Under the pieces are notes generated by a model that was not told where the DNA came from, made no database searches, and saw only the letters and a list, made by a program, of their open reading frames with translations. From positions 32,001 to 96,000 of the IMG/VR virus record IMGVR_UViG_3300012352_000355: a stretch of DNA of 64,000 nt. The stretch is one strand, 5' to 3'. Both the position numbers and the translations under genes were made by a program. This document shows, one piece after another, positions 1-64,000 of the stretch. Each line of letters begins with the position of its first letter. The first letter of the stretch is position 1. This DNA is from a virus.

Positions 1-688
1 AGAGATCAATATGCCTAAAGTAACTGTAGATGAAGGTAACTTAGTTAACGTACCAGTTAAAGTATTGACTAACGGAAAGAACTTAGGTGCACTACAATTA
101 GACTTGCGTTATGACACTGCTTACTTAGAGTTTAAGAAAGTAGAAAACACTGAGAAGATGATGAAGTGGACTTCTTACTTGAACCCTTCTAACGGAATCA
201 TCTCTTGGGGAGCTGCTGATTTGACTAACGAGAACATGCTTAATGACGGAGAGCAAGTATTCACTCTTCAATTCATTGCTAAGAAGCCACAAGACTCTTG
301 GGCTACTGCAGCTTTGTGGACAGGTGCTAAATACGTAGGAGACAAAAACTCTAAAGACATGAACATTACCCCTGCTATGGGAGTAATTGAAGTACGTAGA
401 ATCAACAAAGGAGTTGTTTCACTTAATGATTTGAATTCTATTATCACTTTTCCTAACCCTACAGAAGGTCCAGTACAAATCCAATTCAAGATCAAAGAAG
501 ATAGTGAAGTAGACGTAGCTATCTCTGATGAGGTAGGAAGACGTGTACAAACGATTCTAAGCGAAAGAATGCCTGCAGGTAAGTACAAGTATAATACAAA
601 CCTAGATCGTCTTCCTAATGGCTTCTATGTGCTTTCTGTAACAACTCAAAAAGAAATCTTACACTCCAAAATAATCGTACAAAAATGA
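1..688 (+). CDS. Cohesin-like domain protein with C-terminal T9SS (Por) sorting domain; probably 5'-truncated by the window edge
   Basis: Frame is open from the window start (GAG ATC AAT ATG11). VNVPVKV..NLGALQLDLRYDTAYLEF resembles a cohesin beta-sandwich. FPNPTEG..I.DEVGRRV..LPNGFYVLSV..SKIIVQK matches the type A T9SS CTD pattern. Confidence 0.8.
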   Translation, partial: EINMPKVTVDEGNLVNVPVKVLTNGKNLGALQLDLRYDTAYLEFKKVENTEKMMKWTSYLNPSNGIISWGAADLTNENMLNDGEQVFTLQFIAKKPQDSWATAALWTGAKYVGDKNSKDMNITPAMGVIEVRRINKGVVSLNDLNSIITFPNPTEGPVQIQFKIKEDSEVDVAISDEVGRRVQTILSERMPAGKYKYNTNLDRLPNGFYVLSVTTQKEILHSKIIVQK

Positions 689-1035
689 ACATTAAAAAAG
701 CACTTGGTTTTAGCCAAGCAGAACCAGTAGTAGTAGATCCTAAGAATAGGTTCTATTATATGCTACAACAAATGCAAGCCAATCGTTGGAAAATTACAGC
801 TATCGTATTGGGCTTGTTTACTCTAATCATTGTCGGAATCAACGCAGCAGTATTCATGGGAGCTGCTATTGGTGAAGACTGGAAAGAAATGTTGCTTATC
901 CTTTTAGGTGCATTTGTAGGTAATCTGAACAAAGTAGTAGACTACTGGTTTAACTCAGAAGATCGTGACAAGATGTTGATCCAAAAAGTGGATGAGGAAG
1001 ACGGTGAATCATTATCAAACACAACTAATCCATAA
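685..1035 (+). CDS. Small two-TM membrane protein
   Basis: Hydrophobic segments ITAIVLGLFTLIIVGINAAVFM and MLLILLGAFVGNL; ATGA overlap with upstream gene. Confidence 0.75.
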   Translation: MNIKKALGFSQAEPVVVDPKNRFYYMLQQMQANRWKITAIVLGLFTLIIVGINAAVFMGAAIGEDWKEMLLILLGAFVGNLNKVVDYWFNSEDRDKMLIQKVDEEDGESLSNTTNP

Positions 1036-1039
1036 TATC

Positions 1040-1360
1040 ATGTCAGAAGAACAAGAAGAAAGCGTAATGTCGGCTACTAAGAAAGCTATCATTGGCGCAG
1101 TCACCACTGCTGTAACTGCAGGAGGTGCATGGTTCGCTACTCACTTTGGTGGTGGCGAAGAACCTAAAGAAGAAGCTAAAACAGAACAGAGTGCTGCTCC
1201 TGTTATTAACTTGAATCTAGAGAACAACAACACTAACCAGCAGAAACAATCTTCAGGTGGAACTACTACTATCATCAAAGAAAGAACAGTAGAGAAACCT
1301 GCAGCTCAACCTGCTGCTCCTGCAACCAAACCACAAGAGGAGGAATCTGATCCATGGTAA
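1040..1360 (+). CDS. Small membrane-anchored protein with Asn/Gln/Pro-rich tail
   Basis: Likely start ATG1040 (MSEEQ...) after the upstream stop; hydrophobic AIIGAVTTAVTAGGAWF; low-complexity NNNTNQQKQ and PAAQPAAP. Confidence 0.7.
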   Translation: MSEEQEESVMSATKKAIIGAVTTAVTAGGAWFATHFGGGEEPKEEAKTEQSAAPVINLNLENNNTNQQKQSSGGTTTIIKERTVEKPAAQPAAPATKPQEEESDPW

Positions 1361-1950
1361 AAACCTGTAATATATGTTTTGTAGAAAAGACTTTAGATGA
1401 TTTTTATAAATCTAAGTCTGGTAGAGACGGTCTGGAGTCTTTTTGTAAATTATGCAAAAGAGAGAAGTCTAGGAAAACTTATTTAGACAACAGAGAATAT
1501 AGACTACTACAAAGCAAATCATATTACTACTCTAATCACGAAAAACAAAAGGAAGTAAAAAGTAATTGGAAGAAGAATAATCCAGACTTAAACCGAGCAA
1601 TTAATAATGCCTGGGAAAGAAATAAGAGGAAGGAAGATAAATTCTGGGCTTGTAAAAAGGCACTAAGAACAAGATTTCTAGGAGCTTTGTCTGGAAGGGT
1701 GAAATCCGACTCTACTCTAAAACTAGTGGGACTACCTTCTTGGGACACATTAAAATTCTATCTGGAAACTCTTTGGTCTGAAAATATGTGTTGGAGTAAC
1801 TATGGTTATGGCGAAGGATGTTGGGTAATAGATCATATTATCCCACTAGCCTCTGCTTCTAGTTTAGAGGAATTGGAAAAACTTCAACACTATACTAACT
1901 TACAGCCTTTGTGGTGGAGGGATAATTTAATAAAAGGAACAAGTATATGA
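1354..1950 (+). CDS. HNH / endonuclease VII-like homing endonuclease
   Basis: N-terminal CxxC...CxxC; C-terminal W.IDHIIPLAS...HYTNLQPLW..DN..KG beta-beta-alpha-Me motif. Confidence 0.85.
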   Translation: MVKTCNICFVEKTLDDFYKSKSGRDGLESFCKLCKREKSRKTYLDNREYRLLQSKSYYYSNHEKQKEVKSNWKKNNPDLNRAINNAWERNKRKEDKFWACKKALRTRFLGALSGRVKSDSTLKLVGLPSWDTLKFYLETLWSENMCWSNYGYGEGCWVIDHIIPLASASSLEELEKLQHYTNLQPLWWRDNLIKGTSI

Positions 1951-2651
1951 AGACAGTAAAAAAATGGTTTAACAAGTTCATGGCTCTTGTAGTCTTGACC
2001 TTGGCAGGTTGTGGTTCTATGAAGACTACTACCGAAGAAGATAAAGTGGAGGTGAAAGACATCTCCACTGTATCTAATTATAGTGATTCTATTAAAAAAA
2101 CAGTACAAGTGGTAAGCGTAGATATGACCAAGGTACTTGCTCTTTATCCTGCTCTTCAGGAAAAGAACGTAGGTCTTGGATTTGCAGAATCTGTTTTGGA
2201 TTATTTGGATGAAACAAACAGATTTATATTTACGGAAGAAAAATCAGAGATCAAAGAAAGAATGGTCACTCAATTCAAAGCATCAAAGAAAGGCGTATTC
2301 GATGAACCAATTGATGGGAAAGGTAAGATTAAGCCTGCTCACTACTTTGTGTATGTTACTGTGGCTGATTTTGCTGTTGATGAAGACGAGCAAGTTGATG
2401 GCCTTAAGTCAAAAGTTGTTGTCACTACCTTCATACGTTTACAAGTTCGCTTTGTGGACGCTAAGACAGGTCAGATCTATATTGGATCTGGCGAAGGAGA
2501 GTCGACTAAGACTGGTGAATCATTCTTAAAATCTTTAGATGATATGAAGTTCTCTCAAAGCACAGTAGGTAAAGCTACACGTAAATCTTTGGAGACAGCT
2601 TGTACTAATGTGATTCAAAATCTCATTAAGTCAGGTGTATTTAAAAACTAA
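1947..2651 (+). CDS. CsgG/HfaB-like outer-membrane lipoprotein
   Basis: Lipobox LAGC. LGFAESVLDYLDETNRF.F.E, V.V.DF, and IRLQVRFVDAKTGQIYIGSGEG resemble the CsgG family. Confidence 0.75.
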   Translation: MKTVKKWFNKFMALVVLTLAGCGSMKTTTEEDKVEVKDISTVSNYSDSIKKTVQVVSVDMTKVLALYPALQEKNVGLGFAESVLDYLDETNRFIFTEEKSEIKERMVTQFKASKKGVFDEPIDGKGKIKPAHYFVYVTVADFAVDEDEQVDGLKSKVVVTTFIRLQVRFVDAKTGQIYIGSGEGESTKTGESFLKSLDDMKFSQSTVGKATRKSLETACTNVIQNLIKSGVFKN

Positions 2652-4119
2652 AATACTAATACTATTTATGATAGCTCTGTCTCTTCGGGGGCAGAGCTTT
2701 ATTTATTCGTACACAGATCCTTGTACTCAGGAGTTAAAGTTTATTAACGCAGACATGTCTAGTCCTATAGTAATTGCTTACTATGGACAGGTTAAGACTT
2801 TCTCCTACACAGAGTTACAAGATGGTACGTTTGATAATTGGATAAATAGTGTATATTTGAAGTATCAAAGTACATCACCCTGTCAAGGAGTTGGAGTAAC
2901 AACTACTACAACTACAACAACGAATACTACCCTAAACATTGTAAGCAATGTTATGAACCTAGGGGCTATTTCAAATGTTGGTAGTGTAAATGTAGATGTA
3001 GGCTCTAGCACCTCTTCAGGAACAAACATAGGAACAACAAAAACCAATAATAACAATGACAATCGAACTAGCTCTCGGAATCGTACTAGCAGTAGCTCTA
3101 GTCGTTCTGGTTCTTCTGGCAGCTCGTCAGGAGAAGGTGGACAATCAAGTGGTGGAGGAAACTCCTCAGAGACCCCAGGAACCTCAAGTGGAAACTCTCC
3201 AGACCCCAATCCAGGAAGCAGCGGAGAAGGTAATGGAGGAAGCAGTGGCTCCAGCTCCAGTTCCAGCTCCAGTAGTAGTGGAGGAAACTCCAGTGGTAGT
3301 GGAAGTAGTGGAAGTAGTAGCGGAAGCTCCCAAGGTGGAGGCGGAAGTGGTGGTAAAACCGAAGAAAAAACGGAAGTACAAACCGAGGAACCCACAGAAC
3401 AAAAAGTAGAGGAAACTAAAACTGAGACTCAAAAATCTCAGTCTTCTGGTACTGCAAAAGCTGCAGGAAAAGCTAAAGCCGAAGTTGCTAAGCCTGCGAT
3501 CTTAGTAACTGGTGATTTAGTTGGTATTCAGACTAAGTCTGATGGAGCACAAGATGCAAGAGGTACTGCCTCTTTTACTAGAGTAAAGGGAGACGGTACT
3601 TCTTCTCTTGGGTTTTCAGCCGACTACATGGTTAACGCTAGGATAGGAAATATCTCTTGCGTACGCTCTTGGATAGGAGCAAACAAAAAAGGAAACAAAC
3701 ACATTAGTGTTGTATCTGATGGACTTAGCATAATGCCTAAGTCAATGTCAAACACTCTTCTATTTGTAAGAGTTAATTCAGTTAAAAACTTTACAGCTCT
3801 CTACGGAGCAGCGGGAACTTACGGTAAACTATTTGGAGAAGAAATGATTTCTACTATTGCTATCGGAGGTTTTATGTACAAAGGTAAACTTACTAAAAGT
3901 ATAGATGCTACAATTATTGCAGCTGGTATCTACTCTCCGTACTCTAAGTATTACACAGAATCTATATTTGAGGCTAAGCCTATTGTGATTCCTTTCTTTA
4001 ACTTTACATACAGAATGACCAAGACTTTTGGCTTAGGTATTACTGGAGGAGGAACATATGTAGCAGGACAGGATATATTAAACTTTCAACTATTGATGGG
4101 AGCTAAGTTATTAATATGA
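2635..4119 (+). CDS. Exported protein: N-terminal domain, Ser/Gly-rich linker, C-terminal predicted beta-barrel
   Basis: Signal peptide ending LRG-Q; about 120-aa S/G linker; alternating amphipathic strands in the last ~200 aa (PFFNFTYRM, FGLGITGGG, FQLLMGAKLLI). Confidence 0.7.
   Translation: MYLKTKILILFMIALSLRGQSFIYSYTDPCTQELKFINADMSSPIVIAYYGQVKTFSYTELQDGTFDNWINSVYLKYQSTSPCQGVGVTTTTTTTTNTTLNIVSNVMNLGAISNVGSVNVDVGSSTSSGTNIGTTKTNNNNDNRTSSRNRTSSSSSRSGSSGSSSGEGGQSSGGGNSSETPGTSSGNSPDPNPGSSGEGNGGSSGSSSSSSSSSSGGNSSGSGSSGSSSGSSQGGGGSGGKTEEKTEVQTEEPTEQKVEETKTETQKSQSSGTAKAAGKAKAEVAKPAILVTGDLVGIQTKSDGAQDARGTASFTRVKGDGTSSLGFSADYMVNARIGNISCVRSWIGANKKGNKHISVVSDGLSIMPKSMSNTLLFVRVNSVKNFTALYGAAGTYGKLFGEEMISTIAIGGFMYKGKLTKSIDATIIAAGIYSPYSKYYTESIFEAKPIVIPFFNFTYRMTKTFGLGITGGGTYVAGQDILNFQLLMGAKLLI
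3056..3409 (+). CDS. Candidate nested (overprinted) single-pass membrane protein in the +1 frame
   Basis: A-rich leader AAAACCAATAATAACA-ATG; about 20-aa uninterrupted hydrophobic N-terminus; E/P/V-rich stalk; basic tail KPKKKRKYKPR; boundaries coincide with the host-frame low-complexity region. Confidence 0.5.
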   Translation: MTIELALGIVLAVALVVLVLLAARQEKVDNQVVEETPQRPQEPQVETLQTPIQEAAEKVMEEAVAPAPVPAPVVVEETPVVVEVVEVVAEAPKVEAEVVVKPKKKRKYKPRNPQNKK

Positions 4120-5099
4120 GGTGGGTTATTGTTCTATTCTTCTTTGTGAACGCACTGAGTGCACAATTCACTTATTCTGGGTACTTGTATAATGCAAATG
4201 GATCTGGGGCCAACAACGTAGCTGTAAAGCTGTATAGAAGAACAAACTCTACTATATCAGGATTCACCTCTCAAAACAACTATAATGGACACTCTTACTA
4301 TCGTTCTACAGGAACAGCCAACTGGACTACAGCTAAGTCTAACTGTGCTGCTATGGGTGGGCACTTAGTAACTGTTACTAGTTCAGGAGAAAATAATTTT
4401 CTATTTAACTTGTGGCCCTCAGGATGGATAGGATTGACAGATGAAGTTACTGAGGGAACTTGGAAATGGGTTACAGGAGAGACTTACTCTTACTCAAACT
4501 GGAACTCTGGAGAACCCAATAACTCAGGTAACGAAGATTATATTCAGTTTGTAGGTAGTGGTAAATGGAACGACTTAAATAATAATAATAGCTTGGCTTA
4601 CGTAATTGAGTTTGATTACATAGTAACAACCTCTTCCTGGGCCCTTTACAAAACAATCTATACTAACTCTTCGGGTTACTATTCTATCTCTGAGACTTAC
4701 GATCCTTCTAAGGAGTACTATATACAGATAGATGCTCCTACTAGAATTCAATCCTACACTACTTCAGATATACAAGGAGTCTCCAATACTATACTAGGAA
4801 GAACTACCAGGAATGGTTTGTCTTTTCATATGTTTGATGTTAATGACGATGGAGTAATTTCTATAGCAGATAAGTATTATGTAGCTGCGAGGAAAGCTGG
4901 CTTATTCTCTAGATGGAGAACAGCTCCTGATGTAAGGATCTTTACTACTGCTCAATACAATTCAATTAAAGCAGCAACAACAAACGTAAGAGCAACTTAT
5001 CCTGGAGTCACTACTCATACAACTTCTACTTTAACTAGTGGAGGAACTTTAAATCTCTACATAATAGCTCCTGGTTATGCTGGAGCAGTAACTTACTAA
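4116..5099 (+). CDS. Exported C-type lectin domain protein with dockerin/EF-hand-like motif
   Basis: Signal peptide LSA-Q; CTLD motifs NGHSYY, GGHLVTV, WIGLTD, EPNN, WND; later FDVNDDGVISIAD Ca-binding loop. Confidence 0.85.
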   Translation: MRWVIVLFFFVNALSAQFTYSGYLYNANGSGANNVAVKLYRRTNSTISGFTSQNNYNGHSYYRSTGTANWTTAKSNCAAMGGHLVTVTSSGENNFLFNLWPSGWIGLTDEVTEGTWKWVTGETYSYSNWNSGEPNNSGNEDYIQFVGSGKWNDLNNNNSLAYVIEFDYIVTTSSWALYKTIYTNSSGYYSISETYDPSKEYYIQIDAPTRIQSYTTSDIQGVSNTILGRTTRNGLSFHMFDVNDDGVISIADKYYVAARKAGLFSRWRTAPDVRIFTTAQYNSIKAATTNVRATYPGVTTHTTSTLTSGGTLNLYIIAPGYAGAVTY

Positions 5100-5108
5100 A
5101 CCTATAGG

Positions 5109-5139
5109 TTGCCAAAACTGTTTTATTTTTATACTTTTG
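5109..5139 (+). promoter_or_regulatory. Bacteroidota primary-sigma promoter (TTG-N20-TACTTTTG)
   Basis: Matches the TTG / TAnnTTTG (-33/-7) consensus 25 nt upstream of ATG5164. Confidence 0.65.
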
Positions 5140-5163
5140 GCAGAATATAAATTATCCTAAAAC

Positions 5164-5610
5164 ATGAAAAAACTATTTATACTTTCCGCTTTAGTCACTA
5201 TGATGACTTCTCTGAGTGCTCAATGCTATAAAGTTGACACTGTAACATCAATTGCTTCTGTAACAGAAATAGGAGGAAGACCTATAATCTTTGGAGCACA
5301 AACAACTCTAGAAGAGATTGCCTCCTCAAAGTACCAATTATGTAATGAGGGCAGTCCTATTTCAGGAACAATCAAATCCATTGCTATGCCTGAAGAACTC
5401 TTAAATATCGTAGGGTTACAGTTTCTCAAGAGAGACTATATTGTAGTCACTGAGATAAACTTAAATGGAGTAACTGTTCTTGGAGAGGCTAAAAAGACTG
5501 TCTATGTTAATGCTATGTTTGTTTCTGTAGAAGGTATTCCTCATAACAGAAAAGCTTATTCTAAGGCATTGGAGAAGTCTTTCAAGAATGGGTTTGAGAA
5601 TTTGAAATAG
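5164..5610 (+). CDS. Exported protein, possibly a distant CsgG/TolB-N-like fold
   Basis: Signal peptide LSA-Q; C-terminal helix RKAYSKALEKSF parallels STVGKATRKSLE of the CsgG-like gene. Confidence 0.65.
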   Translation: MKKLFILSALVTMMTSLSAQCYKVDTVTSIASVTEIGGRPIIFGAQTTLEEIASSKYQLCNEGSPISGTIKSIAMPEELLNIVGLQFLKRDYIVVTEINLNGVTVLGEAKKTVYVNAMFVSVEGIPHNRKAYSKALEKSFKNGFENLK

Positions 5611-5619
5611 TTTTCTTTC

Positions 5620-5905
5620 CTTCTCATTCTGAGAAGTAGTCTATTTTGACTTTCTATTCTAACTTATATTGCAGCAGTTTTTAACCAAATAGCTCTCGGA
5701 GCTAAGTCTCTGTTCTGTCCACTTATTGCCTACGGTCTATTACTTGTAGGTCAGAGCACTGCAAACTTCATTAGAACATTTTGACACTATCGGAGAAACC
5801 TCTTTTCACCTCTGAGGGCTACTCATACTATCCAACTTCTAGCAGATTACTTTTTAATCCTCGTCTGCGAACATTAAGAAATGGTGTCGGGGGATCAAAG
5901 ATAAA
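5620..5905. ncRNA. Candidate structured non-coding RNA
   Basis: About 350-nt stretch without an ORF of 60 aa or more, with several nested inverted repeats; minus-strand TATCTTTG -7 element at 5903-5896. Confidence 0.3.
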
Positions 5906-5964
5906 GCGACTTACGTGTAAGTAGATGTCTCTGTGGAAAATTTGTGAAATAAAAGACAGCTAGA

Positions 5965-6237
5965 CTAGAGTCCAGCTACATCCTGAGCATGCATGTAGTC
6001 TGTCTGCTGCATAGGTTGATCATCTCCTAGAATAGATTCTAGAGCATAGTCAATATAATCGAAGAGCATTTCTTCTGTGTACTTCTTTCTATAGGTAAAA
6101 TCTTTGAATCCTTGATAAAGGGCATCCTTGAATCCACCTATGTCTCCTGCTATTTTGACCTCTTCATCCTGTAAGGCTAAAAGGAAGAACTCGAATACTT
6201 CTTCTGAGGTCGGCTTTTTAACTTTTTCCATCGACAT
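5965..6237 (-). CDS. Hypothetical acidic protein
   Basis: ORF track 5965-6258; likely start ATG6237, downstream of a minus-strand TATATTTG at 6263-6256. Confidence 0.7.
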   Translation of the reverse strand: MSMEKVKKPTSEEVFEFFLLALQDEEVKIAGDIGGFKDALYQGFKDFTYRKKYTEEMLFDYIDYALESILGDDQPMQQTDYMHAQDVAGL

Positions 6238-6255
6238 AGCAGTAATTGTTTGATA

Positions 6256-6263
6256 CAAATATA
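6256..6263 (-). promoter_or_regulatory. -7 promoter element TATATTTG (leftward)
   Basis: CAAATATA on the + strand, 19 nt upstream of ATG6237. Confidence 0.55.
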
Positions 6264-6394
6264 GGTTTAAATAAAGTTTTGTCTATAGTGTTTATCTAAT
6301 TCCCTGAGACATCTAAAATAATTATCTAGGTTACAAATTGAGTTAACACGTGTAACATTTGATATTAATTACTGGTTTAGACTTAACATTTAAC

Positions 6395-6424
6395 TTGACT
6401 TTTTTTGTTACAATCGTATATTTG
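6395..6424 (+). promoter_or_regulatory. Bacteroidota promoter (TTG-N19-TATATTTG) heading the packaging operon
   Basis: Consensus match; implies the true start of the next gene is ATG6449. Confidence 0.75.
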
Positions 6425-6448
6425 TTTAGCAAAAAACAAACCAAACCA

Positions 6449-6805
6449 ATGAAAGTAGCACGTAGATATGAAGAAGGAGTTAAGTTACATCAAGCATATA
6501 TTGATGTATTGCTTAGACTTGCAGGGTATAGATTATCAGATCTATACACTAGTATATTAGCCCATAGTTCCTACTACGGCACTTTAGACAAAGAAGTAAA
6601 AGAAAGAATCGCTGGTGAGTTTAACACATCAATTCAGGTAATCTCTAATGGAATTACCAGATTAAGAAAGATGGGCATCTTAGAAAAAAACATAGTCAAC
6701 CCAAGACTGTGTCCTACTAGCAAGCAAGGTGTTACACTCACATTGGTTCTTTCAACAGGCAACGGAGTAACTGAGAATAAGGCAGAGAGCGCAATAGCAG
6801 TATGA
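6449..6805 (+). CDS. Winged-helix/HTH DNA-binding protein
   Basis: KERIAGEFNTSIQVISNGITRLRKMGIL HTH-like segment; AAACCAAACCA leader before the ATG. Confidence 0.65.
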   Translation: MKVARRYEEGVKLHQAYIDVLLRLAGYRLSDLYTSILAHSSYYGTLDKEVKERIAGEFNTSIQVISNGITRLRKMGILEKNIVNPRLCPTSKQGVTLTLVLSTGNGVTENKAESAIAV

Positions 6806-7344
6806 GGAAAGTAAAAGATAGGTATGAAGGTATTGAAATAAAAACTTATGCAGCTTACTCAGAAGTTGCTAAGGAAACTGGAATGACTATCGACCAAGTA
6901 AGCACTATCTACGAATGGTACTTAAAGAAGACCATAGACGAGATAAGAGATCTTCCTACTGTGAAAGTAAGAATGTCTGGCTTAGGAGTACTTGTATTTA
7001 ATCCTAACAAAGCAATCAAGATCATTGCTACTAAGATTAAGTCTGAGTATTTGATTACCCAGGAATCCAGAGAAGACTGTACAGCACTTAGAGGATATAA
7101 CAATTATTATATGCTCAAAGACTGGCTTAGGATTTTTGAAGAAAGGTACGAAAGAGGAAAGAGCAAGAAACTATACACAGACGTAGTAGTAGATTACATG
7201 GACAGAGAATTACTAAGACAAAAACAAAACCACAAAAATTTATATGAATCCTTACAAAGAGTACATGGCCCTGAGCCTGAAGGGTCTGAAGAATTTGAAC
7301 AAAGTCTTGGAGGGGGTAGCAACAAAGACAGCGAATCAATTTAA
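6802..7344 (+). CDS. HU/IHF-like DNA-binding protein
   Basis: EVAKETGMTIDQVSTIYEW...VKVRMSGLGVL resembles the HU N-terminal helices plus the V.l.gfG.F strand. Confidence 0.55.
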   Translation: MRKVKDRYEGIEIKTYAAYSEVAKETGMTIDQVSTIYEWYLKKTIDEIRDLPTVKVRMSGLGVLVFNPNKAIKIIATKIKSEYLITQESREDCTALRGYNNYYMLKDWLRIFEERYERGKSKKLYTDVVVDYMDRELLRQKQNHKNLYESLQRVHGPEPEGSEEFEQSLGGGSNKDSESI

Positions 7345-7627
7345 ACTATTGAGTAATGAAAAACAGAACGTTATCGCAGAGAGAATGGATATTTGTATCA
7401 AGTGTCCCTACAATTCAACAAACGCAGTCACTTCCCCTGAGTACCTACAACTTACGGGCGAACACTACAGCACCACAAGGACAGAACTACACTGTTCGTT
7501 TTGTGGTTGCATCTGCACCTACAAAACAGCATCCCTATCTTCAGATTGTGGAATAGAAACTTGGAATAACTCCAACCCTAACAACCCAGAAAAACACTTA
7601 GAATTATTATGGAAAAGAACAGAGTAA
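7244..7627 (+). CDS. Cys-rich putative zinc-binding protein (DUF6171-like)
   Basis: ERMDICIKCP...CSFCGCICTYKT....SDC...W pattern. Confidence 0.65.
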   Translation: MNPYKEYMALSLKGLKNLNKVLEGVATKTANQFKLLSNEKQNVIAERMDICIKCPYNSTNAVTSPEYLQLTGEHYSTTRTELHCSFCGCICTYKTASLSSDCGIETWNNSNPNNPEKHLELLWKRTE

Positions 7628-7740
7628 AAAAGACCACAATCAAGAATGGTTGTGACAAAAAGCCAGGAAGCAAGTGTGGAGTACAAATTTACTTCTTGCC
7701 TGCTGACAAACCTCTAACACAGGTTTCTTCTAAAAAATAA
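7609..7740 (+). CDS. Small hypothetical protein (43 aa, not in the ORF track)
   Basis: ATG7609 to TAA7740, MEKNRVKKTTIKNGCDKKPGSKCGVQIYFLPADKPLTQVSSKK; fills the gap in a tightly packed operon. Confidence 0.5.
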   Translation: MEKNRVKKTTIKNGCDKKPGSKCGVQIYFLPADKPLTQVSSKK

Positions 7741-7744
7741 GATT

Positions 7745-7951
7745 ATGGAAAACCACCAAGCCCCTAGTCCTCAACCTCACGTAGCCAATACTCTCCAAGA
7801 TAACTTATTTGAAACATTTAAGATCTTCTGGAAAGCAGGTTACTCTTATGGAAAGACAGGAAGGGATGAAGATTTTTATGCACGTGTCCTAGAAGACATT
7901 ATGAATATGAATCAGATCGACTTCCTAAAAAAGTACAACAATGGCAACTAA
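7745..7951 (+). CDS. Hypothetical protein
   Basis: ORF tightly packed between neighbours. Confidence 0.6.
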   Translation: MENHQAPSPQPHVANTLQDNLFETFKIFWKAGYSYGKTGRDEDFYARVLEDIMNMNQIDFLKKYNNGN

Positions 7952-8258
7952 GAAATTATCATACATATCAGCAGAGTTAGAATGGGCAGAACAACGCCTA
8001 ACTGAGTGGAGGGCATACATTGATAACAATCCTATCAACGGACTCAAAGATAGGATTGAATGGAAGCCAACAGCTAAGGGAGGAACTATGCCTATGGTTA
8101 TTGCTAGCCAAGAATCTCAAATCAAATCTTTAAGAGATACTATGAAAGAGTACTTAGCTCTTTTAGAAGTAGTAGATAGATTGAGAGAGAAAGAAGAGCA
8201 GAAAGCAGAAGCTAGAGGTTCCCAAGAGATTAATGGTAAGATGAAACAGTTTAGTTAA
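7941..8258 (+). CDS. Conserved helical protein upstream of the terminase (possible small terminase subunit)
   Basis: Position immediately before terL; coiled-coil character. Confidence 0.55.
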   Translation: MATKKLSYISAELEWAEQRLTEWRAYIDNNPINGLKDRIEWKPTAKGGTMPMVIASQESQIKSLRDTMKEYLALLEVVDRLREKEEQKAEARGSQEINGKMKQFS

Positions 8259-8263
8259 TAGTT

Positions 8264-10273
8264 ATGTATCCAAATCTAGATAGTCCTGAATTCCTAATTA
8301 ACGTACAGAATCTCCCTGATATCACTTCAGAGGAGTATACTGCATTCTGGGAAAACGAGGACAAAAAGATTACAGAGGGTGTAACTATTAACGGATTCTA
8401 CTTTTCTCCTTTTATTTACTGGCACTTAAACTACTGGTCTATTTATGTGGACACTATGATAGGTAAGCGTCAGGTTCGTAAACTAGATAAGCCTCAGTTG
8501 TGGGATACCTACCTAGCAGTAGATGAGACTATCCACAAAGCTGAGAATCACGAAGACGGAAAGAAAGGAGTTGTAATGGTAGGATCTAGACGTATTTCTA
8601 AGTCAGTTCTTACTTCTTCTTACATGGCTCACAAGGCTGTAACACAGAAAGGATCTGACAATCTTATATCTGCGCTTAATCAACCTGACTTAAAAGTAAT
8701 CACAGACTACGTAGACTTAGGTCTTAGAAACCTTCCTGACTATTTTAGATTTCCCCGTATTGAGGATGACTGGAAGAAGCAGGTAACTTTAGGTTTTAAA
8801 GATAAAAAGACTAACGCTCGTAATGAGTGGTCTAAGTTTCATGTACGTAACTTCGATGAAGGTAACAATACGGAAGCAGCGGCAGGTCTTACTCTATCTT
8901 CGTTTCTTTTGGAAGAAGGAGGAAAAGGAAAGATCCTTAGTTGTCTAGCGGCAACTACTCCGTGTTTTGACAGTCCTTATGGATGGCGTTGTTCTCCTTT
9001 TGTAATTGGAACTTCTGGAGACATGAGTAAAGCAGCTGACCTAGAAGAACTTTTCAATAACCCAGAAGCTTATAACTTTCTTCCTGTAGAATCTAACGAA
9101 TCAGGAAAGTCTTACGGATTGTTTATTCCAGGAACTCGTTCTTTGAAAGTACCAAAAGAAGAAAAGCCTTTAGGACTTTACTTAGGTAAAGATGCTCCTT
9201 CTGAGTTAGATCTAATTAAGATCTGGGTAGCAGACGAAGAAAAAGGCAAAGACCAAATTCTTAAATCTAGAGAACAGATTAAAAAGTCTAGTGGATTAGA
9301 GACTTATTTGAAAGAAGTAATGTACTACCCACTTACTCATGAAGAGTGTTTCTTAGAACTGTCTCAGAATATCTTTCCAGTAGATTTACTTCAGGAACAA
9401 TTACAGAAACTAACAGCCCAGGAGATTGTAGCTGACAACGTAGAACTGTATACAGGATCTGAAGGAACCATTAGACACAAGTTTACAGATAAGAAAGCCG
9501 TTACAATGTTCCCAGTGAAGCCAACAGACGACATTGAGGGTTGCGTACAGATTTGGGAATATCCTCTCTCAGATGCTCCCTATGGGCTTTATACAGCAGG
9601 AACGGATCCATACAAACAATCACAGGCTCACTACTCAACTTCTTTAGGGTCTACTTATATCTACAAAAGAGTACATAGTCTTAATGGAGAAGGGTGGCAG
9701 AATATGGTTGTTGCTTGTTATACAGGTCGTCCTAAGAAGATTGAAACTTGGTACGAGACTACTAAGATGCTTCTTAAGTATTACAATGCTAAGACTCTTT
9801 GTGAAAACATGGACTACGGTTTTATCCAACACTGTGTAGATAAGAACGAATCTCCTAGAGTACTTGAGAAGACACCTAGATTCCTAAATGATATTCACCC
9901 TAACTCTACAGTTAATCGTGACTATGGTATTCACATGACTAAAGATATTAAAAACTATTTAATGTCTCTTATCATTGAATACATTACCGAAGTAGTAGAG
10001 ATAGAAAGAGATGCAGATGGAAACATAGTAAAAGAACGCTTAGGAGTAACCAGGATTCTAGATCCTGTACTGATTAAGGAATTAATTAAGTTCACACCTA
10101 AGTTAAACGTTGACCGAGTTATATCTTTTGGCTTGACATTGGCAATGGCTAAATCATTGAACACTCAGGTAATCATATCTGATGCAAGTCAAGACACTAG
10201 AATGCAAGCATACTTTAGAGAGAAGAAAGGGAACTCTCTATTCCGTACTTCATCATCTCCCTTCCGCTATTAA
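8264..10273 (+). CDS. terL: Terminase large subunit
   Basis: Walker A-like GSRRISKS, Walker B FLLEEGG, motif III-like IGTSG, nuclease AGTDPY and C-terminal DRVISF; precedes the portal. Confidence 0.93.
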   Translation: MYPNLDSPEFLINVQNLPDITSEEYTAFWENEDKKITEGVTINGFYFSPFIYWHLNYWSIYVDTMIGKRQVRKLDKPQLWDTYLAVDETIHKAENHEDGKKGVVMVGSRRISKSVLTSSYMAHKAVTQKGSDNLISALNQPDLKVITDYVDLGLRNLPDYFRFPRIEDDWKKQVTLGFKDKKTNARNEWSKFHVRNFDEGNNTEAAAGLTLSSFLLEEGGKGKILSCLAATTPCFDSPYGWRCSPFVIGTSGDMSKAADLEELFNNPEAYNFLPVESNESGKSYGLFIPGTRSLKVPKEEKPLGLYLGKDAPSELDLIKIWVADEEKGKDQILKSREQIKKSSGLETYLKEVMYYPLTHEECFLELSQNIFPVDLLQEQLQKLTAQEIVADNVELYTGSEGTIRHKFTDKKAVTMFPVKPTDDIEGCVQIWEYPLSDAPYGLYTAGTDPYKQSQAHYSTSLGSTYIYKRVHSLNGEGWQNMVVACYTGRPKKIETWYETTKMLLKYYNAKTLCENMDYGFIQHCVDKNESPRVLEKTPRFLNDIHPNSTVNRDYGIHMTKDIKNYLMSLIIEYITEVVEIERDADGNIVKERLGVTRILDPVLIKELIKFTPKLNVDRVISFGLTLAMAKSLNTQVIISDASQDTRMQAYFREKKGNSLFRTSSSPFRY

Positions 10274-10298
10274 CTAAAACTAAAATAAATATACTGAA

Positions 10299-12752
10299 AT
10301 GATTATTGAATCTCTCAAAGAGTACACTGATCCACTAAATCACGCTTATTTCTACCCTGAGCAATTTGTAAGCTTATCGGAGAAAGAGAAAGAGCAGTGG
10401 ATTAAGTCTACTATGGACTACTTTGCAAATATTGCATTCTCGCAGTATAAGCAAAATATCAACTTCAGAAAGAACTACCGTTTGCTTAACGGTGAATTCA
10501 ACTTTGCTGACTACACAAACGTTCCTGAGTATCAGGAGTTGATGAGTTATTTAAGTGATGTTCCAGATCAGGAACCTGAGGTACCTCAACACTTGAAGCA
10601 CTACCCAATAGTGAACCCTCCTATCAACCAGTTGAAGGGTGAATTGATTAATCGCCCTCACAAATACAAAGTAAAAGCTGTAGATGATGAGGCTATCAAT
10701 GAGACTATTGACTTTAGAACTGAATTGATTAAGGAACACTTTCTTCAGAAGTTGCAAGCACAGTTAGAAGGACAACCTATAGATCCAGAACAAGAGGCTC
10801 AAATGCAAAAAGAGATTCAGGATAAAATCTTGGATTATACTTCAGTTGCTGAAGAATGGGGTAACAAAACTCTTAACGCTCTTAAGTACCACTTTAACTT
10901 TAGAGAAAAGTCACAAGGATCTTTCTTAGATTTCTTGGTAACGGGTAAAGAGTTTCACCACTTCTACCCTGATAACTCTCGCTTAGGTTTTAACTATAAA
11001 GTAGAGAACCCATCTAACGTATGGTACTTGGCTAACCGTAATGCTCAGTATACTTCTGATTGTTGGGCATTAGGTCTTATCGAAGTTCTTTCTATGACTG
11101 AGATTGTAGAACGTTACAATCTAACAGGAGAAGAAGTAGAACATCTTAAGAATCGTTCTCTGCAAAACCTAAGAAACAATGAGTACTCTCCTTTGGCTCC
11201 TGCTCTTCCAGATCCTAACGATCCTTTGTGGCAGTTGACATTTGAGAACGTAGGTGACTTTGCTAACGGAGGTATTGACCATAACGTATTCTCATTTAAC
11301 TCTCAGCACTCTTACACAGTTGTTACTTCTTACTGGCAGTCTAAAAAGAAAATCTTCAAAAGAACTTACTTAGACGAAGAAGGATTCCAACAAGAGATGT
11401 TTGTATCTGAAGACTACAAGATGGACAAAACTCTAGGTGATGTTAGTCTGGAAGAACTTTGGATTAACGAATGGTGGAGGGGTATCAAGATTGGAGCAGA
11501 CATCTACGTATGCGTAGAACCCCTAGAGTTTACTCAACAGGCTCCTATCGTAGGTATCATCAATACTACTCGTAATACTCAAGGTAAATCTCTTCTAGAT
11601 CTTCTTAAGCCTTATCAGGTTCTTTACAACATCTGTATGAACCAGTTGTGGGAGTTGCTTGAAAAAGAGATTGGAGTTGTGTTCTTAGGTGACCTTAAAG
11701 TTGTTCCTAAGAAAGATTCTCAAGATCCAATCGAGACAATGTTGTGGAATGCTAAGAACAGAGGTACTCTTTTGATTGATACTTCTATCGAGAATACAGG
11801 AGGAGCTGTACAGTTCAACCAGTTCTCTCGTTTAGATCTTACACGTTCTCAAGAAATCCAAGCACGTATCCAATTAGCTCAGCAACTTCGTTTAGAAGCC
11901 TATGAACTAGTAGGTCTTACTCGTCAACGTCTAGGTAACTCTCAAGCATCAGATACAGCAACAGCTGCTAACAATGCTTTGATTCAATCCTTTGCTCAGA
12001 CAGAGACTTGGTTTGCTTGGCATGATAACATCTTGCAGAAGGTTTACCAGACTATCCTGGATATGGCTCAATACATTGAGTTGCAGAAACCTACTTCTAC
12101 GCTTAACTATCTGAACTCTGAACTAGAGACTGTATTCTTACAAGTAAGCAAGAACGAACTTCTTCATGAACTATTTGTGTTTGTTTCTTCTTACGCTGAG
12201 GATAAAGTAACACTAGAACAATTGAAGCAACTGGCTCAGCCTGCTATGCAGAATGGAGCAGAGCTTTCTGAGATGGTAGATTTGTTTACTGCTAACTCTG
12301 AAAGAAGTCTTCGTAAGACCTTGGCCGATGTACAGACTCGTAAAGAAGCTATTCGTCAACAAGAGCAAGCAATCAAGCAACAACAGTTGGAACAACAACA
12401 AGCACAATTCGAACAGAAAATGCAGATGGATGCAGCTCAAAAAGCAGAGGATGCACGCAGAGAAGATATGAACAAGCAGCTTGATCGTGAGAACAGACTT
12501 CAGGTAGTACAGCTTCAAGGTATTGCTAACGAGGGTTCTTATAATCCTGAAGTAGATACTACTGGACTCCTAATTGAACAAACTAAAATAGCTCAAGATA
12601 TTTCTAAGCAAACTTTTGAAAAAGTAACTAAGAATAAAGAGCTAAGTTTAAAGGAGAAAGAGTTGTCTCTCAAGGAGAAAGACATAGATACTAAGTTAAA
12701 AATAGCTCAAACAAATAAAAATAAATACGATTCAAGCTCAAAAAAGAAATAA
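10299..12752 (+). CDS. Portal protein
   Basis: 817 aa after terL; HYPIVNP.INQL.GE, WINEWW.G.KIG, SLLDLLKPYQ.LYN, G.TRQRLG motifs typical of crAss-like portals; C-terminal coiled coil. Confidence 0.9.
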   Translation: MIIESLKEYTDPLNHAYFYPEQFVSLSEKEKEQWIKSTMDYFANIAFSQYKQNINFRKNYRLLNGEFNFADYTNVPEYQELMSYLSDVPDQEPEVPQHLKHYPIVNPPINQLKGELINRPHKYKVKAVDDEAINETIDFRTELIKEHFLQKLQAQLEGQPIDPEQEAQMQKEIQDKILDYTSVAEEWGNKTLNALKYHFNFREKSQGSFLDFLVTGKEFHHFYPDNSRLGFNYKVENPSNVWYLANRNAQYTSDCWALGLIEVLSMTEIVERYNLTGEEVEHLKNRSLQNLRNNEYSPLAPALPDPNDPLWQLTFENVGDFANGGIDHNVFSFNSQHSYTVVTSYWQSKKKIFKRTYLDEEGFQQEMFVSEDYKMDKTLGDVSLEELWINEWWRGIKIGADIYVCVEPLEFTQQAPIVGIINTTRNTQGKSLLDLLKPYQVLYNICMNQLWELLEKEIGVVFLGDLKVVPKKDSQDPIETMLWNAKNRGTLLIDTSIENTGGAVQFNQFSRLDLTRSQEIQARIQLAQQLRLEAYELVGLTRQRLGNSQASDTATAANNALIQSFAQTETWFAWHDNILQKVYQTILDMAQYIELQKPTSTLNYLNSELETVFLQVSKNELLHELFVFVSSYAEDKVTLEQLKQLAQPAMQNGAELSEMVDLFTANSERSLRKTLADVQTRKEAIRQQEQAIKQQQLEQQQAQFEQKMQMDAAQKAEDARREDMNKQLDRENRLQVVQLQGIANEGSYNPEVDTTGLLIEQTKIAQDISKQTFEKVTKNKELSLKEKELSLKEKDIDTKLKIAQTNKNKYDSSSKKK

Positions 12753-12760
12753 AATGAGCT

Positions 12761-12800
12761 TAAAGTAGGGGGTTTTTGAGCCTGAAAATCCCCTATTTTA
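12761..12800 (+). terminator. Stem-loop after portal
   Basis: TAAAGTAGGGGGTTTT / AAAATCCCCTATTTTA inverted repeat. Confidence 0.6.
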
Positions 12801-12837
12801 ACTTAATGTGTATATCATAACCAAAATTATTAATCTC

Positions 12838-12867
12838 TTGTGTTAATTTTTTAAAATATTACTTTTG
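12838..12867 (+). promoter_or_regulatory. Bacteroidota promoter (TTG-N19-TACTTTTG) for the capsid operon
   Basis: Consensus match 21 nt upstream of ATG12888. Confidence 0.75.
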
Positions 12868-12887
12868 AATTAAACCAAACTAACCTT

Positions 12888-14021
12888 ATGACACCTAATA
12901 GTTCTTTAGAGAATCTAGAGTTCTTTGACAGTTTTTCCGTAGATGATCCAATTGATTTGGATACTCCTGTTGAAGATCCCAATGCAAACATCAAACCCGA
13001 TATCCTAGGAGGAGAAGAGTTTGATCCTTTGGAAGAAGAGGAAGAAGATAATCCTCCAACACCACCAACACCGCCTAAGACTCCTGCCCCTGCACCCGCA
13101 GAAGAAGAGGAAGAAGAAATAGATCTAGAAGACGATAACGAAGACGAAGAAGAAAATTACTTTGAAGTATTCGGTAAAGGTCTTGCCAAAGCAGGAATGC
13201 TTAACGTAGAAGAAGGAGAAGAAATTGAGTGGACTGAACAAACGTTCTTAGATAAGATGAATGAAACCATCGAAGACAGAGCATGGAATCAGTTAGAGCA
13301 ATTGGCTACAGAGACCTACGGAGAAGCAGGAGTACAAATGATCGAAGATATCTTCATCAACAAAGTCCCTGTTCAAGAATACTTACAGATGTTCTCTAAT
13401 GAACAGATTGTAGAGAATGTAGACTTGAGCGTAGAAGCAAACCAAGAAAGAGTTTTCCGTTTGTATCTAGCTAAAACAGGAATGGACGAGGATGAGATTA
13501 CAGATCAACTTAACTACGCTAGAGACAATGATCGCCTAGAAGCATACTCTCAGAAATACCACGGTAAACTGGTAGAGAAGATGCAGCAGGAAAGAGCAAC
13601 ACTCGCACAAGAGAGTGAAGCACGAGTACAGGCGATGAGACAGAAAGAAGAAGAAAGAGAGCAGTTATATGCTGACGTACTTGATGGAGCAATTGCTTCT
13701 GGAGCTATCGAAGGATACCCAATCAATGAACAGTCTGCAAGTGAGCTTTTTGATTTCGTTCTTTCTAAACCACACGTTCTTCCCAATGGTCAGCGTATTA
13801 GTGAGTTTGAATACAAACTAGCTAAGATGCGTCAAGAAGATCCAAGTAAGTTCTTAGCTGTAGCAAAACTTGTTCAAAGTGATTTGGACTTGACTCCTGT
13901 AAAAAGAAAAGCTGTTACGGATGAGACTAATTCTCTCTTCAATGATTTAAAGACCAAGAGCAAAAAGTCGACTAAGCCCTCAAAATCTAATGACGACCTA
14001 TTCTCAAGGTACTTCAAATAA
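12888..14021 (+). CDS. Acidic scaffold-like capsid assembly protein
   Basis: Very acidic, Pro-rich N-terminus and coiled coil; lies between portal and MCP as in crAss-like phages. Confidence 0.7.
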   Translation: MTPNSSLENLEFFDSFSVDDPIDLDTPVEDPNANIKPDILGGEEFDPLEEEEEDNPPTPPTPPKTPAPAPAEEEEEEIDLEDDNEDEEENYFEVFGKGLAKAGMLNVEEGEEIEWTEQTFLDKMNETIEDRAWNQLEQLATETYGEAGVQMIEDIFINKVPVQEYLQMFSNEQIVENVDLSVEANQERVFRLYLAKTGMDEDEITDQLNYARDNDRLEAYSQKYHGKLVEKMQQERATLAQESEARVQAMRQKEEEREQLYADVLDGAIASGAIEGYPINEQSASELFDFVLSKPHVLPNGQRISEFEYKLAKMRQEDPSKFLAVAKLVQSDLDLTPVKRKAVTDETNSLFNDLKTKSKKSTKPSKSNDDLFSRYFK

Positions 14022-14052
14022 AAACACAAAAACAAAAAAATAAATTACTACT

Positions 14053-15576
14053 ATGCCTAATCAAAGTATTCCACATGTTAATGGGAGAGTTATAGCTAAC
14101 GCTCACATGACAAGCTCATTCTATTCTAAGAATGGTTTGGGTAAATTGACAGACAAGAATTTTGTTGAAACTATGTTGCGCACTAAGCCTGACCAGTATG
14201 ACAAAATGATGATCCGTCTTTTCACTGACACTAAATTGTACAAGAACGACCTTTTGGATTTGGTCATGAAGACTGGTAAGCCTTTCATGGTTAACGATCC
14301 TAACGGTGTCTTCACCTACAAAATCAAGAAGCGTGCTGAGTTGCCTAAAATCATCATCAGTACTGGTGCTTCTAATCCTGGTAGAGATGGTTCTGTATTC
14401 GAATTAGTGTTTGACAAGAACGTATTCGTTGTAAACGATATCGTAACTGCTCACCGCTACGAGCAAGAGACTCAAATCCAGATCGTATCTGAGGGAGAGA
14501 AATTCCAAAACGGTTTCAAATATAAGTGTACTGCTGTTGGCGCTTCTGCTGCTGATTTCGTAGATGCTCGTTTCTTGGCTGTAGGAGTTGAGTACTTCAA
14601 GATCGGTAACGTATTGGGTGAGTACACCACTTCATTCTCTAGCTTGGGATTGTTCGATGGTAACTTGGAAGTAATGGCTGACGTATTGCAACAGTATGGT
14701 GTTGAACACACTATCACTGACTGGGCTGATGCTACTAAATTGGGTATGCAAACTGATGCAGCTGGTAATCCTATGGATATCACTTACTACTCAGTTTCTG
14801 ATCCTATGGCTGAAGGCGAAAAGACCAAGATTGTTGGTTGGGAGCCTACTGTATCTCGTTTGTTGCGTATGGAAATGTTGCGTATGAAGGCTAACACTTT
14901 GATGTGGGGTCGTCAAGGTAACGGTAAAGACGAAAAAGGTCGTCCTACTCGTGCCAAGCAAGGTTTGTGGCAGCAATTGCACTTGGGTAACGTTATCTAC
15001 TATGATCGTGGCCAGTTCTCTTTGAACTTGATTCGTACTGCTATCGGTGACTTGTTCTACAACCGTGTGTTGATTAAAGATCGTAGCGTGAAGATCTACA
15101 CTAACCGTTCTGGTATGGAGTTGGCTTCTACTGCTATCCGCAAAGACTTCAACGGTCAGAACTTTACTGTATCTGCTGATAAGTTCTTGGATGGTAAAGA
15201 TCGTACCAAGCAAGGTTACGCTTTCCAATTCGATCACTTCATGACCACTGAAACTGGTCCTGTAGAATTCGTAGAATTGGAACAGTTGAACGAGCATGCT
15301 ACTTTCTTGGAGTTGGGTCCTAACAAGAAGACTCCTCCAATCTTCATCATCTTGGATGTAAGTGGTCAAGAAGACGCTGGTATCCGTGAGGTAAAATTGT
15401 CTACTCGCCCTAACATGTACTACCAGTACATTGCAGGTTCAGTAGGATTTGGTGCTCAACAGACATCAATCGCTAACAAAGATCCTTACAGTACCTACAT
15501 CATGAAGGACTTCTGTGGTATCTTCTTGGAAGATCCTACCAAGACTGTAATCATTAAAGAATTCCCTCGCATCTAA
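14053..15576 (+). CDS. Major capsid protein
   Basis: 507 aa, strongly biased high-expression codons, L.WG..G / G.GLWQQL motif, crAss-like gene order. Confidence 0.9.
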   Translation: MPNQSIPHVNGRVIANAHMTSSFYSKNGLGKLTDKNFVETMLRTKPDQYDKMMIRLFTDTKLYKNDLLDLVMKTGKPFMVNDPNGVFTYKIKKRAELPKIIISTGASNPGRDGSVFELVFDKNVFVVNDIVTAHRYEQETQIQIVSEGEKFQNGFKYKCTAVGASAADFVDARFLAVGVEYFKIGNVLGEYTTSFSSLGLFDGNLEVMADVLQQYGVEHTITDWADATKLGMQTDAAGNPMDITYYSVSDPMAEGEKTKIVGWEPTVSRLLRMEMLRMKANTLMWGRQGNGKDEKGRPTRAKQGLWQQLHLGNVIYYDRGQFSLNLIRTAIGDLFYNRVLIKDRSVKIYTNRSGMELASTAIRKDFNGQNFTVSADKFLDGKDRTKQGYAFQFDHFMTTETGPVEFVELEQLNEHATFLELGPNKKTPPIFIILDVSGQEDAGIREVKLSTRPNMYYQYIAGSVGFGAQQTSIANKDPYSTYIMKDFCGIFLEDPTKTVIIKEFPRI

Positions 15577-15591
15577 TTGCGAATCTATGAC

Positions 15592-15615
15592 GGAGGGGGT
15601 TTAATATCCCCCTCC
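15592..15615 (+). terminator. Stem-loop after MCP
   Basis: GGAGGGGG / CCCCCTCC. Confidence 0.6.
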
Positions 15616-15655
15616 TAATTAGATAAAGTTAGAACTAAACCAAAAACCAAACCAA

Positions 15656-16594
15656 ATGAGTAAACAAATAGCACAGGGAGTGCGTATTATTCGTCCCTTC
15701 AAACGTCAACCATCTAGCATGCGCACCTTAGAGGGTTCATTGTACCAGAATGGATACAACTTCATTCCAGGAACAGTAAGAAAATTTTTCCCACGAGTTG
15801 ATTCACGTGGAGTAATTCGGACAGGATTAGACGAGAACTCTCCAAAGTTCCGTGGAATCTTCGACCTAAAAGTTAGAGAGCAAGAGATTCAAAGAGTTAC
15901 CCAACTTAGAGAATACTACGAGTCTATCCTAGACGAGTCCTTGTTGCCTAACAGTACGTTCTATGACGAAATCAAAGAAAATGGCTATACTCTAGAAGAT
16001 GGTGACAACCTCTTCAATATGGAGAATCCAAGAGACGCAATCAACTTCTATTGGTTAATGGAAACTGATATGGTTGCTGCTTCTATGGATGATATAGAAA
16101 GTGGTAAGGTCGATACATCAATTGTAAAATTCTACGTTTACAATGGTGATGTTGAAACCAAGACAACCTTTGAGCGTAAGAAGAAGATCAACAGCGCTAT
16201 TGCATCTCTTGATAAGATGACTGCAAGCAAGCGTAAGAAGGTTCAGAAACTTATCGGCTTAGGTTTGCCTATGGATGCTACAGAAGAAGAAGTTTACAAT
16301 GCAGTAGATGAATTCCTCCGTACACCTGCCTCTGCTCTAGATAGAGACCCTATCGAACAGTTTAACAGAATCATGGCTTACAGTGATGATTTGTTAGATG
16401 TTAAGTCTCTAGTTAGAGATCTAGTAGATAAAAACATAGTTAGAATTAAAGGTTCTATTGTATACGAAGGTGAGCATGTGTGGTCTAAGTCAATTGAAGA
16501 GTTTGAACTTTTCTTGGCAGATCCTAAGAACACTGAAGAGTACACAGCCTTTAAAGAAAAACTAAAGAACAAAGCACGAATTGACGCTCTATAA
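15656..16594 (+). CDS. Conserved crAss-like morphogenesis protein following MCP
   Basis: Gene order; TGLDE and L.DGDN.FN..NP.D motifs. Confidence 0.7.
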   Translation: MSKQIAQGVRIIRPFKRQPSSMRTLEGSLYQNGYNFIPGTVRKFFPRVDSRGVIRTGLDENSPKFRGIFDLKVREQEIQRVTQLREYYESILDESLLPNSTFYDEIKENGYTLEDGDNLFNMENPRDAINFYWLMETDMVAASMDDIESGKVDTSIVKFYVYNGDVETKTTFERKKKINSAIASLDKMTASKRKKVQKLIGLGLPMDATEEEVYNAVDEFLRTPASALDRDPIEQFNRIMAYSDDLLDVKSLVRDLVDKNIVRIKGSIVYEGEHVWSKSIEEFELFLADPKNTEEYTAFKEKLKNKARIDAL

Positions 16595-16611
16595 TAAACT
16601 AAATAACTGAT

Positions 16612-17328
16612 ATGATCCCTGTTGAGGAACTCATCTATGAGTTTAAACTAACTTTAAATAAAATCAATCGCCAGGATAACATTGATATCCCGATTGAAGA
16701 TATTATAGTTTACCTCAACAAGGCTCAGATTAGCTGGGTTAAAACAAAGATTAACCCTAACAATGTTTACAAAGTAGGGTACGATTCGATAAGGAAACGG
16801 GTTGATGATCTTCAGGTTCTGAAGGAAAGCAATGTTCCCTTAAAGCCAATAAAAACAAACGATCTCTTTCATGTCGGATATGATTGTCCTTTGAAAGATG
16901 CAGCAAACTATATGTTCTATATTTCGTCTTATGCTATGGCTAAAAACGGCACTTGTGTTGAGCCAATAACAGTAGACTTAATTAGACATGGGGAACTTAC
17001 GACTAAGTATCTAGATGCAAATTACAACCCTTCGTTTGAGTGGAGAACAACTATAGCCACACTGGGGAACGATAATTTGACTATATATACTGATAGTAAG
17101 TTTCAGATTCAAAAAGTGTTTATGACGTACTTACGTTATCCCCTCAATATAGATGTAGAGGGCTACGTTAAGTTTGACGGAACAACATCTAAGAATCAAA
17201 ACTCAGAACTTCCTGAGTATGCTAAGTCAGACCTAGTCGATTTAGCTGTGAAGTTCGCTGCTCAATCTACAGATAATCAAGCTCAGGCAGTGTTTGCCGA
17301 AGATCGTTTAAACAAAAATACTGAATAA
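16612..17328 (+). CDS. Tail ring / head-tail adaptor protein
   Basis: YLNKAQ, KRVDDLQVL, YLRYP, SELPE...DLVDLAV motifs; gene order. Confidence 0.75.
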   Translation: MIPVEELIYEFKLTLNKINRQDNIDIPIEDIIVYLNKAQISWVKTKINPNNVYKVGYDSIRKRVDDLQVLKESNVPLKPIKTNDLFHVGYDCPLKDAANYMFYISSYAMAKNGTCVEPITVDLIRHGELTTKYLDANYNPSFEWRTTIATLGNDNLTIYTDSKFQIQKVFMTYLRYPLNIDVEGYVKFDGTTSKNQNSELPEYAKSDLVDLAVKFAAQSTDNQAQAVFAEDRLNKNTE

Positions 17329-17339
17329 TATATAAAACT

Positions 17340-18404
17340 ATGAATCACAAGATCACACAAATCTTTGTACCTAACGCAGTATCTGCTGCTACTAGTACTT
17401 TTGCAATGGCTGAAAAGTCTGTTGCTGCTTTTAATGCAGACTTGACTTCCAACTTGGGAGCAACTCCTGCTGTTCCTGCATCTTTCCAATTGGTTTTCGG
17501 AACAGGTACCAACAACAAATATGGTACTTTCAAAACTGGTGTTATCAAGCAAAGCAACATTTTGTCTGTAACTAAGACAAATGCTGACTTGACTGTAACT
17601 CAGCAAGTTTCTTACATTGGTTGGGATGAAGCTTCTGCTGCTACTCCTGTTTTCAAATGTGACGAAGAGTATGTTGTTACTTTGAAAATTGACGAGTACT
17701 GGAGCAAAGGCATCTATCAACCAATGATCCAAGAGTCAGTAGTAGTTAAAACTGCTTGCTGCTCTGATTGTGGTGGTGACTGCGATGCTTTGTCTGCATC
17801 TACTTACATGACTGCTATCGTAACCAAGATCAACGCTTCTCCTTTGTTGAGCAAGTATGTAGTTGCTTCTTTGGTATCTAGCGGCTCTAACTACGGTGTT
17901 AAATTGGTAGGTAAGGCTTTGGATGAATTCGGAAACTCTTGTGTTCCTGATGCAGTTCCTTACGTATTCAACTTGGTACGTTTCAAGGCTCACGTACATG
18001 CTGGTCCTTACAACACTCAAGATTTCGATATCGAAGATTCTTGCGCTGCTTGGACTATCACTTACACTACTCCTGTTAAATACCCAGTAGGTGCTAAAGC
18101 AGCTATGGCTGAAATGGAGCGTAACTACTTCACTAACAACTTGCCTGCTGTTGCTGAAGCTCGCTACTACTGGAACCCTATCTACAACGAGGATGCTAAC
18201 AAGTTCATGTATGTTCCTACTTACACTGCCGCTACAGGTTTTGAAATGTATGAAATTACTTTCTTGGAAGATTCTCCTGTAGGTTTCGAGAAGAAGACTC
18301 AAAACACTCACTCAGTTATTTTGTTGAGTGAAGAAGGTGGAGCAAACGAAGCTGCCATCCGTGCTTTGATCAATGCTTTGACTGGTCAGTCTTTCGTAGA
18401 CTAA
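17340..18404 (+). CDS. Abundant structural protein (auxiliary capsid protein-like)
   Basis: MCP-like high-expression codon bias, followed by a terminator; gene order. Confidence 0.65.
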   Translation: MNHKITQIFVPNAVSAATSTFAMAEKSVAAFNADLTSNLGATPAVPASFQLVFGTGTNNKYGTFKTGVIKQSNILSVTKTNADLTVTQQVSYIGWDEASAATPVFKCDEEYVVTLKIDEYWSKGIYQPMIQESVVVKTACCSDCGGDCDALSASTYMTAIVTKINASPLLSKYVVASLVSSGSNYGVKLVGKALDEFGNSCVPDAVPYVFNLVRFKAHVHAGPYNTQDFDIEDSCAAWTITYTTPVKYPVGAKAAMAEMERNYFTNNLPAVAEARYYWNPIYNEDANKFMYVPTYTAATGFEMYEITFLEDSPVGFEKKTQNTHSVILLSEEGGANEAAIRALINALTGQSFVD

Positions 18405-18416
18405 TCTAAAGAATAT

Positions 18417-18443
18417 GTGGGGGATTGAGTTCCCCCACTTTTT
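18417..18443 (+). terminator. Rho-independent terminator
   Basis: GTGGGGGA / TCCCCCAC followed by TTTTT. Confidence 0.8.
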
Positions 18444-18466
18444 CTAACCTATTAATTTAAATCGAA

Positions 18467-18763
18467 ATGAAAGATATCACTCTAAAACCTGGAACATTCA
18501 GTGAACCCTTGGAAAATGCTTCTGGCAAAGGTCCTGGGAAATCACTTGTAAAATTTATCCTGAAGGTTTTGTCTAGTAGCTCTACTTGCTGCGACAAAAC
18601 TTTTGCTTACGGAACAGTTAACAATTCTACCGTTACTCTTTTGTCTTACACCACTGCAGAATTGGCTGCATTGACTACTAAGCCAGAAGGTACCTTGGCA
18701 TACGATACTACTTTGAACAAAGTACACGTATACAATGGTTCTACTTGGGTAGCTCTCCACTAA
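18467..18763 (+). CDS. Small structural protein (head fibre/decoration-like)
   Basis: C-terminal PEGTLAYDTTLNKVHVYNGSTW, a motif common in phage fibre proteins. Confidence 0.65.
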   Translation: MKDITLKPGTFSEPLENASGKGPGKSLVKFILKVLSSSSTCCDKTFAYGTVNNSTVTLLSYTTAELAALTTKPEGTLAYDTTLNKVHVYNGSTWVALH

Positions 18764-18772
18764 TCACTAAAT

Positions 18773-18802
18773 AAAAGGGGGAGGTAATACTCCCCTCTTT
18801 TT
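18773..18802 (+). terminator. Rho-independent terminator
   Basis: AAAAGGGGGAG / CTCCCCTCTTTTT. Confidence 0.75.
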
Positions 18803-18809
18803 AAAAACT

Positions 18810-19316
18810 ATGAACGTACAACTCAACTTAGAAGCACTTAAAGCAAAGGATTGTTCTTACTTGTCAATCCTTGATACATCAGTATATCCATTAGCTCCTG
18901 ATACAGCAGAGATCTCTATCTCAGTACCAGGGTATGATAATCCATTTACCTTTGATTACACTATCGGTGAGATCAATGTATTTAACTCTTACAACTTTGG
19001 ATTTACTACTTCGTCTACTACTGGCTTTACTGCTCTACCTGATGGCGTTTATACATTAACTATTACTACTTGTCCTGATACAGGAGTCAACACTCGTTAT
19101 CACTTGAGGACTTGTAAAATTGATTGTCGTCTAGGCGTACAGTGGGCTAAGTATGTAGACTGCTGTGAAGATGAGAAGACACTTTATTACTTAGACAAAA
19201 TTGAGTTTTTGTTGAAGGGAGCTGAGGCACATGCTGACCTTTGCAACCCTGCAAAAGCTACTGAATTATATAAGAAAGCCGATGACCTACTCAAACGAAT
19301 TGAGCTTGACTGTTAA
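18810..19316 (+). CDS. Tail hub/collar-like structural protein
   Basis: LPDGVYTLT motif and Cys-rich helical C-terminus; position before the fibre genes. Confidence 0.6.
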   Translation: MNVQLNLEALKAKDCSYLSILDTSVYPLAPDTAEISISVPGYDNPFTFDYTIGEINVFNSYNFGFTTSSTTGFTALPDGVYTLTITTCPDTGVNTRYHLRTCKIDCRLGVQWAKYVDCCEDEKTLYYLDKIEFLLKGAEAHADLCNPAKATELYKKADDLLKRIELDC

Positions 19317-19470
19317 GAAAAAACTTGCTAATGCTGCCTACAAAGAACTACAGCATATCAAGTACTTAACAAAACCCTATTACAAAAAGTCTAGAGCATT
19401 AGCACGCTTCCTTAAGTATGCTGATTGTCTAGATTGCGACACACAAGCAACCTTGAAAATTAAACTTTAA
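19282..19470 (+). CDS. Small hypothetical structural protein
   Basis: Likely start ATG19282 (MTYSNEL...); CLDC near the C-terminus. Confidence 0.55.
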   Translation: MTYSNELSLTVKKKLANAAYKELQHIKYLTKPYYKKSRALARFLKYADCLDCDTQATLKIKL

Positions 19471-19474
19471 AACA

Positions 19475-19999
19475 ATGACTAACTGCTGCCCCAATAACAA
19501 CTGCGTAGAAATCGTTCCTTCTGGGTGCGTAAAGTATACAGGTACTCCTACTACAGGAGGTCTGATTGATTCCTTTAATTCTTGTGACCCTTATCTGAAT
19601 GACTTGCTTAAGTTGTTGGATGATAATGTTACTACACTTGATGCACGAGTAGGTTTAGATAAAACTACTTTTGATGCAGCTAATACTGCTTGTGGTACTA
19701 CTCCAGTTATCTCAATGACAGGAGTAACAGTTAAGGATGATAAGTACTACTCTGCTGATGTAGTTATTAAGTTGGTAGGAGTTATTTGTGAATTGCGTTC
19801 TCGTCTCAACTACCTTACTACAGAAGACATTAACTCTAATCTAGGTAATCTCCACTGGGAAGACTTGCCTTTGAGTCCTTCTTTTAAAGCTTGGTTGACA
19901 GATAAATGTCTTGGAGATGATCCATGTGGTACAGGTGCTCCTACTACATTGGGTGGATTATTGAGAGCTATCATTACTAAACTTTGTACTTGCTGCTAA
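19475..19999 (+). CDS. Cys-rich fibre-like structural protein
   Basis: NCCPNNNC, CVKYTG, terminal CTCC; shares the C..Y.G motif with the next gene. Confidence 0.65.
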   Translation: MTNCCPNNNCVEIVPSGCVKYTGTPTTGGLIDSFNSCDPYLNDLLKLLDDNVTTLDARVGLDKTTFDAANTACGTTPVISMTGVTVKDDKYYSADVVIKLVGVICELRSRLNYLTTEDINSNLGNLHWEDLPLSPSFKAWLTDKCLGDDPCGTGAPTTLGGLLRAIITKLCTCC

Positions 20000-20001
20000 T
20001 T

Positions 20002-21678
20002 ATGTCTACTTGTCTTGATTGTTTCGGAACATATACAAACACTCCCTGCGATTCAGTAGGGTGTTTGTCAACTAACTACGGTAAGTGTATCACTTACTCT
20101 GGTTTGCCCTTAGCCTGTGGAACAGGTGCTATTTCAACTGTTAGCAAAGCAGGTTTAGCTTTAAGTCCTACTGTAATAACTGAGTACACCGTTTCTCCTA
20201 CAGGAGGATCAGGTTCATCTGCCTCTGTAAAAGTTACACGTACTCCTGGTTCTAACGCTTACACAGTAACTCTTCTTAACGGAGGTTCAGGTTATACAGT
20301 AGGTAACTTCCTCACTGTATTGGGAACTTCTTTGGGTGGAGCGACTCCTGCAAATGATTTGACATTGCAAGTAACAACTCTTGCAGCTATTATCAATACT
20401 GGAGCTAACTTAGACGTTGTAGTATCAAATCTACACCAACGTATCTGTAACCTTACAGCATCAGGTTTAGATTACTCTGCATACTCATACAGTTGTTTGA
20501 GAGTAGGTGGAGCATTGACAGGTATTGGTACACCCATTACAAGTGCTCAACAATTTGTAGAATCTACTGCAAGTGCTTTGTGTTCTTTGAATACTCGTAC
20601 TCTTGCTTTAGAGACTCCTACCTTTACAGTTCCTGGTTGTATCTCTTTGACTTCTGGGGTATCTACTCTTAGTCAGATCTTGACTGCATACGGATCTAAA
20701 ATCTGTACTATCAATACAAGTGTTGATATGACTGGGATTTTGGGTAATCCTTGTATTGCTTTTGCATTCTCTACTAAGCCTACTTCTACTGTAGTTTCTG
20801 ATTACTTTAACTGGGTAACTAGTAACATGTGCTCAATGTACCAAGATCTTTCAAGTGACTTGGTTACTACAGGCGCAACTGTAGCTAGTTTGAAAACTTA
20901 CGTAGCAGGTGTAGGATCTATTCCTGCATCTATTAATACTTCTTGTATCCCTGGTGGTTCTAGCACAAGTACTTTGAGTGCAGCAGCTATCTTGTTTACT
21001 AGTCAGATCTGTGCTATCAACACGGCATTGGCTTCTATTCCAGCTACTAACTACGCTTTGACTTGGGCTACTAACTTTGGTTCTACTGCTTACTATGGTT
21101 ATACTTTTAACTATACTAACACAAGCACTACTCTTCAAACACAATTGGATCGTGTAGTAGCTACTTTGGGTAGAATGAAGCTTAAGTTGAATCCTGCTCA
21201 CTTTACTGCTACCAGTGATTCAGATGGTCTTAACATCTCTCTAGTTAGTACAGGTGGTGGCGCTACCCCAAGTTTTGTAAACTTGACAGCTGGCACTCTT
21301 ACTAACGCTGTAGTAGTCTCTTCTGCAAGATTCCCTATTGGTAGTTTGCCTAAACTTCAGAAGTATGGTAACGTTGTTACTATCATTGGAAGTTTGGCTG
21401 TAAATGCTACTGGTTCATTTACTTGGACTCACGGACAATCTTTAACTATTGCAAACATTCCTGCAGGTTATGCACCTCTCTATACTCAAGTGTTCGATGT
21501 ATTGATTCTTAAGTATGCTACAACTTCTGGTACTCCATCTACGGCTGTATACCATGGTGCATGCTATTTGAACGGTACTGATCTTGTTGTAGAGTTGAAT
21601 AACCCAGCAGCTTCAGTGACATTATCTGGTACAGAATCCCTCGAAATTTTTGTCGGAGGAAGATCGTACGCAGTTTAA
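20002..21678 (+). CDS. Tail fibre/spike protein (Thr/Ser/Gly/Cys-rich)
   Basis: Likely start ATG20002; repeated L...IC.IN segments; GGSGYTVG motif; C-terminal K.GNVV.I.G...IANIPAGYAP receptor-binding-type domain. Confidence 0.75.
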   Translation: MSTCLDCFGTYTNTPCDSVGCLSTNYGKCITYSGLPLACGTGAISTVSKAGLALSPTVITEYTVSPTGGSGSSASVKVTRTPGSNAYTVTLLNGGSGYTVGNFLTVLGTSLGGATPANDLTLQVTTLAAIINTGANLDVVVSNLHQRICNLTASGLDYSAYSYSCLRVGGALTGIGTPITSAQQFVESTASALCSLNTRTLALETPTFTVPGCISLTSGVSTLSQILTAYGSKICTINTSVDMTGILGNPCIAFAFSTKPTSTVVSDYFNWVTSNMCSMYQDLSSDLVTTGATVASLKTYVAGVGSIPASINTSCIPGGSSTSTLSAAAILFTSQICAINTALASIPATNYALTWATNFGSTAYYGYTFNYTNTSTTLQTQLDRVVATLGRMKLKLNPAHFTATSDSDGLNISLVSTGGGATPSFVNLTAGTLTNAVVVSSARFPIGSLPKLQKYGNVVTIIGSLAVNATGSFTWTHGQSLTIANIPAGYAPLYTQVFDVLILKYATTSGTPSTAVYHGACYLNGTDLVVELNNPAASVTLSGTESLEIFVGGRSYAV

Positions 21679-21687
21679 TATAAACCT

Positions 21688-21757
21688 TGACAGGGTTTTT
21701 TTGGTTGGTTTTCCTGTCATCTTGCTAGTAGGAGCCTGCGAAAGTGGGCTCTTCTAG
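21688..21757 (+). terminator. Two tandem stem-loops ending the fibre operon
   Basis: TGACAGG / CCTGTCA (21688-21719) and CTAGTAGGAGCCTGC-GAAA-GTGGGCTCTTCTAG (21725-21757). Confidence 0.55.
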
Positions 21758-21771
21758 TTCTTAAATAACAC

Positions 21772-21802
21772 TTGACTTAACTTTAAAATTAAATTATATT
21801 TG
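21772..21802 (+). promoter_or_regulatory. Bacteroidota promoter (TTG-N20-TATATTTG) for the tail operon
   Basis: Consensus match upstream of ATG21839. Confidence 0.75.
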
Positions 21803-21838
21803 TATTAGACCTTAAATTGACCCAAACTATATTCTGAC

Positions 21839-22480
21839 ATGTACACGAATTCGGATTTAATTGCCAGAGTCAAAAGCGCTAACAAGTTTGTTAGTGATGA
21901 TGACATGATTAGTGATCGTTATATATACGGGTTACTTAAGACTAAAGCTTCTACATTATTGAGAAGAGAGATCAACCTAAGAAGGTTGCTTACTTCAGAT
22001 AATGTTTACCAAGCTTATGAATGCGTACACTTAATCGAAGCTCCTGGTTCAGAGTGTGATTTGAAATGCCCTATACGTAGAACTAAAAACAAACTACCTA
22101 AAATTGATGAGGGCTTGTATTCTTACTTTATCCAGGGTGTGTTCAACACTTCTAACTCGGAGGAACTTTTTCCTACTACTATTAGAGATTTTATTAATCA
22201 TAGTTCTTTACGTTTTAAGACCCCTAAAAAATACTATACTATCCGCAATGGATACCTTTATGTTTTAGACCCTGATGTAGAGTGTGTGAATATGTATGCT
22301 TACTTTACAGAGTCTATTGAAGACTTAGACGGTAGTCAGTGCATGAGCATGTACGATAAACAGTTTAAGTTTCCTGGATACTTAACTGATACATTAATCG
22401 AGATGTGCAATCAGTCGCTTATCAACTATCATAAGTTACCTTATGAGACAGAGGATAACAACAGAGACGAACCCAACTAA
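21839..22480 (+). CDS. Tail ring protein
   Basis: SDD..ISDRYI, RTKNKLP, YYTIRNGYLY motifs; crAss-like order before the HU-like, tube and muzzle genes. Confidence 0.7.
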   Translation: MYTNSDLIARVKSANKFVSDDDMISDRYIYGLLKTKASTLLRREINLRRLLTSDNVYQAYECVHLIEAPGSECDLKCPIRRTKNKLPKIDEGLYSYFIQGVFNTSNSEELFPTTIRDFINHSSLRFKTPKKYYTIRNGYLYVLDPDVECVNMYAYFTESIEDLDGSQCMSMYDKQFKFPGYLTDTLIEMCNQSLINYHKLPYETEDNNRDEPN

Positions 22481-22482
22481 TT

Positions 22483-22986
22483 ATGTCGAAAGACTTTATA
22501 AAACCAAACAAACAAACCTACGTTAGACTTAAAGAAAGAGACACTAGTTCTGATACTAATTATCTCAGTCTTAAAGCCTATCATCTGTTCTTAAAAGAAA
22601 CTAAACGTAAAGACATTACCTATAAGCAGTTTTGTGGTGTTCCTAAAAAGATCCACTTAAAACTTGTGGAGAGGTTGTTACGAGGAAGATACTCTCTGAG
22701 GTTCCCAAACTTCGGATCAATTAAAATTGTAAAAACTGAAAATGCACTTAAAGAAGGTAAACATACAATTATTAATTGGAAATACTATAAAGAAACAGGT
22801 ATCAAAGTGCCTTATAGAAACTCACATACCGATGGTGCCATCTATAAGTTTCACTTGTATCCATATTCTAAACGAGTAGCACAATTTGGTTTCTATGACT
22901 TACGAATGTCTAACAGACATAAGAAAGCCTTAGCAGACGCAATTAATAATAACAAGATAAACATTTCACCACCTCCCCAATACTAA
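22483..22986 (+). CDS. HU/IHF-like basic protein of the tail module
   Basis: LRFPNFGSIKIVK, INWK..K, NSHTDG..YKF motifs. Confidence 0.7.
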   Translation: MSKDFIKPNKQTYVRLKERDTSSDTNYLSLKAYHLFLKETKRKDITYKQFCGVPKKIHLKLVERLLRGRYSLRFPNFGSIKIVKTENALKEGKHTIINWKYYKETGIKVPYRNSHTDGAIYKFHLYPYSKRVAQFGFYDLRMSNRHKKALADAINNNKINISPPPQY

Positions 22987-22990
22987 AAAA

Positions 22991-23833
22991 ATGAAATACG
23001 ATAACACTAACTTTATTTCTTCTGAACCTCTAGTTGCTGAAGTTAAGCAGGAGCTTAAGTCGTACTTTGAAGCTGGTGCTATCAGTGAGGTTTTGATTCC
23101 CACCATTATAGATCAGGCACTCCGTAAACTTAGAGTTATGGTACTTAAGCCTGAAGAAGTTGTACTTACATTCTCTGGATATAAATCTGAATTACCTTGT
23201 GACTTTGCTTTACTTGATCATGCTTTGTTGTATGAAGCAGATGTAGAGTGGTATGCAGGAGTTAATTCTATGAGAGGGTACTGGTGGCAAAACCTCGAAT
23301 GCACAGGAGGTTGTGATGGAGGAGATTGCGTTAAGCAAGAAAACTACTACGAGACTATCAGCGTACCTACTCCTGGATTTAAACTTACAATGAAGCACCC
23401 TAAGATGCTTCGTGTTTACCATGGCTCTAAAGCCTTGTGTACAGAAGGGTGTGAGAACTTAAGTGTTTCCTCTCCTGATGTTTTACAAATTTTCCCGAAT
23501 AAAAGCATTACTGCTACGTTTGAAACAGGCTGTGTTTACCTTAGATATTACTCACGTCCAATGGACGATGATAACTTACCTATGGTGCCAGAAATTCTTG
23601 AGGTTGAAGAGTATGTCAAGTCTTATCTTAAGTTTAAATTTTTTGAGCAGCTTTGGCATTCAGTAGTTGATGAGAGTCAGCGTCAGGTAGAAGCTAAGTT
23701 TCAGTACTACAGACAAGATCAATTGAATAAACTACAAGCTGCTAATGGATTCTTGTTGACTTACACTAAGCAACAGATGGCAGATAACGTAGCTAGAACC
23801 AGAACTCGCTTTAATAAGTTCTACATCTCCTAA
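22991..23833 (+). CDS. Tail tubular/ring protein
   Basis: ELPCDF, F.TGCVYLRY..RPMDDDNLPMVPE motifs; directly before the muzzle gene. Confidence 0.75.
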   Translation: MKYDNTNFISSEPLVAEVKQELKSYFEAGAISEVLIPTIIDQALRKLRVMVLKPEEVVLTFSGYKSELPCDFALLDHALLYEADVEWYAGVNSMRGYWWQNLECTGGCDGGDCVKQENYYETISVPTPGFKLTMKHPKMLRVYHGSKALCTEGCENLSVSSPDVLQIFPNKSITATFETGCVYLRYYSRPMDDDNLPMVPEILEVEEYVKSYLKFKFFEQLWHSVVDESQRQVEAKFQYYRQDQLNKLQAANGFLLTYTKQQMADNVARTRTRFNKFYIS

Positions 23834-23838
23834 TTTTA

Positions 23839-26800
23839 ATGCAAAACAAAATCAATCAGAACACGGCAGGTTTAAACCTTGATTCGGTTAATTACCAGAT
23901 CAAGGAAAACATGATTACGTATGCCTTGAATGCAAACGTGCAGTCTCATGATGGTAACTCAACCACATATACTAACGAGCCTTCAAACCAAATCTGTTAT
24001 GATTTTAGTTTAACTTATCCTGGATTTAAAATACTTAATGTTTTAAGTATTACAGAACAGTCTAAGTTAGTTGTTTTCTTAGCTCACCCTGATGGCAGAT
24101 CTCTTATTGGAGAGTTAACTAATCTAAATAAAGATTGTACTACACTAACAGAAACAGAAACAGATTGTGGTTGTATCTCTGGAACAGTAGTAACTAACGT
24201 AGTGAATAGTGCAACAGGTTGCTGCACTTTTACCCCATTGATTGTAGATAACTGTTGTGATTGTACAGATTGCTACACATACTCTGCTCAATCAATAAAC
24301 AATACTCCTTACTCTATAACCTACGTAAACTGTAACGGAGTAGAAGTAACAGATACTTTTCCTTCAGGTATAGGAACATTCACTGCTAGAAAGAACAAAT
24401 ATATTCTTCCTTCAGATGTTGAGATACTTGATAGCAATCTAGAGTCTCAAGGACAGTGTGTTCCTAAAACTTCTGACTGCTGTCTAAAATTGTCTACGGA
24501 TTTTCCTGTGTACGCTGAGTACAGAATTGATAACTGTGAAACAAAGGTCTACTTTATTGCAAGAAATATACAACCTCGTTACTTCTCTTTAGAAGAACCT
24601 TTGGGTCGTGATCAATGTGGAGATGCCCTTGACTGTCTTACAGACGCTTGTGAGCGCTTAAAACTATTCCCTGACTTCTGTCAAGCAGATATCTATCCAA
24701 CAGCAATTGACTCAGGTGGAAGACTTAAGGGAGGTGTATACTCTTTCTCAGTGGCTTATGCAGATGAGAATGGAAAAGAACTTACAGATTACGTAGACTT
24801 CAGTAATCCTATTGCAATCTTTGAGAGAGCTATTACTGAACAAACAGAGTACGAAACCTCTAAGTCTATCAGAGTATCAATAGACCACAGTACTACAATC
24901 TTTGATTACTTTAATCTAGTTGTAGCAGAAAATATAAATGAAGTAACTACATACCAACTGGTAGGTACTTACAGAGTAAATCAATCTACCTATAGAGACT
25001 CTTTAGTTTATACTGGAGACTATTCTTCTACTTTCTCTTCTATTGTTCCTCTCATTCGCAGTCCTCACTACGAGACAGCAGAGATTATTGAGAAACAGAA
25101 TGACATCTTGATGTTAGCTGATTTGGTAGAGACTCCTAAGTATAACTTTCAATTACTTGCTAATAAGATTAAACTTCGCTGGGAAACTGTAAAGATGCCA
25201 GTTGATAATAAGTTTGATTACTCTAATCCAGAAATCGCTTACTTCTTTAGAACTTATCAGAGGGATGAAGTTTATCCTTTTGGTATTAAGTTTAAACTAA
25301 AGAACGGTAAGTATACAGATGTATTTCATATTCCAGGTAGAGAAGTATTTCCAAACTCAGATGAGAGATCACTTATCTATCATGATAGTAACCCAGATGC
25401 ATTTGGTACAGTTAACGATTGTATAGTTACAGACAGAGAAGAGAAATGGAAAGTATACAACACAGCTACAACTGGTATTACTCCTCCTAACAATACTCCT
25501 TCTTTACAAGAAGCTCAATACTCTTGTAAGATTACAGTAGAAACTGGTGGAGAATTTGCTTACTGGGAATCTACTGAAACTTATCCTTGTTATGAAGAAG
25601 TATGGGGAGCCTTAGCAGGTCAACCTATTCGTCACCACAAGTTTCCAGAAAATGCTAAGTCACATATCCACGCAGATGGGGATGACTTTATCTATCCTAT
25701 CGGAGTACGTCTCTGGAGTGAAAGTTTGTTTGCATCTATCCTAGATACAGAAACAGTTTACGATCCTTTGAATACTTACGGTAATCATCAGATACCTGTT
25801 AAAGAGTTGATCTGTGGTTATGAGTTAGTAAGAGGTAATCGTGTAAACAATAAGTCAGTAGTAGCTAAAGGACTTGTTTATGATGTAGGATCTTTCAAAG
25901 ATGTTAAGTCAGGTAAAGAATTCTACTACCCTAACTATCCTTACAACTCTTTGGAGGATGACGCTTACATCAAATCTACTCCAGACTGGTATAACAAAGC
26001 TGATAGAGGTATTGATGATCCTGACTATGGAATGGCTTTGCATAAGGGATTCAATGTTATTGGTTCTCGTTACACATTTCACTCACCTGATACACACTTC
26101 CAGTATCCTAAGATTGGTACAGAACTTAAACTAGAAACTGTAGAGTATGGTAAAGTACAGGGTAAGTTTATTCCTGTATTAGATCATCCACAGTATAAGT
26201 TTTTGACAACTGCAGACTATGCGGTTACTGCAGTATTAGCAGATGCTTTATCTTTAGCTTTTGAATCAGAACTTACAACTACTCCTACTCCAGGAGCTGC
26301 AACTAGGTGGAAAGCAGATGCCCTAGCTATACTTACAAATAACCAGATATTTATAGATCTACTTGAAAAGTTAATTCCTAACACAAACTTTGCTTATCAG
26401 TTTAATTCAGTAGGAGAATACAAAAGATTCCTTCCTATTACAACTATAGGCAATAGAAGAAGATTCTTAGATATTGGTCTATACGCTAATGACAAGATTG
26501 TAGAACTGAACGATGACAAACCTCTTCACAACAGACTAAGAGAAACTTCAGTTTATCTCAAGACTAGTGGATCATTCTCTACAGAGTATGCTAGTATTGT
26601 AGATAATAGTCGTTACACAATAGGACAAAAGAACCTTCAAGATAATCCAGAACAAATTGTTGAGAGTGACACAAGGGCATACTACGCTTCTATTAAAAGA
26701 AACTTCCCTAATCAGTATGGACAGATTGAAAATATTAAATACGTTTCTACTGGTTACTCCTGTTCTGTCTACACAGATATTACTGGTACTTTGCAAATTA

Positions 26801-28890
26801 AGACTAAGTACTATCCTGCATTTGGTGGAGACACATTCATTAACAAGTTTGCACTTAAGCGTAAGCATTCTTTCTTTACTCGTAACCTTGCTAATCTTCC
26901 TGCTAAAGTAGACAATGTTCCTTTTGATTATTGGTTGTATCCTAACTTAGGTTATCCTACGTACTACATTGGAGAGTCTCCTGCTACTATTGATAATGCA
27001 GCTTACACAGCATTACTTGCAGGACTATCTGCAGGGATTGCAGCAGCATTATTAGCATCCGCTGCAGGAGCTCCTTCTGGGGTTGCACTAAACTCTGCAA
27101 TTTCTGGATCACTAGCTGCAGCTTACTCCTTGTTTGTTAAAAAGAATAACCTAGATGCAGATCCTAACTCTTTCTTCTACCAAAAAGGTTTCTTCTATAC
27201 AGCTTCTTACGGTATTCCTGTATTCTATGTAGAGTCTGATATCAACGTAGACCTACGCCATGGAAGAAATGACTTAGAAGAGAATTTCTATCCTAACGTA
27301 GGAGATGGTATTCCAGATGAGTGGTTGCATGAAGTTAATGTACCTATTAAGTTTGACAACTTCTATAGTTACAATGCTACTTATTCTGCACAGAACTTAA
27401 GTCCTAATCTTCCCTACAGATTAAAGTATCCTTCACTAGAGTGTTTGTCTATCCATAACAACAGAGTAATTTACTCAGATCCTGCAAACTCTTCTAACTA
27501 TCTCTCTGATGCTTGGAGAGTATTCCGTCCAGGAAACTTCTATGACTTTCCTAAGCAAGGTGGTCGCTTAATTGATCTGAATGCGGGAGAAAACGAAAGA
27601 GTGTATGCTAGATTTGAGAATACAACTAAAGTATACAACTCTCGTATCACCTTAAGTACTACTTCTCCTTATCAATTAGAAATAGGTAATGCAGAGATGT
27701 TCAAACAAAAACCTGTAGATCTTGCTAAAACAGATCTGGGTTACATAGGAACTCAACACAAAGCTTACGTTAAGTGTGAGTATGGAACATTCTGGGTAGA
27801 CGCTAAACGTGGTCACATCTATCAGATCACAGGAGACGGCTTCAACGAAATTAAAACAGAAAATAACTTTAACTGGTTTAAGCAAAATCTTCCTTTCCAA
27901 ATCCTAAAAGATATTCCAAATGCAGACATAGACAATCCACCGATTGGCTTAGGCATTGTTATGGGATGGGATGAAAGATACGAGAGGGTATTTATTACTA
28001 AGTTAGACTACAGAGTTAAACCTGAATTTAGAGCAGGCAATCCTTCAGTAGTTAAATACATTACAGATACTTCTGATACTAACTATAGAAGATATGTACT
28101 AGAGAGTGGAAGTACTCAAGTAGAGATTACTTTTGGTGATCCTGCATTTTTTGAGAATAAGTCTTGGACAGTTGCTTACTCACCCAAACTTAAAAACTTT
28201 ATTTCTTTCTACTCATTCCTTCCAAACTTCTTTGTTCCTATGTTGGGTAACTTCCAGACAGTTATCAATACTTCTGCAGGAGCATCTACTTGGAACCATA
28301 ATCTTTCTATCTTTACTTACCAGACTTACTACAACAAACTTTATCCTTACATCATAGAGTATAACGTAAACTCATTCCCTCAAGTATCTACTGTTAACTC
28401 TGTTACTTTGATGCAAGACATCCAAGAGTATTATTCTGACTACGAGTACTACTCTTTGTCTACTGCAAATAAAAAGAACTTAGCAAACTTTACTAAGGCT
28501 ATTATCTATAACAAAGAACAGTCATCTGGTATCATTAAGTTGATTCCTGAAGAGTTTGGTAACACAAGACAAAAGATTACCTATCCTAGAATGACTACAA
28601 CGGGCATAGAAGCGCTTATCTCTCGCAGAGAACACTTGTATACCTTTAACGGATTTTGGAACGTTGCAGCGCAAGGAAATGGGCAACCACTTTGGTCTAC
28701 TCAATGGAGTGACTTGATTACTCAGTATCCAATAGATAAGATACCGAACACTAAGAGTGTGAGACCTGTATCTGTATCTTACCAGAAGTCTAAGATTAAA
28801 TCAGACTTTGCTAAAGTAAGATTGATTCAAGATCAGTACTCTAGATTTAAGTTTATTAATACAATCCAAATAACTCAAACCAACCCATAA
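23839..28890 (+). CDS. Tail stabilisation / muzzle protein
   Basis: 1683 aa; GLNLD N-terminus, YQRDEVYPFGI...FHIPGR, IRHHKFP, FGGDTFI, SWTVAYS..KNFISFYSFLP motifs. Confidence 0.85.
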   Translation: MQNKINQNTAGLNLDSVNYQIKENMITYALNANVQSHDGNSTTYTNEPSNQICYDFSLTYPGFKILNVLSITEQSKLVVFLAHPDGRSLIGELTNLNKDCTTLTETETDCGCISGTVVTNVVNSATGCCTFTPLIVDNCCDCTDCYTYSAQSINNTPYSITYVNCNGVEVTDTFPSGIGTFTARKNKYILPSDVEILDSNLESQGQCVPKTSDCCLKLSTDFPVYAEYRIDNCETKVYFIARNIQPRYFSLEEPLGRDQCGDALDCLTDACERLKLFPDFCQADIYPTAIDSGGRLKGGVYSFSVAYADENGKELTDYVDFSNPIAIFERAITEQTEYETSKSIRVSIDHSTTIFDYFNLVVAENINEVTTYQLVGTYRVNQSTYRDSLVYTGDYSSTFSSIVPLIRSPHYETAEIIEKQNDILMLADLVETPKYNFQLLANKIKLRWETVKMPVDNKFDYSNPEIAYFFRTYQRDEVYPFGIKFKLKNGKYTDVFHIPGREVFPNSDERSLIYHDSNPDAFGTVNDCIVTDREEKWKVYNTATTGITPPNNTPSLQEAQYSCKITVETGGEFAYWESTETYPCYEEVWGALAGQPIRHHKFPENAKSHIHADGDDFIYPIGVRLWSESLFASILDTETVYDPLNTYGNHQIPVKELICGYELVRGNRVNNKSVVAKGLVYDVGSFKDVKSGKEFYYPNYPYNSLEDDAYIKSTPDWYNKADRGIDDPDYGMALHKGFNVIGSRYTFHSPDTHFQYPKIGTELKLETVEYGKVQGKFIPVLDHPQYKFLTTADYAVTAVLADALSLAFESELTTTPTPGAATRWKADALAILTNNQIFIDLLEKLIPNTNFAYQFNSVGEYKRFLPITTIGNRRRFLDIGLYANDKIVELNDDKPLHNRLRETSVYLKTSGSFSTEYASIVDNSRYTIGQKNLQDNPEQIVESDTRAYYASIKRNFPNQYGQIENIKYVSTGYSCSVYTDITGTLQIKTKYYPAFGGDTFINKFALKRKHSFFTRNLANLPAKVDNVPFDYWLYPNLGYPTYYIGESPATIDNAAYTALLAGLSAGIAAALLASAAGAPSGVALNSAISGSLAAAYSLFVKKNNLDADPNSFFYQKGFFYTASYGIPVFYVESDINVDLRHGRNDLEENFYPNVGDGIPDEWLHEVNVPIKFDNFYSYNATYSAQNLSPNLPYRLKYPSLECLSIHNNRVIYSDPANSSNYLSDAWRVFRPGNFYDFPKQGGRLIDLNAGENERVYARFENTTKVYNSRITLSTTSPYQLEIGNAEMFKQKPVDLAKTDLGYIGTQHKAYVKCEYGTFWVDAKRGHIYQITGDGFNEIKTENNFNWFKQNLPFQILKDIPNADIDNPPIGLGIVMGWDERYERVFITKLDYRVKPEFRAGNPSVVKYITDTSDTNYRRYVLESGSTQVEITFGDPAFFENKSWTVAYSPKLKNFISFYSFLPNFFVPMLGNFQTVINTSAGASTWNHNLSIFTYQTYYNKLYPYIIEYNVNSFPQVSTVNSVTLMQDIQEYYSDYEYYSLSTANKKNLANFTKAIIYNKEQSSGIIKLIPEEFGNTRQKITYPRMTTTGIEALISRREHLYTFNGFWNVAAQGNGQPLWSTQWSDLITQYPIDKIPNTKSVRPVSVSYQKSKIKSDFAKVRLIQDQYSRFKFINTIQITQTNP

Positions 28891-28894
28891 TACC

Positions 28895-29275
28895 ATGAAA
28901 GAAAAAGAACTTTTCACTACAGTCAAACCCGAGATAGTAATTGGACAGTTGTTCCAATCTCGTGACATCATCCACATCGCACACTTGCAGACAACTTCTT
29001 TTAGTGAGCACAAAGCACTAGATGGCTACTACACTGAGATTATTGACCTAATTGATGATATCATAGAGTCTTACTTCGGTACAATAGGTAAAAGACTTAA
29101 CTTTAAGATTCCTGCATCTGAGTACATGAATGCAAGAACTCACTTGATCTACATGAAAGACTACATGATGAAGCATCGTGGAGTATTCGGTATGGAGAAC
29201 ACTCACTTACAAAACTCAATTGATGAGGTAATTAGTTTGATCACTAGTACCTTATATCAACTTACTCTAACTTAA
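28895..29275 (+). CDS. Ferritin-like four-helix protein (DUF5856-like)
   Basis: HIAHLQTTSFSEHKALDGYY...IDDIIESYFG...LQNSIDE...TLYQLTL. Confidence 0.75.
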   Translation: MKEKELFTTVKPEIVIGQLFQSRDIIHIAHLQTTSFSEHKALDGYYTEIIDLIDDIIESYFGTIGKRLNFKIPASEYMNARTHLIYMKDYMMKHRGVFGMENTHLQNSIDEVISLITSTLYQLTLT

Positions 29276-29290
29276 ACTAAATAAAACTAT

Positions 29291-30223
29291 ATGAATCGCT
29301 TAAAGAATTCTTACTCAACTTGCATGAGTTGCGGTGGTAAGAAAATGAAATCAGGAGGTAAATGGATTCAGTCTGCTATTAAGAAGCCAGGCTCTTTCAC
29401 AGCACAAGCTAAAAAAGCTGGAATGTCTGTACCTGCTTTCCGTGATAAAGTACTAAGTAATAAAGGCGCTTACTCTTCTACTACAGTAAAGAGAGCTAAC
29501 TTGGCTAAGACTCTTTCTAAGATGCGTAAGGGGGAAGATGGTATGATTACACGTAAGGGAGTAAAAGATGTAATAAAATATTCTTCACTTGTAGAACCTA
29601 GAGGTATTACTAGCGAATCTTCTATGGGCATGCCTGCTACCCCTACTCCTATTGAAAGTCCTGCAAACTGGTACAACGAGTCTACTTGGGATACTGCACA
29701 AACAGAAAATGCTGCTCGTTCTGCAGTTAATAGTCCAGCAGCATCTGCCAAAGGTCCTCTTGCTAAAGGTGGTTCTGAGAAAGTAAGAGCTTATCAAGAA
29801 ATGCTTCGTAGCAAAGGTTATGATATTGCAGCTGATGGTGCTTGGGGTCCCAAGACACAAGAGGCTTATGAGACTTATATTAAATCTAAAACTGCAGCTG
29901 TTACTAATCCTCCAGCAAATAAGACTACTAGTACTTCTTCTTCACAGACTTGGAACTACACTCCAGAGCAATGGGATAAGTCTATGGCAGAGAATAAAGC
30001 AAGACCAGCTGTTAATAGTGTAATGGCTACAGCAGACAACATGAAAAAGACCCCTATTACAACCAAAGAAGTTCTTAAGACTCCAGAGCCTATTCAGGTT
30101 ACTCAAGCTGTGAATAATGTGAGCAAACTCAAAAAGGCTAAGAGTAAAGTAAGTTCTGCAGAAGCACTCATACGTAGAAAAATTGCTAAAATGAATTCTG
30201 GCAAGTCTATATACGGAGATTAA
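29291..30223 (+). CDS. Basic virion/cargo protein with peptidoglycan-binding domain
   Basis: GGSEKVRAYQEMLRSKGYDIAADGAWGPKT matches the PG_binding_1 pattern; N-terminal WIQSAIKKPGSF..RANLAKTL module. Confidence 0.7.
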   Translation: MNRLKNSYSTCMSCGGKKMKSGGKWIQSAIKKPGSFTAQAKKAGMSVPAFRDKVLSNKGAYSSTTVKRANLAKTLSKMRKGEDGMITRKGVKDVIKYSSLVEPRGITSESSMGMPATPTPIESPANWYNESTWDTAQTENAARSAVNSPAASAKGPLAKGGSEKVRAYQEMLRSKGYDIAADGAWGPKTQEAYETYIKSKTAAVTNPPANKTTSTSSSQTWNYTPEQWDKSMAENKARPAVNSVMATADNMKKTPITTKEVLKTPEPIQVTQAVNNVSKLKKAKSKVSSAEALIRRKIAKMNSGKSIYGD

Positions 30224-30225
30224 TT

Positions 30226-30909
30226 ATGTTTGTTCCAGGAGTAAATGGTTCTGTAATTCCTAGTGCACCCTCAGGTTCAAGACTTAAGGGTGCATATAGG
30301 AATTCTAAAAAGCGTAAGATGCCTAATGGTGGAATAGAAGTTGCCTTAGATGCAGCTTCTTTTATCCCACCACCAGTAGGTACAGTAGCTTCACTTCTTG
30401 GTGCAGGTTTAAATGCTTATCAAGGGGATTATACGGGAATGAGTTTAGATTTAGCTAGTGCTGCTAGTGGTGGGGCATCTAAGTGGTTTGGTGCAGCTGC
30501 AGATGCTGCAAAGATGGCTAACTCTGGAAAACTTGCTTCAAATATGGCATCTAAAGCTAAAACATTTCAAACTCTTTCTAATCCTGTAATATCTAAAAGT
30601 GCATCTGCGGGAAGAGATTACTTAGGCACAGTAGGGTCTTCTTCATATAATAATACTATGAGAGTTCCTCAAAGAGATAATGCTCAAGTACAATTTAGAC
30701 CTAATCCTAACTTACGTAGAATGGAAGAAGGCGGAGAAGTAGAGGATGACGATAAGGAAATGGTTAATGGAGTAGCAAGTATCTTACGCAGAGTAAAAGA
30801 TAAGAAGAACAGATTACAACTAGCTAATCAACTCGCTAAACAGTTTAACAGAGAAAAGGTAAAATATGATTTACCTTCATTCCTAGCTAAATCTAAAGTA
30901 AAAAAATGA
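30226..30909 (+). CDS. Putative cargo protein with Ala/Gly-rich membrane-active segment
   Basis: LDAASFIPPPVGTVASLLGAGLNAYQGDY resembles pre-toxin TG-type segments. Confidence 0.6.
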   Translation: MFVPGVNGSVIPSAPSGSRLKGAYRNSKKRKMPNGGIEVALDAASFIPPPVGTVASLLGAGLNAYQGDYTGMSLDLASAASGGASKWFGAAADAAKMANSGKLASNMASKAKTFQTLSNPVISKSASAGRDYLGTVGSSSYNNTMRVPQRDNAQVQFRPNPNLRRMEEGGEVEDDDKEMVNGVASILRRVKDKKNRLQLANQLAKQFNREKVKYDLPSFLAKSKVKK

Positions 30910-31478
30910 AACAGATGATAAAACGTAAAGACGGATCTTACTCACAAAGAGGATTGTGGGATAACATCCGTGCTAAAAGAGGTTCTGGAAAGAAACCTAC
31001 TCCAGAGATGCTTAAGCAAGAACGTAAGATTAAACGTAACATGGCTGAAGGCGGTAAAATGCCTACCAGTGTTGCTAAGGCTAGATTTGTAGCAGCTAAC
31101 AAAGGAAATGTATCTGAGGCTAGACAAGACGCTTCTAAATACGGATACAAGTTTATGGTTGGTGGTAGACTTAAAGCAGCTTATATGGCTAAGGGTGGAA
31201 CTATTGCTAAGACAACTAAAGGCCCAGGTGCTAACTATCGTCCTACCAAGCAAGGTGCTGGTATGACTAAGAAGGGAGTTATGGCTTATCGTAGAGCTAA
31301 CCCAGGTTCTAAGTTAAGCACTGCTGTTACAGGTAAGGTAAAGCCAGGTAGCAAAGCAGCTGGTCGTAGAAAGTCCTACTGTGCTCGTTCATTAGGTCAA
31401 TTGCGTAGATCCTCACAAGCTACACAGAATGATCCTAATAGCAGAATCAGACAAGCACGTAGGCGTTGGAAGTGTTAA
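30906..31478 (+). CDS. Highly basic protein with DUF6321-like C-terminus
   Basis: GMTKKGV.AYRRANPGSKL..AVTG...RRKSYCARS...DPNSRI.QARRRWKC. Confidence 0.7.
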   Translation: MKQMIKRKDGSYSQRGLWDNIRAKRGSGKKPTPEMLKQERKIKRNMAEGGKMPTSVAKARFVAANKGNVSEARQDASKYGYKFMVGGRLKAAYMAKGGTIAKTTKGPGANYRPTKQGAGMTKKGVMAYRRANPGSKLSTAVTGKVKPGSKAAGRRKSYCARSLGQLRRSSQATQNDPNSRIRQARRRWKC

Positions 31479-31499
31479 ACTAAAACTAAAACTAAATAT

Positions 31500-31658
31500 A
31501 TGGCAACTAAAGCATCTAAAACTAAATCAACCTCTACAGCTTCTAAGTTCAAAGTTAAACCTAAGATCAGAAGAAAGGGAGTTGTAGCAAAGACTAAAGC
31601 TTCAAAGTTAAAGTCTAGCAAAAATTATCTTAAAAAAAGCAGAGGACAAGGGAGTTAA
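31500..31658 (+). CDS. Small Lys/Ser-rich basic protein (52 aa, not in the ORF track)
   Basis: ATG31500 to TAA31658 after an AAACTAAAACTAAAACTAAATAT leader; MATKASKTKSTSTASKFKVKPKIRRKGVVAKTKASKLKSSKNYLKKSRGQGS. Confidence 0.7.
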   Translation: MATKASKTKSTSTASKFKVKPKIRRKGVVAKTKASKLKSSKNYLKKSRGQGS

Positions 31659-31677
31659 TTCTCCCTTGCTTTTTTTT
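31647..31677 (+). terminator. Rho-independent terminator
   Basis: CAAGGGAG / CTCCCTTG followed by a T-tract. Confidence 0.8.
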
Positions 31678-31695
31678 ATTAATCTTGTATATTTG
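31666..31695 (+). promoter_or_regulatory. Bacteroidota promoter (TTG-N19-TATATTTG) for the cargo genes
   Basis: Consensus match overlapping the terminator. Confidence 0.65.
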
Positions 31696-31758
31696 TATAA
31701 CTAGCTTATTCTCAAGCAGTTATTAACTTTCTATGTTAATAACATAAATAATTAAAAC

Positions 31759-34230
31759 ATGTTAAGATACTCACTGTATAAGAAATTTGTAAACGGGGGT
31801 GGAGTAGATCCTGAGGTTGAAAAAATCCAACCAAAAGGAATTACTGCTCCTATACCTACTATGGAAGAGTACCTGTCTAACAATCAGGAATTTAGCAATA
31901 CAAGTTCTTATCAAGATGCCTTTCAAATTCCTAACTTATCTCTAACAGGATTTAAGACCTCAGACTCTCCTGAAGGTACGGTAACTGATAAGCAAAAATC
32001 ATATAAGCCAGGTACATTTAAAGATGAAGGTAGCTTGCCTACTTTTACTTCTATACTATCTCCGCTTAATCCTTTTGACGTAAATCAAAAAACTCCTGAA
32101 GTAGAACAAGGTCCTTTGTCTGAAGAAGAAGCTACGATGAGAGGTATCCAAACTTCTCCTATTACTTCCACTCCAAAAGAGCAACCTAGTTTCTGGCAAC
32201 AGAATAGTTCTGCATTAGCAACTTTAGGTTTATTGGGAGTTGACTCAGGGTTTGGATATAATGAAGATCTAAAGAATCAGCAAAAATTAAACGAGTCAAT
32301 ACAACAAAGAAAATCTAAGCCTGAGTACTCCTACAATTATATGTATGGTCCCACAACAGGTGGAGGTACAGAATTTCAACCTACAATAAAAGCAGAAATG
32401 GGTGCAAAAATAAACAAACGTTATGCTAGTGAAGGCATGAACGATGTAGAAATTGAAGGTGGAGAATTTATCCAACTTCCTAATCTAGATACTGAAATGG
32501 CTGAAGGGCCTTCTCACGAGAATGGAGGTATTCCTACAAACTTGCCTAATGAGACTCGTGTCTATTCTAACAATTTAAAGCCAGAAGGATCTAAGAAAAC
32601 TTTTGCACAGATCGCTAAAAACTACGATATCACTTCATATAAGAAAACTTTAGATAATCCCTTTGCTAAACAAGTAGATAAGGATACTGCAAGTATAATG
32701 ATGAAGAGAAACCAGAAAATTCTGGATGATTTGTTTGAAGATCAACAGATGATGAATGGTAACTCTAATGGAGAACTAGAAGCAAAGAGAGGAGCTAGTA
32801 TTAACAACCCAGGATTTAAAGCTCTTCCAGGTTACGTACAAGCTAAGATTACTGCTAACATGGCAGAGGGAGCTAAATATAAAATTCCACAGGGAGTAAC
32901 AGTTAAGCAAGCAGGTGATCCTTCGATTCAGGTAGGTGATTACGTTATGGGCGCTAATAATAAAGTCCAGAAAGTCACTGCTGCAAACAAGAAGACTACT
33001 TTAGGAGAATACAATAAAGGCTATGATGATTTGTCTTCTACGTTAAGTAGACCTGAATTTGACAAAGTTAAGGAGGCTATGTACACTAAGTACAAAGAAA
33101 AGAATCCTAGTACTACTGTATCCAAAGATCAGTTTATTAAAAACTTCATGGATGCTCAGAAGCAGATCTATACTATTAGGGAAGCTGCTAAAAATAATCC
33201 AAACCTTGATATTAAGACTGAAGACTTAGACAGAACTGCTGGTGGTATGAAGAATAAGGTTTATAATCAAATTGCAAAGCAATTAGGTTTTAATCCTTTG
33301 ACTGAAGATCAAACAAAAATGTTTCAACAGTCTTACTTGGATCTTGCAGATCTCCAGAATAATCCTGAATTTAAAGAAACTCTGTCTGACTTTGATCTGA
33401 CTCCTACAGGAATGACAGATGACGTATATCTAGGAAAACCAATTTCAAAAGCAGATGCAATCTTCGGTAACACTACTATAGGACAAGCAGTAAGAGCAAA
33501 AAGTAGAAGTGACGCTCAGGACTATACTTACGAAGATGTTCCCCTAGAGACAAAAGACATTGAGTTTAATCAACCAGGAACTGCACCAAGGGGAACTTAT
33601 ACTCCTGGAAAGTTTCCTTTGTATCAAGCTATTCCTGAAGCAATGGGACTTGCTCAATCACAACAAATTTATCCTTATGCTATTCCTGAAATAGATGCCC
33701 CTTATCTTCGTCCTCAAACTTTGAATATTCAAAGTGAGTTACAAAACATAGATAACATGGGTACAGCAGCTATCCGATCTGGTGCAGATCCTTTAGATGT
33801 TTATATTGCAGGAATTGATGCTAAACAAAAAGCTTTTCAAACTAAACAAAACTATGATGCAGAAGGTAGGTCTAGAGCAGATATAGCAAATGCACAGGCT
33901 TCCTTTAGTGCAGATCAGTTCAATGCTCAAGCATTTGATCGTGTATACAATAACCTAGTAGGTCAAGCAAGAGATGCTCAGTCTGCAGAAAAACAAGCAT
34001 CTATTGCAAACATGATAACTAAGAAAGGTTTGTTTGATCAGAGTGAATCTAGAAAAGCTGCATTTATTAATAACCTTGTTCCTTCATTTAACACTACCTC
34101 AAAGGGTCAGATGGATGTGGCAGAAGAACAGTTGCCATTTTATTTTAATGCTTTCAACAACTATGTAGATGCTGAAGACACTAAAAAGAAAACAGCTAAA
34201 AAAGGAATGTATAAAAAACCTAAATATTAA
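31759..34230 (+). CDS. Virion cargo/ejection protein 1
   Basis: VEIEGGE and GPSHENGGIP motifs typical of crAss-like cargo proteins; Gln/Ala-rich C-terminal coiled coil. Confidence 0.7.
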   Translation: MLRYSLYKKFVNGGGVDPEVEKIQPKGITAPIPTMEEYLSNNQEFSNTSSYQDAFQIPNLSLTGFKTSDSPEGTVTDKQKSYKPGTFKDEGSLPTFTSILSPLNPFDVNQKTPEVEQGPLSEEEATMRGIQTSPITSTPKEQPSFWQQNSSALATLGLLGVDSGFGYNEDLKNQQKLNESIQQRKSKPEYSYNYMYGPTTGGGTEFQPTIKAEMGAKINKRYASEGMNDVEIEGGEFIQLPNLDTEMAEGPSHENGGIPTNLPNETRVYSNNLKPEGSKKTFAQIAKNYDITSYKKTLDNPFAKQVDKDTASIMMKRNQKILDDLFEDQQMMNGNSNGELEAKRGASINNPGFKALPGYVQAKITANMAEGAKYKIPQGVTVKQAGDPSIQVGDYVMGANNKVQKVTAANKKTTLGEYNKGYDDLSSTLSRPEFDKVKEAMYTKYKEKNPSTTVSKDQFIKNFMDAQKQIYTIREAAKNNPNLDIKTEDLDRTAGGMKNKVYNQIAKQLGFNPLTEDQTKMFQQSYLDLADLQNNPEFKETLSDFDLTPTGMTDDVYLGKPISKADAIFGNTTIGQAVRAKSRSDAQDYTYEDVPLETKDIEFNQPGTAPRGTYTPGKFPLYQAIPEAMGLAQSQQIYPYAIPEIDAPYLRPQTLNIQSELQNIDNMGTAAIRSGADPLDVYIAGIDAKQKAFQTKQNYDAEGRSRADIANAQASFSADQFNAQAFDRVYNNLVGQARDAQSAEKQASIANMITKKGLFDQSESRKAAFINNLVPSFNTTSKGQMDVAEEQLPFYFNAFNNYVDAEDTKKKTAKKGMYKKPKY

Positions 34231-34233
34231 ACC

Positions 34234-35946
34234 ATGCCAATTTCAGCACAACATACCAAATTCGTTTATCCAGACTACATTGATCCTTTACCAGCAGATG
34301 ACTTAATCAAGTTAGCTGTTAAGAAGCAGGAGATGTTTGACGAGGGTAGATCTAAAGTACAACAAAGCATTGACGCTTATGGTAAGATTAGAAACTCTTT
34401 GGTTAGAGACGTAGACAAAGAGTACTTTGACAAAAACATGAATAACATGGTCAAAGCAATTAACCAAAATGCAGGACTAGACTTTTCTATTAAAGGAAAT
34501 GTAGATGCAGTACTTAATATAGGAAGACCCCTAGAGAATGATGCCACTCTTCTTACAGCAGTAGACTCTGCAAAAACTTATAATAGTATGATGGAAGAGT
34601 ATAGAAAATTGGACACTAAGTACAAGAGTCCAGTTAACGACTACTTCTTTTTTCAGGATATAGCTAAGTGGAAAAACAACGGAGATGTTAATAGTAAACT
34701 TAACTACCAAGCCTACAAACCTTATCAAGAGGGCACAGGTAAAAAGTATGGAGAAGTTCTTACTAAGATTAAACCTAATATTGAAACTCGTTTTGAGTTT
34801 ACACCAGATGGAAGACGTATACAAAAAACTGTGATAAGTAGTGTGGATCAAGGTCGTATTAGAGACGCTTACATGTCCTCGTTAACACCTGCAGAACTTG
34901 AACAGTTGCAGATGGATGCTACCTACAAGTATATGAATTCTAACCAAGATGCAGCTAAGCAACAGTATCTAGGTCACATAAATGAAACACTACAACTTAG
35001 TCAAGCACAGATCGAAGACTTAGAAGGAAAGAAAGCAATTGCTAAACAAAAAAATATTCCTTCTGATGATCCAAGAATGTTAGATATTGATAGAAGTCTT
35101 TCTAAGGCTTACATGCAAAGAGACGTTCTAAGTCAAAGAGCATCAAGAGGTTTAGGTGAAGTCCCAGACAATGAAGTTATCAACTTTATGCAGGACCAAA
35201 CTATCTTTGATGCAAGTAATGCTTACGCTTACCAGCAAGTAGAGAAAGATCTAGATGTAGATCAGTATGCTCTTAAAGCCTATGAGTCTAACTTGAGGGT
35301 CCAAGAAGAGGTAACTCTTGATAGACTAGGACTAAGTACTAAAGCAAAAGAAGGTAAGGTTCCTTTGCCTCCTGGAAGCTTTGAGGTAGATGGTTCTTTT
35401 ATGGGTGATACTGAAAGCGTAACAGGAGAAGGAAAGACTATGACCCTTAAGAATGATCTTTTGGCTGGAGTAGGAACTAATGATACTCAGAAGCAAGCAC
35501 AGCTTATGGTAGCCCTTAAGAAGTTATTGTCTAGAGGAGTAGATCAGTCAGGTAAAGACATTCCTATTACTGTCAAAGACGCATTGCTTAGGTCAGTACT
35601 AAGTGGTACCTGGAATGAACAAGATGCTAAAGTAATTAAAGCTACTTTTGGAGACAACGCTAAGTACGAAAAGACCCTTAAAAACTTGAAGAGTATTGCT
35701 ACTAGTCTATATGATATACAAGACAGAAATGGTAATATTGTAGACATAAGTCAGTTGAATGCAAGAGACGCTAACATGGGATCAGGTTATACCTTAGTAC
35801 CTAAAGAAGCTTCAAAAGCAGAAGAATACTTTGTTACTGATGCTGGTGGGTTTGGATTTAAATACGAGTTAGGCGAGTTAGAAAATCTAGACGCAATGAC
35901 TTTATTTAACCTACAAGATATCAGAAGAATTAAACCGCCCAAATAA
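34234..35946 (+). CDS. Virion cargo/ejection protein 2
   Basis: Y..PLP...L....KQ..FD N-terminus; helical; position before the giant proteins. Confidence 0.65.
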   Translation: MPISAQHTKFVYPDYIDPLPADDLIKLAVKKQEMFDEGRSKVQQSIDAYGKIRNSLVRDVDKEYFDKNMNNMVKAINQNAGLDFSIKGNVDAVLNIGRPLENDATLLTAVDSAKTYNSMMEEYRKLDTKYKSPVNDYFFFQDIAKWKNNGDVNSKLNYQAYKPYQEGTGKKYGEVLTKIKPNIETRFEFTPDGRRIQKTVISSVDQGRIRDAYMSSLTPAELEQLQMDATYKYMNSNQDAAKQQYLGHINETLQLSQAQIEDLEGKKAIAKQKNIPSDDPRMLDIDRSLSKAYMQRDVLSQRASRGLGEVPDNEVINFMQDQTIFDASNAYAYQQVEKDLDVDQYALKAYESNLRVQEEVTLDRLGLSTKAKEGKVPLPPGSFEVDGSFMGDTESVTGEGKTMTLKNDLLAGVGTNDTQKQAQLMVALKKLLSRGVDQSGKDIPITVKDALLRSVLSGTWNEQDAKVIKATFGDNAKYEKTLKNLKSIATSLYDIQDRNGNIVDISQLNARDANMGSGYTLVPKEASKAEEYFVTDAGGFGFKYELGELENLDAMTLFNLQDIRRIKPPK

Positions 35947-35954
35947 AAACAAAA

Positions 35955-38900
35955 ATGCCTAATAAATACCAAGCAAACTTAGGTCCCCTTTCAAAGTCCC
36001 TAGCAGGTGCTGCACCTGGGGATATGAGAGAAAGATTTAATACTCTTATTCCTTTAGATGTTCAGAACTCCTTTCAACAGAAAGCTGAGTTAGCTGTCTT
36101 AGAACAAGACAGACTAGATCAACAAAAAGGACTACAAGAACAAAGAAATCTAAAGCTAAATTCTCTTAAGAGTTTATATAGGCAAGCTATGCCTAATCCT
36201 CAGTTTGCTGATAGAGCTGCGTCTTCTGTTTTTGATAGAATAGAAAATGCTAGTTCTAAACAAGAACTAAACGATATCTACTCTGAGATTGAAAGCATAA
36301 GAGAAAAGGCTCAGGACAATTCTTTTTTGTTTGATGGTTTAGAGACTGTTGTAGGTTTAGCTCAAGGTCTGTCTTCTTTTGGGGAAAGTTTCTTTAGGGG
36401 TAAAGAATCTTTAATAGACCAAAAGAAAAAAACCCTTACCCAAGCTAATGCAGACTTAACGGATATTTCTGGATCAATTATTCCTCAAGATCTATTTAGT
36501 CAAGGTATTGCAGCTATTAAAGAAGCAGAGTTTACTAACTACGGTAAACAAACTATAAATCAATTCGGAAGTCCTAAAGGTCTATATGATGCTTTGAGTA
36601 AAGCAAGGATGGGCACTAAGGCTGCTTATAATAACTTCGATGACTTTGTTAAGCCAAGACTTGAGGATGCTTTTGCTACTAAAGGACATTACTTATACAG
36701 AGAAGGAGAAGAAGCACCTCAGTTTCAACAAGAAGCGAGAACAGCTTTTGCTAATCCTACTAAAGATCAAACAGCTGCAAACTTTAAACATGATCTAGAA
36801 AAAGAATCTCTATCCTCGGTTAAGTCTGCTATTATGGGAGACTTACAGAAAGAACTGTTGAAACCTAGAGATGCTGTAGATTACAATCCAGACAATATCA
36901 AGTATCTTAGAAACTCTTTATCTATTGTAGATCAAAGATTAAACTCTCTTGATCAAGTTTATAAAGTAGACAAGTACGCTTCTGATGCAGAAAAGACTTT
37001 ATTTGGCGAAGGTAGTTCTGCAAGAAGAAGTGTTATAAAAGCTTTTGGGGATACTCTTCCAGGTAAACTTATACAGGATAAATTATTTAATGCTAGTGAC
37101 TTCTCACAAGCTGTATTTAGTGAGGCATTTTACAAGCCTGATATAATTACTTACGATAAGGACAATAGACCTGTTATGTCTAATCAGTTTATGTATACTA
37201 AAGCCGATGGCTCTAGAGCATTTAACTGGGGATCTATTCCTGAGGCAGGTGGAGCTATGGTAGCTCAGATGATTCCAATTATTGCAGGAGGTGCTTTAGT
37301 TGAGGGAGTAGTTAGTGGAGTAGCTGCAGCAGAGTTAGGAGCTATCTCTAGTGGTGCTGCTGGCATCTCTCGTGCATATGATGCTTTAAATAAAGTATCT
37401 GCTTTAGGTAATGAACTTAAATTAGCAGACAGAGCTGCAACCTTTGCTTCGGTAGCAGCTAATACTATTCCTCATTTTGTAGAACAAGAAAAAAGATGGG
37501 GAGGAGACTATGTAAAGAGAGGTCTTGCAGGAGGTATAGTAGAGGCAACAGCTGAAGCAATTGGATTCCCTGATGTTGGGGCTCTTAAAATGCGTCCTGT
37601 AACTACTACGTTAGCTTCTTCTGCTATGAGAGCAGCTAAGTTAGAACTTAACTTTGGACAACGCTTAGGCTCTTACTTGAATAACACTTATCAGTTTGCT
37701 AAGCTAGGAGCTAAACAGAATGCCGTAGAAGCATTAGAAGAAGAAATTTCTTTGTTAGGTAATGCAATTGTACAGAATGGCATTATGCCAGAAGAGTATG
37801 CACTTAGGGACAAAGAACAAGTAACAGCTAAAAGTCTTACTGATACCTTGGTTGAGTCTTTTGCAGCAGGACTTATTTATAGCTTTGGTACTGTAGGTGC
37901 AGGAGGATATGCTTACACTAGACCTGAAAACTTACAAAGACAATCTAATTGGGAAGCAGCAAATAATCCAGAATTGTTTATTGCTAAACTACAAGACCTA
38001 AAAGATAAAGGTAAAATATCTGATCAAGACTTTGTACAAGGAATAGCTAAGGTTCGTACTCTAGAGGGAACTATGAAGTCATTAGTAGGTTTTGATAATA
38101 TTAGAGATTTAAAAACTCTTAACCTAGACAAGGACGAGCAGTTTGCTTTGTTTACAAACGTACTAAGACGTAATGAACTTCTAGAAATAGATCTTGATTC
38201 AATGTCTGATACAGAGAAGGAAGCATTTGCTAACTACAAAGCTGGCAATATACTTGCAGAGGAGTCAAGAAAGAGACAGAGACTTATCAGAAAACAGTTA
38301 GCTGAATTTGATCGTAACCCTGAACCTACAAAGGAAGAACAGAAAGAACGAGAAAGACTTACCGAACTCTACGCTAAACTAAAGAGAGGAGATATCCAAT
38401 ATATAAATAAAGGAAGTATCTCAGAAGAAGATAAAAAGTATTTCTACGAAGCTGGTTTGTTGACAGATACTGATCTCCAAGTTTCACAGGAAGACATAGA
38501 CAAAGAAATTGACTCTATTAACAAGTCAATCCTTAAGACACAAAAGAGAATTGATCGCTATGCTAATCTAACTAATTCCGAAAAGAACGAAATTATTAGA
38601 AAGGTATACGATGAGAAGATTGAAGCTGTACTTAAAGTAGACAGTGCTGCTGACCTAGTGGAGTCTAGAATTAATCTTCAAAAAGATTTAGACTATCTTA
38701 GATTAAAAGGAGAGGAAGAAGTTCCTGGCCAAGTAGAACATAAAGAAAGACTACTTGATGCTTATGGAAAACAAATGAACGATCTTGTTAACGAGAGAGA
38801 TGAGTTTGGTCAGAATAAAGTAGAACAAAAAGTAAGTAACTTTGATGCTAACACCCTAGAGCAAGCAGGCGATCTCTTTGGTATACAGGAAGCTTATGAG

Positions 38901-41900
38901 TATGCTAAAGCAAACAAAGATCATATAAACTCAGACCTCTACACTACAGTAACTGAGAATCTTGCTGACAGTAACAAGAGAGCACAAGAAGCCATCGCTA
39001 TAGCAGAACCTGAAGTACGTACTCAAGTACTTACAAACTTCTTAGACAAGGCAGTAGCTTTTAAGACTAATTACGCATATAACGTTGATCTAGTAAACAA
39101 AATATTTCCATTAGTAGAATATACCCAAGAGGAGTTAGATCAGGCAAGAGAAGCGCTTATACAGAGAAGGGCTCAAAAGAAATCTCAACAGATACTAGAT
39201 ACACAAGTAGTAGAAGGAGGAGAGACAGAGAAAGAAGAACAAGCGGAATTTAGTAATATTGCTAATCAAGTTGCAAGTACTCCTGAAGTAGTGAGTGAGT
39301 CAGGAGAGTCTAATAGAGACGAGATGTATCTTGCTGGTTATAATCGTATGATTGACAGAGCAAAGGCTAGTCCTCTAGGATTTGCTAAGGCATTTGAGTT
39401 AGCAGTTAAGAACAGGTTGTCTTCAGTGTTTACTCAAAATACTAAAGACTACAATACTTTAATTAATGCATTAGATGATCTCTTAGATAAAAAGATTACT
39501 CCAGAAGAATTTAGAAATATTTACTTAAATGTTTGGAGAGAGAACAAAGGAAACGAGAATAAACAAAATGCAGTTATATTCCTTAAGTTTATTGCAGATA
39601 GGTATTTCCTTAACGACATGCCTGCAGATAGAGTAAGTAGTAGAACTACTCCCACTGCACCTATCACTCCAACTCCTGCTCCAGTTACTCCTAGTCCTGC
39701 TAAAACAACAACTAGTAAAAATGCCCCTACTCCTAAGCAAGGAACCAAGGTAGATAAACTAAACAACGAAGTAACTCAACAAGTACAAGCAAGACTTACC
39801 CAACTAGAATCCTTGGCTTCTCCATTAAGAACAGTTGCAGTAGAATACAATGCAGCTAATCAGAAGTCAACAGATCCTGCTACACTACGTAATGTAGCTT
39901 TAATAGAATACATAGCTACTACTCCAGGTGTAAGAATGAGAGTAATGAATAGAAAGTTGTTTCTCCTTAATCATATTGTAGAAAACAACGAAACTATTAA
40001 CACAGAAGCAGAAGCTTTAGTTGAGTTTAACAAGATTGCTGATCATATCTCAGAAAACAATATGTCTTTAGATACTTGGAATAGTTTATCTGATGAAGAT
40101 CTAGACTTGTTATTAGCTCCATTAGATCTCATTCTAGGTAAAAATTTCTTTGACAAAGGCAACTTAAGATTCTTCTTTACTTCTGTAGATGCAAAGTTTA
40201 AAGGAGGTAAAGTATATCCAGTAGGTACAGGTTTGTTTGTCGATCCTCAAGTTATTATCACAGCAGTAGACGAAGATGGAAATACTATATTGAAAGATGG
40301 ATTGCCACTCGAATTAAACTTTCCTAGGATAGAAGCACAGGGTTTTAGAATTAGCGAAAGAGTAGAAAATGATTACGAAGAGTTAGGAGGAGATAAAGAA
40401 AACCTAAGAAGTAAAAACCAAGCTAACTACGAAAGGATGTTGGCTATGACTAAGCTAATTAAAGCTGCAAACTCTTTTGCTGATACTTTACCTAGTCTAG
40501 ACTTCGATCACAGTGTATCTTCTGGTGTAATGCTTGAAGCTCCTATAACTAGCTACAAGGTTGGTAATGAGGTAGAGGTAGATAATGTACAGAAAGCAGG
40601 TATCGCAGAATTTAAAATTGCAGAGGATCCTAGGGAACCTATATTTGGTAAAAACTATTCTTTCCGTAAAGGTCGTGTTTATTTTAATAACAACGGTAAT
40701 CCTACCTTGTTAACAAACAACAAGATAGATCCACAAGAAGCAGATGCTCTTGCTGACTTGTATTTCTCGGAGGAGAATCCATACTTCAGTAGTCCTAAAG
40801 AGGCAGAAGAATATTTGTTTAACTTGATTAACCAAGTAAATAAGAAAGATCGTTTACACTTCTTTGTGAATGAGGAGTATCCTGGTCCAGGTCAGTTCCC
40901 TGTAATCATTGTAAAATCTACAGGTACTGCTACAGGCTTTAAAAATGAAGTGCTAACAAAAGAAGAATTTGCTAAGGAATTAAAGAATCATTACTACAAA
41001 GCAAGTTTAGCTCTAATGAGAAGTGGAGAACCTATTATGAGATTTAAACCCTCTGGCATGGTTACTCAGTCTTATTCACAGTATATAAAAGACACTCATA
41101 ACTTCCCAATTCAAGACGGTCAAGTAGCTATGCCAGTAAACAAGGTAATCTACTTAGCTCCAGAATCTTTAGAAAAGCAGTTTCCTGAAATTACAGGAAC
41201 AGCTCCTAAAGCTCCTGAGGTACCAAAAACTCCTACGCCTTCACCTACTGCGCCTAAACCTAGTATGGTAGTAGCAGGAGTACAGAATAAAGTTAAGAAC
41301 CTTTCTATACTTCCCTTTGATAGAGCATTATCTGCGGCACAGAAAAGTCCAGGTGCTGACTACTTAGTTGATCCTATGCAAAAAGTAGGAGAAGAGTTCT
41401 ATAACATAGCACTAAACACTGTTCTAGCTGATCCTACTAAACTTACTGATATCTACTATTTTAAGTTGGTAAGAGAACCAGGAGTACCAGCTGTTAGTAT
41501 TGAGAGAAGGAAATATGATCCTGAAGATGCTGATGCTGTTTACGCTTCACACTTTTTAGGCAGAGTCAACGTAGAAGGTAGAGAAAAACCTGTTACAGTT
41601 ATTCTTGTTGATCCTAATGTTCCTTTTGGAAAGACTTATGGTACCCCAAGAATAATGGCTACTATAGATCTTGCCAATCCTCAGGAAGCTGTTATTCAAA
41701 CCTATCAGCAGTTTACTAATCCTGCACCTGTACCTACTCCAGCACCTGTTACTCCTGCTCCTACTAAACGTTCTATGAGTGCTTTAAATGCTATGCGTGT
41801 AGGTGAAGTTGAGAAAGTAGAACAAGCAAGCGATTCTCCCTTCAGTGATGCTTTGTTAGACGAAGATGAGTTGAGAGCACAAGCAAAAGAATCTAAAGAG

Positions 41901-41933
41901 GCTTGTAAAGGAGACTTAGACGATTTAGCTTAA
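35955..41933 (+). CDS. Giant virion ejection protein (1992 aa) with hydrophobic Gly/Ala-rich region
   Basis: Size and gene order; GAMVAQMIPIIAGGALV and EALEEE motifs; Pro/Thr linkers. Confidence 0.75.
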   Translation: MPNKYQANLGPLSKSLAGAAPGDMRERFNTLIPLDVQNSFQQKAELAVLEQDRLDQQKGLQEQRNLKLNSLKSLYRQAMPNPQFADRAASSVFDRIENASSKQELNDIYSEIESIREKAQDNSFLFDGLETVVGLAQGLSSFGESFFRGKESLIDQKKKTLTQANADLTDISGSIIPQDLFSQGIAAIKEAEFTNYGKQTINQFGSPKGLYDALSKARMGTKAAYNNFDDFVKPRLEDAFATKGHYLYREGEEAPQFQQEARTAFANPTKDQTAANFKHDLEKESLSSVKSAIMGDLQKELLKPRDAVDYNPDNIKYLRNSLSIVDQRLNSLDQVYKVDKYASDAEKTLFGEGSSARRSVIKAFGDTLPGKLIQDKLFNASDFSQAVFSEAFYKPDIITYDKDNRPVMSNQFMYTKADGSRAFNWGSIPEAGGAMVAQMIPIIAGGALVEGVVSGVAAAELGAISSGAAGISRAYDALNKVSALGNELKLADRAATFASVAANTIPHFVEQEKRWGGDYVKRGLAGGIVEATAEAIGFPDVGALKMRPVTTTLASSAMRAAKLELNFGQRLGSYLNNTYQFAKLGAKQNAVEALEEEISLLGNAIVQNGIMPEEYALRDKEQVTAKSLTDTLVESFAAGLIYSFGTVGAGGYAYTRPENLQRQSNWEAANNPELFIAKLQDLKDKGKISDQDFVQGIAKVRTLEGTMKSLVGFDNIRDLKTLNLDKDEQFALFTNVLRRNELLEIDLDSMSDTEKEAFANYKAGNILAEESRKRQRLIRKQLAEFDRNPEPTKEEQKERERLTELYAKLKRGDIQYINKGSISEEDKKYFYEAGLLTDTDLQVSQEDIDKEIDSINKSILKTQKRIDRYANLTNSEKNEIIRKVYDEKIEAVLKVDSAADLVESRINLQKDLDYLRLKGEEEVPGQVEHKERLLDAYGKQMNDLVNERDEFGQNKVEQKVSNFDANTLEQAGDLFGIQEAYEYAKANKDHINSDLYTTVTENLADSNKRAQEAIAIAEPEVRTQVLTNFLDKAVAFKTNYAYNVDLVNKIFPLVEYTQEELDQAREALIQRRAQKKSQQILDTQVVEGGETEKEEQAEFSNIANQVASTPEVVSESGESNRDEMYLAGYNRMIDRAKASPLGFAKAFELAVKNRLSSVFTQNTKDYNTLINALDDLLDKKITPEEFRNIYLNVWRENKGNENKQNAVIFLKFIADRYFLNDMPADRVSSRTTPTAPITPTPAPVTPSPAKTTTSKNAPTPKQGTKVDKLNNEVTQQVQARLTQLESLASPLRTVAVEYNAANQKSTDPATLRNVALIEYIATTPGVRMRVMNRKLFLLNHIVENNETINTEAEALVEFNKIADHISENNMSLDTWNSLSDEDLDLLLAPLDLILGKNFFDKGNLRFFFTSVDAKFKGGKVYPVGTGLFVDPQVIITAVDEDGNTILKDGLPLELNFPRIEAQGFRISERVENDYEELGGDKENLRSKNQANYERMLAMTKLIKAANSFADTLPSLDFDHSVSSGVMLEAPITSYKVGNEVEVDNVQKAGIAEFKIAEDPREPIFGKNYSFRKGRVYFNNNGNPTLLTNNKIDPQEADALADLYFSEENPYFSSPKEAEEYLFNLINQVNKKDRLHFFVNEEYPGPGQFPVIIVKSTGTATGFKNEVLTKEEFAKELKNHYYKASLALMRSGEPIMRFKPSGMVTQSYSQYIKDTHNFPIQDGQVAMPVNKVIYLAPESLEKQFPEITGTAPKAPEVPKTPTPSPTAPKPSMVVAGVQNKVKNLSILPFDRALSAAQKSPGADYLVDPMQKVGEEFYNIALNTVLADPTKLTDIYYFKLVREPGVPAVSIERRKYDPEDADAVYASHFLGRVNVEGREKPVTVILVDPNVPFGKTYGTPRIMATIDLANPQEAVIQTYQQFTNPAPVPTPAPVTPAPTKRSMSALNAMRVGEVEKVEQASDSPFSDALLDEDELRAQAKESKEACKGDLDDLA

Positions 41934-41963
41934 CATAATTGAAGCATACTTTCAATAACGTAT

Positions 41964-41971
41964 TATATTTG
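41964..41971 (+). promoter_or_regulatory. -7 promoter element TATATTTG upstream of the RNAP gene
   Basis: Consensus -7 element; TTG at 41939-41941 (22-nt spacer). Confidence 0.55.
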
Positions 41972-42018
41972 TAATACACCCAGTAAACATTAATCTATAG
42001 TATTAACTAACATAAGAA

Positions 42019-45000
42019 ATGATTTGTCCAAATTTAAGTGATAATAAAGTACGTGCGGAGTTCACAAACCTTACTAATCTTGTAGGAGAAGACTTCGCTT
42101 ACTTTGTATGGAATAGGAATGGTGGCTATCCTCTAGACAAGAAGGTAGTTACAGTAAAGGGGAAAGAAACAGTAATTGATAATCCTTTATACAATCATTT
42201 CTTAGGCTCTTACAATAACGTAAAGCAAGCAACTCTTGCTACTAGTATTTATTACAGTAAGAAGTTACAGAAGAGTAATCCTGGATTTGATAATCTTCCT
42301 ATACAAGAACAGGCAAACATTATCCATGACTTTGTACAAGAGAATGAAACTTTAGAAAAAGCTTCTGAAAGAGTAATGAGATTCATTGCTCAAGGATTTA
42401 AAGCAGAACGTGTATTAGATGAATCTATTAGAAGAGTAGCCTTTGACGAAGCACGTAAGATAGCTAACGGAAGACAATTACTTGACTCTTATGTTTGGTT
42501 TAAGACTTCGCCTCTTTCTTTGTTTGTAGATTTTGCAAACATGCAGAACAAGGAGGAAAGTTCTTTTGCTACTTGGACTAAGTCAGCAATTACTTTATAC
42601 AAAGGATCTGATTACTCAGACCTTTATCACGAAGGTTGGCACGAATTTACACAGCGATTCATGACTAAGGAACAAAGAATTGCTTTGTACCAGTCAGTTA
42701 AATCAAGACCATCTACTGCTCTTATTAATGGTGTTCAAGTTCCTTACTATGCTTTGACTAGTCGTCAAATAGAAGAAGTACTTGCAGAAGAGTTTAGGTC
42801 TTTTTCTTTGAATAAGTCTAATCCTGAAGTAGTTGTTCCTAGAATAGAAGCTCCTGTAAGAAACTTGTTTCAAAAGATCTGGGATTTCTTAACAAGTATA
42901 TTTAATGCTTCACCTCAAGAGATTGCTTCTAGACCTGCAGAAGAAGTACAAGACGGTATAACTGCTTTGTTTGAAAAACTCTACGCAGGTAAAATATATG
43001 AGTACACGCCTAGTGTCACTAACATTAGTGAGAAAGTATTAAATAGAAACAAATCTTTTCAGATTAACTATGTAGCTAAAGACGGAAGAACAATTCCATT
43101 TGAGTATAATGCTTTAGAAGCTGCAGAGATCTTTAGTGCTATTGACTTCTTCCTAAGTAAGGCAATGGATGACTTTAAGACAAGTGATGGTACTAAGATT
43201 AAGTTAGAAATGTCTTTCTTGTTGAACAAAGATCTTAAGCAAGTATACTTGCCTCAACTATATGAAAGTGCTAGAAACTCTATGTTGCAGTATATCAGTG
43301 CATTAGAGGAAGAAGCAACTACTGCTGACGAGGCTACTGCAGAAGTACTTAAGCTACGTGTTAAAAACTTAAAAGGATTAGTAGTAAGAACTGCAGCAAA
43401 CGATGGTTGGGCTACTGTAGTAGAGAATCATCAGAGAGCATCTAAGGGTGGAGTATTTTACTTAGAAGAGAATAAGAAGTCTTACGATGTAGACAACCGA
43501 ATAGATGATCAAGATGAATCAGAGTTAAGGAGGGACAGTAGAAGTTTTGCTAACGCAGAAGACGTAGACCCTATGTCTCTAGCTTCTCCTGAGATTCTCC
43601 AGTTAATTAAGATTCTTCCTGGAACATACTATAACTCTTTAGGAGAAATGGTTACTGCTACAGGTCCTTCATTTGGATTACCTCAGTCAGGTGATTTCTT
43701 AAGAAATAAAAACTTAGTCTTAAGTAAAGTAAGTGGGTCAATTTCTTACGAAGAGGCTATACAAAGATTAGAGAATACATTAGATATTGCTCCTCAGTTA
43801 AGACAATTAATTGATAGACTTCCCCCTACTGATACTTCTTTAAGTCTTTCTCAGCTCGCACTTAAATCTCAGTTTATGCAGTTTGCTGCAATGCCTACGG
43901 TATATCCTTACGAGATCAAATCTTTGGTGCAAAATGAATTGTCTGCTGTAACTAAGAAGAAAGAAAAACGTCTGGAAACAAAAGCATTCTTAAACAATAC
44001 TCTTTCTCAAGACAAACTAATAGAGTTCTTTGATCAAGACTTTGTAAGTAATAGACTACGTAAGTATAGATTAATAGATCCTAAAGAAATAGATCTAGCA
44101 GTTTATGATAGGGCTAGTGTACTATCCGACTATAGAGCTTACACAGAGAATGGATTCACTTCTGATCAAGTTGCTTTTGAATTCTTAAATGATGCCTTTG
44201 GTATCAACTTAATTGCAGACAAGAATCCTAACTTATTGTTTAATAAGCGTGGAGAATTACAGTTAGGAGTTAATCCTATCTTTACTACTACAAACCTAAG
44301 AAACCTTGTCAAGATAGCTAACAATGCTTTGTTTAAGCTGAAGCTTCTTAGCCTTATAGATTCTTCTGGGGAAAATCTTAACACCCCTACCATCTCTTAT
44401 AATCCACTACTTGCTCTTTCTTCTGATATATCTAAACAGTTGAAAGAACAGATTAAAGAACTTAAGTCGGGAGAGAAGAACAAAGTAATTAAAGAGTACT
44501 TTGAAAAACATTTTAAGGCAGCTACTCTCGACAATGAAAGAACTTCTGCTTTTTCTACTATAGAAAAACTTTATAATATCTCTAACTCTGCTTCTTACTT
44601 AAACCCAGAAGGAAACTTAGAGTACGCAGTAAGAGAGTGGAATCACTTGTTAGACTCAGCATCTAAGATTAATAATGTAAAAAACATCTACGAACTAGAA
44701 GGACACTTAAACCCAGAGTCTAATAACTTCCTTGAGTATAGTTTAGTTATGAATGCTATGTTCCGTAAAGACGATGGAACTAGAAGGACTACTAACTCAG
44801 GTGAAGGAGTATACTTAGAGGTTTTAAACATGTCAGGTTTTACTATTGGTAAAACTAGAGGAGATAAAACAACTAACTTATCTGGTGACGGAAAACTCTT
44901 ACAAGACTTCCTTTCCTTTATTCAAGACGCTACCATAGAAAACATGAGGGTAGGAGCAAAGTCTAGTTCTTTTGCTACACGTTTGTCTGGAAACAGAGGA

Positions 45001-48000
45001 GAAAGGGAATATTTTAAATATGATCAGTATCAGTTCAAGAATCAAGCTGTAGTATCTTCTGACTTTATCAGACAGATGCAGAACTACTTGAACTTTGAGG
45101 CTATGCGTATGTTTGACGACAGAGCTAAATCTACGAGAAAAGAAAAAGCTGGATCTGAGTTTATCATACTAGACACTATACTTCCACAAGACATTAAAGA
45201 TAAAGTAAAGGAAGCAGTTAATGAGGCTCCTAACAAAGAGGCTCTTAAGTTGACTCTTAGGGGTATGTTTGGTTTGAGTGCTAATAGTCTCTATGGTCCA
45301 TTTAAAGATGCTGTTACAGCATACTTTAAGAGTTCTGCTGATGTATTGAAAGTTTCTTTTAATGAAATCTTAAGTAAGGGAGAGTCTAAGAATCTTGCAA
45401 AAGAATTTTATCGTATCCACAAAAAGCAAGATGGGACTGCCTATACACCAGAAGAGATAGATTCTGTTCTTCTTTACTTTACTACTAATTATTTTGCTCA
45501 CCAAGTAGAAGTAATGCACTTGTTAATCGGTGATCCTTCTAATTATAAGATTAAAAATAATGAATGGAGAGAAGCATTCAAACGTCTTGGTCCTGCAATT
45601 TCTCCAGGTAAACAACCTAGATTAGACCTACAAGACACTAACTCTTGGAATACAGATCCATCTCTTAGTAGAGGACTTGAAGAAGTACAAAGAGGAAAAG
45701 GAAAAGGTAGACCCTATGATACTAATTTAAACTACGTACAGTATGAGGATATCAAAACCTTTGAGTATTTAGATGAAGTTGCTAAGTCTTCTATCAAAGA
45801 AAGTATTAGACAAAACTATTTAGATGCTTTGATAGCAGCTAAGGGTCCTTTGAGTCCAGAGGAACTTGCAAGAGAGTCTGCTCAAATAGATTCAAATACT
45901 GATGCAGTACTAGTACAAGACGAAGAAGCGAATGCTCAGGCTTACGCAGGCTTAGACTTTATAAGATACTACTTAAATTCTATTGGAGAATGGCTTCCAG
46001 AACTAGAAGAAGCTTATAAACATGAGGTAAAGGTATTACAGGCAATTAAAAACTATAGACAATCTAACTCTACTGAAGATCTTGCTAAAGTAAAAGAGTT
46101 GGTTAGACAGAGTAATCTTGGAATACTGACTTCACTTAAACTAGGATACTATGGATCACCTACAGACTACAACAAGTACAATGTACTAGGTAAGTATTCT
46201 GTGTTCCCATTAAGTCCTTCTATGGTATTTGATACAGACTTAGAGAATCTTATGTTTGACTACCTAGACAAAGGAGTAGACATGTCTACTTTCTCTAGTG
46301 GTAATAAGATGTCTCTTCCTGTAAACGAAATGGCTTTTTATAATTCTGTTGAGTTGAATGGTAAAAAGATTCCAGTACCTAATGCAAATGGAGCTTTAGA
46401 AGTAACTAAGGTAGATCCTAATCTTATTGTAAGACTTCCAATAGACGGTCTCCGTAGACAACAGTATATTGCTCCTAAATTTAAGGGAGAAGCAACTTTG
46501 TCTACTCAGATGGTTAAGTTAATTTTCTCTAACTTTTTTGTATCAGGTAAGATTAACCCTAAGTATGCACACATTCAAGATAAGATAGAAGCTTTACAAG
46601 AGGCGTTTATTAATAACATTAAAACTATTGTAGAGGTAGAGAAAGCAAAAATCTATTCTAAGATTGGAGCAACTGTTAACGCAGAAGGAAAATTAACTAG
46701 CATTAACACAAAAGACTTTACTAACTGGTTACATAGAGAGTTTGATAAGAAGGAAGTACCTAGTTCTGTCTATGACTTTATTAGACCTTCTAATAACAAT
46801 CAGTTTGTATTTTCATTGGATGCAGGAGTACAAAGATCTCTCATAGACCAAATCATCTCTAGTGCTTTGTCTAAGCGTGTATTGAAACCTAAGATGTTTG
46901 GTGAGGCTTATATTCAATTGGCTTCTTCAGGATTTAACAAACTAGGTACTCGTAAACAAAAGCCTACTGTTGATGAGATCAAGACTATATCAAAAGAATT
47001 CAATGTAAGCGGTTTAAGAGACTATCGCATTGAGGATGGTGTAACTCAACCTGCTGATGTTTTGATTCCATTTAACGCAAAGAAACATGCTCCCTTGCTT
47101 AATTTAGTTTGGAACGGAGAAGTTATCGGAACACTAGATAGACTTAATGACGCACTAGATGATCCTCAGTGGGTTAAGACACACTCAGCTAAGATAACTC
47201 TTGTAGGTGTACGTATTCCTGTACAAGGATTAAACTCTATGGAGTACTTTAGAGTACGTAGATTCTTAGCAACTGTAGGTGGTCCTGTAATGGTTGTACC
47301 TCCTTCAATCGTAACTAAGTCTGGATCTGACTTTGACATAGATAAATTGTTTATGTACGAGCCTGAACTTGATGAGAATGGAGAGTTAATAGTTAACGCT
47401 GAACTAGCAAGTGCAGAATACAGAGCTAAGATTATTGAAAACATCCTAGACAAAAACACTTACTTAAAAGGTAAGGCACTTTTTCTAGATAACTTGTTTG
47501 ATTCAGAAAGCTTTAGGGAAGCAGGCTTAGTATCTAAAGAGATTGATTCTATTAAGAAAATGATCTCTGATCTAAAGGGTATTAAGACTTCTGGAGAAGA
47601 AGACGACATAGCTTACTTTAAAGAGAACATAGGTCCTTTGAACATGAAGTTAGGTATTGCTATTGAAAGATTTAAAACTTTACGTAACCAAGATCCTAAT
47701 GTTGTTCAGTTTCTAGAAAACTTAGCACAGTACAAAGAAGTTCTTTCTGAGATGGAAAACATTTCAGAGAAACTGATAAAGGGTTCAGCTTCTAACAATA
47801 TGATCTCGGTAATATCTGGTGTATTGTCTGAAGCTTCTATTTACTCAGAGTTTACAAAACCCAACGTTAATAAGATTCTTCCTGAGATTGCTAGAGAGTA
47901 TCAAGCACTGAAGGGCAGAGATAGTAAGATTGACTCTAGTGCAATGTTCTTGATTGAGACTTCAATAAGAATCTTTACAGAAAACAACTTGGGTAAGAAG

Positions 48001-50394
48001 TCTTTAGGTGTAGATGCAAAGACAAACGCTTTACATAAATTGTTCCAACAAGTAGGTTTAAGATTTGCTTCTAATCCACAGAATATAGACATTAATTCTT
48101 TCTACCTACTTAAGTCAAACAAGAATCCTGACACAGGTGAGATTGAGTTGGGGGGTCTTTACGATGCTGATGGAGTTAACTTAATCTCTGATGTAATCAA
48201 CGAGTTTATTAATGGTCACGTAGATATCGAGAAGGAAGACTGGATTAACTTCTTTAACGCTGATAGAGAACGTACTCCTTTAATTCTTCAAATGGTACTT
48301 AACGGTACTCCTGTAAAGGACGCTATCTTACTAGTAAACCAACCTATCATTCAACACTATATTAGATCTAGTAAGATTACTAAAGTAGGAAAAGCATTGG
48401 GTCAAAAGTCAGCAAGCTTATTTAAAGACTATATTACCCCTGCAATGAATTACTTAGACATTACTCCAGTAACTGTAGATGGTATAGTAGACGAGGCTGC
48501 TACTGTAGAAAAAGTACTTAGCATGCCTTCTATCAATAAGGCATTGTCTGCAGAAAACTTTAACAAAGAAAACTTTGCTCCTAATCCTTACGTAAGACGA
48601 TTTGCTTATGATAAAATTAAAGCAAATAGAAATACTCCTGAAGGTCAATCTGCACTAGAAGCTCAGTTAGCATTTGCTGCTCAGTATTATGTTGTTAAAG
48701 AACAGAATAAAGTCTTGTTAGAGTTAACTAGTAATATTGACTTTAACACTTCTTCATACCGTATCAACACAGAGTTTTATGCAACTACTCAAAACATTAA
48801 AGTAGCTGCTCCTAACTTTGCAGCTGAAGGGTTTAACAGAATACTAGAATCAAGTGTAGTAGCTCCTTTTAATATTCTTGAGGACACTGAAAAGCTTATT
48901 GACCAGGTTTGGGACTTCTTCTCTATAGAGGAGATTAAAGAACACCTATACAACGTTAAACAATCTTACGGTAAATACTGGGGTAGAGATGAATCTGTTA
49001 CCAATTACAATCAGTTGGTTAACTCTTTTATGTTGTCTTTTATTCAGAACATTCCAAGCCTTAAGTCTTTTCAAGATAACTATGGTATTAGTTCTGGCTT
49101 ATTTGATTTAAAATCTGCTAATAACTTAAGAACTAGATTCGATAAACTGTTTTCAAGTACAGAAGACAAGACTCTTAAGAGATTTGCCGAGAACAACTTA
49201 ATCTTAAACAACTTTAGTCCTATAAGTATACCTGATAGTAATTATTTCTATCCTGGTATGATTACAAATGAAAAGGACGTAGATACAGTTAATGCTGCTC
49301 AAAAAGCTTTCTCTGATGGTTTGAATCATCCTAACCCAGAAGTATCTAAGTTCTTTAGGGACTTAGCTAATGGTGTACTTGTATCTCAAGGTTTTAATAT
49401 TAAGTATCGCTCAATCCAAAACTTTATTCCTTTAGAGGCAAAGAGCGACTTAATGATAGAGTTGTCTATTGCTCTTAAGAAAATTAAGATAGGCTTAAGT
49501 AAGCCAGTAGAAGAGATGACAGAAAAAGACAGTGAGGACGCTATGGCATTTATGAGTTTGCTTGAAAGTACTACCTCTATGCATGCTAATCTTTATTGGC
49601 CTTCTAAGGATAACGATTTCATTCCTACTGCTTATATGAAAGCCTTTCCTAACTTTAAAGAAGAGGAAGCAAAGGCTGTTACTACTGAGAAGAAAAACTC
49701 AAGAGTAACAAACCAAGATGACTTGGACGAAGCAAAACTTTATGCTCAGCAGTTTGACAATGATATTCCTTCTATGGATGAACTAGACGAAGAACAATTA
49801 ATAACTAGGAGACTAATAGCTAAAGGCAAAACTGTTCCTGCTAAAACTCCTGCAACTTCTGTATCTACTAATGTTAATCCTGCAAGTAATAAGATAAACA
49901 TCTATGCAGGAGGTAAAGGAGAGAATGCTGAGTTAAGTAATTTTGCAGTAAGGCCTTTTTCTGAAACTTGGGATCTTTCACCACTAGGTATGGACTCGGA
50001 AACGTTAACTTTTAATACGGTAGAGGGAGCATTCCAGGCTACTAAGATTTTGTATAGTACCGATCTAAAAAATTATGATTTGTTACCACAGTTTCAAAAA
50101 TTATCTGGAGCACAAGCAAAAGCATTAGGTCAAAAAATTAAAGGATTGGATACAGAAGCATGGGATTCAAACTCTTCTGTAGTAATGAAAGATTTAATTA
50201 AAAAGTCTTTTGAACAAAATCCAGATGCTCTTGCTAAACTTATTGCCACAGGTAATGCCACCCTTACTCACACACAAGCTAAACGTAAGTGGGCTAAAGA
50301 ATTTCCTAGAATCCTGATGGAAGTAAGGGCTGAGTTAAGAGACAATAACCTAGAAGGATTTGATTTTGAAGTAACTAAGTGTATCGTAGATTGA
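42019..50394 (+). CDS. Virion RNA polymerase (crAss-like, two-barrel) with N-terminal zincin-like motif and C-terminal NADAR domain
   Basis: RIPVQG..S and GSDFDIDKL catalytic motifs (about 47210-47350); HEGWH...EEVLAEEF; C-terminal LSNF...TVEGAFQATK...M..LI..SFEQNP.....L..TG. Confidence 0.92.
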   Translation: MICPNLSDNKVRAEFTNLTNLVGEDFAYFVWNRNGGYPLDKKVVTVKGKETVIDNPLYNHFLGSYNNVKQATLATSIYYSKKLQKSNPGFDNLPIQEQANIIHDFVQENETLEKASERVMRFIAQGFKAERVLDESIRRVAFDEARKIANGRQLLDSYVWFKTSPLSLFVDFANMQNKEESSFATWTKSAITLYKGSDYSDLYHEGWHEFTQRFMTKEQRIALYQSVKSRPSTALINGVQVPYYALTSRQIEEVLAEEFRSFSLNKSNPEVVVPRIEAPVRNLFQKIWDFLTSIFNASPQEIASRPAEEVQDGITALFEKLYAGKIYEYTPSVTNISEKVLNRNKSFQINYVAKDGRTIPFEYNALEAAEIFSAIDFFLSKAMDDFKTSDGTKIKLEMSFLLNKDLKQVYLPQLYESARNSMLQYISALEEEATTADEATAEVLKLRVKNLKGLVVRTAANDGWATVVENHQRASKGGVFYLEENKKSYDVDNRIDDQDESELRRDSRSFANAEDVDPMSLASPEILQLIKILPGTYYNSLGEMVTATGPSFGLPQSGDFLRNKNLVLSKVSGSISYEEAIQRLENTLDIAPQLRQLIDRLPPTDTSLSLSQLALKSQFMQFAAMPTVYPYEIKSLVQNELSAVTKKKEKRLETKAFLNNTLSQDKLIEFFDQDFVSNRLRKYRLIDPKEIDLAVYDRASVLSDYRAYTENGFTSDQVAFEFLNDAFGINLIADKNPNLLFNKRGELQLGVNPIFTTTNLRNLVKIANNALFKLKLLSLIDSSGENLNTPTISYNPLLALSSDISKQLKEQIKELKSGEKNKVIKEYFEKHFKAATLDNERTSAFSTIEKLYNISNSASYLNPEGNLEYAVREWNHLLDSASKINNVKNIYELEGHLNPESNNFLEYSLVMNAMFRKDDGTRRTTNSGEGVYLEVLNMSGFTIGKTRGDKTTNLSGDGKLLQDFLSFIQDATIENMRVGAKSSSFATRLSGNRGEREYFKYDQYQFKNQAVVSSDFIRQMQNYLNFEAMRMFDDRAKSTRKEKAGSEFIILDTILPQDIKDKVKEAVNEAPNKEALKLTLRGMFGLSANSLYGPFKDAVTAYFKSSADVLKVSFNEILSKGESKNLAKEFYRIHKKQDGTAYTPEEIDSVLLYFTTNYFAHQVEVMHLLIGDPSNYKIKNNEWREAFKRLGPAISPGKQPRLDLQDTNSWNTDPSLSRGLEEVQRGKGKGRPYDTNLNYVQYEDIKTFEYLDEVAKSSIKESIRQNYLDALIAAKGPLSPEELARESAQIDSNTDAVLVQDEEANAQAYAGLDFIRYYLNSIGEWLPELEEAYKHEVKVLQAIKNYRQSNSTEDLAKVKELVRQSNLGILTSLKLGYYGSPTDYNKYNVLGKYSVFPLSPSMVFDTDLENLMFDYLDKGVDMSTFSSGNKMSLPVNEMAFYNSVELNGKKIPVPNANGALEVTKVDPNLIVRLPIDGLRRQQYIAPKFKGEATLSTQMVKLIFSNFFVSGKINPKYAHIQDKIEALQEAFINNIKTIVEVEKAKIYSKIGATVNAEGKLTSINTKDFTNWLHREFDKKEVPSSVYDFIRPSNNNQFVFSLDAGVQRSLIDQIISSALSKRVLKPKMFGEAYIQLASSGFNKLGTRKQKPTVDEIKTISKEFNVSGLRDYRIEDGVTQPADVLIPFNAKKHAPLLNLVWNGEVIGTLDRLNDALDDPQWVKTHSAKITLVGVRIPVQGLNSMEYFRVRRFLATVGGPVMVVPPSIVTKSGSDFDIDKLFMYEPELDENGELIVNAELASAEYRAKIIENILDKNTYLKGKALFLDNLFDSESFREAGLVSKEIDSIKKMISDLKGIKTSGEEDDIAYFKENIGPLNMKLGIAIERFKTLRNQDPNVVQFLENLAQYKEVLSEMENISEKLIKGSASNNMISVISGVLSEASIYSEFTKPNVNKILPEIAREYQALKGRDSKIDSSAMFLIETSIRIFTENNLGKKSLGVDAKTNALHKLFQQVGLRFASNPQNIDINSFYLLKSNKNPDTGEIELGGLYDADGVNLISDVINEFINGHVDIEKEDWINFFNADRERTPLILQMVLNGTPVKDAILLVNQPIIQHYIRSSKITKVGKALGQKSASLFKDYITPAMNYLDITPVTVDGIVDEAATVEKVLSMPSINKALSAENFNKENFAPNPYVRRFAYDKIKANRNTPEGQSALEAQLAFAAQYYVVKEQNKVLLELTSNIDFNTSSYRINTEFYATTQNIKVAAPNFAAEGFNRILESSVVAPFNILEDTEKLIDQVWDFFSIEEIKEHLYNVKQSYGKYWGRDESVTNYNQLVNSFMLSFIQNIPSLKSFQDNYGISSGLFDLKSANNLRTRFDKLFSSTEDKTLKRFAENNLILNNFSPISIPDSNYFYPGMITNEKDVDTVNAAQKAFSDGLNHPNPEVSKFFRDLANGVLVSQGFNIKYRSIQNFIPLEAKSDLMIELSIALKKIKIGLSKPVEEMTEKDSEDAMAFMSLLESTTSMHANLYWPSKDNDFIPTAYMKAFPNFKEEEAKAVTTEKKNSRVTNQDDLDEAKLYAQQFDNDIPSMDELDEEQLITRRLIAKGKTVPAKTPATSVSTNVNPASNKINIYAGGKGENAELSNFAVRPFSETWDLSPLGMDSETLTFNTVEGAFQATKILYSTDLKNYDLLPQFQKLSGAQAKALGQKIKGLDTEAWDSNSSVVMKDLIKKSFEQNPDALAKLIATGNATLTHTQAKRKWAKEFPRILMEVRAELRDNNLEGFDFEVTKCIVD

Positions 50395-50403
50395 TAATAC
50401 ACT

Positions 50404-50411
50404 TATATTTG
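50404..50411 (+). promoter_or_regulatory. -7 promoter element TATATTTG upstream of the third giant gene
   Basis: Consensus -7 element; no clear -33 element. Confidence 0.45.
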
Positions 50412-50441
50412 TATTAGTTAAAATAAAAAAAGTAAACAAAG

Positions 50442-53400
50442 ATGCCAAACGGTTGTGTAATAAAATATCCTAATCCCGTAACTGGGATGAATCAAACTTC
50501 AGTACTTGCCTACACTCTTTCTCAAATGGGGTACAGCACTGAAGAATCGATAAACTTAGTCAAAAGAGGCAGTACCTATTCTAAGAAGAATGGGTACAAT
50601 GCCTGGCCTAAGCCTATTAACAGACCTGAAGCACGCTTTGGTAACTTTATAGAAATAGACTCAGACAATCTTGTAGCTAATTTAGGACTAGACTCTGTAC
50701 TTAAACCTTCACAGGTTAGTTATATGAGAGCTGCTCAAGATTTGTTTGAAGATGTACAGGTAAGGGTGGATGCTCCTATTAACTTAAAACTGTTAATGGA
50801 ATTAGGAAACTATGTTAAGAAAGGAGGAGAAGCTTCTCTTAAGATAGAAGTAGTTAATCCTGAAGCACCATTAATACAAAGGATGTATAAAGTATATCCT
50901 GTTCCTGCTACTCCACTTAACCGTGAGTATTTATTTAGTTTCATTGAGACAGAAATATTTAGCAAGAACGTATCTATTGGAAAAGAAACAAGACTTGATT
51001 TCTTAAAGCCTTATATAGATTTCTCAGAGCCTGATATCTATGATACAATGGCTAAAATGCTAAACGATTCTCAGACACCTGCATACGAAAAGTATTTGAT
51101 TAAGAAACTACTTCCTATGATGGACTTAGTTCCGAGTATTACTTTTGACTTCTTTACAGGCTCAGACATTCTTCAGGTAGAAAAAATTCCTGCAGGACAA
51201 TACAATAGAGAGTTTAATAATATAAAATTAAACGTATTTGGACTTAAGAATGGGGATATGTCTAGTGCTAGGAGACTTATTCTACACGAAGTACTTCACT
51301 CTGTACTTTCTTCTGCTATTGACAATCCTATTAGCGAGGTAGACAAGAAACTAGTCAATTCTTTAAAGCCAGTATTAGCTTATTACAGGCAGAAATATTC
51401 TAGCGAAAAGTTTACAAATGAGTATTACGGTTTACAAGATTTACATGAGTTCGTATCTGAGTTCTTTACTAATCCTGAGTTTAGAGACTTACTAGAGTCT
51501 AACGATAGTAACTGGTTCTTAAAGACAATTGATGCTATCTGGAAATTCTTTACAGGCAAACTTCTATTAAACAAGAACGTAAATACTGTAGAGAACATAG
51601 AACAAATTCTAGAAGATATCTTTAACGATATTATATACTCTCAAGAAATCAATACGTCTCTTACCTATACTAATACTTCGAAGTTTGAATCTCCTCTAAG
51701 CTTCAATCAAATGCTTGAGATAGATAAGTTTACTGAGAACAACTCTGAACTTTTATCTGAATTCTCGGCTAACCTAGATAGATTACTAGCAGAAGATAAC
51801 TTGCTTAACTGGTCTAAGATTATAGATCAAGCAGAGTTCTTAGGAGTAAACGTAAATAGTGTACTAAGAACAAAAGATACTTTCGTAGAGATATCTCCTG
51901 CTGAAGCAAAAGAATCATTTAAATCTATGGTTACATTCTTCCACGAGACTGCTAAGTATCTAAGAAGTATACGTAACTCTCTTGATAAGTTAGCTGCAGA
52001 TCCTAACATAACAGCTGACCAAGTATTCAGACAGGCTTATCATGCTAAGGAACTAGGAGAACAATACATAAACTTTGTAGAGAAGTACAGAGAAGTAATG
52101 GGTAACATAGGTATAGATACTATCCTAGGAATCCAACTTCTTAATATAAAAAGTACTGCAGACTCTTTAAAGGAAGCGTACTTGAATAATGCAACTGAGG
52201 CTTTGGCTATTAAATTAGCAGATGAGTTTGCTCCACAAACTAAAGATGCTCAGAAACGTATCCAAGAAAACATTGAAAGATTTAAAGTTAGTTTGGCGAG
52301 TGCACAAAGCCTAGGTAACGCTAAACTTATAAAGCTTACTGAAGATAGAATCAAGAACGAAGAGGCTCGCTTACAGAGTCTTGCTACAAAGTCTAATATC
52401 ATTACTGCTCTTAAGGGACAGATTAAAGACATAGGTAACTTCTCTTTATTCTTAGAGTCAGCAGGTCTCTCAGGAAACGTAATTACTGGTACAGTAGGTG
52501 GTATGATTGCTAACCAATTTGATTCTGCTAATGTTAAAGCACAATCTATGGAGGTTAAACTTAAAAGATTAGCTGATGAGTTACAAAACCACTTGAAGAG
52601 TAAGGGTGTAGGAGTAAACACTTCTTTTGATTTTGAGAATGTTTTCGGAAGATTTCTTAAGAAAACTGAAGTAGTTGAAATGAAGAATGGTAAGATTGCT
52701 AAGAGAGACACTCTAGTCCTACTTAGTGAGATGGATGAGGTTCGCTACAACAACGACTTGATTAAACTAAAACAAGAATTAAGAGATCTCAAACAAACTA
52801 AAGTACAAGACTCTGCCGTAAAAGATCTTATTAAAGCTAAGGAAGCACAGATAAGAAACTTTAAACAACAGTACGAAGAACAGCCTTACCAAGAAGTCTA
52901 TTACCAAATCCAGAATATGTTAAGCTCAGAAGCAAGAGAAGCTAGAGACTTAATACTTCAAGAGATGGATAAGATTCAAGTAGGTAGTTTGAATGAAGAG
53001 AACTCTGAAGAACAGTTAGATAAACTAGAAGATCTCAAAGAAGATTTAGATCGTTTGGAGTCTGATTACGATAAAAACAAAAACTTAAAAGACGAAGAAG
53101 GTTTAAGAATCGCAGCTAATATAAGAGAGTGGAAGAGGAGTAGGACTGCTGCTCAACTCTACACCTACAATATCACTAAAGAAAATCAGGAACTCTTTGA
53201 TAGCCAACTTATTGCTAAGAAGAACGCTTACGATAAAGCTGTATCAGACTACGAACAGTCTTTGTCTGAGAAAGCAGATCCAGAAACTCTAGATTATAAA
53301 AAACAAACTGCAGAGTATTATAGAAAACAGTTTGAACTTTGGAAAGCTAACAACTGTGTTAGGAAGATTAGTCCAGAATTCTACAAAAATAGAAAGCAAA

Positions 53401-56240
53401 TAACTGATTCTATTGCTGCTATTCAGGGTAGATACCCTCTCCCTGACGGTGTACGTAAGATGGATGTGGTATGGGGAGAATTGTTTGACGTACTTAAAGG
53501 CTATAAAAATAGTGATAACTTTTATGAAGGCTCTAAGATTTCTTCTCCTAACGAAGACGGAACCCCTTCTAACATCTCTGCCATTGTAAGAAGCCTAGAA
53601 GAAGAGATTGAAGATATTAAAACAGTCTACAAGAAAGAGAACAAGATGTCTAAGGAAGATCAAGACGCTCTTACAGGGTTGTTTGCAAGCTTCTCAGATA
53701 TTCAAGAGAAGGTTTATACTCCAGACTATATAAAAGAATATACAAGTCGCTTAAACGCTGTTAAAACAAGTCTTATAGCAAAAGACTCTACAAGATACCA
53801 AGATCAATCAGACGACTCACTTCTTAAACTTGATGCCGAGAAAGAACTTAGAAAGACAGAATGGTACAAACAAAACCACAAGAAAGTAAGTGTATGGGAC
53901 TCAGTAAACTCTATTTGGACAAATACTGATGAGCCTTTGTACTTCTGGACTGCTACTGAACCTACTGATAAGACTTTAATTAGCGACACTTCTCCTTCTT
54001 TTAGATGGAATACAATCGCAGTTAATCCTATCTATGTAAGACCAGAGATCAAGAATGTAAGATATAGTAAGCGTGTTCCTTTGCGTACAGATAAAACAGA
54101 TTACAGAAACAAAGAGTACGACAAACTAGATACCAAAGAAAAAGAAATCTTAAAGAAAGTAACTGATATCTACTTAGAACTACAGAGTGGTACTCCTATG
54201 AATCTTAAAAAAGGATTAGAGTTACCTAGTGTAGTAATGGATGCTACTGAAAGATCTCTTAAAGGAACAAACTTGGGTACACTTAAGTCTAAGATATCTT
54301 CTACAGCACAATCTATCTGGGACAAAGCAACCTTTGAGGATGACGAAGAGGTACAAAGAGATACTGCTGGAACAGTTATGCAAAAGGTAAATAGAAAACT
54401 TTACTTAAAGTATAATAGACCTATCCCTGCAGATAAGATGAGCTTAAACATATTCAATAGCATTGCTATGTATGGAGCAGATCTTATTAGATTCAAAGAA
54501 GCTTATGCAGTAGTTCCTTACATCTATGGTATTCAAGACGTATTAAATAAGTCTATGCCTGGAAGTAAGATTGAAAAGATGATTAGCAACTTGTTTGAAC
54601 GTAAGTTACAGGGTAAGAGTCGTAAGTTTATAGTTAATAATAAAGCAGGAAGACTTGTAGAGAAAGTAGTAGATACAGCTTTAGCAGCTAACTCACCTAT
54701 TACTTTGGCTTTCCGACTTCCTTCAAGTGTAAAGAACTTTATGGCAGGTTCTGCTAACGTATTTATTCAAGCAGAAATGTATGGTTTGAGTCGTAAGGAA
54801 ATCTTTAAAGCTATGGGTAAGAACTCTGTGCACATAGCAGACTTGTTTCAGTCAGAAGTAGAGGATGGTAGGGACTCTGAGTACATCTCAAAGATGCGTT
54901 ACTTTAACGTAATGCCTGACGATCAACTTTCAGAAACAGGTAGAAAAGTATTTATATCTAAGCTAGGCAAATACCGTAAGTACAATCCTTTTAACTTCCT
55001 TGCGTTCTTTAGAACATTTGGAGAATTTGAAATGAGAAGTGCAGTAGCCGAGGCCCTTTCTGAAAAATTTCTTATACCTCTTACAGATAAACCTAACGGA
55101 GTACCATTGTTTGAGGCTTACGACTTTAAGGATGGAGTGCTTGTTCCTAAAGAAAGTATTATTGATAAAGAAGGTTTTGAGAAAATAGAACAATACTACA
55201 GAGGAAAACTTAACTTTATTAATGCAGCTATACAAGGTGCTTACGGATCTTTAGATAGAGGAGAGTATTCAAGATATACATTAGGTCGTATTATTGGTAA
55301 CATGAAAGGGTGGGTTGCTTACCAAGGTATGAGAAGATTTAAAACGAGTAGAAGTATTAATCCTAGATCAGGAGAAGAATTCCAAGGATTCTACACTACT
55401 GCTATACAGGCAATTAAACTTCTTTATCAAACAAACTTCTCTCTTCCTGCAACTAAAAACCTAATGACTCCTCAAGAGAGAGCAGAGGTAGAAGGTGCAG
55501 CCATAGATATGTTAGTACTGGCTGTGATTATGGGAGTATCCGCTATTCTTAATAGTATAAGATACGATGATGAGGACGAAGAGGATATGTATATTGTATA
55601 TTTCTTTCTTTACAACTTGTTGTTGATTGAAGATGAATTAAACAGTTTGAACCCTGTATTTAGTCCTTTGTCTATCTATCATTCTAGATTTGAGAATAAT
55701 GTAGATGGACAGAATTTTGCTCAATACTACTTGAACAGAAACGTTCTTCTTCCTTTTGCAGGAGCTACAGATGCACTTAAGTTAACTATGGAAATGGTTA
55801 ATCCATTTGATGATGTAAGTCCTTTTGATGAGTACGTACCTCGTAGTAAGAGTGGTAAAATTTCCAACCCAAAGAGATACCCACCAGATCCCACACTTAA
55901 AGGAGATACAGAAATTTCAGCAAGAATACAAAAACTATTTGGATTGAATGCTTCTATCAACTTCTTTTTAAATCCTGAATACCTATTTAGAAAGTATGAG
56001 AAATATAATCCTAAGTGGTACGTAAGTAGTCTGGATGCAGATTTAAAATCAGAAAAAAGATCTATCAATTCTATAGACAAACAAATTAAATCTATAGAAA
56101 GACAATATGACTACATAGATGATCCTGATACTAGACAGAGTCTTATGAATAAAGTAAGCGACTTAGAGAGGCAGAAAGAAGAATCAGGAGAAAGACAATC
56201 TAGTTTAACAGAAATATATTCAGAGACTGGGAGGAGGTAA
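50442..56240 (+). CDS. Giant virion ejection protein (1932 aa) with zincin-like metallopeptidase motif
   Basis: ILHEVLHS...YYGLQDLHEFVSEFFTNPEF; long coiled coils; hydrophobic C-terminal helices. Confidence 0.78.
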   Translation: MPNGCVIKYPNPVTGMNQTSVLAYTLSQMGYSTEESINLVKRGSTYSKKNGYNAWPKPINRPEARFGNFIEIDSDNLVANLGLDSVLKPSQVSYMRAAQDLFEDVQVRVDAPINLKLLMELGNYVKKGGEASLKIEVVNPEAPLIQRMYKVYPVPATPLNREYLFSFIETEIFSKNVSIGKETRLDFLKPYIDFSEPDIYDTMAKMLNDSQTPAYEKYLIKKLLPMMDLVPSITFDFFTGSDILQVEKIPAGQYNREFNNIKLNVFGLKNGDMSSARRLILHEVLHSVLSSAIDNPISEVDKKLVNSLKPVLAYYRQKYSSEKFTNEYYGLQDLHEFVSEFFTNPEFRDLLESNDSNWFLKTIDAIWKFFTGKLLLNKNVNTVENIEQILEDIFNDIIYSQEINTSLTYTNTSKFESPLSFNQMLEIDKFTENNSELLSEFSANLDRLLAEDNLLNWSKIIDQAEFLGVNVNSVLRTKDTFVEISPAEAKESFKSMVTFFHETAKYLRSIRNSLDKLAADPNITADQVFRQAYHAKELGEQYINFVEKYREVMGNIGIDTILGIQLLNIKSTADSLKEAYLNNATEALAIKLADEFAPQTKDAQKRIQENIERFKVSLASAQSLGNAKLIKLTEDRIKNEEARLQSLATKSNIITALKGQIKDIGNFSLFLESAGLSGNVITGTVGGMIANQFDSANVKAQSMEVKLKRLADELQNHLKSKGVGVNTSFDFENVFGRFLKKTEVVEMKNGKIAKRDTLVLLSEMDEVRYNNDLIKLKQELRDLKQTKVQDSAVKDLIKAKEAQIRNFKQQYEEQPYQEVYYQIQNMLSSEAREARDLILQEMDKIQVGSLNEENSEEQLDKLEDLKEDLDRLESDYDKNKNLKDEEGLRIAANIREWKRSRTAAQLYTYNITKENQELFDSQLIAKKNAYDKAVSDYEQSLSEKADPETLDYKKQTAEYYRKQFELWKANNCVRKISPEFYKNRKQITDSIAAIQGRYPLPDGVRKMDVVWGELFDVLKGYKNSDNFYEGSKISSPNEDGTPSNISAIVRSLEEEIEDIKTVYKKENKMSKEDQDALTGLFASFSDIQEKVYTPDYIKEYTSRLNAVKTSLIAKDSTRYQDQSDDSLLKLDAEKELRKTEWYKQNHKKVSVWDSVNSIWTNTDEPLYFWTATEPTDKTLISDTSPSFRWNTIAVNPIYVRPEIKNVRYSKRVPLRTDKTDYRNKEYDKLDTKEKEILKKVTDIYLELQSGTPMNLKKGLELPSVVMDATERSLKGTNLGTLKSKISSTAQSIWDKATFEDDEEVQRDTAGTVMQKVNRKLYLKYNRPIPADKMSLNIFNSIAMYGADLIRFKEAYAVVPYIYGIQDVLNKSMPGSKIEKMISNLFERKLQGKSRKFIVNNKAGRLVEKVVDTALAANSPITLAFRLPSSVKNFMAGSANVFIQAEMYGLSRKEIFKAMGKNSVHIADLFQSEVEDGRDSEYISKMRYFNVMPDDQLSETGRKVFISKLGKYRKYNPFNFLAFFRTFGEFEMRSAVAEALSEKFLIPLTDKPNGVPLFEAYDFKDGVLVPKESIIDKEGFEKIEQYYRGKLNFINAAIQGAYGSLDRGEYSRYTLGRIIGNMKGWVAYQGMRRFKTSRSINPRSGEEFQGFYTTAIQAIKLLYQTNFSLPATKNLMTPQERAEVEGAAIDMLVLAVIMGVSAILNSIRYDDEDEEDMYIVYFFLYNLLLIEDELNSLNPVFSPLSIYHSRFENNVDGQNFAQYYLNRNVLLPFAGATDALKLTMEMVNPFDDVSPFDEYVPRSKSGKISNPKRYPPDPTLKGDTEISARIQKLFGLNASINFFLNPEYLFRKYEKYNPKWYVSSLDADLKSEKRSINSIDKQIKSIERQYDYIDDPDTRQSLMNKVSDLERQKEESGERQSSLTEIYSETGRR

Positions 56241-56253
56241 TCTTCCCAATCTC

Positions 56254-56283
56254 TTGACTTTATTTTAAATAAAAGTATTTTTG
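56254..56283 (+). promoter_or_regulatory. Bacteroidota promoter (TTG-N19-TATTTTTG) for the lysis region
   Basis: Consensus match upstream of ATG56333. Confidence 0.7.
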
Positions 56284-56332
56284 TGTAAACGGACTTAGGT
56301 CGGACTTAAAGTCGTAAAAGATAATATATATT

Positions 56333-56671
56333 ATGGAAACTCATGACATTCTCAGAGAGCAATCAAAGAAACTTCGTCACATCGAAGGGCAACTTTGTTG
56401 CATCAATGCTAGCGTAACTGCCGAGGCAGGTATGAACGGTAGCAAAGTTATCTCAGGTACTTCTCCTGTTACAGGTAGCTTTCAGTACTTTGTAGTAAAC
56501 GCATCTGCTGTAGTTACAGCAATCTTAGATCAAGATGGTAATAGTCTTATGACTACACTAGGTTTGTCTGGGATTACTTTAGCTCCAACAATGAAAGTTA
56601 GCGTAGCTAAAGGTACAACTATCTCTTCTATTACACTTTCTTCAGGTTCTTTAATCGCTTACAACGCTTAA
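56333..56671 (+). CDS. Small beta-rich protein, probably structural
   Basis: CC motif; C-terminal ISSITLSSGSLIAY. Confidence 0.6.
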   Translation: METHDILREQSKKLRHIEGQLCCINASVTAEAGMNGSKVISGTSPVTGSFQYFVVNASAVVTAILDQDGNSLMTTLGLSGITLAPTMKVSVAKGTTISSITLSSGSLIAYNA

Positions 56672-57099
56672 TGAAAACCCTTCTAATAGCTTTCACTACA
56701 ATATGTGCCTTCTTAGGCACATATTTTTTAAAGTTGACTGCAGATAACTTCGAGCAGTTCTTGGCTATAGTGTCTGTTGTTAGCTTAGATGGTTTCTTTG
56801 GTGTGTGGGCTGGAACAAAGAAAGAAGGTTTTCAAACTCGTAAGGCACTAAAAGTTATTAAAACTTTGGTTGGTTGGGTAGTAATACTATCTGTTGTTCT
56901 CTTAGTAGAGAAAGGATTTGATGGTACATTTTGGCTAAGTGAGACTGTTTGTGCTCCTTTTATTATCTTCCAATTGATTAGTGCACTTAAGAATGCACAC
57001 ACAGTAGGAGTAATAGATAACAGTGTACTATCTCAAGTCTTAGAAAAGATAGACAGACATAAATTCAACCACGATATAGATGAAAAACCTCTCGATTAA
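56671..57099 (+). CDS. Phage holin (holin 4-like, multi-TM)
   Basis: LDGFFGVWAG..K.GFQTRK, several TM segments, FQLISALKNA. Confidence 0.75.
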   Translation: MKTLLIAFTTICAFLGTYFLKLTADNFEQFLAIVSVVSLDGFFGVWAGTKKEGFQTRKALKVIKTLVGWVVILSVVLLVEKGFDGTFWLSETVCAPFIIFQLISALKNAHTVGVIDNSVLSQVLEKIDRHKFNHDIDEKPLD

Positions 57100-57397
57100 A
57101 CTTAACTTTATCTTCTTCTTTGTTATTGTATACTTGCTTTACAGGTACGAGTATGTACAAGAGCAAGACACTAACCAAGTAATATCTTTTATAGATTCTA
57201 TAGATAAAGCCAACGATACTTACTTTGAAAAGATAGACTCTCTGGAGCATATCAAACACGAAGAGTATCACAACTATGAAAAAATCACCTTAAAGTATGA
57301 CACAATTCAGATTGCTATTGACACTATGCCTGACATTGACGGCACAAAGTATCTACTCACAATCTCTAGACAGCTTACCGCTAAAGGAGTTGAATAA
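57080..57397 (+). CDS. Putative inner-membrane spanin-like protein
   Basis: N-terminal TM plus coiled coil, directly after the holin. Confidence 0.5.
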   Translation: MKNLSIKLNFIFFFVIVYLLYRYEYVQEQDTNQVISFIDSIDKANDTYFEKIDSLEHIKHEEYHNYEKITLKYDTIQIAIDTMPDIDGTKYLLTISRQLTAKGVE

Positions 57398-57656
57398 TGA
57401 GTTCCTAAAAGGAATTCAAGCACGTGAAAGAGTAGTTAGTTTAAAGAAGATTGTCAAAGCAGACAGTCTTCAACTACATTATTACAAAGATTCTATAGTT
57501 CCCAACTACCAAAAGGCTTTAGATACAGCCAAGGTAGAGATAGTTCGCTTAGATACTAAAGTTAGATCTCAAGCAGAAACTATAAAAACATTGAAGAATG
57601 TTTTGAAAGGTGGATTAATTGCTATAGCTTTGTTAACCATAGGGTTAATACTTTAA
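57297..57656 (+). CDS. Putative second spanin-like protein
   Basis: Signal peptide, coiled coil and C-terminal hydrophobic GGLIAIALLTIGLIL; overlaps the previous gene by 101 nt. Confidence 0.5.
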   Translation: MTQFRLLLTLCLTLTAQSIYSQSLDSLPLKELNNEFLKGIQARERVVSLKKIVKADSLQLHYYKDSIVPNYQKALDTAKVEIVRLDTKVRSQAETIKTLKNVLKGGLIAIALLTIGLIL

Positions 57657-57667
57657 CCACCAAGCCT

Positions 57668-59002
57668 ATGATGCCAATTTCTAAACAGATTGTTCAGTAC
57701 TACATGGACAATCCAAATACGAATGAGACAGCTATTGAAGTTGCTCTTCGTTTTAATTATCATCCTGAAGAACGTAATCAGTTAAGGGGTAAGCGAGTTC
57801 GTGATTTAAAAAGATCAGCTATGGCTAAACTCCTAAAAGGCGATCCTCTTTACATGCCAAACCCACAATCTGAGATTAATTCTAATACAACTCTAGGAAC
57901 ATATGATGAGAATCTAGAAAAAGGTACCTTAGAAGTATCTAAACTAGTCTCTAAACAACCTAGATCTGCAGAAGAGATAATTAGAATCCACAAAATAGAT
58001 ACTACTAAGTGGAAATTAGTTCAGTATTGGAGTAAAGAAAAGAGTGCAGGCTGGCTAGTGTCAGCCTTATTTGCTCATATAAAGCCTGAGGATACTTTTA
58101 ATGATGATATAGAAGGCATTCTAAGAGAAGTCTTCCTTGAATCTAACATCGCAGTGCACCCAATGCCTAAAAAAGCCCTTGTAAGTACTAGTAGAGGCTT
58201 ATTTGTATACATGAGTGACAAACATGTAGGTGCACTTACACATCCTACTGCTCTTTTTGGTAACGAATACAATGAAAATGTCTTCGAAGAGAGAATGAAT
58301 AAGACTTTAGAGGAGATAGAGAAGCAAGTTAGGATACACGGAAGATTACAAGACTTGTTTATCTGTGACTTGGGTGATTCTTTAGATGGTTGGAATGGCT
58401 ACACTACTAGAGGTGGTCACCAGTTACCTCAGAACATGGATAGTAAGGAAGCTTTTATGACTTATCTTTACACTCATAAGAGATTCTTTGATACTTTGGT
58501 AGAAAGAAACTTAGCAAATAACATTCACGCAATAATGCAAACTAACGATAACCATGCAGGTTCGTTCGGTTACATTACTAATCAAGCATTAAACTTATAC
58601 TTAAATACAGCTTATCCATTTATCAAAGTAACGATAATGGAGAAGTTCTTAGAACATTTTGACTATGGCAAACACACGTTTATCTTCACTCATGGAAAAG
58701 ATTCTGAAGATCTTAAGCATGGTCTTCCCCTTTTCTTAACAGAGAAAGCAGAAAACTTCCTCAATAAGTATATAAATCACCACAATTTAGGAGAGAATAA
58801 AAATATCTCGATAGTAAAAGGAGACCTACATACAGAGAGTATGCAACAAGCATACAAGTTTAGATACCGTAATGTATTGTCTATGTATGGTTCTTCTAAG
58901 TGGATTATGAACAACTTTGGCCCTGGATACCCAGGAGTTTCCTTTGATTTAGTAGAAAAAGATACGGATTTGATTTATTCGTTTTATATTCGCTTTAAAT
59001 AA
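57668..59002 (+). CDS. Calcineurin-like metallophosphoesterase
   Basis: SDKHVG, LGDSLDG, NDNH, FTHG, GDLH motifs in canonical order. Confidence 0.85.
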   Translation: MMPISKQIVQYYMDNPNTNETAIEVALRFNYHPEERNQLRGKRVRDLKRSAMAKLLKGDPLYMPNPQSEINSNTTLGTYDENLEKGTLEVSKLVSKQPRSAEEIIRIHKIDTTKWKLVQYWSKEKSAGWLVSALFAHIKPEDTFNDDIEGILREVFLESNIAVHPMPKKALVSTSRGLFVYMSDKHVGALTHPTALFGNEYNENVFEERMNKTLEEIEKQVRIHGRLQDLFICDLGDSLDGWNGYTTRGGHQLPQNMDSKEAFMTYLYTHKRFFDTLVERNLANNIHAIMQTNDNHAGSFGYITNQALNLYLNTAYPFIKVTIMEKFLEHFDYGKHTFIFTHGKDSEDLKHGLPLFLTEKAENFLNKYINHHNLGENKNISIVKGDLHTESMQQAYKFRYRNVLSMYGSSKWIMNNFGPGYPGVSFDLVEKDTDLIYSFYIRFK

Positions 59003-59010
59003 AAAGAATC

Positions 59011-59241
59011 ATGATTACCCTAGCAGATATAGACAAATTAATAAATCAATTCTATCTAGACTCGGAGAAGGATGGTCAAGCAATGAGGCCTAATGCAATC
59101 CTACTTACCGAAGAGCAGTTTGAAGACTTGCTTATAGAGATGGGAGTAGAAGACGAAGATGATGTCACAATAGAAAGCATATACGGCTTAGACGTCATTA
59201 TAGCAAATGGTTTAGAGTATCCAAGACTAATAAGACTGTAA
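59011..59241 (+). CDS. Hypothetical acidic protein
   Basis: ORF ending just before the terminator. Confidence 0.65.
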   Translation: MITLADIDKLINQFYLDSEKDGQAMRPNAILLTEEQFEDLLIEMGVEDEDDVTIESIYGLDVIIANGLEYPRLIRL

Positions 59242-59243
59242 AT

Positions 59244-59273
59244 AAAAAGGGGCCCTATTAAGAGCCCCTTTTT
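59244..59273. terminator. Bidirectional rho-independent terminator
   Basis: AAAAAGGGGC / GCCCCTTTTT at the convergence of the + and - gene blocks. Confidence 0.8.
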
Positions 59274-59322
59274 GGTTGGTTGGTAAAATAACTAAAAACT
59301 AAAACTAAATAAACTAAAACTA

Positions 59323-59646
59323 TTAGATCGCTTGTGGTCCACCTGTTAAGCTAAAGAAAGCAAGAATCTCTTCCTTTACCTTCAACTCAACTACGATAGG
59401 CTCACTTGTGATTTCAAATTTAGTGATTTTTACTGGAACTTTTTGCTTAGTTACAGGATCAATCTTGTATTGATAGTCTACAGGGTTAAGTTTGTCTGCT
59501 GCTCCCTCAAGAACAATAGCCAATCCATTCTCTGTAGGATAGGTCATCAACACTTTGTTAAGGTCAAAAGAGAAACCCTTCTTAATAACGAGTTCCATCT
59601 CTTCACCACTCTCGATTTTTTCTTTTTCGGTATAGTAGAATAACAT
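59323..59646 (-). CDS. Hypothetical protein
   Basis: Last ORF of the minus-strand operon. Confidence 0.7.
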   Translation of the reverse strand: MLFYYTEKEKIESGEEMELVIKKGFSFDLNKVLMTYPTENGLAIVLEGAADKLNPVDYQYKIDPVTKQKVPVKITKFEITSEPIVVELKVKEEILAFFSLTGGPQAI

Positions 59647-59657
59647 AGTCGTATATA

Positions 59658-59939
59658 TTACCAGATGATAGCGATGTCGCTAGATCTTACCATGATTTTT
59701 TCATTGCCTTCTACTTCTACTAGTTCTGCAGATTGCAATGACATTAACTGTACGTAGACTTTGTCTCCAACGTTGATACCTTGAACTTCTTCTCCAACGG
59801 CAAATACTTCTAGGTTCTTCAACTTCTTCAACTCTTCAAACTCCATTGCCTCTTCCATTTCTGGACTCAACTTAATAAGTCTTTCTTCTTTTACAGGACG
59901 ATTGAGTAATACCCTGTGTCCTTTTACTTTGATGCTCAT
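59658..59939 (-). CDS. groES: GroES-like co-chaperonin
   Basis: IKVKGHRVLL...EVFAVGEEV.GINVGDKV...VRSSDIAII. Confidence 0.8.
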   Translation of the reverse strand: MSIKVKGHRVLLNRPVKEERLIKLSPEMEEAMEFEELKKLKNLEVFAVGEEVQGINVGDKVYVQLMSLQSAELVEVEGNEKIMVRSSDIAIIW

Positions 59940-59946
59940 ATCTTTT

Positions 59947-60387
59947 TTAATTTAGTTCTGCTTTAATTACATCTAGACCTGCAGCAATCAAAAGCTCTAA
60001 GCCTGATCTGTCTCTATAGTCTTCGATGTATACAAATGTAGTGATTCCACTTTGAATTACCAACTTAGCACAATGCACACAGCATGCATGAGTACAGTAC
60101 ATAGTGGCTCCCTCTGTACTGATAGGACTCTTGCATGCTTTAGTGATTGCATTAGACTCTGCGTGTAATACGTATTCAAAGGTTACATTGTTGGCTTCAC
60201 AAACATTAGGGAATCCAGAAGGTGTACCATTATAACCAAAGGAGATGATGTTACCATTCTTAACAATTAAGGCTCCTACTTGGAGTCTTTCACAATAGGA
60301 CTCTTGAGAAATTCTTTTAGTTAAATCTAAGTAAAGCAATGCTTTATCTCCTACTGTTGTGTTGTAAATGATTGGTATCTTATGCAT
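59947..60387 (-). CDS. dCMP deaminase
   Basis: S.C.RLQVGALIV...GYNGTPSG...HAESNAI...CVHCAKLVIQSGI. Confidence 0.92.
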   Translation of the reverse strand: MHKIPIIYNTTVGDKALLYLDLTKRISQESYCERLQVGALIVKNGNIISFGYNGTPSGFPNVCEANNVTFEYVLHAESNAITKACKSPISTEGATMYCTHACCVHCAKLVIQSGITTFVYIEDYRDRSGLELLIAAGLDVIKAELN

Positions 60388-60388
60388 A

Positions 60389-60823
60389 CTATGGTTTTAA
60401 ACTTTCTTCAAATCTATAAATTTCTTTTGTAATATCCACTACTACTCCATTAAAGTTTATGTCTTTATGTAGTAGAAGCTTATAATCCTCAGATAATTCA
60501 TCGAATCTATTCTGTTTAAACATCTCTAGATCTTTGTGATAGATCTTGTTAGGCTTGAATACATACATTATTCTCTCGTCTACTTCATAGTAGTCAAAGA
60601 AAGAATCAAAGCTAGTAATCTTTTCTTCGAAGGCTTTGAAAGCACTGCTCTCTACAGGTTCAAACAAAAAGAACAAGCAGTTAGAATGCTTAGACTTAAA
60701 ACCGTAGTCGTCTAGATAAACATTAATCAAACCAAAGTTGTATAGCAGTCTAGCAGCTTGAGCCCCTGAAGTAAATATCAGGGGACTCATAAACTTAGTA
60801 GTGTTGTTAGTGTTCTCGTTCAC
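60389..60823 (-). CDS. Hypothetical protein
   Basis: ORF track 60389-60964; a start at GTG60823 avoids overlap with the upstream nuclease gene. Confidence 0.6.
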   Translation of the reverse strand: MNENTNNTTKFMSPLIFTSGAQAARLLYNFGLINVYLDDYGFKSKHSNCLFFLFEPVESSAFKAFEEKITSFDSFFDYYEVDERIMYVFKPNKIYHKDLEMFKQNRFDELSEDYKLLLHKDINFNGVVVDITKEIYRFEESLKP

Positions 60824-60833
60824 CTTGGTAAAA

Positions 60834-61802
60834 TTAGATAACTCTGATTCCATCATTTTCGTAATCTTCTTTGGTGTATGCCCACAAATCATTCTCAGAG
60901 TGCCACATAAGTCTCTCAATGGCTTGGTGGAAACCCTCATAGGTCTTGCCTTGGAATACTCCACCCATCTTACCTATAGCCATGGCTTCATCTGACAGCT
61001 CATAGATTAAAGGACTACCTGGGAACTTTTGGCTTTCCACGATGAATCTAAAGTTACTAACTGTTAGATTCTCTCCGTAGATACTGAGGTCTGTTTGCTT
61101 TAAAGCTTCTGTGTAGAATGCTCCTTGAAAATCATAACGATATTTCATAAGAGTATCTGTCCAGAAGTTTAAGGAAGTAGTAGTAGTCTTTAAGTCGATA
61201 GGGTAGAGAATGTTGTTTACTACATCAACAACTACCAAATCCAATAAACCCTTACACTTCACCCCTAAGTATTCAAAGCTTAAAGCCTGTTGGGTAAATA
61301 CTTTGTATTGTGAGTTACCTTTTACAAACTTAGAAGTGAAGACATGTGACTTAAGTCCTTCTGCGATATTAATGATTAGGGCTTCTTGAGCAAAGGAAAT
61401 TACCTTCTTGCCTTCTGCTGCAATCAAATCTTCGTAATAAGTTTTACCTTCTGTTTCAAATCTTTCTCTTACCTTGGCGATAGTATCTCGCTTAAACTTT
61501 GCTGCTTCATATGCAATAGATTCAGCCATAGTATCATTTCGGTTAGCATAAAGATTCCATACAAAATCTCCCATCTGTCCTGTAGGTCTTTCTACGCTAC
61601 TGATGTGGAACTCTGATCTGAATACTTCTTCTCCTTGAGTTAAAATTAAATCAACTCCGTCACCTATTAGAGTTACTTCTGCTGGCTCATCTGTATCGGA
61701 GCTAGGGTCGTAGTTATAATATAGGTTTGGGTGTTGTAATAGCTTTTTAAGTCTGCTTTGACTCTGTGCTGTACTGTCTAAGTATCCTTGATCTAAAATC
61801 AT
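60834..61802 (-). CDS. PD-(D/E)XK nuclease (exonuclease VIII/RecE-like)
   Basis: SQSRLK, G..VD, CKGLLDLV...IDLKTT, YRYDFQGAFY. Confidence 0.85.
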   Translation of the reverse strand: MILDQGYLDSTAQSQSRLKKLLQHPNLYYNYDPSSDTDEPAEVTLIGDGVDLILTQGEEVFRSEFHISSVERPTGQMGDFVWNLYANRNDTMAESIAYEAAKFKRDTIAKVRERFETEGKTYYEDLIAAEGKKVISFAQEALIINIAEGLKSHVFTSKFVKGNSQYKVFTQQALSFEYLGVKCKGLLDLVVVDVVNNILYPIDLKTTTTSLNFWTDTLMKYRYDFQGAFYTEALKQTDLSIYGENLTVSNFRFIVESQKFPGSPLIYELSDEAMAIGKMGGVFQGKTYEGFHQAIERLMWHSENDLWAYTKEDYENDGIRVI

Positions 61803-61972
61803 TTGTCTATTGTTAAAGTTAAATTAAACCACAAAAACCCTAAGTGAAGACTGAACTTTTGTCTAGAGTGTGTTCTACTAAGGGTTAGTGTAGGGATTAT
61901 GTAGAAAAACCAATAAGGATAATCTCGTTGTCCTTGTTTTCCTCTAAAGAAGTTACTGAACTTTACCTTCAT
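61799..61972 (-). CDS. Small hypothetical protein (57 aa, not in the ORF track)
   Basis: ATG61972 to TGA61799, MKVKFSNFFRG...FYIIPTL...HLGFLWFNLTLTIDK; ATGA overlap with the next gene. Confidence 0.55.
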   Translation of the reverse strand: MKVKFSNFFRGKQGQRDYPYWFFYIIPTLTLSRTHSRQKFSLHLGFLWFNLTLTIDK

Positions 61973-62312
61973 CTGTTAAGTCATTAAATTCAGGCTTCTC
62001 TCTGAGGATGTAAGCAATAAACATAGCGTTACATTGTATGTGTCCTATGTGGTGAATCAAAGACTCTTTATCGTGAGACTCACCTGACAACAAACTGAAT
62101 GTATGTCTAAGCATGCTTTCAACTACTTCGCTTACTGGCATTCCTTTCTTCCAATTATTTGGTGCATACTTTTTTGCTCCAAACTCTAAGACTTCCACCA
62201 TTGGCTCTAGAGACTTAAAATCTACTAGAGACCAATGTGCTTTGCCTTTGTTAAAACGAAGTGCTTGTTTGCCTTCGTTATAATCTTCCATAGCGGGGAA
62301 ATCATCCGTCAT
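61953..62312 (-). CDS. dATP/dGTP diphosphohydrolase-like protein (DUF5664 type)
   Basis: RFNKGK..WSLV...VLEFGAKKYAPNNWKKG...S.LRH...GE..D.ES...H..H..CN. Confidence 0.85.
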   Translation of the reverse strand: MTDDFPAMEDYNEGKQALRFNKGKAHWSLVDFKSLEPMVEVLEFGAKKYAPNNWKKGMPVSEVVESMLRHTFSLLSGESHDKESLIHHIGHIQCNAMFIAYILREKPEFNDLTDEGKVQ

Positions 62313-62314
62313 AA

Positions 62315-62587
62315 TTAACGCATTAAAGCTCCTGTAGTAGTTTTAGGAGTATGATCTAACTTAACTGTTAGGATAACTCTTCCAAACTTCATAGGAACAA
62401 CTTCTGTGACTAATCCGAGAGTTCCATTACAATTAACTATAGAGCCTATAGAGATTGTAATTTCTCCTTTGTCTCCTTTTTCGTCTTTGTAAGTAACTGA
62501 ATTTTCACCATAGTAGTGGCTAATTCCAGGAAAGCCCACGGCTTCCACTTTGTCTGTTTCTGTTCTTGGTTCTATAATGTATAACAT
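62315..62587 (-). CDS. Hypothetical protein
   Basis: Packed ORF in the operon. Confidence 0.65.
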   Translation of the reverse strand: MLYIIEPRTETDKVEAVGFPGISHYYGENSVTYKDEKGDKGEITISIGSIVNCNGTLGLVTEVVPMKFGRVILTVKLDHTPKTTTGALMR

Positions 62588-62592
62588 AGTTC

Positions 62593-63030
62593 TTAGGTTA
62601 GTTCTGGTACTTCCACTCCCAGTATTTCTCTTGCAAAGGTAATAACATCTTGGATAAACTTATGAACTTCTTCCTTCTTTCCCTTAGAAAGTGAGAGAGG
62701 AGTTTTGATGAATTGACCTTGAAACATAATCTCTTCGTAGAAGTACTTGTCCTTAAGGAAAGTCACTACGTCTTCTTTGGTATATACTTCCCCTGTGAGA
62801 GACTCAAATCCTCCTCGGATGATAGGTACTAGGGTACTATAAAAATAAGCCAACTGAGGGTTTGTTTTCTTTGAGTCAATTCGTGTGATACAAATCTCTA
62901 CATCTACTTTTGGATCTTGTTTCATAAGTTCTCTAAAATAAGTCTGCATTAGTTCTCTGTCTCCCTTAAGATGGACAGTGCCATCTATGTTGAGAGACAG
63001 AGATGCAGGAATGTAAACTCTATTTATCAT
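62593..63030 (-). CDS. Hypothetical protein (NinB/YbcN-like)
   Basis: KTNPQLAYFY...E.V...LK...S...K.E...FI..V..FA...LG..VP pattern. Confidence 0.55.
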   Translation of the reverse strand: MINRVYIPASLSLNIDGTVHLKGDRELMQTYFRELMKQDPKVDVEICITRIDSKKTNPQLAYFYSTLVPIIRGGFESLTGEVYTKEDVVTFLKDKYFYEEIMFQGQFIKTPLSLSKGKKEEVHKFIQDVITFAREILGVEVPELT

Positions 63031-63280
63031 TTGTTCTTTTTTCTATTTCTTCTAATAATAAGAATGCCAACTCTTCGTCTTCGTCAATCTGATTAGAGAC
63101 ATTTCTTTTCTCTAGATAACCATCTAAAAGCTTTATAAAGTAAGCGTTCTTTGCTTTTGCTTCGTTGATTGCTTTCTTTAAATCAGGATTGACGAACTCA
63201 CGAATGAATTGGTATTGTGTGTTTACAGCTCTAGCTAGGAGATATGTTCTCCTAACTTCTTTAATCTCTTCTTCTTTCAT
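63020..63280 (-). CDS. Hypothetical protein
   Basis: Likely start ATG63280 in a TGATG overlap with the polymerase stop. Confidence 0.6.
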   Translation of the reverse strand: MKEEEIKEVRRTYLLARAVNTQYQFIREFVNPDLKKAINEAKAKNAYFIKLLDGYLEKRNVSNQIDEDEELAFLLLEEIEKRTNDK

Positions 63281-64000
63281 CACTTCTTCCAATACGGAGC
63301 GATACAGGGATCTGCTTTTAGTTTTACTCGTTTGCAAAACTTAGCACCTGAATCTACCATTGATTTTTCTAATTGTTTTGCTGTTTCTTCTGCTATTTCT
63401 AGAGGAGTTTCTACCAATATTTCGTCATGTATTATATTGACTATCAATACTTTGAACAATAAATTATTAGGTATTAAATACTTATTCCAGAAATACACAC
63501 AAGCTAATTTAGTAATTTCCGCAGACTCACCTTGGATAGGATAATTTAATGACATCCTTTCAATGTCACCTCTTTTTCTAAAGAACCTACTGACCTTCTC
63601 CTTCATTTGCCTAGCAGTAGGAGTGTCAGCATTCTTTATAGATTTGTATCTATCCCAGAAGTCTTTTGTTAATTCACTTTTAATCTGTGCAAACTCTTCG
63701 TAATAATCTACGTAAGATCTTTTACCTGTTACGGGAGAGATTAACACATAACCATTCTCTATTCCGAACTTCTTAGTTTCATCAAAGTAGGCTTTAAGTC
63801 CAGGGAAAGCTGCAAAGTATGCATCATAGATCTTTTGACCTTGTTCTACATTTAATCCTAGTTGGTCTGCTATACCAATACCACTACCACCGTAGTTAAT
63901 AGCAAAGCCAGCAACCTTAGCTGATTGTCGCTTATCCTTGTGCTTTTTCTTGATGTCATCTAAGTCCATACCATCTAACTCAGGATACATCTTACTCGCT
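63280..64000 (-). CDS. polA: Family A DNA polymerase, C-terminal part (cut by the window edge)
   Basis: Motif B RQSAKVAGFAINYG, NYPIQGESA, motif C IIHDEI. Confidence 0.95.
   Translation of the reverse strand, partial: ASKMYPELDGMDLDDIKKKHKDKRQSAKVAGFAINYGGSGIGIADQLGLNVEQGQKIYDAYFAAFPGLKAYFDETKKFGIENGYVLISPVTGKRSYVDYYEEFAQIKSELTKDFWDRYKSIKNADTPTARQMKEKVSRFFRKRGDIERMSLNYPIQGESAEITKLACVYFWNKYLIPNNLLFKVLIVNIIHDEILVETPLEIAEETAKQLEKSMVDSGAKFCKRVKLKADPCIAPYWKK

What the first reader, a model, noticed from the sequence alone, without database searches (positions are those of the whole stretch)
1..5610. Phage-encoded host-surface display module: cohesin + T9SS CTD, dockerin-lectin, CsgG-like pore, beta-barrel
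Seen: a tightly overlapping operon in a crAss-like phage whose products, apart from the HNH, are predicted membrane or exported proteins. They are a cohesin-like domain with a T9SS CTD, two small TM proteins, a lipobox CsgG-like protein, a beta-barrel candidate, a C-type lectin with a DVNDDG..SIAD dockerin-like loop, and a further exported protein. Three signal peptides end with Gln at +1 (LRG-Q, LSA-Q, LSA-Q). Established: cohesin-dockerin pairs assemble cellulosome-type complexes, CTDs route cargo through the Bacteroidota T9SS, CsgG forms an outer-membrane secretion channel, and N-terminal Gln is typical of Bacteroidota exported proteins. Inference: the phage builds a scaffolded, lectin-tipped complex on the infected cell surface, which could serve aggregation with new hosts, receptor masking/superinfection exclusion or grazer avoidance. 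The signal peptides argue these are not virion proteins.
Basis: partly seen in the sequence, partly recalled or inferred. Interest (0 to 1): 0.9.

Follow-up and report, generated by a model that had tools for sequence, protein, structure and literature searches.

The report
Phage cassette displaying swappable lectins
A crAss-like phage of Flavobacterium-type bacteria carries a mobile block of exported proteins that probably hangs an exchangeable sugar-binding protein on a cohesin scaffold at the infected cell's envelope. The block is common in aquatic phages, I found no paper describing it, and its purpose is untested.

Summary
Window 1-5610 is the 3' part of a tightly packed plus-strand gene run in a 111-kb crAss-like phage. 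The first gene starts 1.2 kb upstream of the window.

- **Domain and fold calls confirmed.** These are cohesin, a type-A T9SS sorting domain, a C-type lectin with EPN/WND motifs, a CsgG-fold lipoprotein and a 12-strand outer-membrane barrel. Signal peptides are followed by an invariant Gln.
- **New here.**
  - The same gene set and order occurs in 80 of 80 retrieved viral contigs (321 hits). It also occurs in the cultured Flavobacterium myophage immuto and a T4-like jumbo contig. Only one weak hit came from 400 further genomes sampled from the phylum of a Bacteroidetes-labelled MAG.
  - The lectin head is swapped (C-type lectin, PA14, LamG) between near-identical phages.
  - The 148-aa protein is a mini-paralogue of the CsgG-fold protein.
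  - The HNH gene is a private insertion.
- **Binding model.** It supports, but does not show, docking of the lectin's dockerin-like module: score 0.63, best control 0.00. Docking is on a second, upstream cohesin-like domain, not on the cohesin inside the window.
- **Not supported.** There is no evidence for a CsgG pore, because the hairpins are short and acidic.

Surface display is inferred and the function is unknown. This scan has met the same cassette before on other DNA.

The parts
1..688 (+). 3' end of the 632-aa scaffold gene (full gene L001:17790-19688, i.e. window -1210..688). Cohesin domain 2 is at about nt 2-391 and the type-A T9SS C-terminal sorting domain at about nt 449-679. The upstream part holds the signal peptide ending ASA-Q, cohesin-like domain 1, a prealbumin-like domain and a dockerin-like module.
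   Evidence: Pfam Cohesin 1e-15 and Por_Secre_tail 2e-09 on the full protein. TIGR04183 scores 32.1 bits against a cutoff of 23. All 10 PDB profile hits are cellulosomal cohesins, best 6.8e-4. The N-terminal domain scores 23.3 bits for Pfam Cohesin against a cutoff of 24.1, and 12 of 14 homologues hit.
685..1035 (+). 116-aa membrane protein (t116) with a hydrophobic stretch at residues 34-64, a second weaker one, and an acidic C-terminal tail. It is an optional cassette member.
   Evidence: Hydropathy. Present in 62 of 83 loci and 75-96% identical even where its neighbours are 45-55% identical. Absent from cultured phages, including immuto.
992..1360 (+). Small anchor protein (t122); the likely start is Met17 at nt 1040. 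It has a weakly hydrophobic Gly/Ala/Thr-rich N-terminal segment, then a Pro/Glu/Lys-rich extended region with a conserved NNNTNQQKQ motif and a C-terminal Trp.
   Evidence: 43% identical to immuto gp016. Present in 83 of 83 loci, always just upstream of the CsgG-fold gene. Weak Rz-like spanin PHROG hit at E 0.068.
1354..1950 (+). HNH/EndoVII-type homing endonuclease. It is a private insertion and not part of the cassette.
   Evidence: phrog_1035 5.3e-22. Window 1338-1961 is missing from otherwise 88-93% identical relatives L042, L005 and L006. A homologue was seen in only one other locus, L149.
1947..2651 (+). 234-aa CsgG-fold lipoprotein with lipobox LAGC.
   Evidence: Family profile against PDB CsgG 1.1e-5. 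17 of 39 relatives hit PF03783. AF2 pLDDT 82.8. Foldseek CsgG E 4.5e-7. VIA Z 13.6, rmsd 5.4, 184 residues aligned. Atlas neighbours are viral clusters, then CsgG/LpoB.
2635..4119 (+). 494-aa stalked barrel protein. Signal peptide ending LRG-Q; small two-Cys N-domain plus helix (nt 2695-2979); about 170 aa of disordered Ser/Gly/Thr/Asn spacer; 12-strand outer-membrane beta-barrel (nt 3496-4113).
   Evidence: AF2 gives 12 strands at residues 288-493 with pLDDT about 75-84, and a spacer below 50. Foldseek finds OM barrels. VIA: NalP translocator Z 24.6, rmsd 2.9, 229 aligned; EspP 22.6; EstA 22.0; FapF 18.4; KdgM 18.5. Conserved in 71 loci.
3056..3409 (+). Candidate nested gene in the +1 frame of the spacer: 117 aa with a TM segment, a Glu/Val/Pro stalk and a KPKKKRKYKPRN tail. 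Status uncertain.
   Evidence: An intact ORF of 97-118 aa is kept in 28 loci of the close lineage at 41-79% identity. The tail motif is shared with a free-standing 119-aa gene behind holin-endolysin in L099. The similarity is not significant with composition correction.
4116..5099 (+). 327-aa lectin protein. Signal peptide ending LSA-Q; a split prealbumin-like sandwich with an inserted C-type lectin domain (nt 4317-4604; EPN and WND present, one Cys only); a dockerin-like module (about nt 4761-4904); a C-terminal domain.
   Evidence: Lectin_C 1.1e-16. EPN in 16 of 16 and WND in 15 of 16 lectin-only variants. The best PDB hits of the module profile are dockerins, but at E 0.05-6.8. Dockerin_1 scores E 0.0068 in relative L007. 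47% identical to immuto gp013. Predicted contact residues map to lectin residues 216-229 and 243-263.
5164..5610 (+). 148-aa exported protein with signal peptide ending LSA-Q. It is a mini-paralogue of the CsgG-fold core.
   Evidence: hhalign of A9 against A1 gives probability 95.2% and E 2.6e-8 over 116 columns. 28% identical to immuto gp019. Atlas neighbours are all viral.
5620..5636 (+). Terminator-like hairpin with a T-rich tail; probable 3' end of the gene run.
   Evidence: Consensus scan. This is a pattern match only.

Best explanation
This is one copy of a mobile phage accessory cassette whose products all leave the cytoplasm of a Bacteroidota host.

**Shown in silico.**
- The 632-aa scaffold carries, in order, a signal peptide, cohesin-like domain 1, a prealbumin-like domain, a dockerin-like module, cohesin 2 and a type-A T9SS sorting domain.
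- The lectin protein shares the prealbumin and dockerin-like module but carries an exchangeable sugar-binding head.
- Its dockerin-like helices are predicted to dock on cohesin-like domain 1.

**Inferred.**
- The host T9SS exports the scaffold and leaves it on or near the cell surface.
- The lectin, which has only a Sec signal, joins it. It either binds the scaffold in the periplasm and rides out with it, or uses an outer-membrane route.
- That route would be built from the 12-strand stalked barrel, the CsgG-fold lipoprotein, its small paralogue and the inner-membrane anchor protein.

**Net effect.** The infected cell's envelope becomes coated with glycan-binding heads.

**Most likely pay-off (guess).** The heads mask or cross-link the host's own surface glycans. 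That would exclude other phages and stop progeny being lost on debris. Head swapping would then track the surface glycan type of the host strain.
For: **Domains.**
- Cohesin, CTD and lectin domains pass curated cutoffs.
- Domain 1 is cohesin-like in 12 of 14 homologues.

**Docking model.**
- Score 0.63 against a best control of 0.00. That mark was reached by 58 of 80 solved complexes and 2 of 110 mismatched pairs.
- Runs agree in at least 96% of contacts, and partner pLDDT is at least 78.
- The interface uses both dockerin-like helices.

**Export signals.** An invariant Gln follows the signal peptides. This fits the Bacteroidota Q-rule, which I cite from established knowledge.

**Conservation and mobility.**
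- Gene set and order are conserved in 80 of 80 viral loci down to 45% identity, with unrelated flanks.
- The cassette is also in immuto, inside its replication/nucleotide-metabolism region.
- In immuto the scaffold is split into an adaptor and a cohesin-CTD anchor. That arrangement requires a cohesin-dockerin link.

**Lectin heads.**
- Heads are all lectin-type folds: Lectin_C, PA14, Laminin_G_3 and pentaxin.
- They are swapped within phages at least 84% identical: 16 C-type lectin, 9 PA14, 7 unknown.
- EPN and WND are kept.

**Precedent.** Variable phage-encoded T9SS cargo, including a PA14 protein, has been reported (PMC7468147).
Against: - No experiment exists. Surface location rests on the CTD alone.
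- The dockerin call is below threshold by sequence. Only one Ca-binding loop is intact.
- The binding pass may reflect the model's memory of solved cohesin-dockerin complexes.
- Nothing shows how a Sec-only lectin crosses the outer membrane.
- The CsgG-fold protein lacks amphipathic membrane hairpins, and its lipobox is not conserved.
- The cassette is repeatedly linked to holin and endolysin genes. The display reading does not explain this.
- The glycan target is unknown.
Confidence: 0.5

Rival explanations
1. Lysis or release accessory. The block works with holin and endolysin to open or remodel the outer envelope at the end of infection. The inner-membrane anchor protein and the CsgG-fold/barrel proteins would take the place of a spanin pair. 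The lectin-cohesin part would tether the complex to the outer leaflet.
For: - Here the order is holin-like 82 aa, endolysin-like 195 aa, an exported HExxH protein, then the cassette.
- Among loci found through the endolysin with at least 5 kb of flank on each side, 21 carry the cassette next to it, in three different arrangements, and 15 do not.
- In L099 the same holin-endolysin block (85% nt identity) is followed instead by a TM plus coiled-coil protein and an exported protein, which is a spanin-like layout.
- The t122 segment is Gly/Ala/Thr-rich and weakly hydrophobic, like signal-anchor-release domains (this is inference).
- Phage CsgG/CsgF has been proposed to time lysis (PMC9004378).
Against: - In immuto the cassette lies 5.7 kb from the endolysin, among replication genes.
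- In the jumbo contig no endolysin lies within 8 kb.
- The lipobox is missing in immuto and other relatives.
- t122 has no coiled coil.
- A lysis role does not explain swappable lectin heads or a T9SS tag.
- L099 shares only the holin-endolysin block with this phage.
Confidence: 0.2
2. Adhesion or 'sibling capture'. The displayed lectins bind glycans of neighbouring cells or particles, so infected cells clump with fresh hosts.
For: The anatomy is the same as for the best explanation. The idea has been proposed for phage curli-type genes (PMC7029224).
Against: No clumping was seen for the phage Melnitz, which carries CsgG/CsgF (PMC9004378). No target is known. The reading cannot be told apart from masking by sequence.
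Confidence: 0.15
3. A set of host-derived passenger genes (morons) with no joint function, or an assembly chimera with host DNA.
For: All domains are of bacterial type. The HNH insertion shows the region tolerates insertions.
Against: - Fixed gene set and order in 80 of 80 loci across unrelated phage backbones.
- Present in a cultured, complete phage genome.
- Only 1 weak hit in 400 further genomes of the sampled phylum.
- Both 'genome' hits are phage-like contigs.
- The two dockerin-like modules and the two CsgG-fold genes are paralogous within the block.
Confidence: 0.05
4. Virion proteins: fibre tips or decoration proteins that bind glycans on the particle.
For: The block follows three tail-fibre genes, and lectin-type heads are typical of receptor-binding proteins.
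Against: Every product has a cleavable signal peptide, a lipobox or a membrane segment, and one has a T9SS tag. Virions assemble in the cytoplasm. In immuto the block is far from the structural genes.
Confidence: 0.03

Closest known systems
Cellulosome-type cohesin-dockerin assemblies (anchoring scaffoldin, adaptor scaffoldin, dockerin-tagged subunit), e.g. Acetivibrio/Clostridium scaffoldins
   Same: Cohesin domains match cellulosomal cohesins. The dockerin-like module aligns to both helices of ScaB-type dockerins. An anchor-adaptor-cargo chain is implied by the split form in immuto. Predicted docking is through the two helices.
   Different: It is encoded by phages of Gram-negative Bacteroidota. 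The anchor is a T9SS CTD, not an SLH or sortase signal. The cargo is lectins, not enzymes. Only one Ca-binding loop is intact. Sequence scores for the dockerin and for cohesin 1 are below family cutoffs.
Phage-encoded T9SS cargo in flexible islands of 'Cryophage' (Bellas et al. 2020, PMC7468147)
   Same: Phage genes carry type-A T9SS sorting domains, include a PA14 protein, vary between phage variants, and were proposed to alter the host surface.
   Different: In that case single enzymes or PA14 proteins each carry their own CTD. Here a single CTD sits on a cohesin scaffold, the variable lectin has no CTD, and the block also has CsgG-fold, barrel and membrane proteins.
Phage-encoded CsgG/CsgF ('curli', type VIII secretion) clusters of pelagimyophages and Methylophilales phage Melnitz (PMC7029224, PMC9004378)
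   Same: A CsgG-family gene in a variable phage region, without curlin genes, and of unknown function. Sibling capture or lysis timing were proposed.
   Different: Those phages infect Proteobacteria and keep CsgF. Here no CsgF, CsgE or CsgA is found, the protein does not reach Pfam CsgG itself, the hairpins are acidic, and the partners are cohesin, lectin and barrel proteins.
Type Va autotransporter translocator domains (NalP, EspP, EstA) and the FapF amyloid exporter
   Same: A C-terminal 12-strand barrel with an N-terminal extension. NalP Z 24.6 and FapF Z 18.4.
   Different: There is no beta-helical passenger. About 170 disordered residues separate the helix from the barrel. Placement of the helix in the pore has low confidence. 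There is no sequence-family hit.
Lipoprotein-plus-barrel outer-membrane pairs with the same alpha/beta fold (LptE-LptD, PelC-PelB) and the TraT exclusion lipoprotein
   Same: The fold of the 234-aa protein also matches LptE (Z about 9.5), PelC (9.6) and TraT (8.2), and it is encoded next to a barrel.
   Different: These scores are lower than for CsgG. No interaction was tested.

Membership tests
Cohesin (PF00963) | Domain score above Pfam's gathering cutoff | tested here: met
   Domain 2 scores 47.7 bits (window fragment) and 58.6 bits (full protein) against a cutoff of 24.1. All 10 PDB profile hits are cohesins.
Cohesin (PF00963), N-terminal domain 1 | Domain score above the cutoff | tested here: inconclusive
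   23.3 bits against 24.1. 12 of 14 homologues hit at E below 1, best 4e-05. The PDB profile search and hhalign against domain 2 are weak.
Dockerin (PF00404) | Two Ca-binding F-hand repeats; score above the cutoff | tested here: not met
   No Pfam hit for this protein. Relative L007 scores 17.0 bits against 22.9. Only the second DxNxD..D loop is intact and the first is degenerate. PDB dockerins are the top hits but at E 0.05-6.8.
Dockerin (PF00404) | Binds a cohesin through its two helices | tested here: met
   In silico only. Score 0.63 against a best control of 0.00. The contacts lie on both helices and on a sheet face of cohesin-like domain 1.
T9SS type-A C-terminal sorting domain (TIGR04183 / PF18962) | C-terminal domain above the curated cutoff | tested here: met
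   32.1 bits against 23; 41.3 and 38.1 bits against 27.
T9SS type-A C-terminal sorting domain (TIGR04183 / PF18962) | Host possesses a T9SS and secretes the protein | not testable with these tools
   The host is unknown. The cultured relative infects Flavobacterium sp. LMO8.
CsgG (PF03783) outer-membrane channel | Family score above the cutoff | tested here: not met
   No hit at E below 1 for this protein. 17 of 39 relatives hit. The family profile hits PDB CsgG at 1.1e-5.
CsgG (PF03783) outer-membrane channel | CsgG fold | tested here: met
   Foldseek E 4.5e-7. VIA Z 13.6, rmsd 5.4, 184 aligned, above the next fold classes at 9-11.
CsgG (PF03783) outer-membrane channel | Two amphipathic hairpins that form the membrane barrel | tested here: not met
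   The first hairpin is shorter than in CsgG and acidic (DEDEQ at its tip). The second region is about 20 residues shorter. Both hold across the family.
CsgG (PF03783) outer-membrane channel | Conserved lipidation; partners CsgF, CsgE and CsgA | tested here: not met
   The lipobox is present here but absent in immuto gp017 and in P0132. No curli-family hit in any cassette protein.
CsgG (PF03783) outer-membrane channel | Nonameric ring or pore | not tested
C-type lectin domain (PF00059) | Score above the cutoff; Ca/sugar motifs EPN and WND | tested here: met
   62 bits against 22.6. EPN in 16 of 16 and WND in 15 of 16 variants.
C-type lectin domain (PF00059) | Conserved disulfide pairs | tested here: not met
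   The protein has a single Cys, read directly from the sequence.
Type Va autotransporter | C-terminal 12-strand barrel | tested here: met
   Model plus NalP Z 24.6.
Type Va autotransporter | Pore helix joined directly to the barrel, and a large passenger | tested here: inconclusive
   Helix 85-115 aligns to the NalP pore helix, but at pLDDT 43-65 and about 170 residues from the barrel. The N-domain is under 100 aa.
Two-component spanin | Type II membrane protein with a periplasmic coiled coil, plus a small outer-membrane lipoprotein | tested here: not met
   t122 is disordered and Pro/Glu/Lys-rich, and its Rz-like PHROG hit is E 0.068. The lipoprotein is 234 aa and its lipobox is not conserved.
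crAss-like phages (Crassvirales-related) | Homologous terminase, portal and capsid module | tested here: met
   phrog_6681 1e-95, phrog_6547 9e-101, phrog_11589 2e-25. The portal is 24-30% identical to crAss-like phages of Bacteroides, Cellulophaga and Flavobacterium. Formal taxonomy was not tested.

The most novel reading that the evidence does not exclude
The cassette is a self-contained, phage-borne outer-envelope machine of a new kind. A T9SS-delivered cohesin anchor, a dockerin-tagged exchangeable lectin and a CsgG-fold/stalked-barrel outer-membrane unit together recognise the host's own surface glycan. They then either seal the infected cell and its debris against phage adsorption, or replace spanins in breaching the Bacteroidota outer membrane. 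Lectin swapping would be the phage's way to follow host glycan diversity.
Probability: 0.25. Interest if true: 0.85.

Novelty: new variant of a known kind. Interest (0 to 1): 0.7.

Why it matters
- **A new setting for cohesin-dockerin.** If the reading holds, this would be a cohesin-dockerin assembly used by viruses rather than cellulolytic bacteria. It would also be a case of phages loading their own cargo onto the host type IX secretion system.
- **Ecological reach.** The block is abundant: 321 viral contigs were found with one gene pattern and 698 close protein clusters were found in the large protein database. It crosses podovirus, myovirus and jumbo-phage backbones. Whatever it does is therefore a widespread part of phage-Bacteroidota interaction in lakes and brackish water.
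- **Specificity.** The swappable lectin heads suggest a second, non-virion layer of glycan specificity in these phages.
- **Testability.** A cultured system exists (phage immuto with Flavobacterium sp. LMO8), so the question can be tested directly.

Tried and rejected
- The genomic contexts of the distant CsgG-like relatives could therefore not be read.
- **Alignment too diverse.** A narrower one was used instead. The genome scan therefore reaches only close relatives.
- **PorP/SprF or other T9SS component for the barrel.** No NCBIfam or Pfam hit.
- **Cohesin-like domain 1.** The profile found no cohesin in the PDB. hhalign against cohesin 2 was weak, at E 0.075.
- **t116.** No match in 50,697 cultured phage records.
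- **Is the 254-kb contig of a Bacteroidetes MAG bacterial?** No. Its flanks carry T4-type topoisomerase II and RNA ligase genes. The PF03354 terminase search found nothing.
- **Bacterial origin of the cassette.** Only 1 weak hit (E 1e-7) in 400 further genomes of that phylum. The finding is 'not found in those searched', not 'absent'.
- **Nested ORF against the free-standing L099 gene.** The match was strong without composition correction. With correction there was no tblastn hit of the L099 gene at the nested-ORF locus at E 1e-3. I keep this as a lead only.
- **L099 as a cassette-less 'sister' phage.** Rejected. It shares only the 0.9-kb holin-endolysin block.
- **Literature.** Searches for cohesin/dockerin/lectin/CsgG in Flavobacterium or crAss-like phages found no description of this block.

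Full report
**Where the finding sits.** The window is bases 32,001-96,000 of a single 111,405-bp contig.
- Terminase, portal and major capsid genes lie just downstream. They match phage structural-protein PHROG families.
- The portal is 24-30% identical to portals of crAss-like phages of Bacteroides, Cellulophaga and Flavobacterium.
- Upstream of the window lie three tail-fibre genes (1612, 1904 and 1391 aa).
- These are followed by a two-TM holin-like 82-aa gene, an endolysin-like 195-aa gene and an exported 156-aa protein with an HExxH motif.
- The first gene of the finding comes next. It is 632 aa and starts 1.2 kb before the window.

- A terminator-like hairpin follows the last one.
- Pfam and NCBIfam confirm cohesin, a type-A T9SS sorting domain and a C-type lectin above curated cutoffs.
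- Each exported protein has a signal peptide followed by Gln, and that Gln is invariant across relatives. This fits the known Q-rule of Bacteroidota signal peptidase I substrates.
- Together with the T9SS tag, this points to a Bacteroidota host.

**The CsgG-like protein.**
- It does not hit Pfam CsgG itself.
- A profile of 39 relatives hits E. coli CsgG at 1.1e-5, and 17 of them hit PF03783.
- A confident model (pLDDT 82.8) matches CsgG best: Foldseek E 4.5e-7 and Z 13.6. LptE, PelC, FlgT and TraT follow at Z 8-10.
- The fold call therefore holds. The pore does not follow from it.
  - The hairpin equivalent to CsgG's first membrane hairpin is shorter and acidic throughout the family.
  - The second hairpin region is about 20 residues shorter.
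  - The lipobox is absent in several relatives, including the cultured phage.
- The 148-aa protein at the end of the run is a trimmed paralogue of the same fold (hhalign 95.2%, E 2.6e-8).

**The barrel protein.**
- The model gives a small N-domain with two invariant Cys and a helix.
- About 170 disordered Ser/Gly/Thr/Asn residues follow, then twelve long strands.
- The best matches are autotransporter translocator domains (NalP Z 24.6, EspP, EstA). FapF and KdgM/NanC follow.
- Whether the helix sits in the pore is uncertain because its confidence is low.

**The cassette is a unit.**
- tblastn found the lectin and scaffold genes side by side in the cultured Flavobacterium myophage vB_FspM_immuto.
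- Its gp013-gp019 correspond one to one to the genes here at 25-47% identity.
- There the scaffold is split into an adaptor (gp014) and a cohesin-CTD anchor (gp015). The block sits among replication and nucleotide-metabolism genes.
- A scan of viral contigs with the CsgG-fold gene found 321 relatives.
- All 80 retrieved loci keep the order scaffold, t122, (t116), CsgG-fold, barrel, lectin, p148 down to 45% identity. The flanking genes are unrelated.
- The two hits in the prokaryote genome collection are phage-like contigs. One is a 254-kb contig with T4-type topoisomerase and RNA ligase genes.
- A search of 400 further genomes of the phylum of that Bacteroidetes-labelled MAG gave one weak hit.
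- The HNH gene is a 624-bp private insertion. t116 is optional but unusually conserved.

**Cohesin-dockerin.**
- The scaffold and the lectin share a prealbumin-like plus dockerin-like module.
- Its profile finds dockerins as best PDB hits, but only at E 0.05-6.8.
- One relative gives Dockerin_1 at E 0.0068. Only the second Ca loop is intact.
- The scaffold's N-terminal domain is a second, divergent cohesin: 23.3 bits against a cutoff of 24.1, with 12 of 14 homologues hitting.
- The model supports binding; it does not show it.
  - The score is 0.63 against a best control of 0.00.
  - That mark was reached by 58 of 80 solved complexes and 2 of 110 mismatched pairs. These counts hold only roughly here because my own alignments were used.
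  - The runs agree in at least 96% of contacts, and partner pLDDT is at least 78.
- The contacts are the two dockerin-like helices (lectin residues 216-229 and 243-263) and scaffold residues 66-168.
- Because cohesin-dockerin complexes are solved, the pass may partly be memory. It shows likeness, not affinity.
- The split architecture in immuto fits a three-tier chain: the CTD-cohesin anchor holds the adaptor's dockerin, and the adaptor's cohesin holds the lectin.

**Swappable heads.**
- At the lectin position, relatives carry C-type lectin, PA14, Laminin_G_3/pentaxin or unassigned heads on the same dockerin-bearing frame.
- Among phages whose CsgG-fold gene is at least 84% identical, 16 have the C-type lectin, 9 have PA14 and 7 have an unknown head.
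- EPN and WND are kept.
- This is the pattern expected for a binding specificity under diversifying selection.

**What it does.** Nothing here measures function.
- The best-supported mechanism is an exported cohesin-dockerin complex. It is tagged for the host T9SS and carries glycan-binding heads, beside an outer-membrane unit of unknown role.
- I favour masking or cross-linking of host surface glycans as the pay-off, but with low confidence.
- The main rival is a lysis or release role.
  - The block is next to holin and endolysin here.
  - It lies next to the endolysin, in three different arrangements, in 21 of 36 endolysin-anchored loci with adequate flanks.
  - A phage sharing the same holin-endolysin block has spanin-like genes in that position.
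  - Against this, the cassette is not adjacent to the endolysin in immuto or the jumbo contig. A lysis role also does not explain the lectins.

**Known relatives in the literature.**
- Phage-encoded T9SS cargo, including a variable PA14 protein, was reported for 'Cryophage' (PMC7468147).
- Phage-encoded CsgG/CsgF of unknown function was reported in pelagimyophages and phage Melnitz (PMC7029224 and PMC9004378).
- I found no paper on this cassette.
- Earlier agents of this scan met the same block on many other genomes and read it much as I do. I checked their paper leads and the spanin-slot lead myself.

Noticed in passing
window 3056-3409 (+), inside the barrel gene's spacer: A 117-aa ORF lies in the +1 frame. 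It has a TM segment, a Glu/Val/Pro stalk and a KPKKKRKYKPRN tail. It stays open in 28 close relatives, and its tail motif recurs in a free-standing 119-aa gene behind holin-endolysin in L099. The similarity is not significant after composition correction, and an open +1 frame is expected from the Ser/Gly codon usage.
   Followed up: partly
L001:16456-16704 and L001:16735-17322 (upstream of the window): A holin-like 82-aa protein (two TM segments, charged tail) and an endolysin-like 195-aa protein (phrog_3000 and phrog_33083) sit directly upstream of the cassette. This 0.9-kb pair is itself mobile, at 85% nt identity in the otherwise unrelated L099.
   Followed up: partly
L001:17323-17793 (upstream of the window): An exported 156-aa protein has a signal peptide ending CSS-Q and an HExxH motif. 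It accompanies the cassette in 53 of 83 loci, on either strand. It may be a small secreted zincin.
   Followed up: no
window 685-1035: t116 is 75-96% identical across cassettes whose other genes are only 45-55% identical. It moves position within the block and is absent from immuto. Either the constraint is unusually strong or the gene was exchanged recently.
   Followed up: partly
genome 9666-10247 (L002), outside the window: A 193-aa EndoG/NUC1-like nuclease with a signal peptide is 60% identical to immuto gp012. In immuto that gene lies directly beside the cassette; here it is 20 kb away.
   Followed up: no
L008-L010, L026-L028, L034-L035 between t116 and t122: Several relatives carry 1.6-2.2 kb insertions between t116 and t122, where this phage has none. 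Together with the HNH insertion here, this makes that junction a hotspot for mobile genes.
   Followed up: no
window 5099-5161: A 62-bp spacer between the lectin gene and p148 is absent from close relatives, where the two genes abut.
   Followed up: no

Follow-up and report, generated by a model that had tools for sequence, protein, structure and literature searches.

The question raised by this locus is whether a low-complexity segment of a phage gene encodes, besides the linker of one protein, a second and complete membrane protein in another frame. The window, meaning the whole stretch of 64,000 nucleotides that was analysed, belongs to a dsDNA phage of 111 kb, in which a holin-like gene and an endolysin are located upstream. 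It contains at 2635..4119 on the + strand a host gene, the term used here for the gene that surrounds the nested one, and at 3056..3409 on the same strand, in the +1 frame of the host gene, an ORF of 117 codons extending from ATG to TAG. Because evolution preserves this ORF and a sister phage carries the same gene alone, the gene is judged to be very probably real, with a probability of about 85% that 3056-3409 is a genuine protein-coding gene overprinted on the host linker, whose predicted translation product is a small bitopic membrane protein.

The host gene and the reading frame nested in its linker

The host gene product is predicted to comprise a signal peptide, a small Cys-pair N-domain of ~100 aa (DPCT...SPCQG), a Thr run, a Ser/Gly/Asn linker and a C-terminal 12-strand barrel. 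No Pfam or PHROG family and no Pfam autotransporter domain was matched by this gene. The model obtained for its C-terminal 222 residues has 12 beta strands (pLDDT 75, pTM 0.64), and its best PDB matches in Foldseek were all outer-membrane barrels (TamA barrel, NanC, KdgM and NalP translocator among them), with TM-scores of only 0.4-0.55. The assignment of the host to outer-membrane proteins, made in an earlier note on this DNA, is hence supported at the fold level, and the modelled layout would resemble that of type Va autotransporters. The host gene has 55 full-length homologues, in which the linker is always open, and the module is also present in the Flavobacterium phage immuto.

The nested ORF, having its own start and stop codons, lies wholly within the host gene, on the same strand but out of frame with it, which constitutes the layout of an embedded gene. 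Its product reads in order MTIE, LALGIVLAVALVVLVLLAA, RQEK, an E/P/V/A-rich middle part and the tail KPKKKRKYKPRNPQNKK, and thus all the elements described in the earlier note, namely a Met in the +1 frame, a TM helix of ~20 aa, an acidic Pro/Val stalk and a basic tail, are present. The 19-residue helix (residues 5-23), scored as the maximal Kyte-Doolittle 19-mer (KD19 3.19), is encoded together with the juxtamembrane R-Q-E-K at 3068..3136 on the + strand. It is followed on this strand by a conserved central motif I-Q-E-A-A-E-K-V-M-E-E-A-V-A at 3209..3250, marked by a synonymous-site dip and by conservation in standalone homologues, and by the basic C-terminal tail with the stop codon at 3356..3409, marked by standalone identity and four-fold-site invariance. 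The product of the window contains no Cys and its family is represented by a single copy in this genome, while across clades the family members range from 31 to 117 aa with one TM helix. Following the positive-inside rule, the four N-terminal residues would be located outside, with one TM helix and a cytoplasmic part of ~90 residues composed of the acidic middle and the strongly basic tail, and the protein would be anchored in the inner membrane. Searches of Pfam and PHROGs using nested and standalone proteins revealed nothing above threshold, the weak matches being phrog_3828 (E 0.005) and DUF6550 (E 0.015), and in the ESM Atlas feature matches reached at most 0.81, with generic long helices as structural neighbours, which are uninformative.

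The nested ATG would be used by internal initiation, independently of translation of the host gene. It is preceded at 3031..3055 (+ strand) by an A-rich, unstructured stretch corresponding to the host codons T-T-K-T-N-N-N-N, which is the putative translation-initiation leader. In line with the A-rich leader claimed in the earlier note, A accounts for 70% of positions -20..-1, as compared to a mean of 47% for the 31 long ORFs of the window, and A is also found at -3. In the predicted RNA fold, the 30 nt upstream of the start are free of pairing, and for -30..+30 the MFE amounts to -3 kcal/mol, as compared to -14 to -25 kcal/mol for other 60-mers of the linker. The last 8 nt of the leader are common to the standalone gene. 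This leader fits the Bacteroidetes initiation rules (PMC6847099), and its A content, its A at -3 and its lack of structure would correspond to the start sites of Bacteroidota, where Shine-Dalgarno sequences are ignored. A candidate internal promoter of the Bacteroidetes type, TTTG-N18-TATATTTG, is found by motif match at 2830..2859 (+ strand) inside the host N-domain, ~200 nt upstream of the nested ATG. In the 27-nt block around it all synonymous sites are invariant in 22/22 sequences of the window's clade, coinciding with a dip of synonymous diversity to 0.00. From these features we infer that 2830..2859 could act as a promoter, which might provide the nested gene with its own transcript.

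Linker composition and constraint on host synonymous sites

The open frame as such follows from the composition of the linker. Stop codons in the +1 frame (TAA, TAG and TGA) need T at the second position of a host codon, found in F, L, I, M and V codons, and since there are almost none of these in the Ser/Gly linker, the +1 frame is forced open. The coincidence of the ORF borders with the ends of the low-complexity segment, to which the earlier note had drawn attention, does exist and has the same mechanical reason, with the upstream +1 stop derived from Ile in N-I-G and the downstream one from Val in K-V-E. Upon synonymous permutation of host codons, the open stretch of 125 codons was kept in 5,000/5,000 cases and the ATG ORF was retained in 59%, and codon resampling for the window's clade gave a TM-like ATG ORF in 75-93% of trials. 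The open frame with its ATG is hence no more than chance would give, and hydrophobicity alone constitutes weak evidence, which upholds the caveat of the earlier note on how Ser/Gly runs read in the +1 frame, as Ser/Gly/Asn codons give an open frame and often a hydrophobic stretch for free. The same DNA is also covered by two antisense ORFs at 2883-3395 and 3184-3432 (170 and 82 aa), which were rejected as genes, since every antisense frame of the standalone homologue contains 4-8 stops. Codon usage of the linker in the host frame is indeed atypical, as had been noticed for CGA, CGG, TCC and AGC: TCC makes up 16% of Ser codons as compared to 3% genome-wide and AGC 24% as compared to 7% (binomial P 1e-7 for the TCC and AGC excess), CGA and CGG are used at 25% each versus 1-2%, and ACC at 50% versus 10%, with a GC content of 51% versus about 36%. 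Other linkers of the window were considered as an empirical null, and none of them is comparable.

The conservation pattern, in contrast, goes beyond chance. Among 48 distinct host-gene homologues, covering 10 clades and identities down to 52%, 48/48 have an ORF with an ATG and a TM segment at the start of the linker. In the window's clade (20 sequences), four-fold degenerate host sites are invariant in the TM region at 11/11 positions as compared to 43/122 in the flanks (P 2.5e-5), with a synonymous obs/exp of 0.05-0.09, and over the whole nested ORF at 24/26 as compared to the same flanks (P 5e-8). A second synonymous dip (obs/exp 0.06-0.12; Fisher P 0.003-0.007) corresponds to the central motif, whose ATG is homologous to the start of a further +1 ORF of other clades ('ORF B'), and in the basic tail 6/6 four-fold sites are invariant (P 0.003). 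In this clade synonymous diversity is also somewhat lowered in the region 3' of the nested stop, and the tail signal is to that extent less clean. Constraint under the nested ORF is likewise found in the L034 clade (11/12 invariant versus 31/106, P 3.9e-5), the L040 clade (P 0.005) and the L046 clade (P 0.011), in all three of which the dips begin and stop at the borders of the nested ORF. When the four-fold tests of seven clades were combined, including three null ones, P was 2e-8. No such constraint was seen in the L021 clade (7/21 invariant) or in ORF A of the L049 clade, and the sequences of the L018 clade are too closely related for an informative four-fold test. ORF B, which is TM-like as well, is free of synonymous constraint in both the L040 and the L046 clade (P about 0.5) and serves as an internal control for a by-product.

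The pattern of diversity over codon positions is inverted, as the diversity at host position 3 drops from 0.21-0.37 to 0.06-0.12 under the ORF, while that at positions 1 and 2 rises. Host changes such as R/N/G/S correspond to V/I in the nested frame, whose BLOSUM score rises to 3.9-4.2, control domains giving 1.5-2.9 in their +1 frame; conservation in the nested region is about the same for the two frames, and all length changes of the host linker are multiples of three. An OLGenie-like dNN/dNS ratio computed for five alternative frames did not discriminate (+1 ratio of 0.60 for the nested region versus 0.51-0.59 for control domains) and was dropped, with the host-synonymous-site tests being used instead. 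Frozen host synonymous sites in four independent clades, equal conservation of the two frames and the standalone homologue described below together argue for the dual coding put forward in the earlier note, with both frames being kept by selection.

The free-standing homologue and the competing explanations

A sister phage, L071, carries a standalone homologue of 95 codons (L071:2501-2788), with the host gene absent from its 81.5-kb record and the host frame destroyed. At this locus the nested frame is the sole open one, the other five frames containing 4-17 stops (chance openness P 4e-4). In blastn comparison, homology of L071 to the window is limited to 3048-3250 and 3350-3408, the end of the first block being marked by the central motif. 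Relative to a phage having the overlapped form, the L071 flanks match at 92-95% identity and two blocks are missing, both of which end at the nested ORF. The standalone gene follows the preceding gene at a distance of 16 nt; no N-domain is located upstream, and a stop is found 9 codons ahead of the ATG. It occupies the same variable slot, with four genes separating it from the endolysin ~1.6 kb upstream; a separate holin-like gene precedes the endolysin. While diverged to 69-74% DNA identity, the standalone copy retains the reading frame and the protein motifs. Residues E4, L5, G8, L11, L15, L18, A22, R24 and Q25 are the same in all nested and standalone forms compared, the central motif is conserved in the standalone proteins P0025, P0021 and P0024, and the tail is identical at 17/17 residues in standalone proteins, its DNA being 88% identical to L071. 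The GC content of the standalone gene is 35% as compared to 51% for the nested one and its residue usage (F, Y, C) is relaxed. Among the standalone proteins, P0025 has a single Cys (LIIC-A), which is not conserved.

The standalone form was examined at the DNA level at one locus, L071, and the nested form is represented by at least 55 loci. Among metagenome contigs, alignment A1 picked up six loci, every one in the overlapped form, and P0030 picked up none. Eleven related phages contain neither the host gene nor a recognisable homologue, indicating that the gene is dispensable, and no homologue was found among the cultured phages searched. In RNA runs only 5-7% of the words were present, as contigs of relatives, a result with no bearing on expression. 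In the distant homologue of phage immuto, the +1 frame of the linker is open with an ATG and the product is hydrophilic, which provides an outgroup without a nested TM ORF.

Several of these observations could be accommodated by an untranslated +1 ORF, arising as a compositional by-product in which T- and C-ending Ser/Gly/Asn codons are read as TM-like and basic segments. The forced open frame, the high yield of TM-like ORFs upon resampling, the long antisense ORFs, the TM-like yet unconstrained ORF B and the open +1 frame of the immuto linker all conform to it. However, such a by-product leaves unexplained the frozen four-fold sites in four clades, the inverted codon-position pattern and the hydrophilic immuto frame, and the chief objection is the standalone homologue, as the sole open frame at its locus and with homology ending at the ORF ends. 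This explanation is already largely refuted and retains a small probability. The constraint could also reside in the nucleotides rather than in a protein, if the RNA is structured, if there is an internal promoter or regulatory site, or if recombination has homogenised a patch of the linker, and to this we assign a slim chance. A strong hairpin at 3260-3319 (z -6.8), the N-domain dip overlying promoter-like words where there is no ORF and the lowered diversity just 3' of the nested stop are consistent with it, but the start and TM region, which is the most constrained part, has the least RNA structure, variation there falls on host positions 1 and 2 rather than on position 3 and is conservative in the +1 frame, and a standalone copy so far diverged retains frame and protein motifs. 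A programmed +1/-2 frameshift from the host frame, generating an isoform with signal peptide, N-domain, TM anchor and cytoplasmic tail, would produce a sensible type I membrane protein and could exploit the A-rich tract before the ORF. It was rejected as very unlikely, since the +1 frame is open for only 8 codons ahead of the ATG, no A run exceeds 5, 48/48 homologues have the ATG, and the standalone gene is preceded by a nearby stop and another gene in place of the N-domain.

Given that the sister phage retains the nested gene after loss of the host gene, the protein of an overprinted gene, which is the preferred reading, would act independently of the host protein. As to its origin, the gene may have been born de novo by overprinting in the disordered linker of an older gene and then, after acquiring a use of its own, have 'escaped' in one lineage, when the host was deleted on both sides and the frame became free-standing, for which the chances are somewhat short of even. 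Under such an escape, immuto would represent the older gene without the nested gene. The composition would have relaxed towards genome-typical values, with GC shifting from 51% to 35% and the helix from A/V/L/I only to one containing F, Y and C.

Function, significance and relation to known systems

By sequence, the nested protein resembles holins in being small, in having a TM helix and in ending in a charged, basic part. A role as a holin-like, antiholin-like or other lysis-phase membrane factor is the best guess, though a doubtful one. The wider importance lies in detection, as gene finders never call the nested gene on complete contigs and database entries exist only where the host gene is truncated, so that an entire family of phage membrane proteins is missed when freshwater Bacteroidota phages are annotated. 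Since Ser/Gly linkers yield open, TM-like +1 frames by default, conservation tests are needed before such a frame is believed, and four-fold-site invariance worked here where the OLGenie-like ratio failed. The case is unusually well controlled, with a nested form (at least 55 loci), a free-standing form (L071), the immuto outgroup linker and the ORF B control, and can hence be used to try out methods for the detection of dual coding. It also bears on the origin of new genes in disordered linkers. If the escape did occur, the two forms would provide a natural before-and-after pair to measure the cost of dual coding, and linkers of phage surface proteins would be cradles for new membrane proteins.

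Among known systems, the earlier note had likened this arrangement to Rz/Rz1, which holds for the layout alone. As in phage lambda, a complete gene for a small envelope protein lies in the +1 frame of another phage envelope-protein gene, and spanin pairs occur in embedded, overlapped and separated arrangements among related phages (PMC6139136), a variety paralleled by the nested and standalone forms described here. However, Rz1, the embedded partner, is a lipoprotein of the outer membrane bearing a lipobox Cys, whereas the protein nested here has a TM anchor and no Cys, and the Rz i-spanin combines a TM segment with a coiled coil, whereas the host here has a signal peptide and a beta-barrel. 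With both the lipobox and an i-spanin partner missing, a spanin reading was rejected, and the persistence of the nested gene without the host gene indicates that the two do not form an obligate pair.

A further comparison is the lysis gene E of phiX174, which lies inside the scaffold gene D and specifies a small protein whose N-terminal TM helix is followed by a charged or basic C-terminal portion. Embedded single-gene-lysis genes are also known from ssRNA phages (PMC7693330). Common to all is a small TM protein whose gene is contained entirely, in the +1 frame, within one for a structural or accessory protein, with a probable origin by overprinting. Those phages are, however, tiny and have neither holin nor endolysin, whereas the 111-kb phage has a holin-like gene and an endolysin; sequence similarity to phiX174 E or to ssRNA phage lysis proteins is absent. 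Holins and antiholins are small proteins with at least one TM domain and a highly charged, often basic C-terminus, encoded near the endolysin. Size, the single TM helix, the basic C-terminus and the proximity of the standalone copy to the endolysin agree with this, but there is no family match, a separate holin-like gene is present and the eleven related phages lack the gene.

The embedded layout itself is thus already known from Rz1-in-Rz and phiX174 E-in-D, and the nested gene is very probably another case. De novo viral genes created by overprinting have been documented mostly in small RNA or ssDNA viruses (PMC3494269, PMC8227390). Like them, the nested gene is an accessory, short and lineage-restricted gene of odd composition, and covers a region disordered in the older frame, which spreads more widely and includes immuto, where no nested TM ORF is found. 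Unlike the documented overprinting cases, a natural un-nested copy exists here.

The nested frame and the composition of its linker

The window is part of a 111-kb virus record. In it, the host gene (2635-4119, plus strand) codes for a protein that starts with a signal peptide and continues through a small N-domain, a Thr run and a 125-residue Ser/Gly/Asn/Thr linker to a C-terminal domain. The nested ORF (3056-3409, plus strand) occupies its +1 frame from ATG to TAG over 117 codons and specifies a TM-like stretch of 19 residues (Kyte-Doolittle score, KD19, 3.19), an acidic Pro/Val region and the tail KPKKKRKYKPRNPQNKK. The Met, TM helix, acidic Pro/Val part and basic tail described in an earlier note were hence all observed, as were the A-rich leader (70% A before the nested ATG) and the skew of host-frame linker codons to the uncommon CGA, CGG, TCC and AGC, together with ACC and CCC. 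A search of the window's genome revealed no second copy of the nested family, making the ORF single-copy there, and the same DNA is also open on the antisense strand, as ORFs of 170 and 82 aa. The C-terminal 222 residues of the host protein are modelled as 12 antiparallel strands (pLDDT 75), whose PDB matches, with modest TM-scores, are outer-membrane barrels only, including the TamA barrel, NanC, KdgM, PcoB and the NalP translocator. This supports at the fold level the outer-membrane reading proposed earlier, and the predicted layout of signal peptide, small N-domain, long linker and barrel is autotransporter-like.

A stop in the +1 frame requires T at host codon position 2, that is Phe, Leu, Ile, Met or Val, and in the linker such residues are limited to one Val, which reads as TAC in +1. 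As the linker nearly lacks these residues, its +1 frame is open under any codon choice, and in 5,000 synonymous codon permutations the 125-codon open stretch was kept in 5,000/5,000, and the ATG ORF in 59%. The coincidence of ORF and linker boundaries, which had been noted earlier, holds, but its cause is mechanical, since the ORF borders are set by the nearest hydrophobic host residue on either side. When synonymous codons were drawn from each phage's own usage, a TM-like ATG ORF (KD19 of at least 1.6) was obtained in 75-93% of trials in the window's clade and in 12-22% in three other clades. In most lineages the resampled KD19 was above the observed value in 0.05-8% of trials, and the observed value is unremarkable in Asn-rich lineages. 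By default, then, linkers of this Ser/Gly type have a +1 frame that is open and may even be hydrophobic, which justifies the earlier caveat that Ser/Gly runs read as V/A/E/L/P in +1.

Scanning IMG/VR for the host gene recovered 69 loci, 55 of them with the full gene (48 distinct), which fall into ten clades at 75% identity. All 48 distinct homologues, and so ten of ten clades, carry an ATG and a hydrophobic helix at the linker start, behind a Lys/Asn-rich (A-rich) patch. In five clades a lone host Val splits the +1 frame into ORF A, with the layout Met, TM and then ...MEEIHQKIKAGL..., and ORF B, which sits directly after the Val-made stop, uses ATG or GTG as start codon and includes a hydrophobic, TM-like stretch of its own and a Lys-rich tail (host gene codons ~166-207 in L040; likewise in L046, L049, L050, L048, L036 and L052-L057). 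ORF A and ORF B are joined into one in the window's clade, where the ORF B start has its homologous counterpart in the ATG of K-V-M-E-E. The most distant homologue belongs to the cultured Baltic Flavobacterium phage immuto 3-5A (L070, MW353176), with 28% C-domain identity and the same gene module. There, the +1 frame of the polar linker is open for 86 codons with an ATG, and since its product is hydrophilic, the nested TM helix does not arise automatically from such linkers. The shared module at immuto 438-3615 consists of a cohesin-domain protein, a small TM 'stalk' protein, a 237-aa protein with 41% identity to the window's lipoprotein and the 474-aa host-gene homologue. Immuto could be an experimental model for the envelope module, not for the nested gene.

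Constraint on the two frames

In the N- and C-domains, nucleotide diversity at host codon positions 1, 2 and 3 is 0.04-0.11, 0.01-0.08 and 0.21-0.37, as expected from a single coding frame, and under the nested ORF it falls to 0.06-0.12 at position 3 and rises at positions 1 and 2. Host four-fold degenerate sites, restricted to columns with a conserved residue, were compared between ORF and flanks by the Fisher test. In the window's clade (20 sequences) invariant sites amount to 11/11 under the ATG and TM part (P 2.5e-5) and 24/26 under the whole ORF (P 5e-8), against 43/122 in the flanks. Similar excesses are found in the L034 clade for a 32-codon ORF (11/12 vs 31/106, P 3.9e-5) and for ORF A in the L040 (21/22 vs 87/127, P 0.005) and L046 clades (17/19 vs 73/120, P 0.011). 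No signal was obtained in the L021, L018 and L049 (ORF A) clades, and with these three included the seven clades combined give P 2e-8. Synonymous observed/expected ratios, based on pair-specific expectations, drop to 0.05-0.2 under the nested ORF, with the dip starting and stopping at its borders in the L034, L040 and L046 clades. Synonymous diversity in the window's clade is moderately lowered just past the nested stop too, and hence the tail signal is less clean than that of the helix and central motif.

For ORF B, four-fold constraint is absent from the L040 and L046 clades (P about 0.5), and the synonymous constraint seen in the L049 clade is marginal (P 0.02). In these clades ORF B is probably a by-product, yet it forms part of a functional fused ORF in the window's clade, and it serves as an internal control for a by-product ORF. 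Where constraint is seen, the two frames have about the same conservation, with a nested-frame mean BLOSUM of 3.9-4.2 vs 1.5-2.9 in control domains read in +1; among the replacements, one host column of Arg/Asn/Gly/Ser reads as Val/Ile in the nested frame. An OLGenie-like dNN/dNS ratio could not separate the nested region from control domains and was set aside.

A standalone copy and the proposed origin of the nested gene

A protein-database search with the nested product retrieved 27 proteins, mostly from short contigs that cut off the host gene. The diverged forms among them (P0025, P0021, P0024, P0029 and P0030) share invariant M1, E4, L5, G8, L11, L15, L18, A22, R24 and Q25 and an identical 17-residue tail, with the AAEKVMEEA motif in the first three. 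P0025 is encoded by a standalone gene of 95 codons at 2501-2788 of L071, an 81.5-kb IMG/VR contig in which the host gene was not found. At this locus the standalone frame alone is open (chance P 4e-4), with 10 stops in the former host frame and 4-17 in the others. The dual coding proposed earlier is supported by frozen four-fold sites in four clades, about equal conservation of both frames and a standalone copy with one open frame.

The L071 phage and the window's phage are closely related, with an 87% identical endolysin and downstream genes 71-97% identical in an order kept as far as terminase and portal. In blastn, the window is matched here only at 3048-3250 and 3350-3408, a span that corresponds to the nested ORF from 8 nt 5' of its ATG through its stop, and the next homology begins at 5584. 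L103, which has the overlapped form, is closer to L071 than the window's phage is (flank identity 92.3% and 94.6%). Relative to it, L071 lacks one block of stalk gene, lipoprotein and host N-domain and another of host C-domain, lectin and a 148-aa gene, and both end at the nested ORF. The L071 ORF is more diverged (74-90% identity) than its flanks, has a genome-typical GC of 35% vs 51% in the nested form, and has a helix that includes Phe, Tyr and Cys. The ORF-free stretch at window 5584-5925 (L071:2800-3400), 3' of the gene at 5164-5610 and conserved among phages, forms the fixed right border of a variable slot; overall it is 74% identical to G001, apparently the L071 phage, with long near-identical runs, and G001 vs L103 gives 94.6%. 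Upstream, the small-gene slot is adjoined by a cargo block (L071:1135-2222, L103:3040-4127) of two tandem DUF2589 genes, a Zn-ribbon ORF and an 86-aa TM plus coiled-coil gene, present in G001 and some envelope-module phages.

The host gene is presumably older than the nested ORF, as the immuto gene lacks the nested helix. Capture of a free gene into the host linker would be the less parsimonious course, since the standalone form has derived characters of the window's clade (fused A and B, KPRNPQNKK tail) and the L071 backbone lies inside that clade's range (anchor gene 87% vs 50-63% for the L034 clade). More parsimoniously, the standalone form would be an escaped nested gene, freed through a deletion or through recombination with an allele that was free before. 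Among 34 backbone relatives, host gene and nested ORF occur together in about 15 and the standalone form in one; as 11 have neither, the nested gene is accessory. Module-less phages carry in the same slot a minus-strand gene of 86-97 aa (L088:7904-8191, L090:4128-4418, L112:7890-8147) with the same architecture, made up of TM helix, A-(Y/R)-K-(Q/E)-E, IAEEI and the tail PKKKKSKPRKK. This gene is at most a candidate distant homologue (hhalign probability 96%, E 3e-9, over 38 columns of helix and juxtamembrane part only).

Proposed expression, possible function and known systems

Bacteroidota ribosomes ignore Shine-Dalgarno sequences and prefer A-rich, unstructured start regions with A at -3 (PMC6847099). 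The nested start has A at -3, 30 unpaired nt upstream and an MFE of -3 kcal/mol vs -14 to -25 elsewhere in the linker. Judged by sequence, nested and standalone starts fit this pattern, and the nested protein would be translated from its own ATG behind the A-rich unstructured leader. Inside the host N-domain, TTTG (2830-2833), N18 and TATATTTG (2852-2859) form a Bacteroidetes-type promoter word pair. The 27-nt block TGGATAAATAGTGTATATTTGAAGTAT (2826-2859 region) is invariant at every synonymous site in 22 sequences of the window's clade, explaining a dip of synonymous diversity to 0.00 in the N-domain, and in other clades TAnnTTTG (GGT-ACN-TTT-GA) is often found in its place, 26 nt upstream. 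Lying about 200 nt 5' of the nested ATG, the 2830-2859 segment may act as an internal promoter that would supply the nested gene with a transcript of its own.

Two RNA hairpins were also observed. That at 3260-3319 (-25 kcal/mol, z -6.8), pairing Ser codons (AGC TCC AGT...) with Gly/Ser codons (GGA GGA...AGT GGT), lies in an unconstrained part of the nested ORF and is probably a side effect of repeat composition. A terminator-like hairpin at 2674-2707 (AGCTCTGTCTCTTCGGGGGCAGAGCT then TTTATTTATT; MFE -16.2, z -4.4), 22 nt past the lipoprotein gene stop and within host signal-peptide codons that use rare CGG, GGG and CTG, may be a second dual use of the same DNA.

The positive-inside rule predicts an N-out/C-in orientation for the nested product, with acidic middle and basic tail cytoplasmic. 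It resembles holins and antiholins in its small size, single helix, charged basic C-terminus and location in a variable slot 3' of a holin-like gene and endolysin; by this analogy a role as holin, antiholin or other lysis-phase factor is possible, though less likely than not. The earlier comparison with Rz/Rz1 stands for the layout, a gene within a gene as with Rz1 in Rz (PMC6139136) and E in D of phiX174, but not for a spanin pair, which is rejected because the nested product lacks a lipobox, the host product is not an i-spanin and the nested gene persists after host gene loss in L071. The mode of origin is like that of viral overprinting (PMC3494269, PMC8227390). Embedded, overprinted phage genes are an already known kind of system, and this one is more useful than most overlapping genes in offering a natural un-nested copy and built-in controls.

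What the first reader, a model, noticed from the sequence alone, without database searches (positions are those of the whole stretch)
41904..50456. Head-to-tail terminal cysteines suggest the three giant ejection proteins form a disulfide-linked chain in gene order
Seen by manual scan of the translations: the 1992-aa protein has a single Cys, 9 residues from its C-terminus (EACKGDLDDLA, 41904). The 2791-aa RNAP has exactly two, at residue 3 (MICPN, 42025) and 4 from the end (KCIVD, 50380). The 1932-aa protein has one at residue 5 (MPNGC, 50454) and one internal (53355). So four of five Cys in about 6700 residues sit at the termini facing the two gene junctions, and the two outer ends have none. 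I also found no Cys in the 823- and 570-aa cargo proteins. Inference: intermolecular C-to-N disulfides (or metal bridges) concatenate the proteins so they are packaged stoichiometrically and threaded through the tail in order, then released by reduction in the host cytoplasm. I am not aware of this being described, but cannot check the literature.
Basis: partly seen in the sequence, partly recalled or inferred. Interest (0 to 1): 0.88.

Follow-up and report, generated by a model that had tools for sequence, protein, structure and literature searches.

The report
Terminal cysteines chain crAss cargo proteins
Three giant proteins that this crAss-like phage packs and injects (its RNA polymerase is the middle one) have almost no cysteine except one at each end that faces the next protein. 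Relatives keep this rule wherever the genes are split and drop it where they are fused, which points to an untested end-to-end disulfide tether.

Summary
A (1992 aa) has one Cys, 9 residues from its C-terminus. B (2791 aa, DFDID RNA polymerase) has Cys3 and Cys2788, 4 from the end. C (1932 aa) has Cys5 and Cys972. The 823- and 570-aa cargo proteins have none.

It is not chance:
- The placement alone has probability about 1e-9.
- Internal Cys is about 150-fold depleted.
- The rule holds in about 100 full-length B, 84 C and 24 A homologues down to about 22% identity, in 39 related loci, and in phi14:2, crAss001, p-crAssphage, crAss002 and Fpv1.
- A-B and B-C fusions lack a pair at the joint.
- Where an extra ADP-ribosyltransferase module is a separate ORF (L005/L006), it has its own N- and C-terminal Cys, and B ends in Cys.
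- The split point moves relative to the zincin domain, and the Cys pair moves with it.

A solved precedent exists. Cyanophage A4 gp27 (only Cys, -3) and gp26 (only Cys, 5) are disulfide-bonded in the virion.

Best reading (about 0.65): pairwise, probably disulfide, tethers rebuild a split cargo polyprotein. The bond itself, ordered threading and reductive release are untested.

I found no paper describing this for Crassvirales. This scan has noted the same pattern in many other genomes.

The parts
31759..34230 (+). 823-aa cargo-like ORF. It sits where crAss001 gp45 sits and has no Cys.
   Evidence: Synteny with crAss001 gp45 comes from position and size only. blastp found no match.
34234..35946 (+). 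570-aa cargo-like ORF. It sits where crAss001 gp46 sits and has no Cys.
   Evidence: No blastp match.
35955..41933 (+). Protein A, 1992 aa, the first link of the chain. Its single Cys is near the C-terminus.
   Evidence: All 24 homologues have a Cys 9 to 27 residues from the C-terminus, and it is the only Cys in 23 of them.
41904..41906 (+). Codon of A Cys1984, in the tail ..EACKGDLDDLA, 9 residues from the end.
   Evidence: The tail ACKGDLDD[IL]A is conserved in relatives of 64-98% identity.
42019..50394 (+). Protein B, 2791 aa, the virion RNA polymerase and the middle link. It has Cys only at residue 3 and 4 residues from the end.
   Evidence: Of 100 full-length unfused homologues, 100 have an N-terminal Cys and 99 have a Cys in the last 10 residues.
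42025..42027 (+). Codon of B Cys3 (MICPNLSD cap).
   Evidence: C3 and P4 are invariant columns in a 17-sequence alignment that goes down to 30% identity.
42628..42642 (+). HEGWH zincin-like motif at B residues 204-208. In crAss001 the matching domain lies at the C-terminal end of A (gp47 residue 2157).
   Evidence: (winB 182-273 against gp47 2135-2216, E 5e-4).
47329..47343 (+). DFDID catalytic motif of the two-barrel RNA polymerase (B residues 1771-1775).
   Evidence: The block SGSDFDIDKLFMYEP is invariant. The DFDxD motif is described in bioRxiv 10.1101/2020.03.07.982082.
49921..50283 (+). NADAR domain (B residues 2635-2755), a variable C-terminal effector module placed before the conserved Cys tail.
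   Evidence: PF08719, 44.1 bits, cut-off 35.1. B of relatives is 2791-4093 aa long but keeps the same FEVTKC tail.
50380..50382 (+). Codon of B Cys2788, in the tail ..FEVTKCIVD, 4 residues from the end.
   Evidence: C2788 is an invariant column.
50442..56240 (+). Protein C, 1932 aa, the last link. It has Cys5 and a Cys972 that is specific to the closest clade.
   Evidence: An N-terminal Cys is present in 22 of 22 and 57 of 62 homologues.
50454..50456 (+). Codon of C Cys5 (MPNGCVIKY).
53355..53357 (+). Codon of C Cys972. It is internal, not conserved beyond relatives of 74% identity or more, and probably not part of the system.

Best explanation
A, B (the virion RNA polymerase) and C are pieces of one modular cargo 'polyprotein' that different crAss-like phages cut at different places. 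At every cut, the upstream piece ends with a cysteine within its last 1 to 27 residues, and the downstream piece starts with one at residue 3 to 8. The rest of these proteins is kept almost free of cysteine. The most likely meaning is as follows. In the assembled particle the two cysteines at each cut form an intermolecular disulfide. A, B and C then become one covalent, nearly linear thread of about 6700 residues. The thread is packed as a unit and can be fed, unfolded, through the tail one piece after another. Internal cysteines are selected against because they would give wrong cross-links or knots that block passage.

Shown here: the sequence rule, its conservation, the absence of a pair at fusions and its presence at an extra split.

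Shown elsewhere: the same signature is a real disulfide in cyanophage A4, and crAss001 virions contain structural disulfides.

Inferred: that the crAss pairs are disulfides (rather than another thiol link), when they form, that the proteins leave in chain order, and whether the host cytoplasm separates them again.
For: (1) The pattern in the window is exact, with P about 1e-9 and 5 Cys seen where about 81 are expected.
(2) Conservation. Twelve close loci keep all four terminal Cys although B varies from 2791 to 4093 aa. Among 100 full-length unfused B homologues down to 22% identity, 100 have an N-terminal Cys and 99 have a Cys in the last 10 residues; internal Cys runs at 0.08 per 1000. C homologues have an N-terminal Cys in 22 of 22 and 57 of 62 cases. 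A homologues have a C-terminal Cys in 24 of 24. Twenty-seven very divergent loci all show the A/B/C pattern, and the one apparent exception, L039, is a frame break.
(3) Cultured phages obey the rule: phi14:2, crAss001, p-crAssphage, crAss002 and Fpv1.
(4) Fusions. B homologues without an N-terminal Cys are either fragments or A-B fusions. P0065, P0076, P0069 and P0095 have confirmed A-like N-terminal parts, and Fpv1 gp33 is a further case. None has a Cys at the joint, and all keep the C-terminal Cys. The B-C fusions of p-crAssphage and crAss002 keep Cys3, have no C-terminal Cys and have no pair at the joint.
(5) Extra split. In L005/L006 B ends in ..NNC. A separate 328-aa ART-PolyVal ORF follows, with exactly two Cys (residue 3 and 4 from the end). 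Then comes C with its Cys5.
(6) The cut moves relative to the zincin domain, which lies on A in crAss001 and on B here, and the Cys pair moves with it.
(7) Counts are always paired per junction (2, 4 or 6 Cys), which fits pairwise bonds.
(8) Precedent. In A4/A-4L, gp27 has its single Cys 3 from the end and gp26 has its single Cys at 5; the genes are adjacent, and cryo-EM shows a Cys1715-Cys5 disulfide.
(9) crAss001 virions carry many structural disulfides, so virion proteins of this order do get oxidised.
Against: There is no direct observation of a bond in any crAss-like phage. The crAss001 structure paper compared reduced and unreduced virions by mass spectrometry but reports nothing on gp47/49/50 termini. 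The proteins are made in a reducing cytoplasm, and gut phages live without oxygen. This genome gave no thioredoxin match, and the Erv oxidase search was uninformative because its control rang nowhere. Cysteine suppression is not universal: cr131_1 (Suoliviridae) has 27 internal Cys in its A-B protein. p-crAssphage and crAss002 keep a lone Cys near the fused B-C joint. Sequence data cannot separate a disulfide from a metal bridge or another thiol link. They only weakly exclude other pairings (A with C, B closed on itself).
Confidence: 0.65

Rival explanations
1. The paired terminal cysteines bridge a metal ion (for example Zn, with extra His, Asp or Glu ligands) rather than forming a disulfide. 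This still tethers consecutive proteins end to end.
For: The pairing logic fits equally well. Acidic residues are common next to the C-terminal Cys, as in EDPFKC, DFESxC and ACKGDLDD. A metal site could form in a reducing cytoplasm.
Against: Each partner offers a single Cys, and no conserved second ligand is visible; the sequence around the Cys varies freely. The identical signature in phage A4 is a disulfide in the map. A single Cys4 cluster built from all four ends is excluded, because fusions leave 2 Cys and the L005 split gives 6.
Confidence: 0.1
2. The terminal cysteines link each cargo protein to something else, such as the portal, the inner capsid, another cargo protein or a second copy of itself. 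Alternatively they pair in another topology (A with C, B circularised). In none of these cases is there an A-B-C chain.
For: The cargo proteins were not resolved in crAss001. Other virion proteins also end in Cys: the 190-aa ORF here, p-crAssphage gp47 (Cys 2 from the end) and crAss002 gp30 (Cys 8 from the end).
Against: A's C-terminal Cys and B's N-terminal Cys are absent together in A-B fusions, and B's C-terminal Cys is absent in B-C fusions. A new matched pair appears at the L005 split. The outer ends of the chain never carry a Cys. An anchor model predicts none of this.
Confidence: 0.1
3. The terminal cysteines have a non-linking role, for example as a processing or recognition signal or a packaging tag in which Cys is only one conserved residue. 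Their facing arrangement would then be a by-product of shared N-terminal cap and C-terminal tail modules.
For: An N-terminal cap motif of about 40 residues (CPN..., W-N) is shared by B here, by C of other clades and by the ART module. In one search, winB 2-40 is 64% identical to cr131_1 gp47 4-42. This suggests a folded or recognised module.
Against: In distant clades only the Cys survives (MACALN.., MFCESK.., MNACSIK..) while the cap motif is gone. Near-total removal of all other Cys points to thiol chemistry rather than to a motif.
Confidence: 0.1
4. Chance or annotation artefact.
For: None beyond the small number of Cys in one genome.
Against: P is about 1e-9 in the window. The pattern recurs in hundreds of independent sequences and in five cultured phages.
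Confidence: 0.01

Closest known systems
Cyanopodophage A4 (Anabaena phage A-4L) ejection proteins gp27 and gp26, joined by a Cys1715-Cys5 disulfide in the pre-ejectosome (PNAS 2025, PMC12002296)
   Same: These are consecutive ejection-protein genes. The upstream protein (1717 aa) has a single Cys 3 residues from its end, and the downstream protein (1114 aa) has a single Cys at residue 5. The two are seen disulfide-bonded in the virion, with the C-terminal helix of gp27 docked in gp26.
   Different: A4 has one bond between two proteins of a T7-like core stack, and no polymerase is involved. The paper does not present it as a general rule or as a chain. No sequence similarity to A, B or C was detected: no PDB chain matched at E<=0.01. 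Here the rule links three or more proteins, covers a whole phage order and tracks gene fusion and fission.
Cysteine suppression in ejected proteins of N4-like phages (N4 gp50, DEV gp71/72/73; PMC11445570)
   Same: Giant virion RNA polymerases and their companions are almost free of Cys. This is explained by passage through the envelope in an unfolded state.
   Different: N4-like proteins have essentially no Cys at all, whereas crAss-like ones strictly keep one at each junction-facing end. The N4 polymerase is a single T7-like protein, not a chain of three.
crAss-like virion RNA polymerase and its two companions (phi14:2 gp65/gp66/gp67; crAss001 gp47/gp50/gp49), fused in some phages into one 'polyprotein' (bioRxiv 10.1101/2020.03.07.982082; PMC10172136)
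   Same: B is a homologue of the phi14:2 and crAss001 polymerase, with DFDID. C is a homologue of phi14:2 gp076 and crAss001 gp49. A sits in the position of gp47/gp65. Packaging of all three in virions and fused forms are published.
   Different: The papers I could read do not mention the terminal cysteines. They propose cleavage of the fused forms, not covalent joining of the split forms.
Polyvalent proteins of phages and conjugative elements (ART-PolyVal, NADAR, zincin modules)
   Same: Giant injected proteins that string together exchangeable effector domains. Here these are the NADAR domain in B and the ART-PolyVal module in L005.
   Different: In polyvalent proteins the modules are joined by peptide bonds. 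Here some modules are separate ORFs tipped with Cys at both ends.

Membership tests
crAss-like virion two-barrel RNA polymerase (phi14:2 gp66 family), for protein B | DFDxD catalytic motif | tested here: met
   DFDID at residue 1771, inside an invariant block.
crAss-like virion two-barrel RNA polymerase (phi14:2 gp66 family), for protein B | Sequence homology to the characterised polymerases | tested here: met
   blastp against crAss001 gp50 gives E 1e-11 and against phi14:2 gp077 gives E 4e-7, both over the catalytic region. tblastn hits Crassvirales RNAP genes. A direct phmmer search of PDB sequences found nothing.
crAss-like virion two-barrel RNA polymerase (phi14:2 gp66 family), for protein B | Packaged in the virion and injected | not testable with these tools
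   Known for phi14:2 and crAss001. Inferred here from homology and gene position.
Head-to-tail disulfide-linked ejection proteins (phage A4 gp27-gp26 type) | Upstream protein has its only Cys within a few residues of the C-terminus, and downstream protein has one within the first few residues | tested here: met
   for the window. for A-4L.
Head-to-tail disulfide-linked ejection proteins (phage A4 gp27-gp26 type) | Disulfide present in the particle | not testable with these tools
   Seen for A4 by cryo-EM. There are no data for any crAss-like phage.
Head-to-tail disulfide-linked ejection proteins (phage A4 gp27-gp26 type) | Common descent with the A4 proteins | tested here: not met
   No solved-structure chain matches A, B or C at E<=0.01. 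This is a resemblance in how it works, not family membership.
Cysteine-free ejection proteins (N4-like) | Strong suppression of internal Cys | tested here: met
   0.08 per 1000 in B homologues against 12.1 per 1000 in other ORFs of the window.
Cysteine-free ejection proteins (N4-like) | No Cys at all | tested here: not met
   Terminal Cys are retained in all but one of the 100 full-length unfused B homologues and in every A homologue.
Split inteins / protein trans-splicing (considered) | Intein halves of about 35-100 residues at the facing ends, with Cys as first residue of the C-extein | tested here: not met
   The Cys lie 1-9 residues from the ends in this clade, leaving no room for intein halves. 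Pfam finds no intein domain.

The most novel reading that the evidence does not exclude
Crassvirales use a general 'cysteine-tip code'. Any protein with the N-terminal Cys cap and a C-terminal Cys tail is spliced by disulfides into the cargo thread. This would let phages add, drop or swap injected effector modules as separate genes (ADP-ribosyltransferase, NADAR and others) without re-engineering packaging or ejection. It would be a natural plug-and-play protein-delivery chain of up to about 1 MDa, delivered in a fixed order and taken apart by the reducing host cytoplasm.
Probability: 0.3. Interest if true: 0.85.

Novelty: new variant of a known kind. Interest (0 to 1): 0.72.

Why it matters
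Crassvirales are the most abundant phages of the human gut. How they pack and inject about 0.7 MDa of polymerase-associated protein is an open question: the cargo was not resolved in the crAss001 atlas, and a 2026 paper still calls the relation of the three proteins unresolved. The cysteine rule gives a concrete hypothesis that can be tested cheaply in phages already in culture (phi14:2, crAss001). It would explain why the genes can be fused or split freely. It would explain the extreme cysteine avoidance better than 'periplasm passage' alone. It would also define which small neighbouring ORFs are injected effectors. Finally, it gives annotators a simple mark for the true ends of these giant genes; for example, the crAss002 gp33 start is probably Met33.

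Tried and rejected
I did not resend those rows to any other tool.
- Complex prediction, second attempt with the window's own A 1873-1992 and B 1-420: score 0.07, no verdict, neither for nor against.
The genomic context of the fusion proteins P0065, P0069 and P0070 could therefore not be fetched. The search for related loci with P0069 returned other relatives instead.
- Megablast of the region against phage records: no match.
- phmmer of A, B and C against PDB sequences: no match.
- PHROGs and Pfam give no family for A or C.
- Search for a phage thiol oxidase or thioredoxin in this genome: none found. The Erv search is uninformative because its control genomes did not ring.
- The final Nature version of the phi14:2 polymerase paper is not held. 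Only the preprint was read.
- Rejected, one Zn(Cys)4 or Fe-S cluster built from all four ends: fusions leave two Cys and L005 has six.
- Rejected, start-codon artefact: the N-terminal peptides are conserved as protein.
- Rejected, lipoprotein signal: there is no signal peptide.
- Rejected, split inteins: there is no room for them.
- P0070 and P0118 look like A-B fusions from the position of their B-like part. Their N-terminal parts did not match A by blastp, so I count them as unconfirmed.
Full report
**What is there.** The window is part of a 111-kb IMG/VR virus record. It shares gene content with Crassvirales. On the + strand lie two Cys-free cargo-like ORFs of 823 and 570 aa. Three giant ORFs follow:
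- A, 35955-41933, 1992 aa.
- B, 42019-50394, 2791 aa.
- C, 50442-56240, 1932 aa.

B carries the DFDID polymerase motif at residue 1771 and a zincin-like HEGWH at 204. It also has a NADAR domain at 2635-2755. It matches crAss001 gp50 and the phi14:2 virion RNA polymerase. C matches phi14:2 gp076 and crAss001 gp49.

**The observation.** A has one Cys, 9 residues from its end. B has Cys3 and a Cys 4 from the end. C has Cys5 and Cys972. With counts fixed, the chance of this placement is 1.3e-9. Other ORFs of the window have 12.1 Cys per 1000 residues. That predicts about 81 Cys in 6715 residues, against 5 seen.

**Conservation.**
- Twelve IMG/VR loci of 99% or about 70% identity keep the tails and heads..ACKGDLDD[IL]A, MICPNLSD....FEVTKC[IR][VE]D and M[PS][NK]GCVIKY. 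B varies from 2791 to 4093 aa because of different C-terminal modules.
- A database search returned 120 B homologues of 99 to 22% identity. I set aside 14 fragments and 6 fusions. Of the remaining 100, all have a Cys at residue 3-7, 99 have one in the last 10 residues, and 83 have no other Cys. Internal Cys runs at 0.08 per 1000.
- All 22 C homologues from the word search have a Cys at residue 3-8, and so do 57 of 62 from a full HMMER search. It is mostly their only Cys.
- All 24 A homologues have a Cys 9 to 27 residues from the C-terminus, and it is the only Cys in 23 of them.
- Twenty-seven loci of a very distant clade all show the same A/B/C pattern. The one apparent exception, L039, is a frame break after an N-terminal MACNS.. 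piece.
- Non-crAss proteins that share only the zincin domain have no Cys at all.

**Cultured phages.**
- phi14:2: A ends in Cys, the RNAP has Cys3 and a Cys 2 from the end, and C has Cys3 as its only Cys.
- crAss001: gp47 has one Cys, 3 from the end. gp50 has Cys5, a Cys 9 from the end and one internal Cys. gp49 has only Cys5. gp47 is encoded on the other strand, so gene adjacency is not required.

**Natural experiments.**
1. Fusions.
   - B homologues that lack the N-terminal Cys are either truncated gene calls or A-B fusions.
   - The N-terminal parts of P0065, P0076, P0069 and P0095 match A, while unfused control B proteins do not.
   - Fpv1 gp33 (4401 aa) is another such fusion, with a single Cys 2 from its end.
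   - None of these has a Cys near the joint, and all keep the C-terminal Cys.
   - p-crAssphage gp44 and crAss002 gp33 are B-C fusions. They keep Cys3 (in crAss002 counted from Met33), have no C-terminal Cys, and hold at most one leftover Cys near the joint.
2. Fission. In L005/L006, B ends in ..NNC. A separate 328-aa ORF follows: it begins MICPN.., ends ..FEVIKCRED, has exactly two Cys and is an ART-PolyVal ADP-ribosyltransferase. C then begins MSKGC.
3. A moving cut. The zincin domain sits at the end of A in crAss001 and p-crAssphage but at the start of B here, and the Cys pair sits at the cut in each case.

The number of terminal Cys is always two per junction (2, 4 or 6 in total). This fits pairwise bonds and excludes a single four-Cys cluster.

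**Literature.**
- The crAss001 atlas finds gp45, gp46, gp47, gp49 and gp50 in virions and reports many structural disulfides in the tail and portal vertex. It says nothing about the termini of the giant proteins.
- The phi14:2 preprint notes that the three proteins are fused in some phages and are 'likely cleaved'. It does not mention cysteine.
- Cysteine suppression is known for N4-like ejection proteins, which have none at all.
- A 2026 N4 paper still treats the relation of the three crAss proteins as open.
- Four searches found no description of the rule for Crassvirales.
- Notes of this scan report the same pattern in many other genomes and pointed me to phage A4. I checked that lead myself. 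The A4 paper shows a Cys1715(gp27)-Cys5(gp26) disulfide in the pre-ejectosome. In the A-4L genome these are the only Cys of two adjacent genes, 3 residues from the end and at residue 5. The signature seen here is therefore known to be a disulfide in one solved virion. No homology between the A4 and crAss proteins was detected.

**Interpretation.** The best reading is a pairwise, most likely disulfide, tether at every break of a split cargo polyprotein. This gives one covalent A-B-C thread. The short overhangs (2-8 residues in this clade) make the joint almost as slim as a peptide bond, which suits passage of unfolded protein through the tail. Internal Cys would cause wrong links. The following remain inferences:
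- that the link is a disulfide rather than a metal bridge;
- when it forms;
- that exit follows chain order;
- that reduction in the host separates the pieces (fused forms suggest separation is not essential).

**Evidence that limits the claim.**
- No bond has been observed in any crAss-like phage.
- The proteins are assembled in a reducing cytoplasm.
- This genome gave no thioredoxin match, and the Erv oxidase search was uninformative because its control rang nowhere.
- One Suoliviridae genome, cr131_1, has many internal Cys.

**Verdict.** I rate the finding a new variant of a known kind: the A4-type head-to-tail disulfide, extended to a multi-protein chain that includes the polymerase and holds across the order. 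Interest is 0.72.

Noticed in passing
window 30906-31478 (+): A 190-aa ORF with a C-terminal DUF6321 domain ends in Cys as its very last residue (..RRRWKC) and has one more Cys at residue 159. The next ORF downstream (823 aa) has no Cys, so its partner, if any, lies elsewhere. It may take part in the structural disulfides known from the crAss001 tail.
   Followed up: partly
window 41964-41971 and 50404-50411 (+): Both short gaps (A|B 85 nt, B|C 47 nt) contain TATATTTG. This fits the Bacteroidota -7 promoter element TAnnTTTG (from my own knowledge). It lies about 30-50 nt before each ATG, so each giant gene may have its own promoter.
   Followed up: no
window 49921-50283; L004, L007, L011, L012 B genes; L005:18541-19527: The C-terminal part of B is a swap zone for effector modules. 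Here it holds NADAR. Relatives carry other modules that bring B to 3124-4093 aa. In L005/L006 a stand-alone ART-PolyVal ADP-ribosyltransferase takes that place. The last ~20 residues with the Cys tail stay the same throughout.
   Followed up: partly
L044 (NC_055902.1, cr131_1) 9199-33400: This Suoliviridae phage reads through many table-11 stops in its late genes, so it uses a recoded stop. Its polymerase is divided between gp50 and gp48 by a 242-aa ORF (gp49), possibly a mobile insert. gp50 has 27 internal Cys, all after residue 1554. The gp48 tail (..YCKGGN) and the gp47 head (MAPFCPNLS) still carry the pair.
   Followed up: partly
L046 (p-crAssphage) gp47 1588-4161; L048 (crAss002) gp30 393-2066: In Intestiviridae an upstream cargo-block protein also has its only Cys 2 or 8 residues from the C-terminus. 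The chain, or another link, may extend further there. The 823-aa ORF of this window has none.
   Followed up: no
L046 26978-27256 and 27976-28245: p-crAssphage encodes a thioredoxin and a truncated thioredoxin near the cargo block. This window's genome gave no thioredoxin match.
   Followed up: no
C homologues P0181, P0182, P0187, P0194, P0196, P0202, P0193, P0210: A subset of C homologues has an extra Cys pair spaced 8-12 residues apart, about 160-260 residues before the C-terminus. This may be an internal disulfide or half of a metal site.
   Followed up: no
window 23839-28890 (+): A 1683-aa ORF upstream of the cargo block has 26 Cys, 19 of them within residues 53-281. This contrasts sharply with the Cys-free cargo proteins and fits a disulfide-rich structural (tail) protein.
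   Followed up: no
L048 (crAss002) 11088-23825: The annotated start of gp33 is probably 32 codons too far upstream. Met33 gives MSCTPSNP.., which matches the N-terminal Cys rule and p-crAssphage MSCGN...
   Followed up: partly
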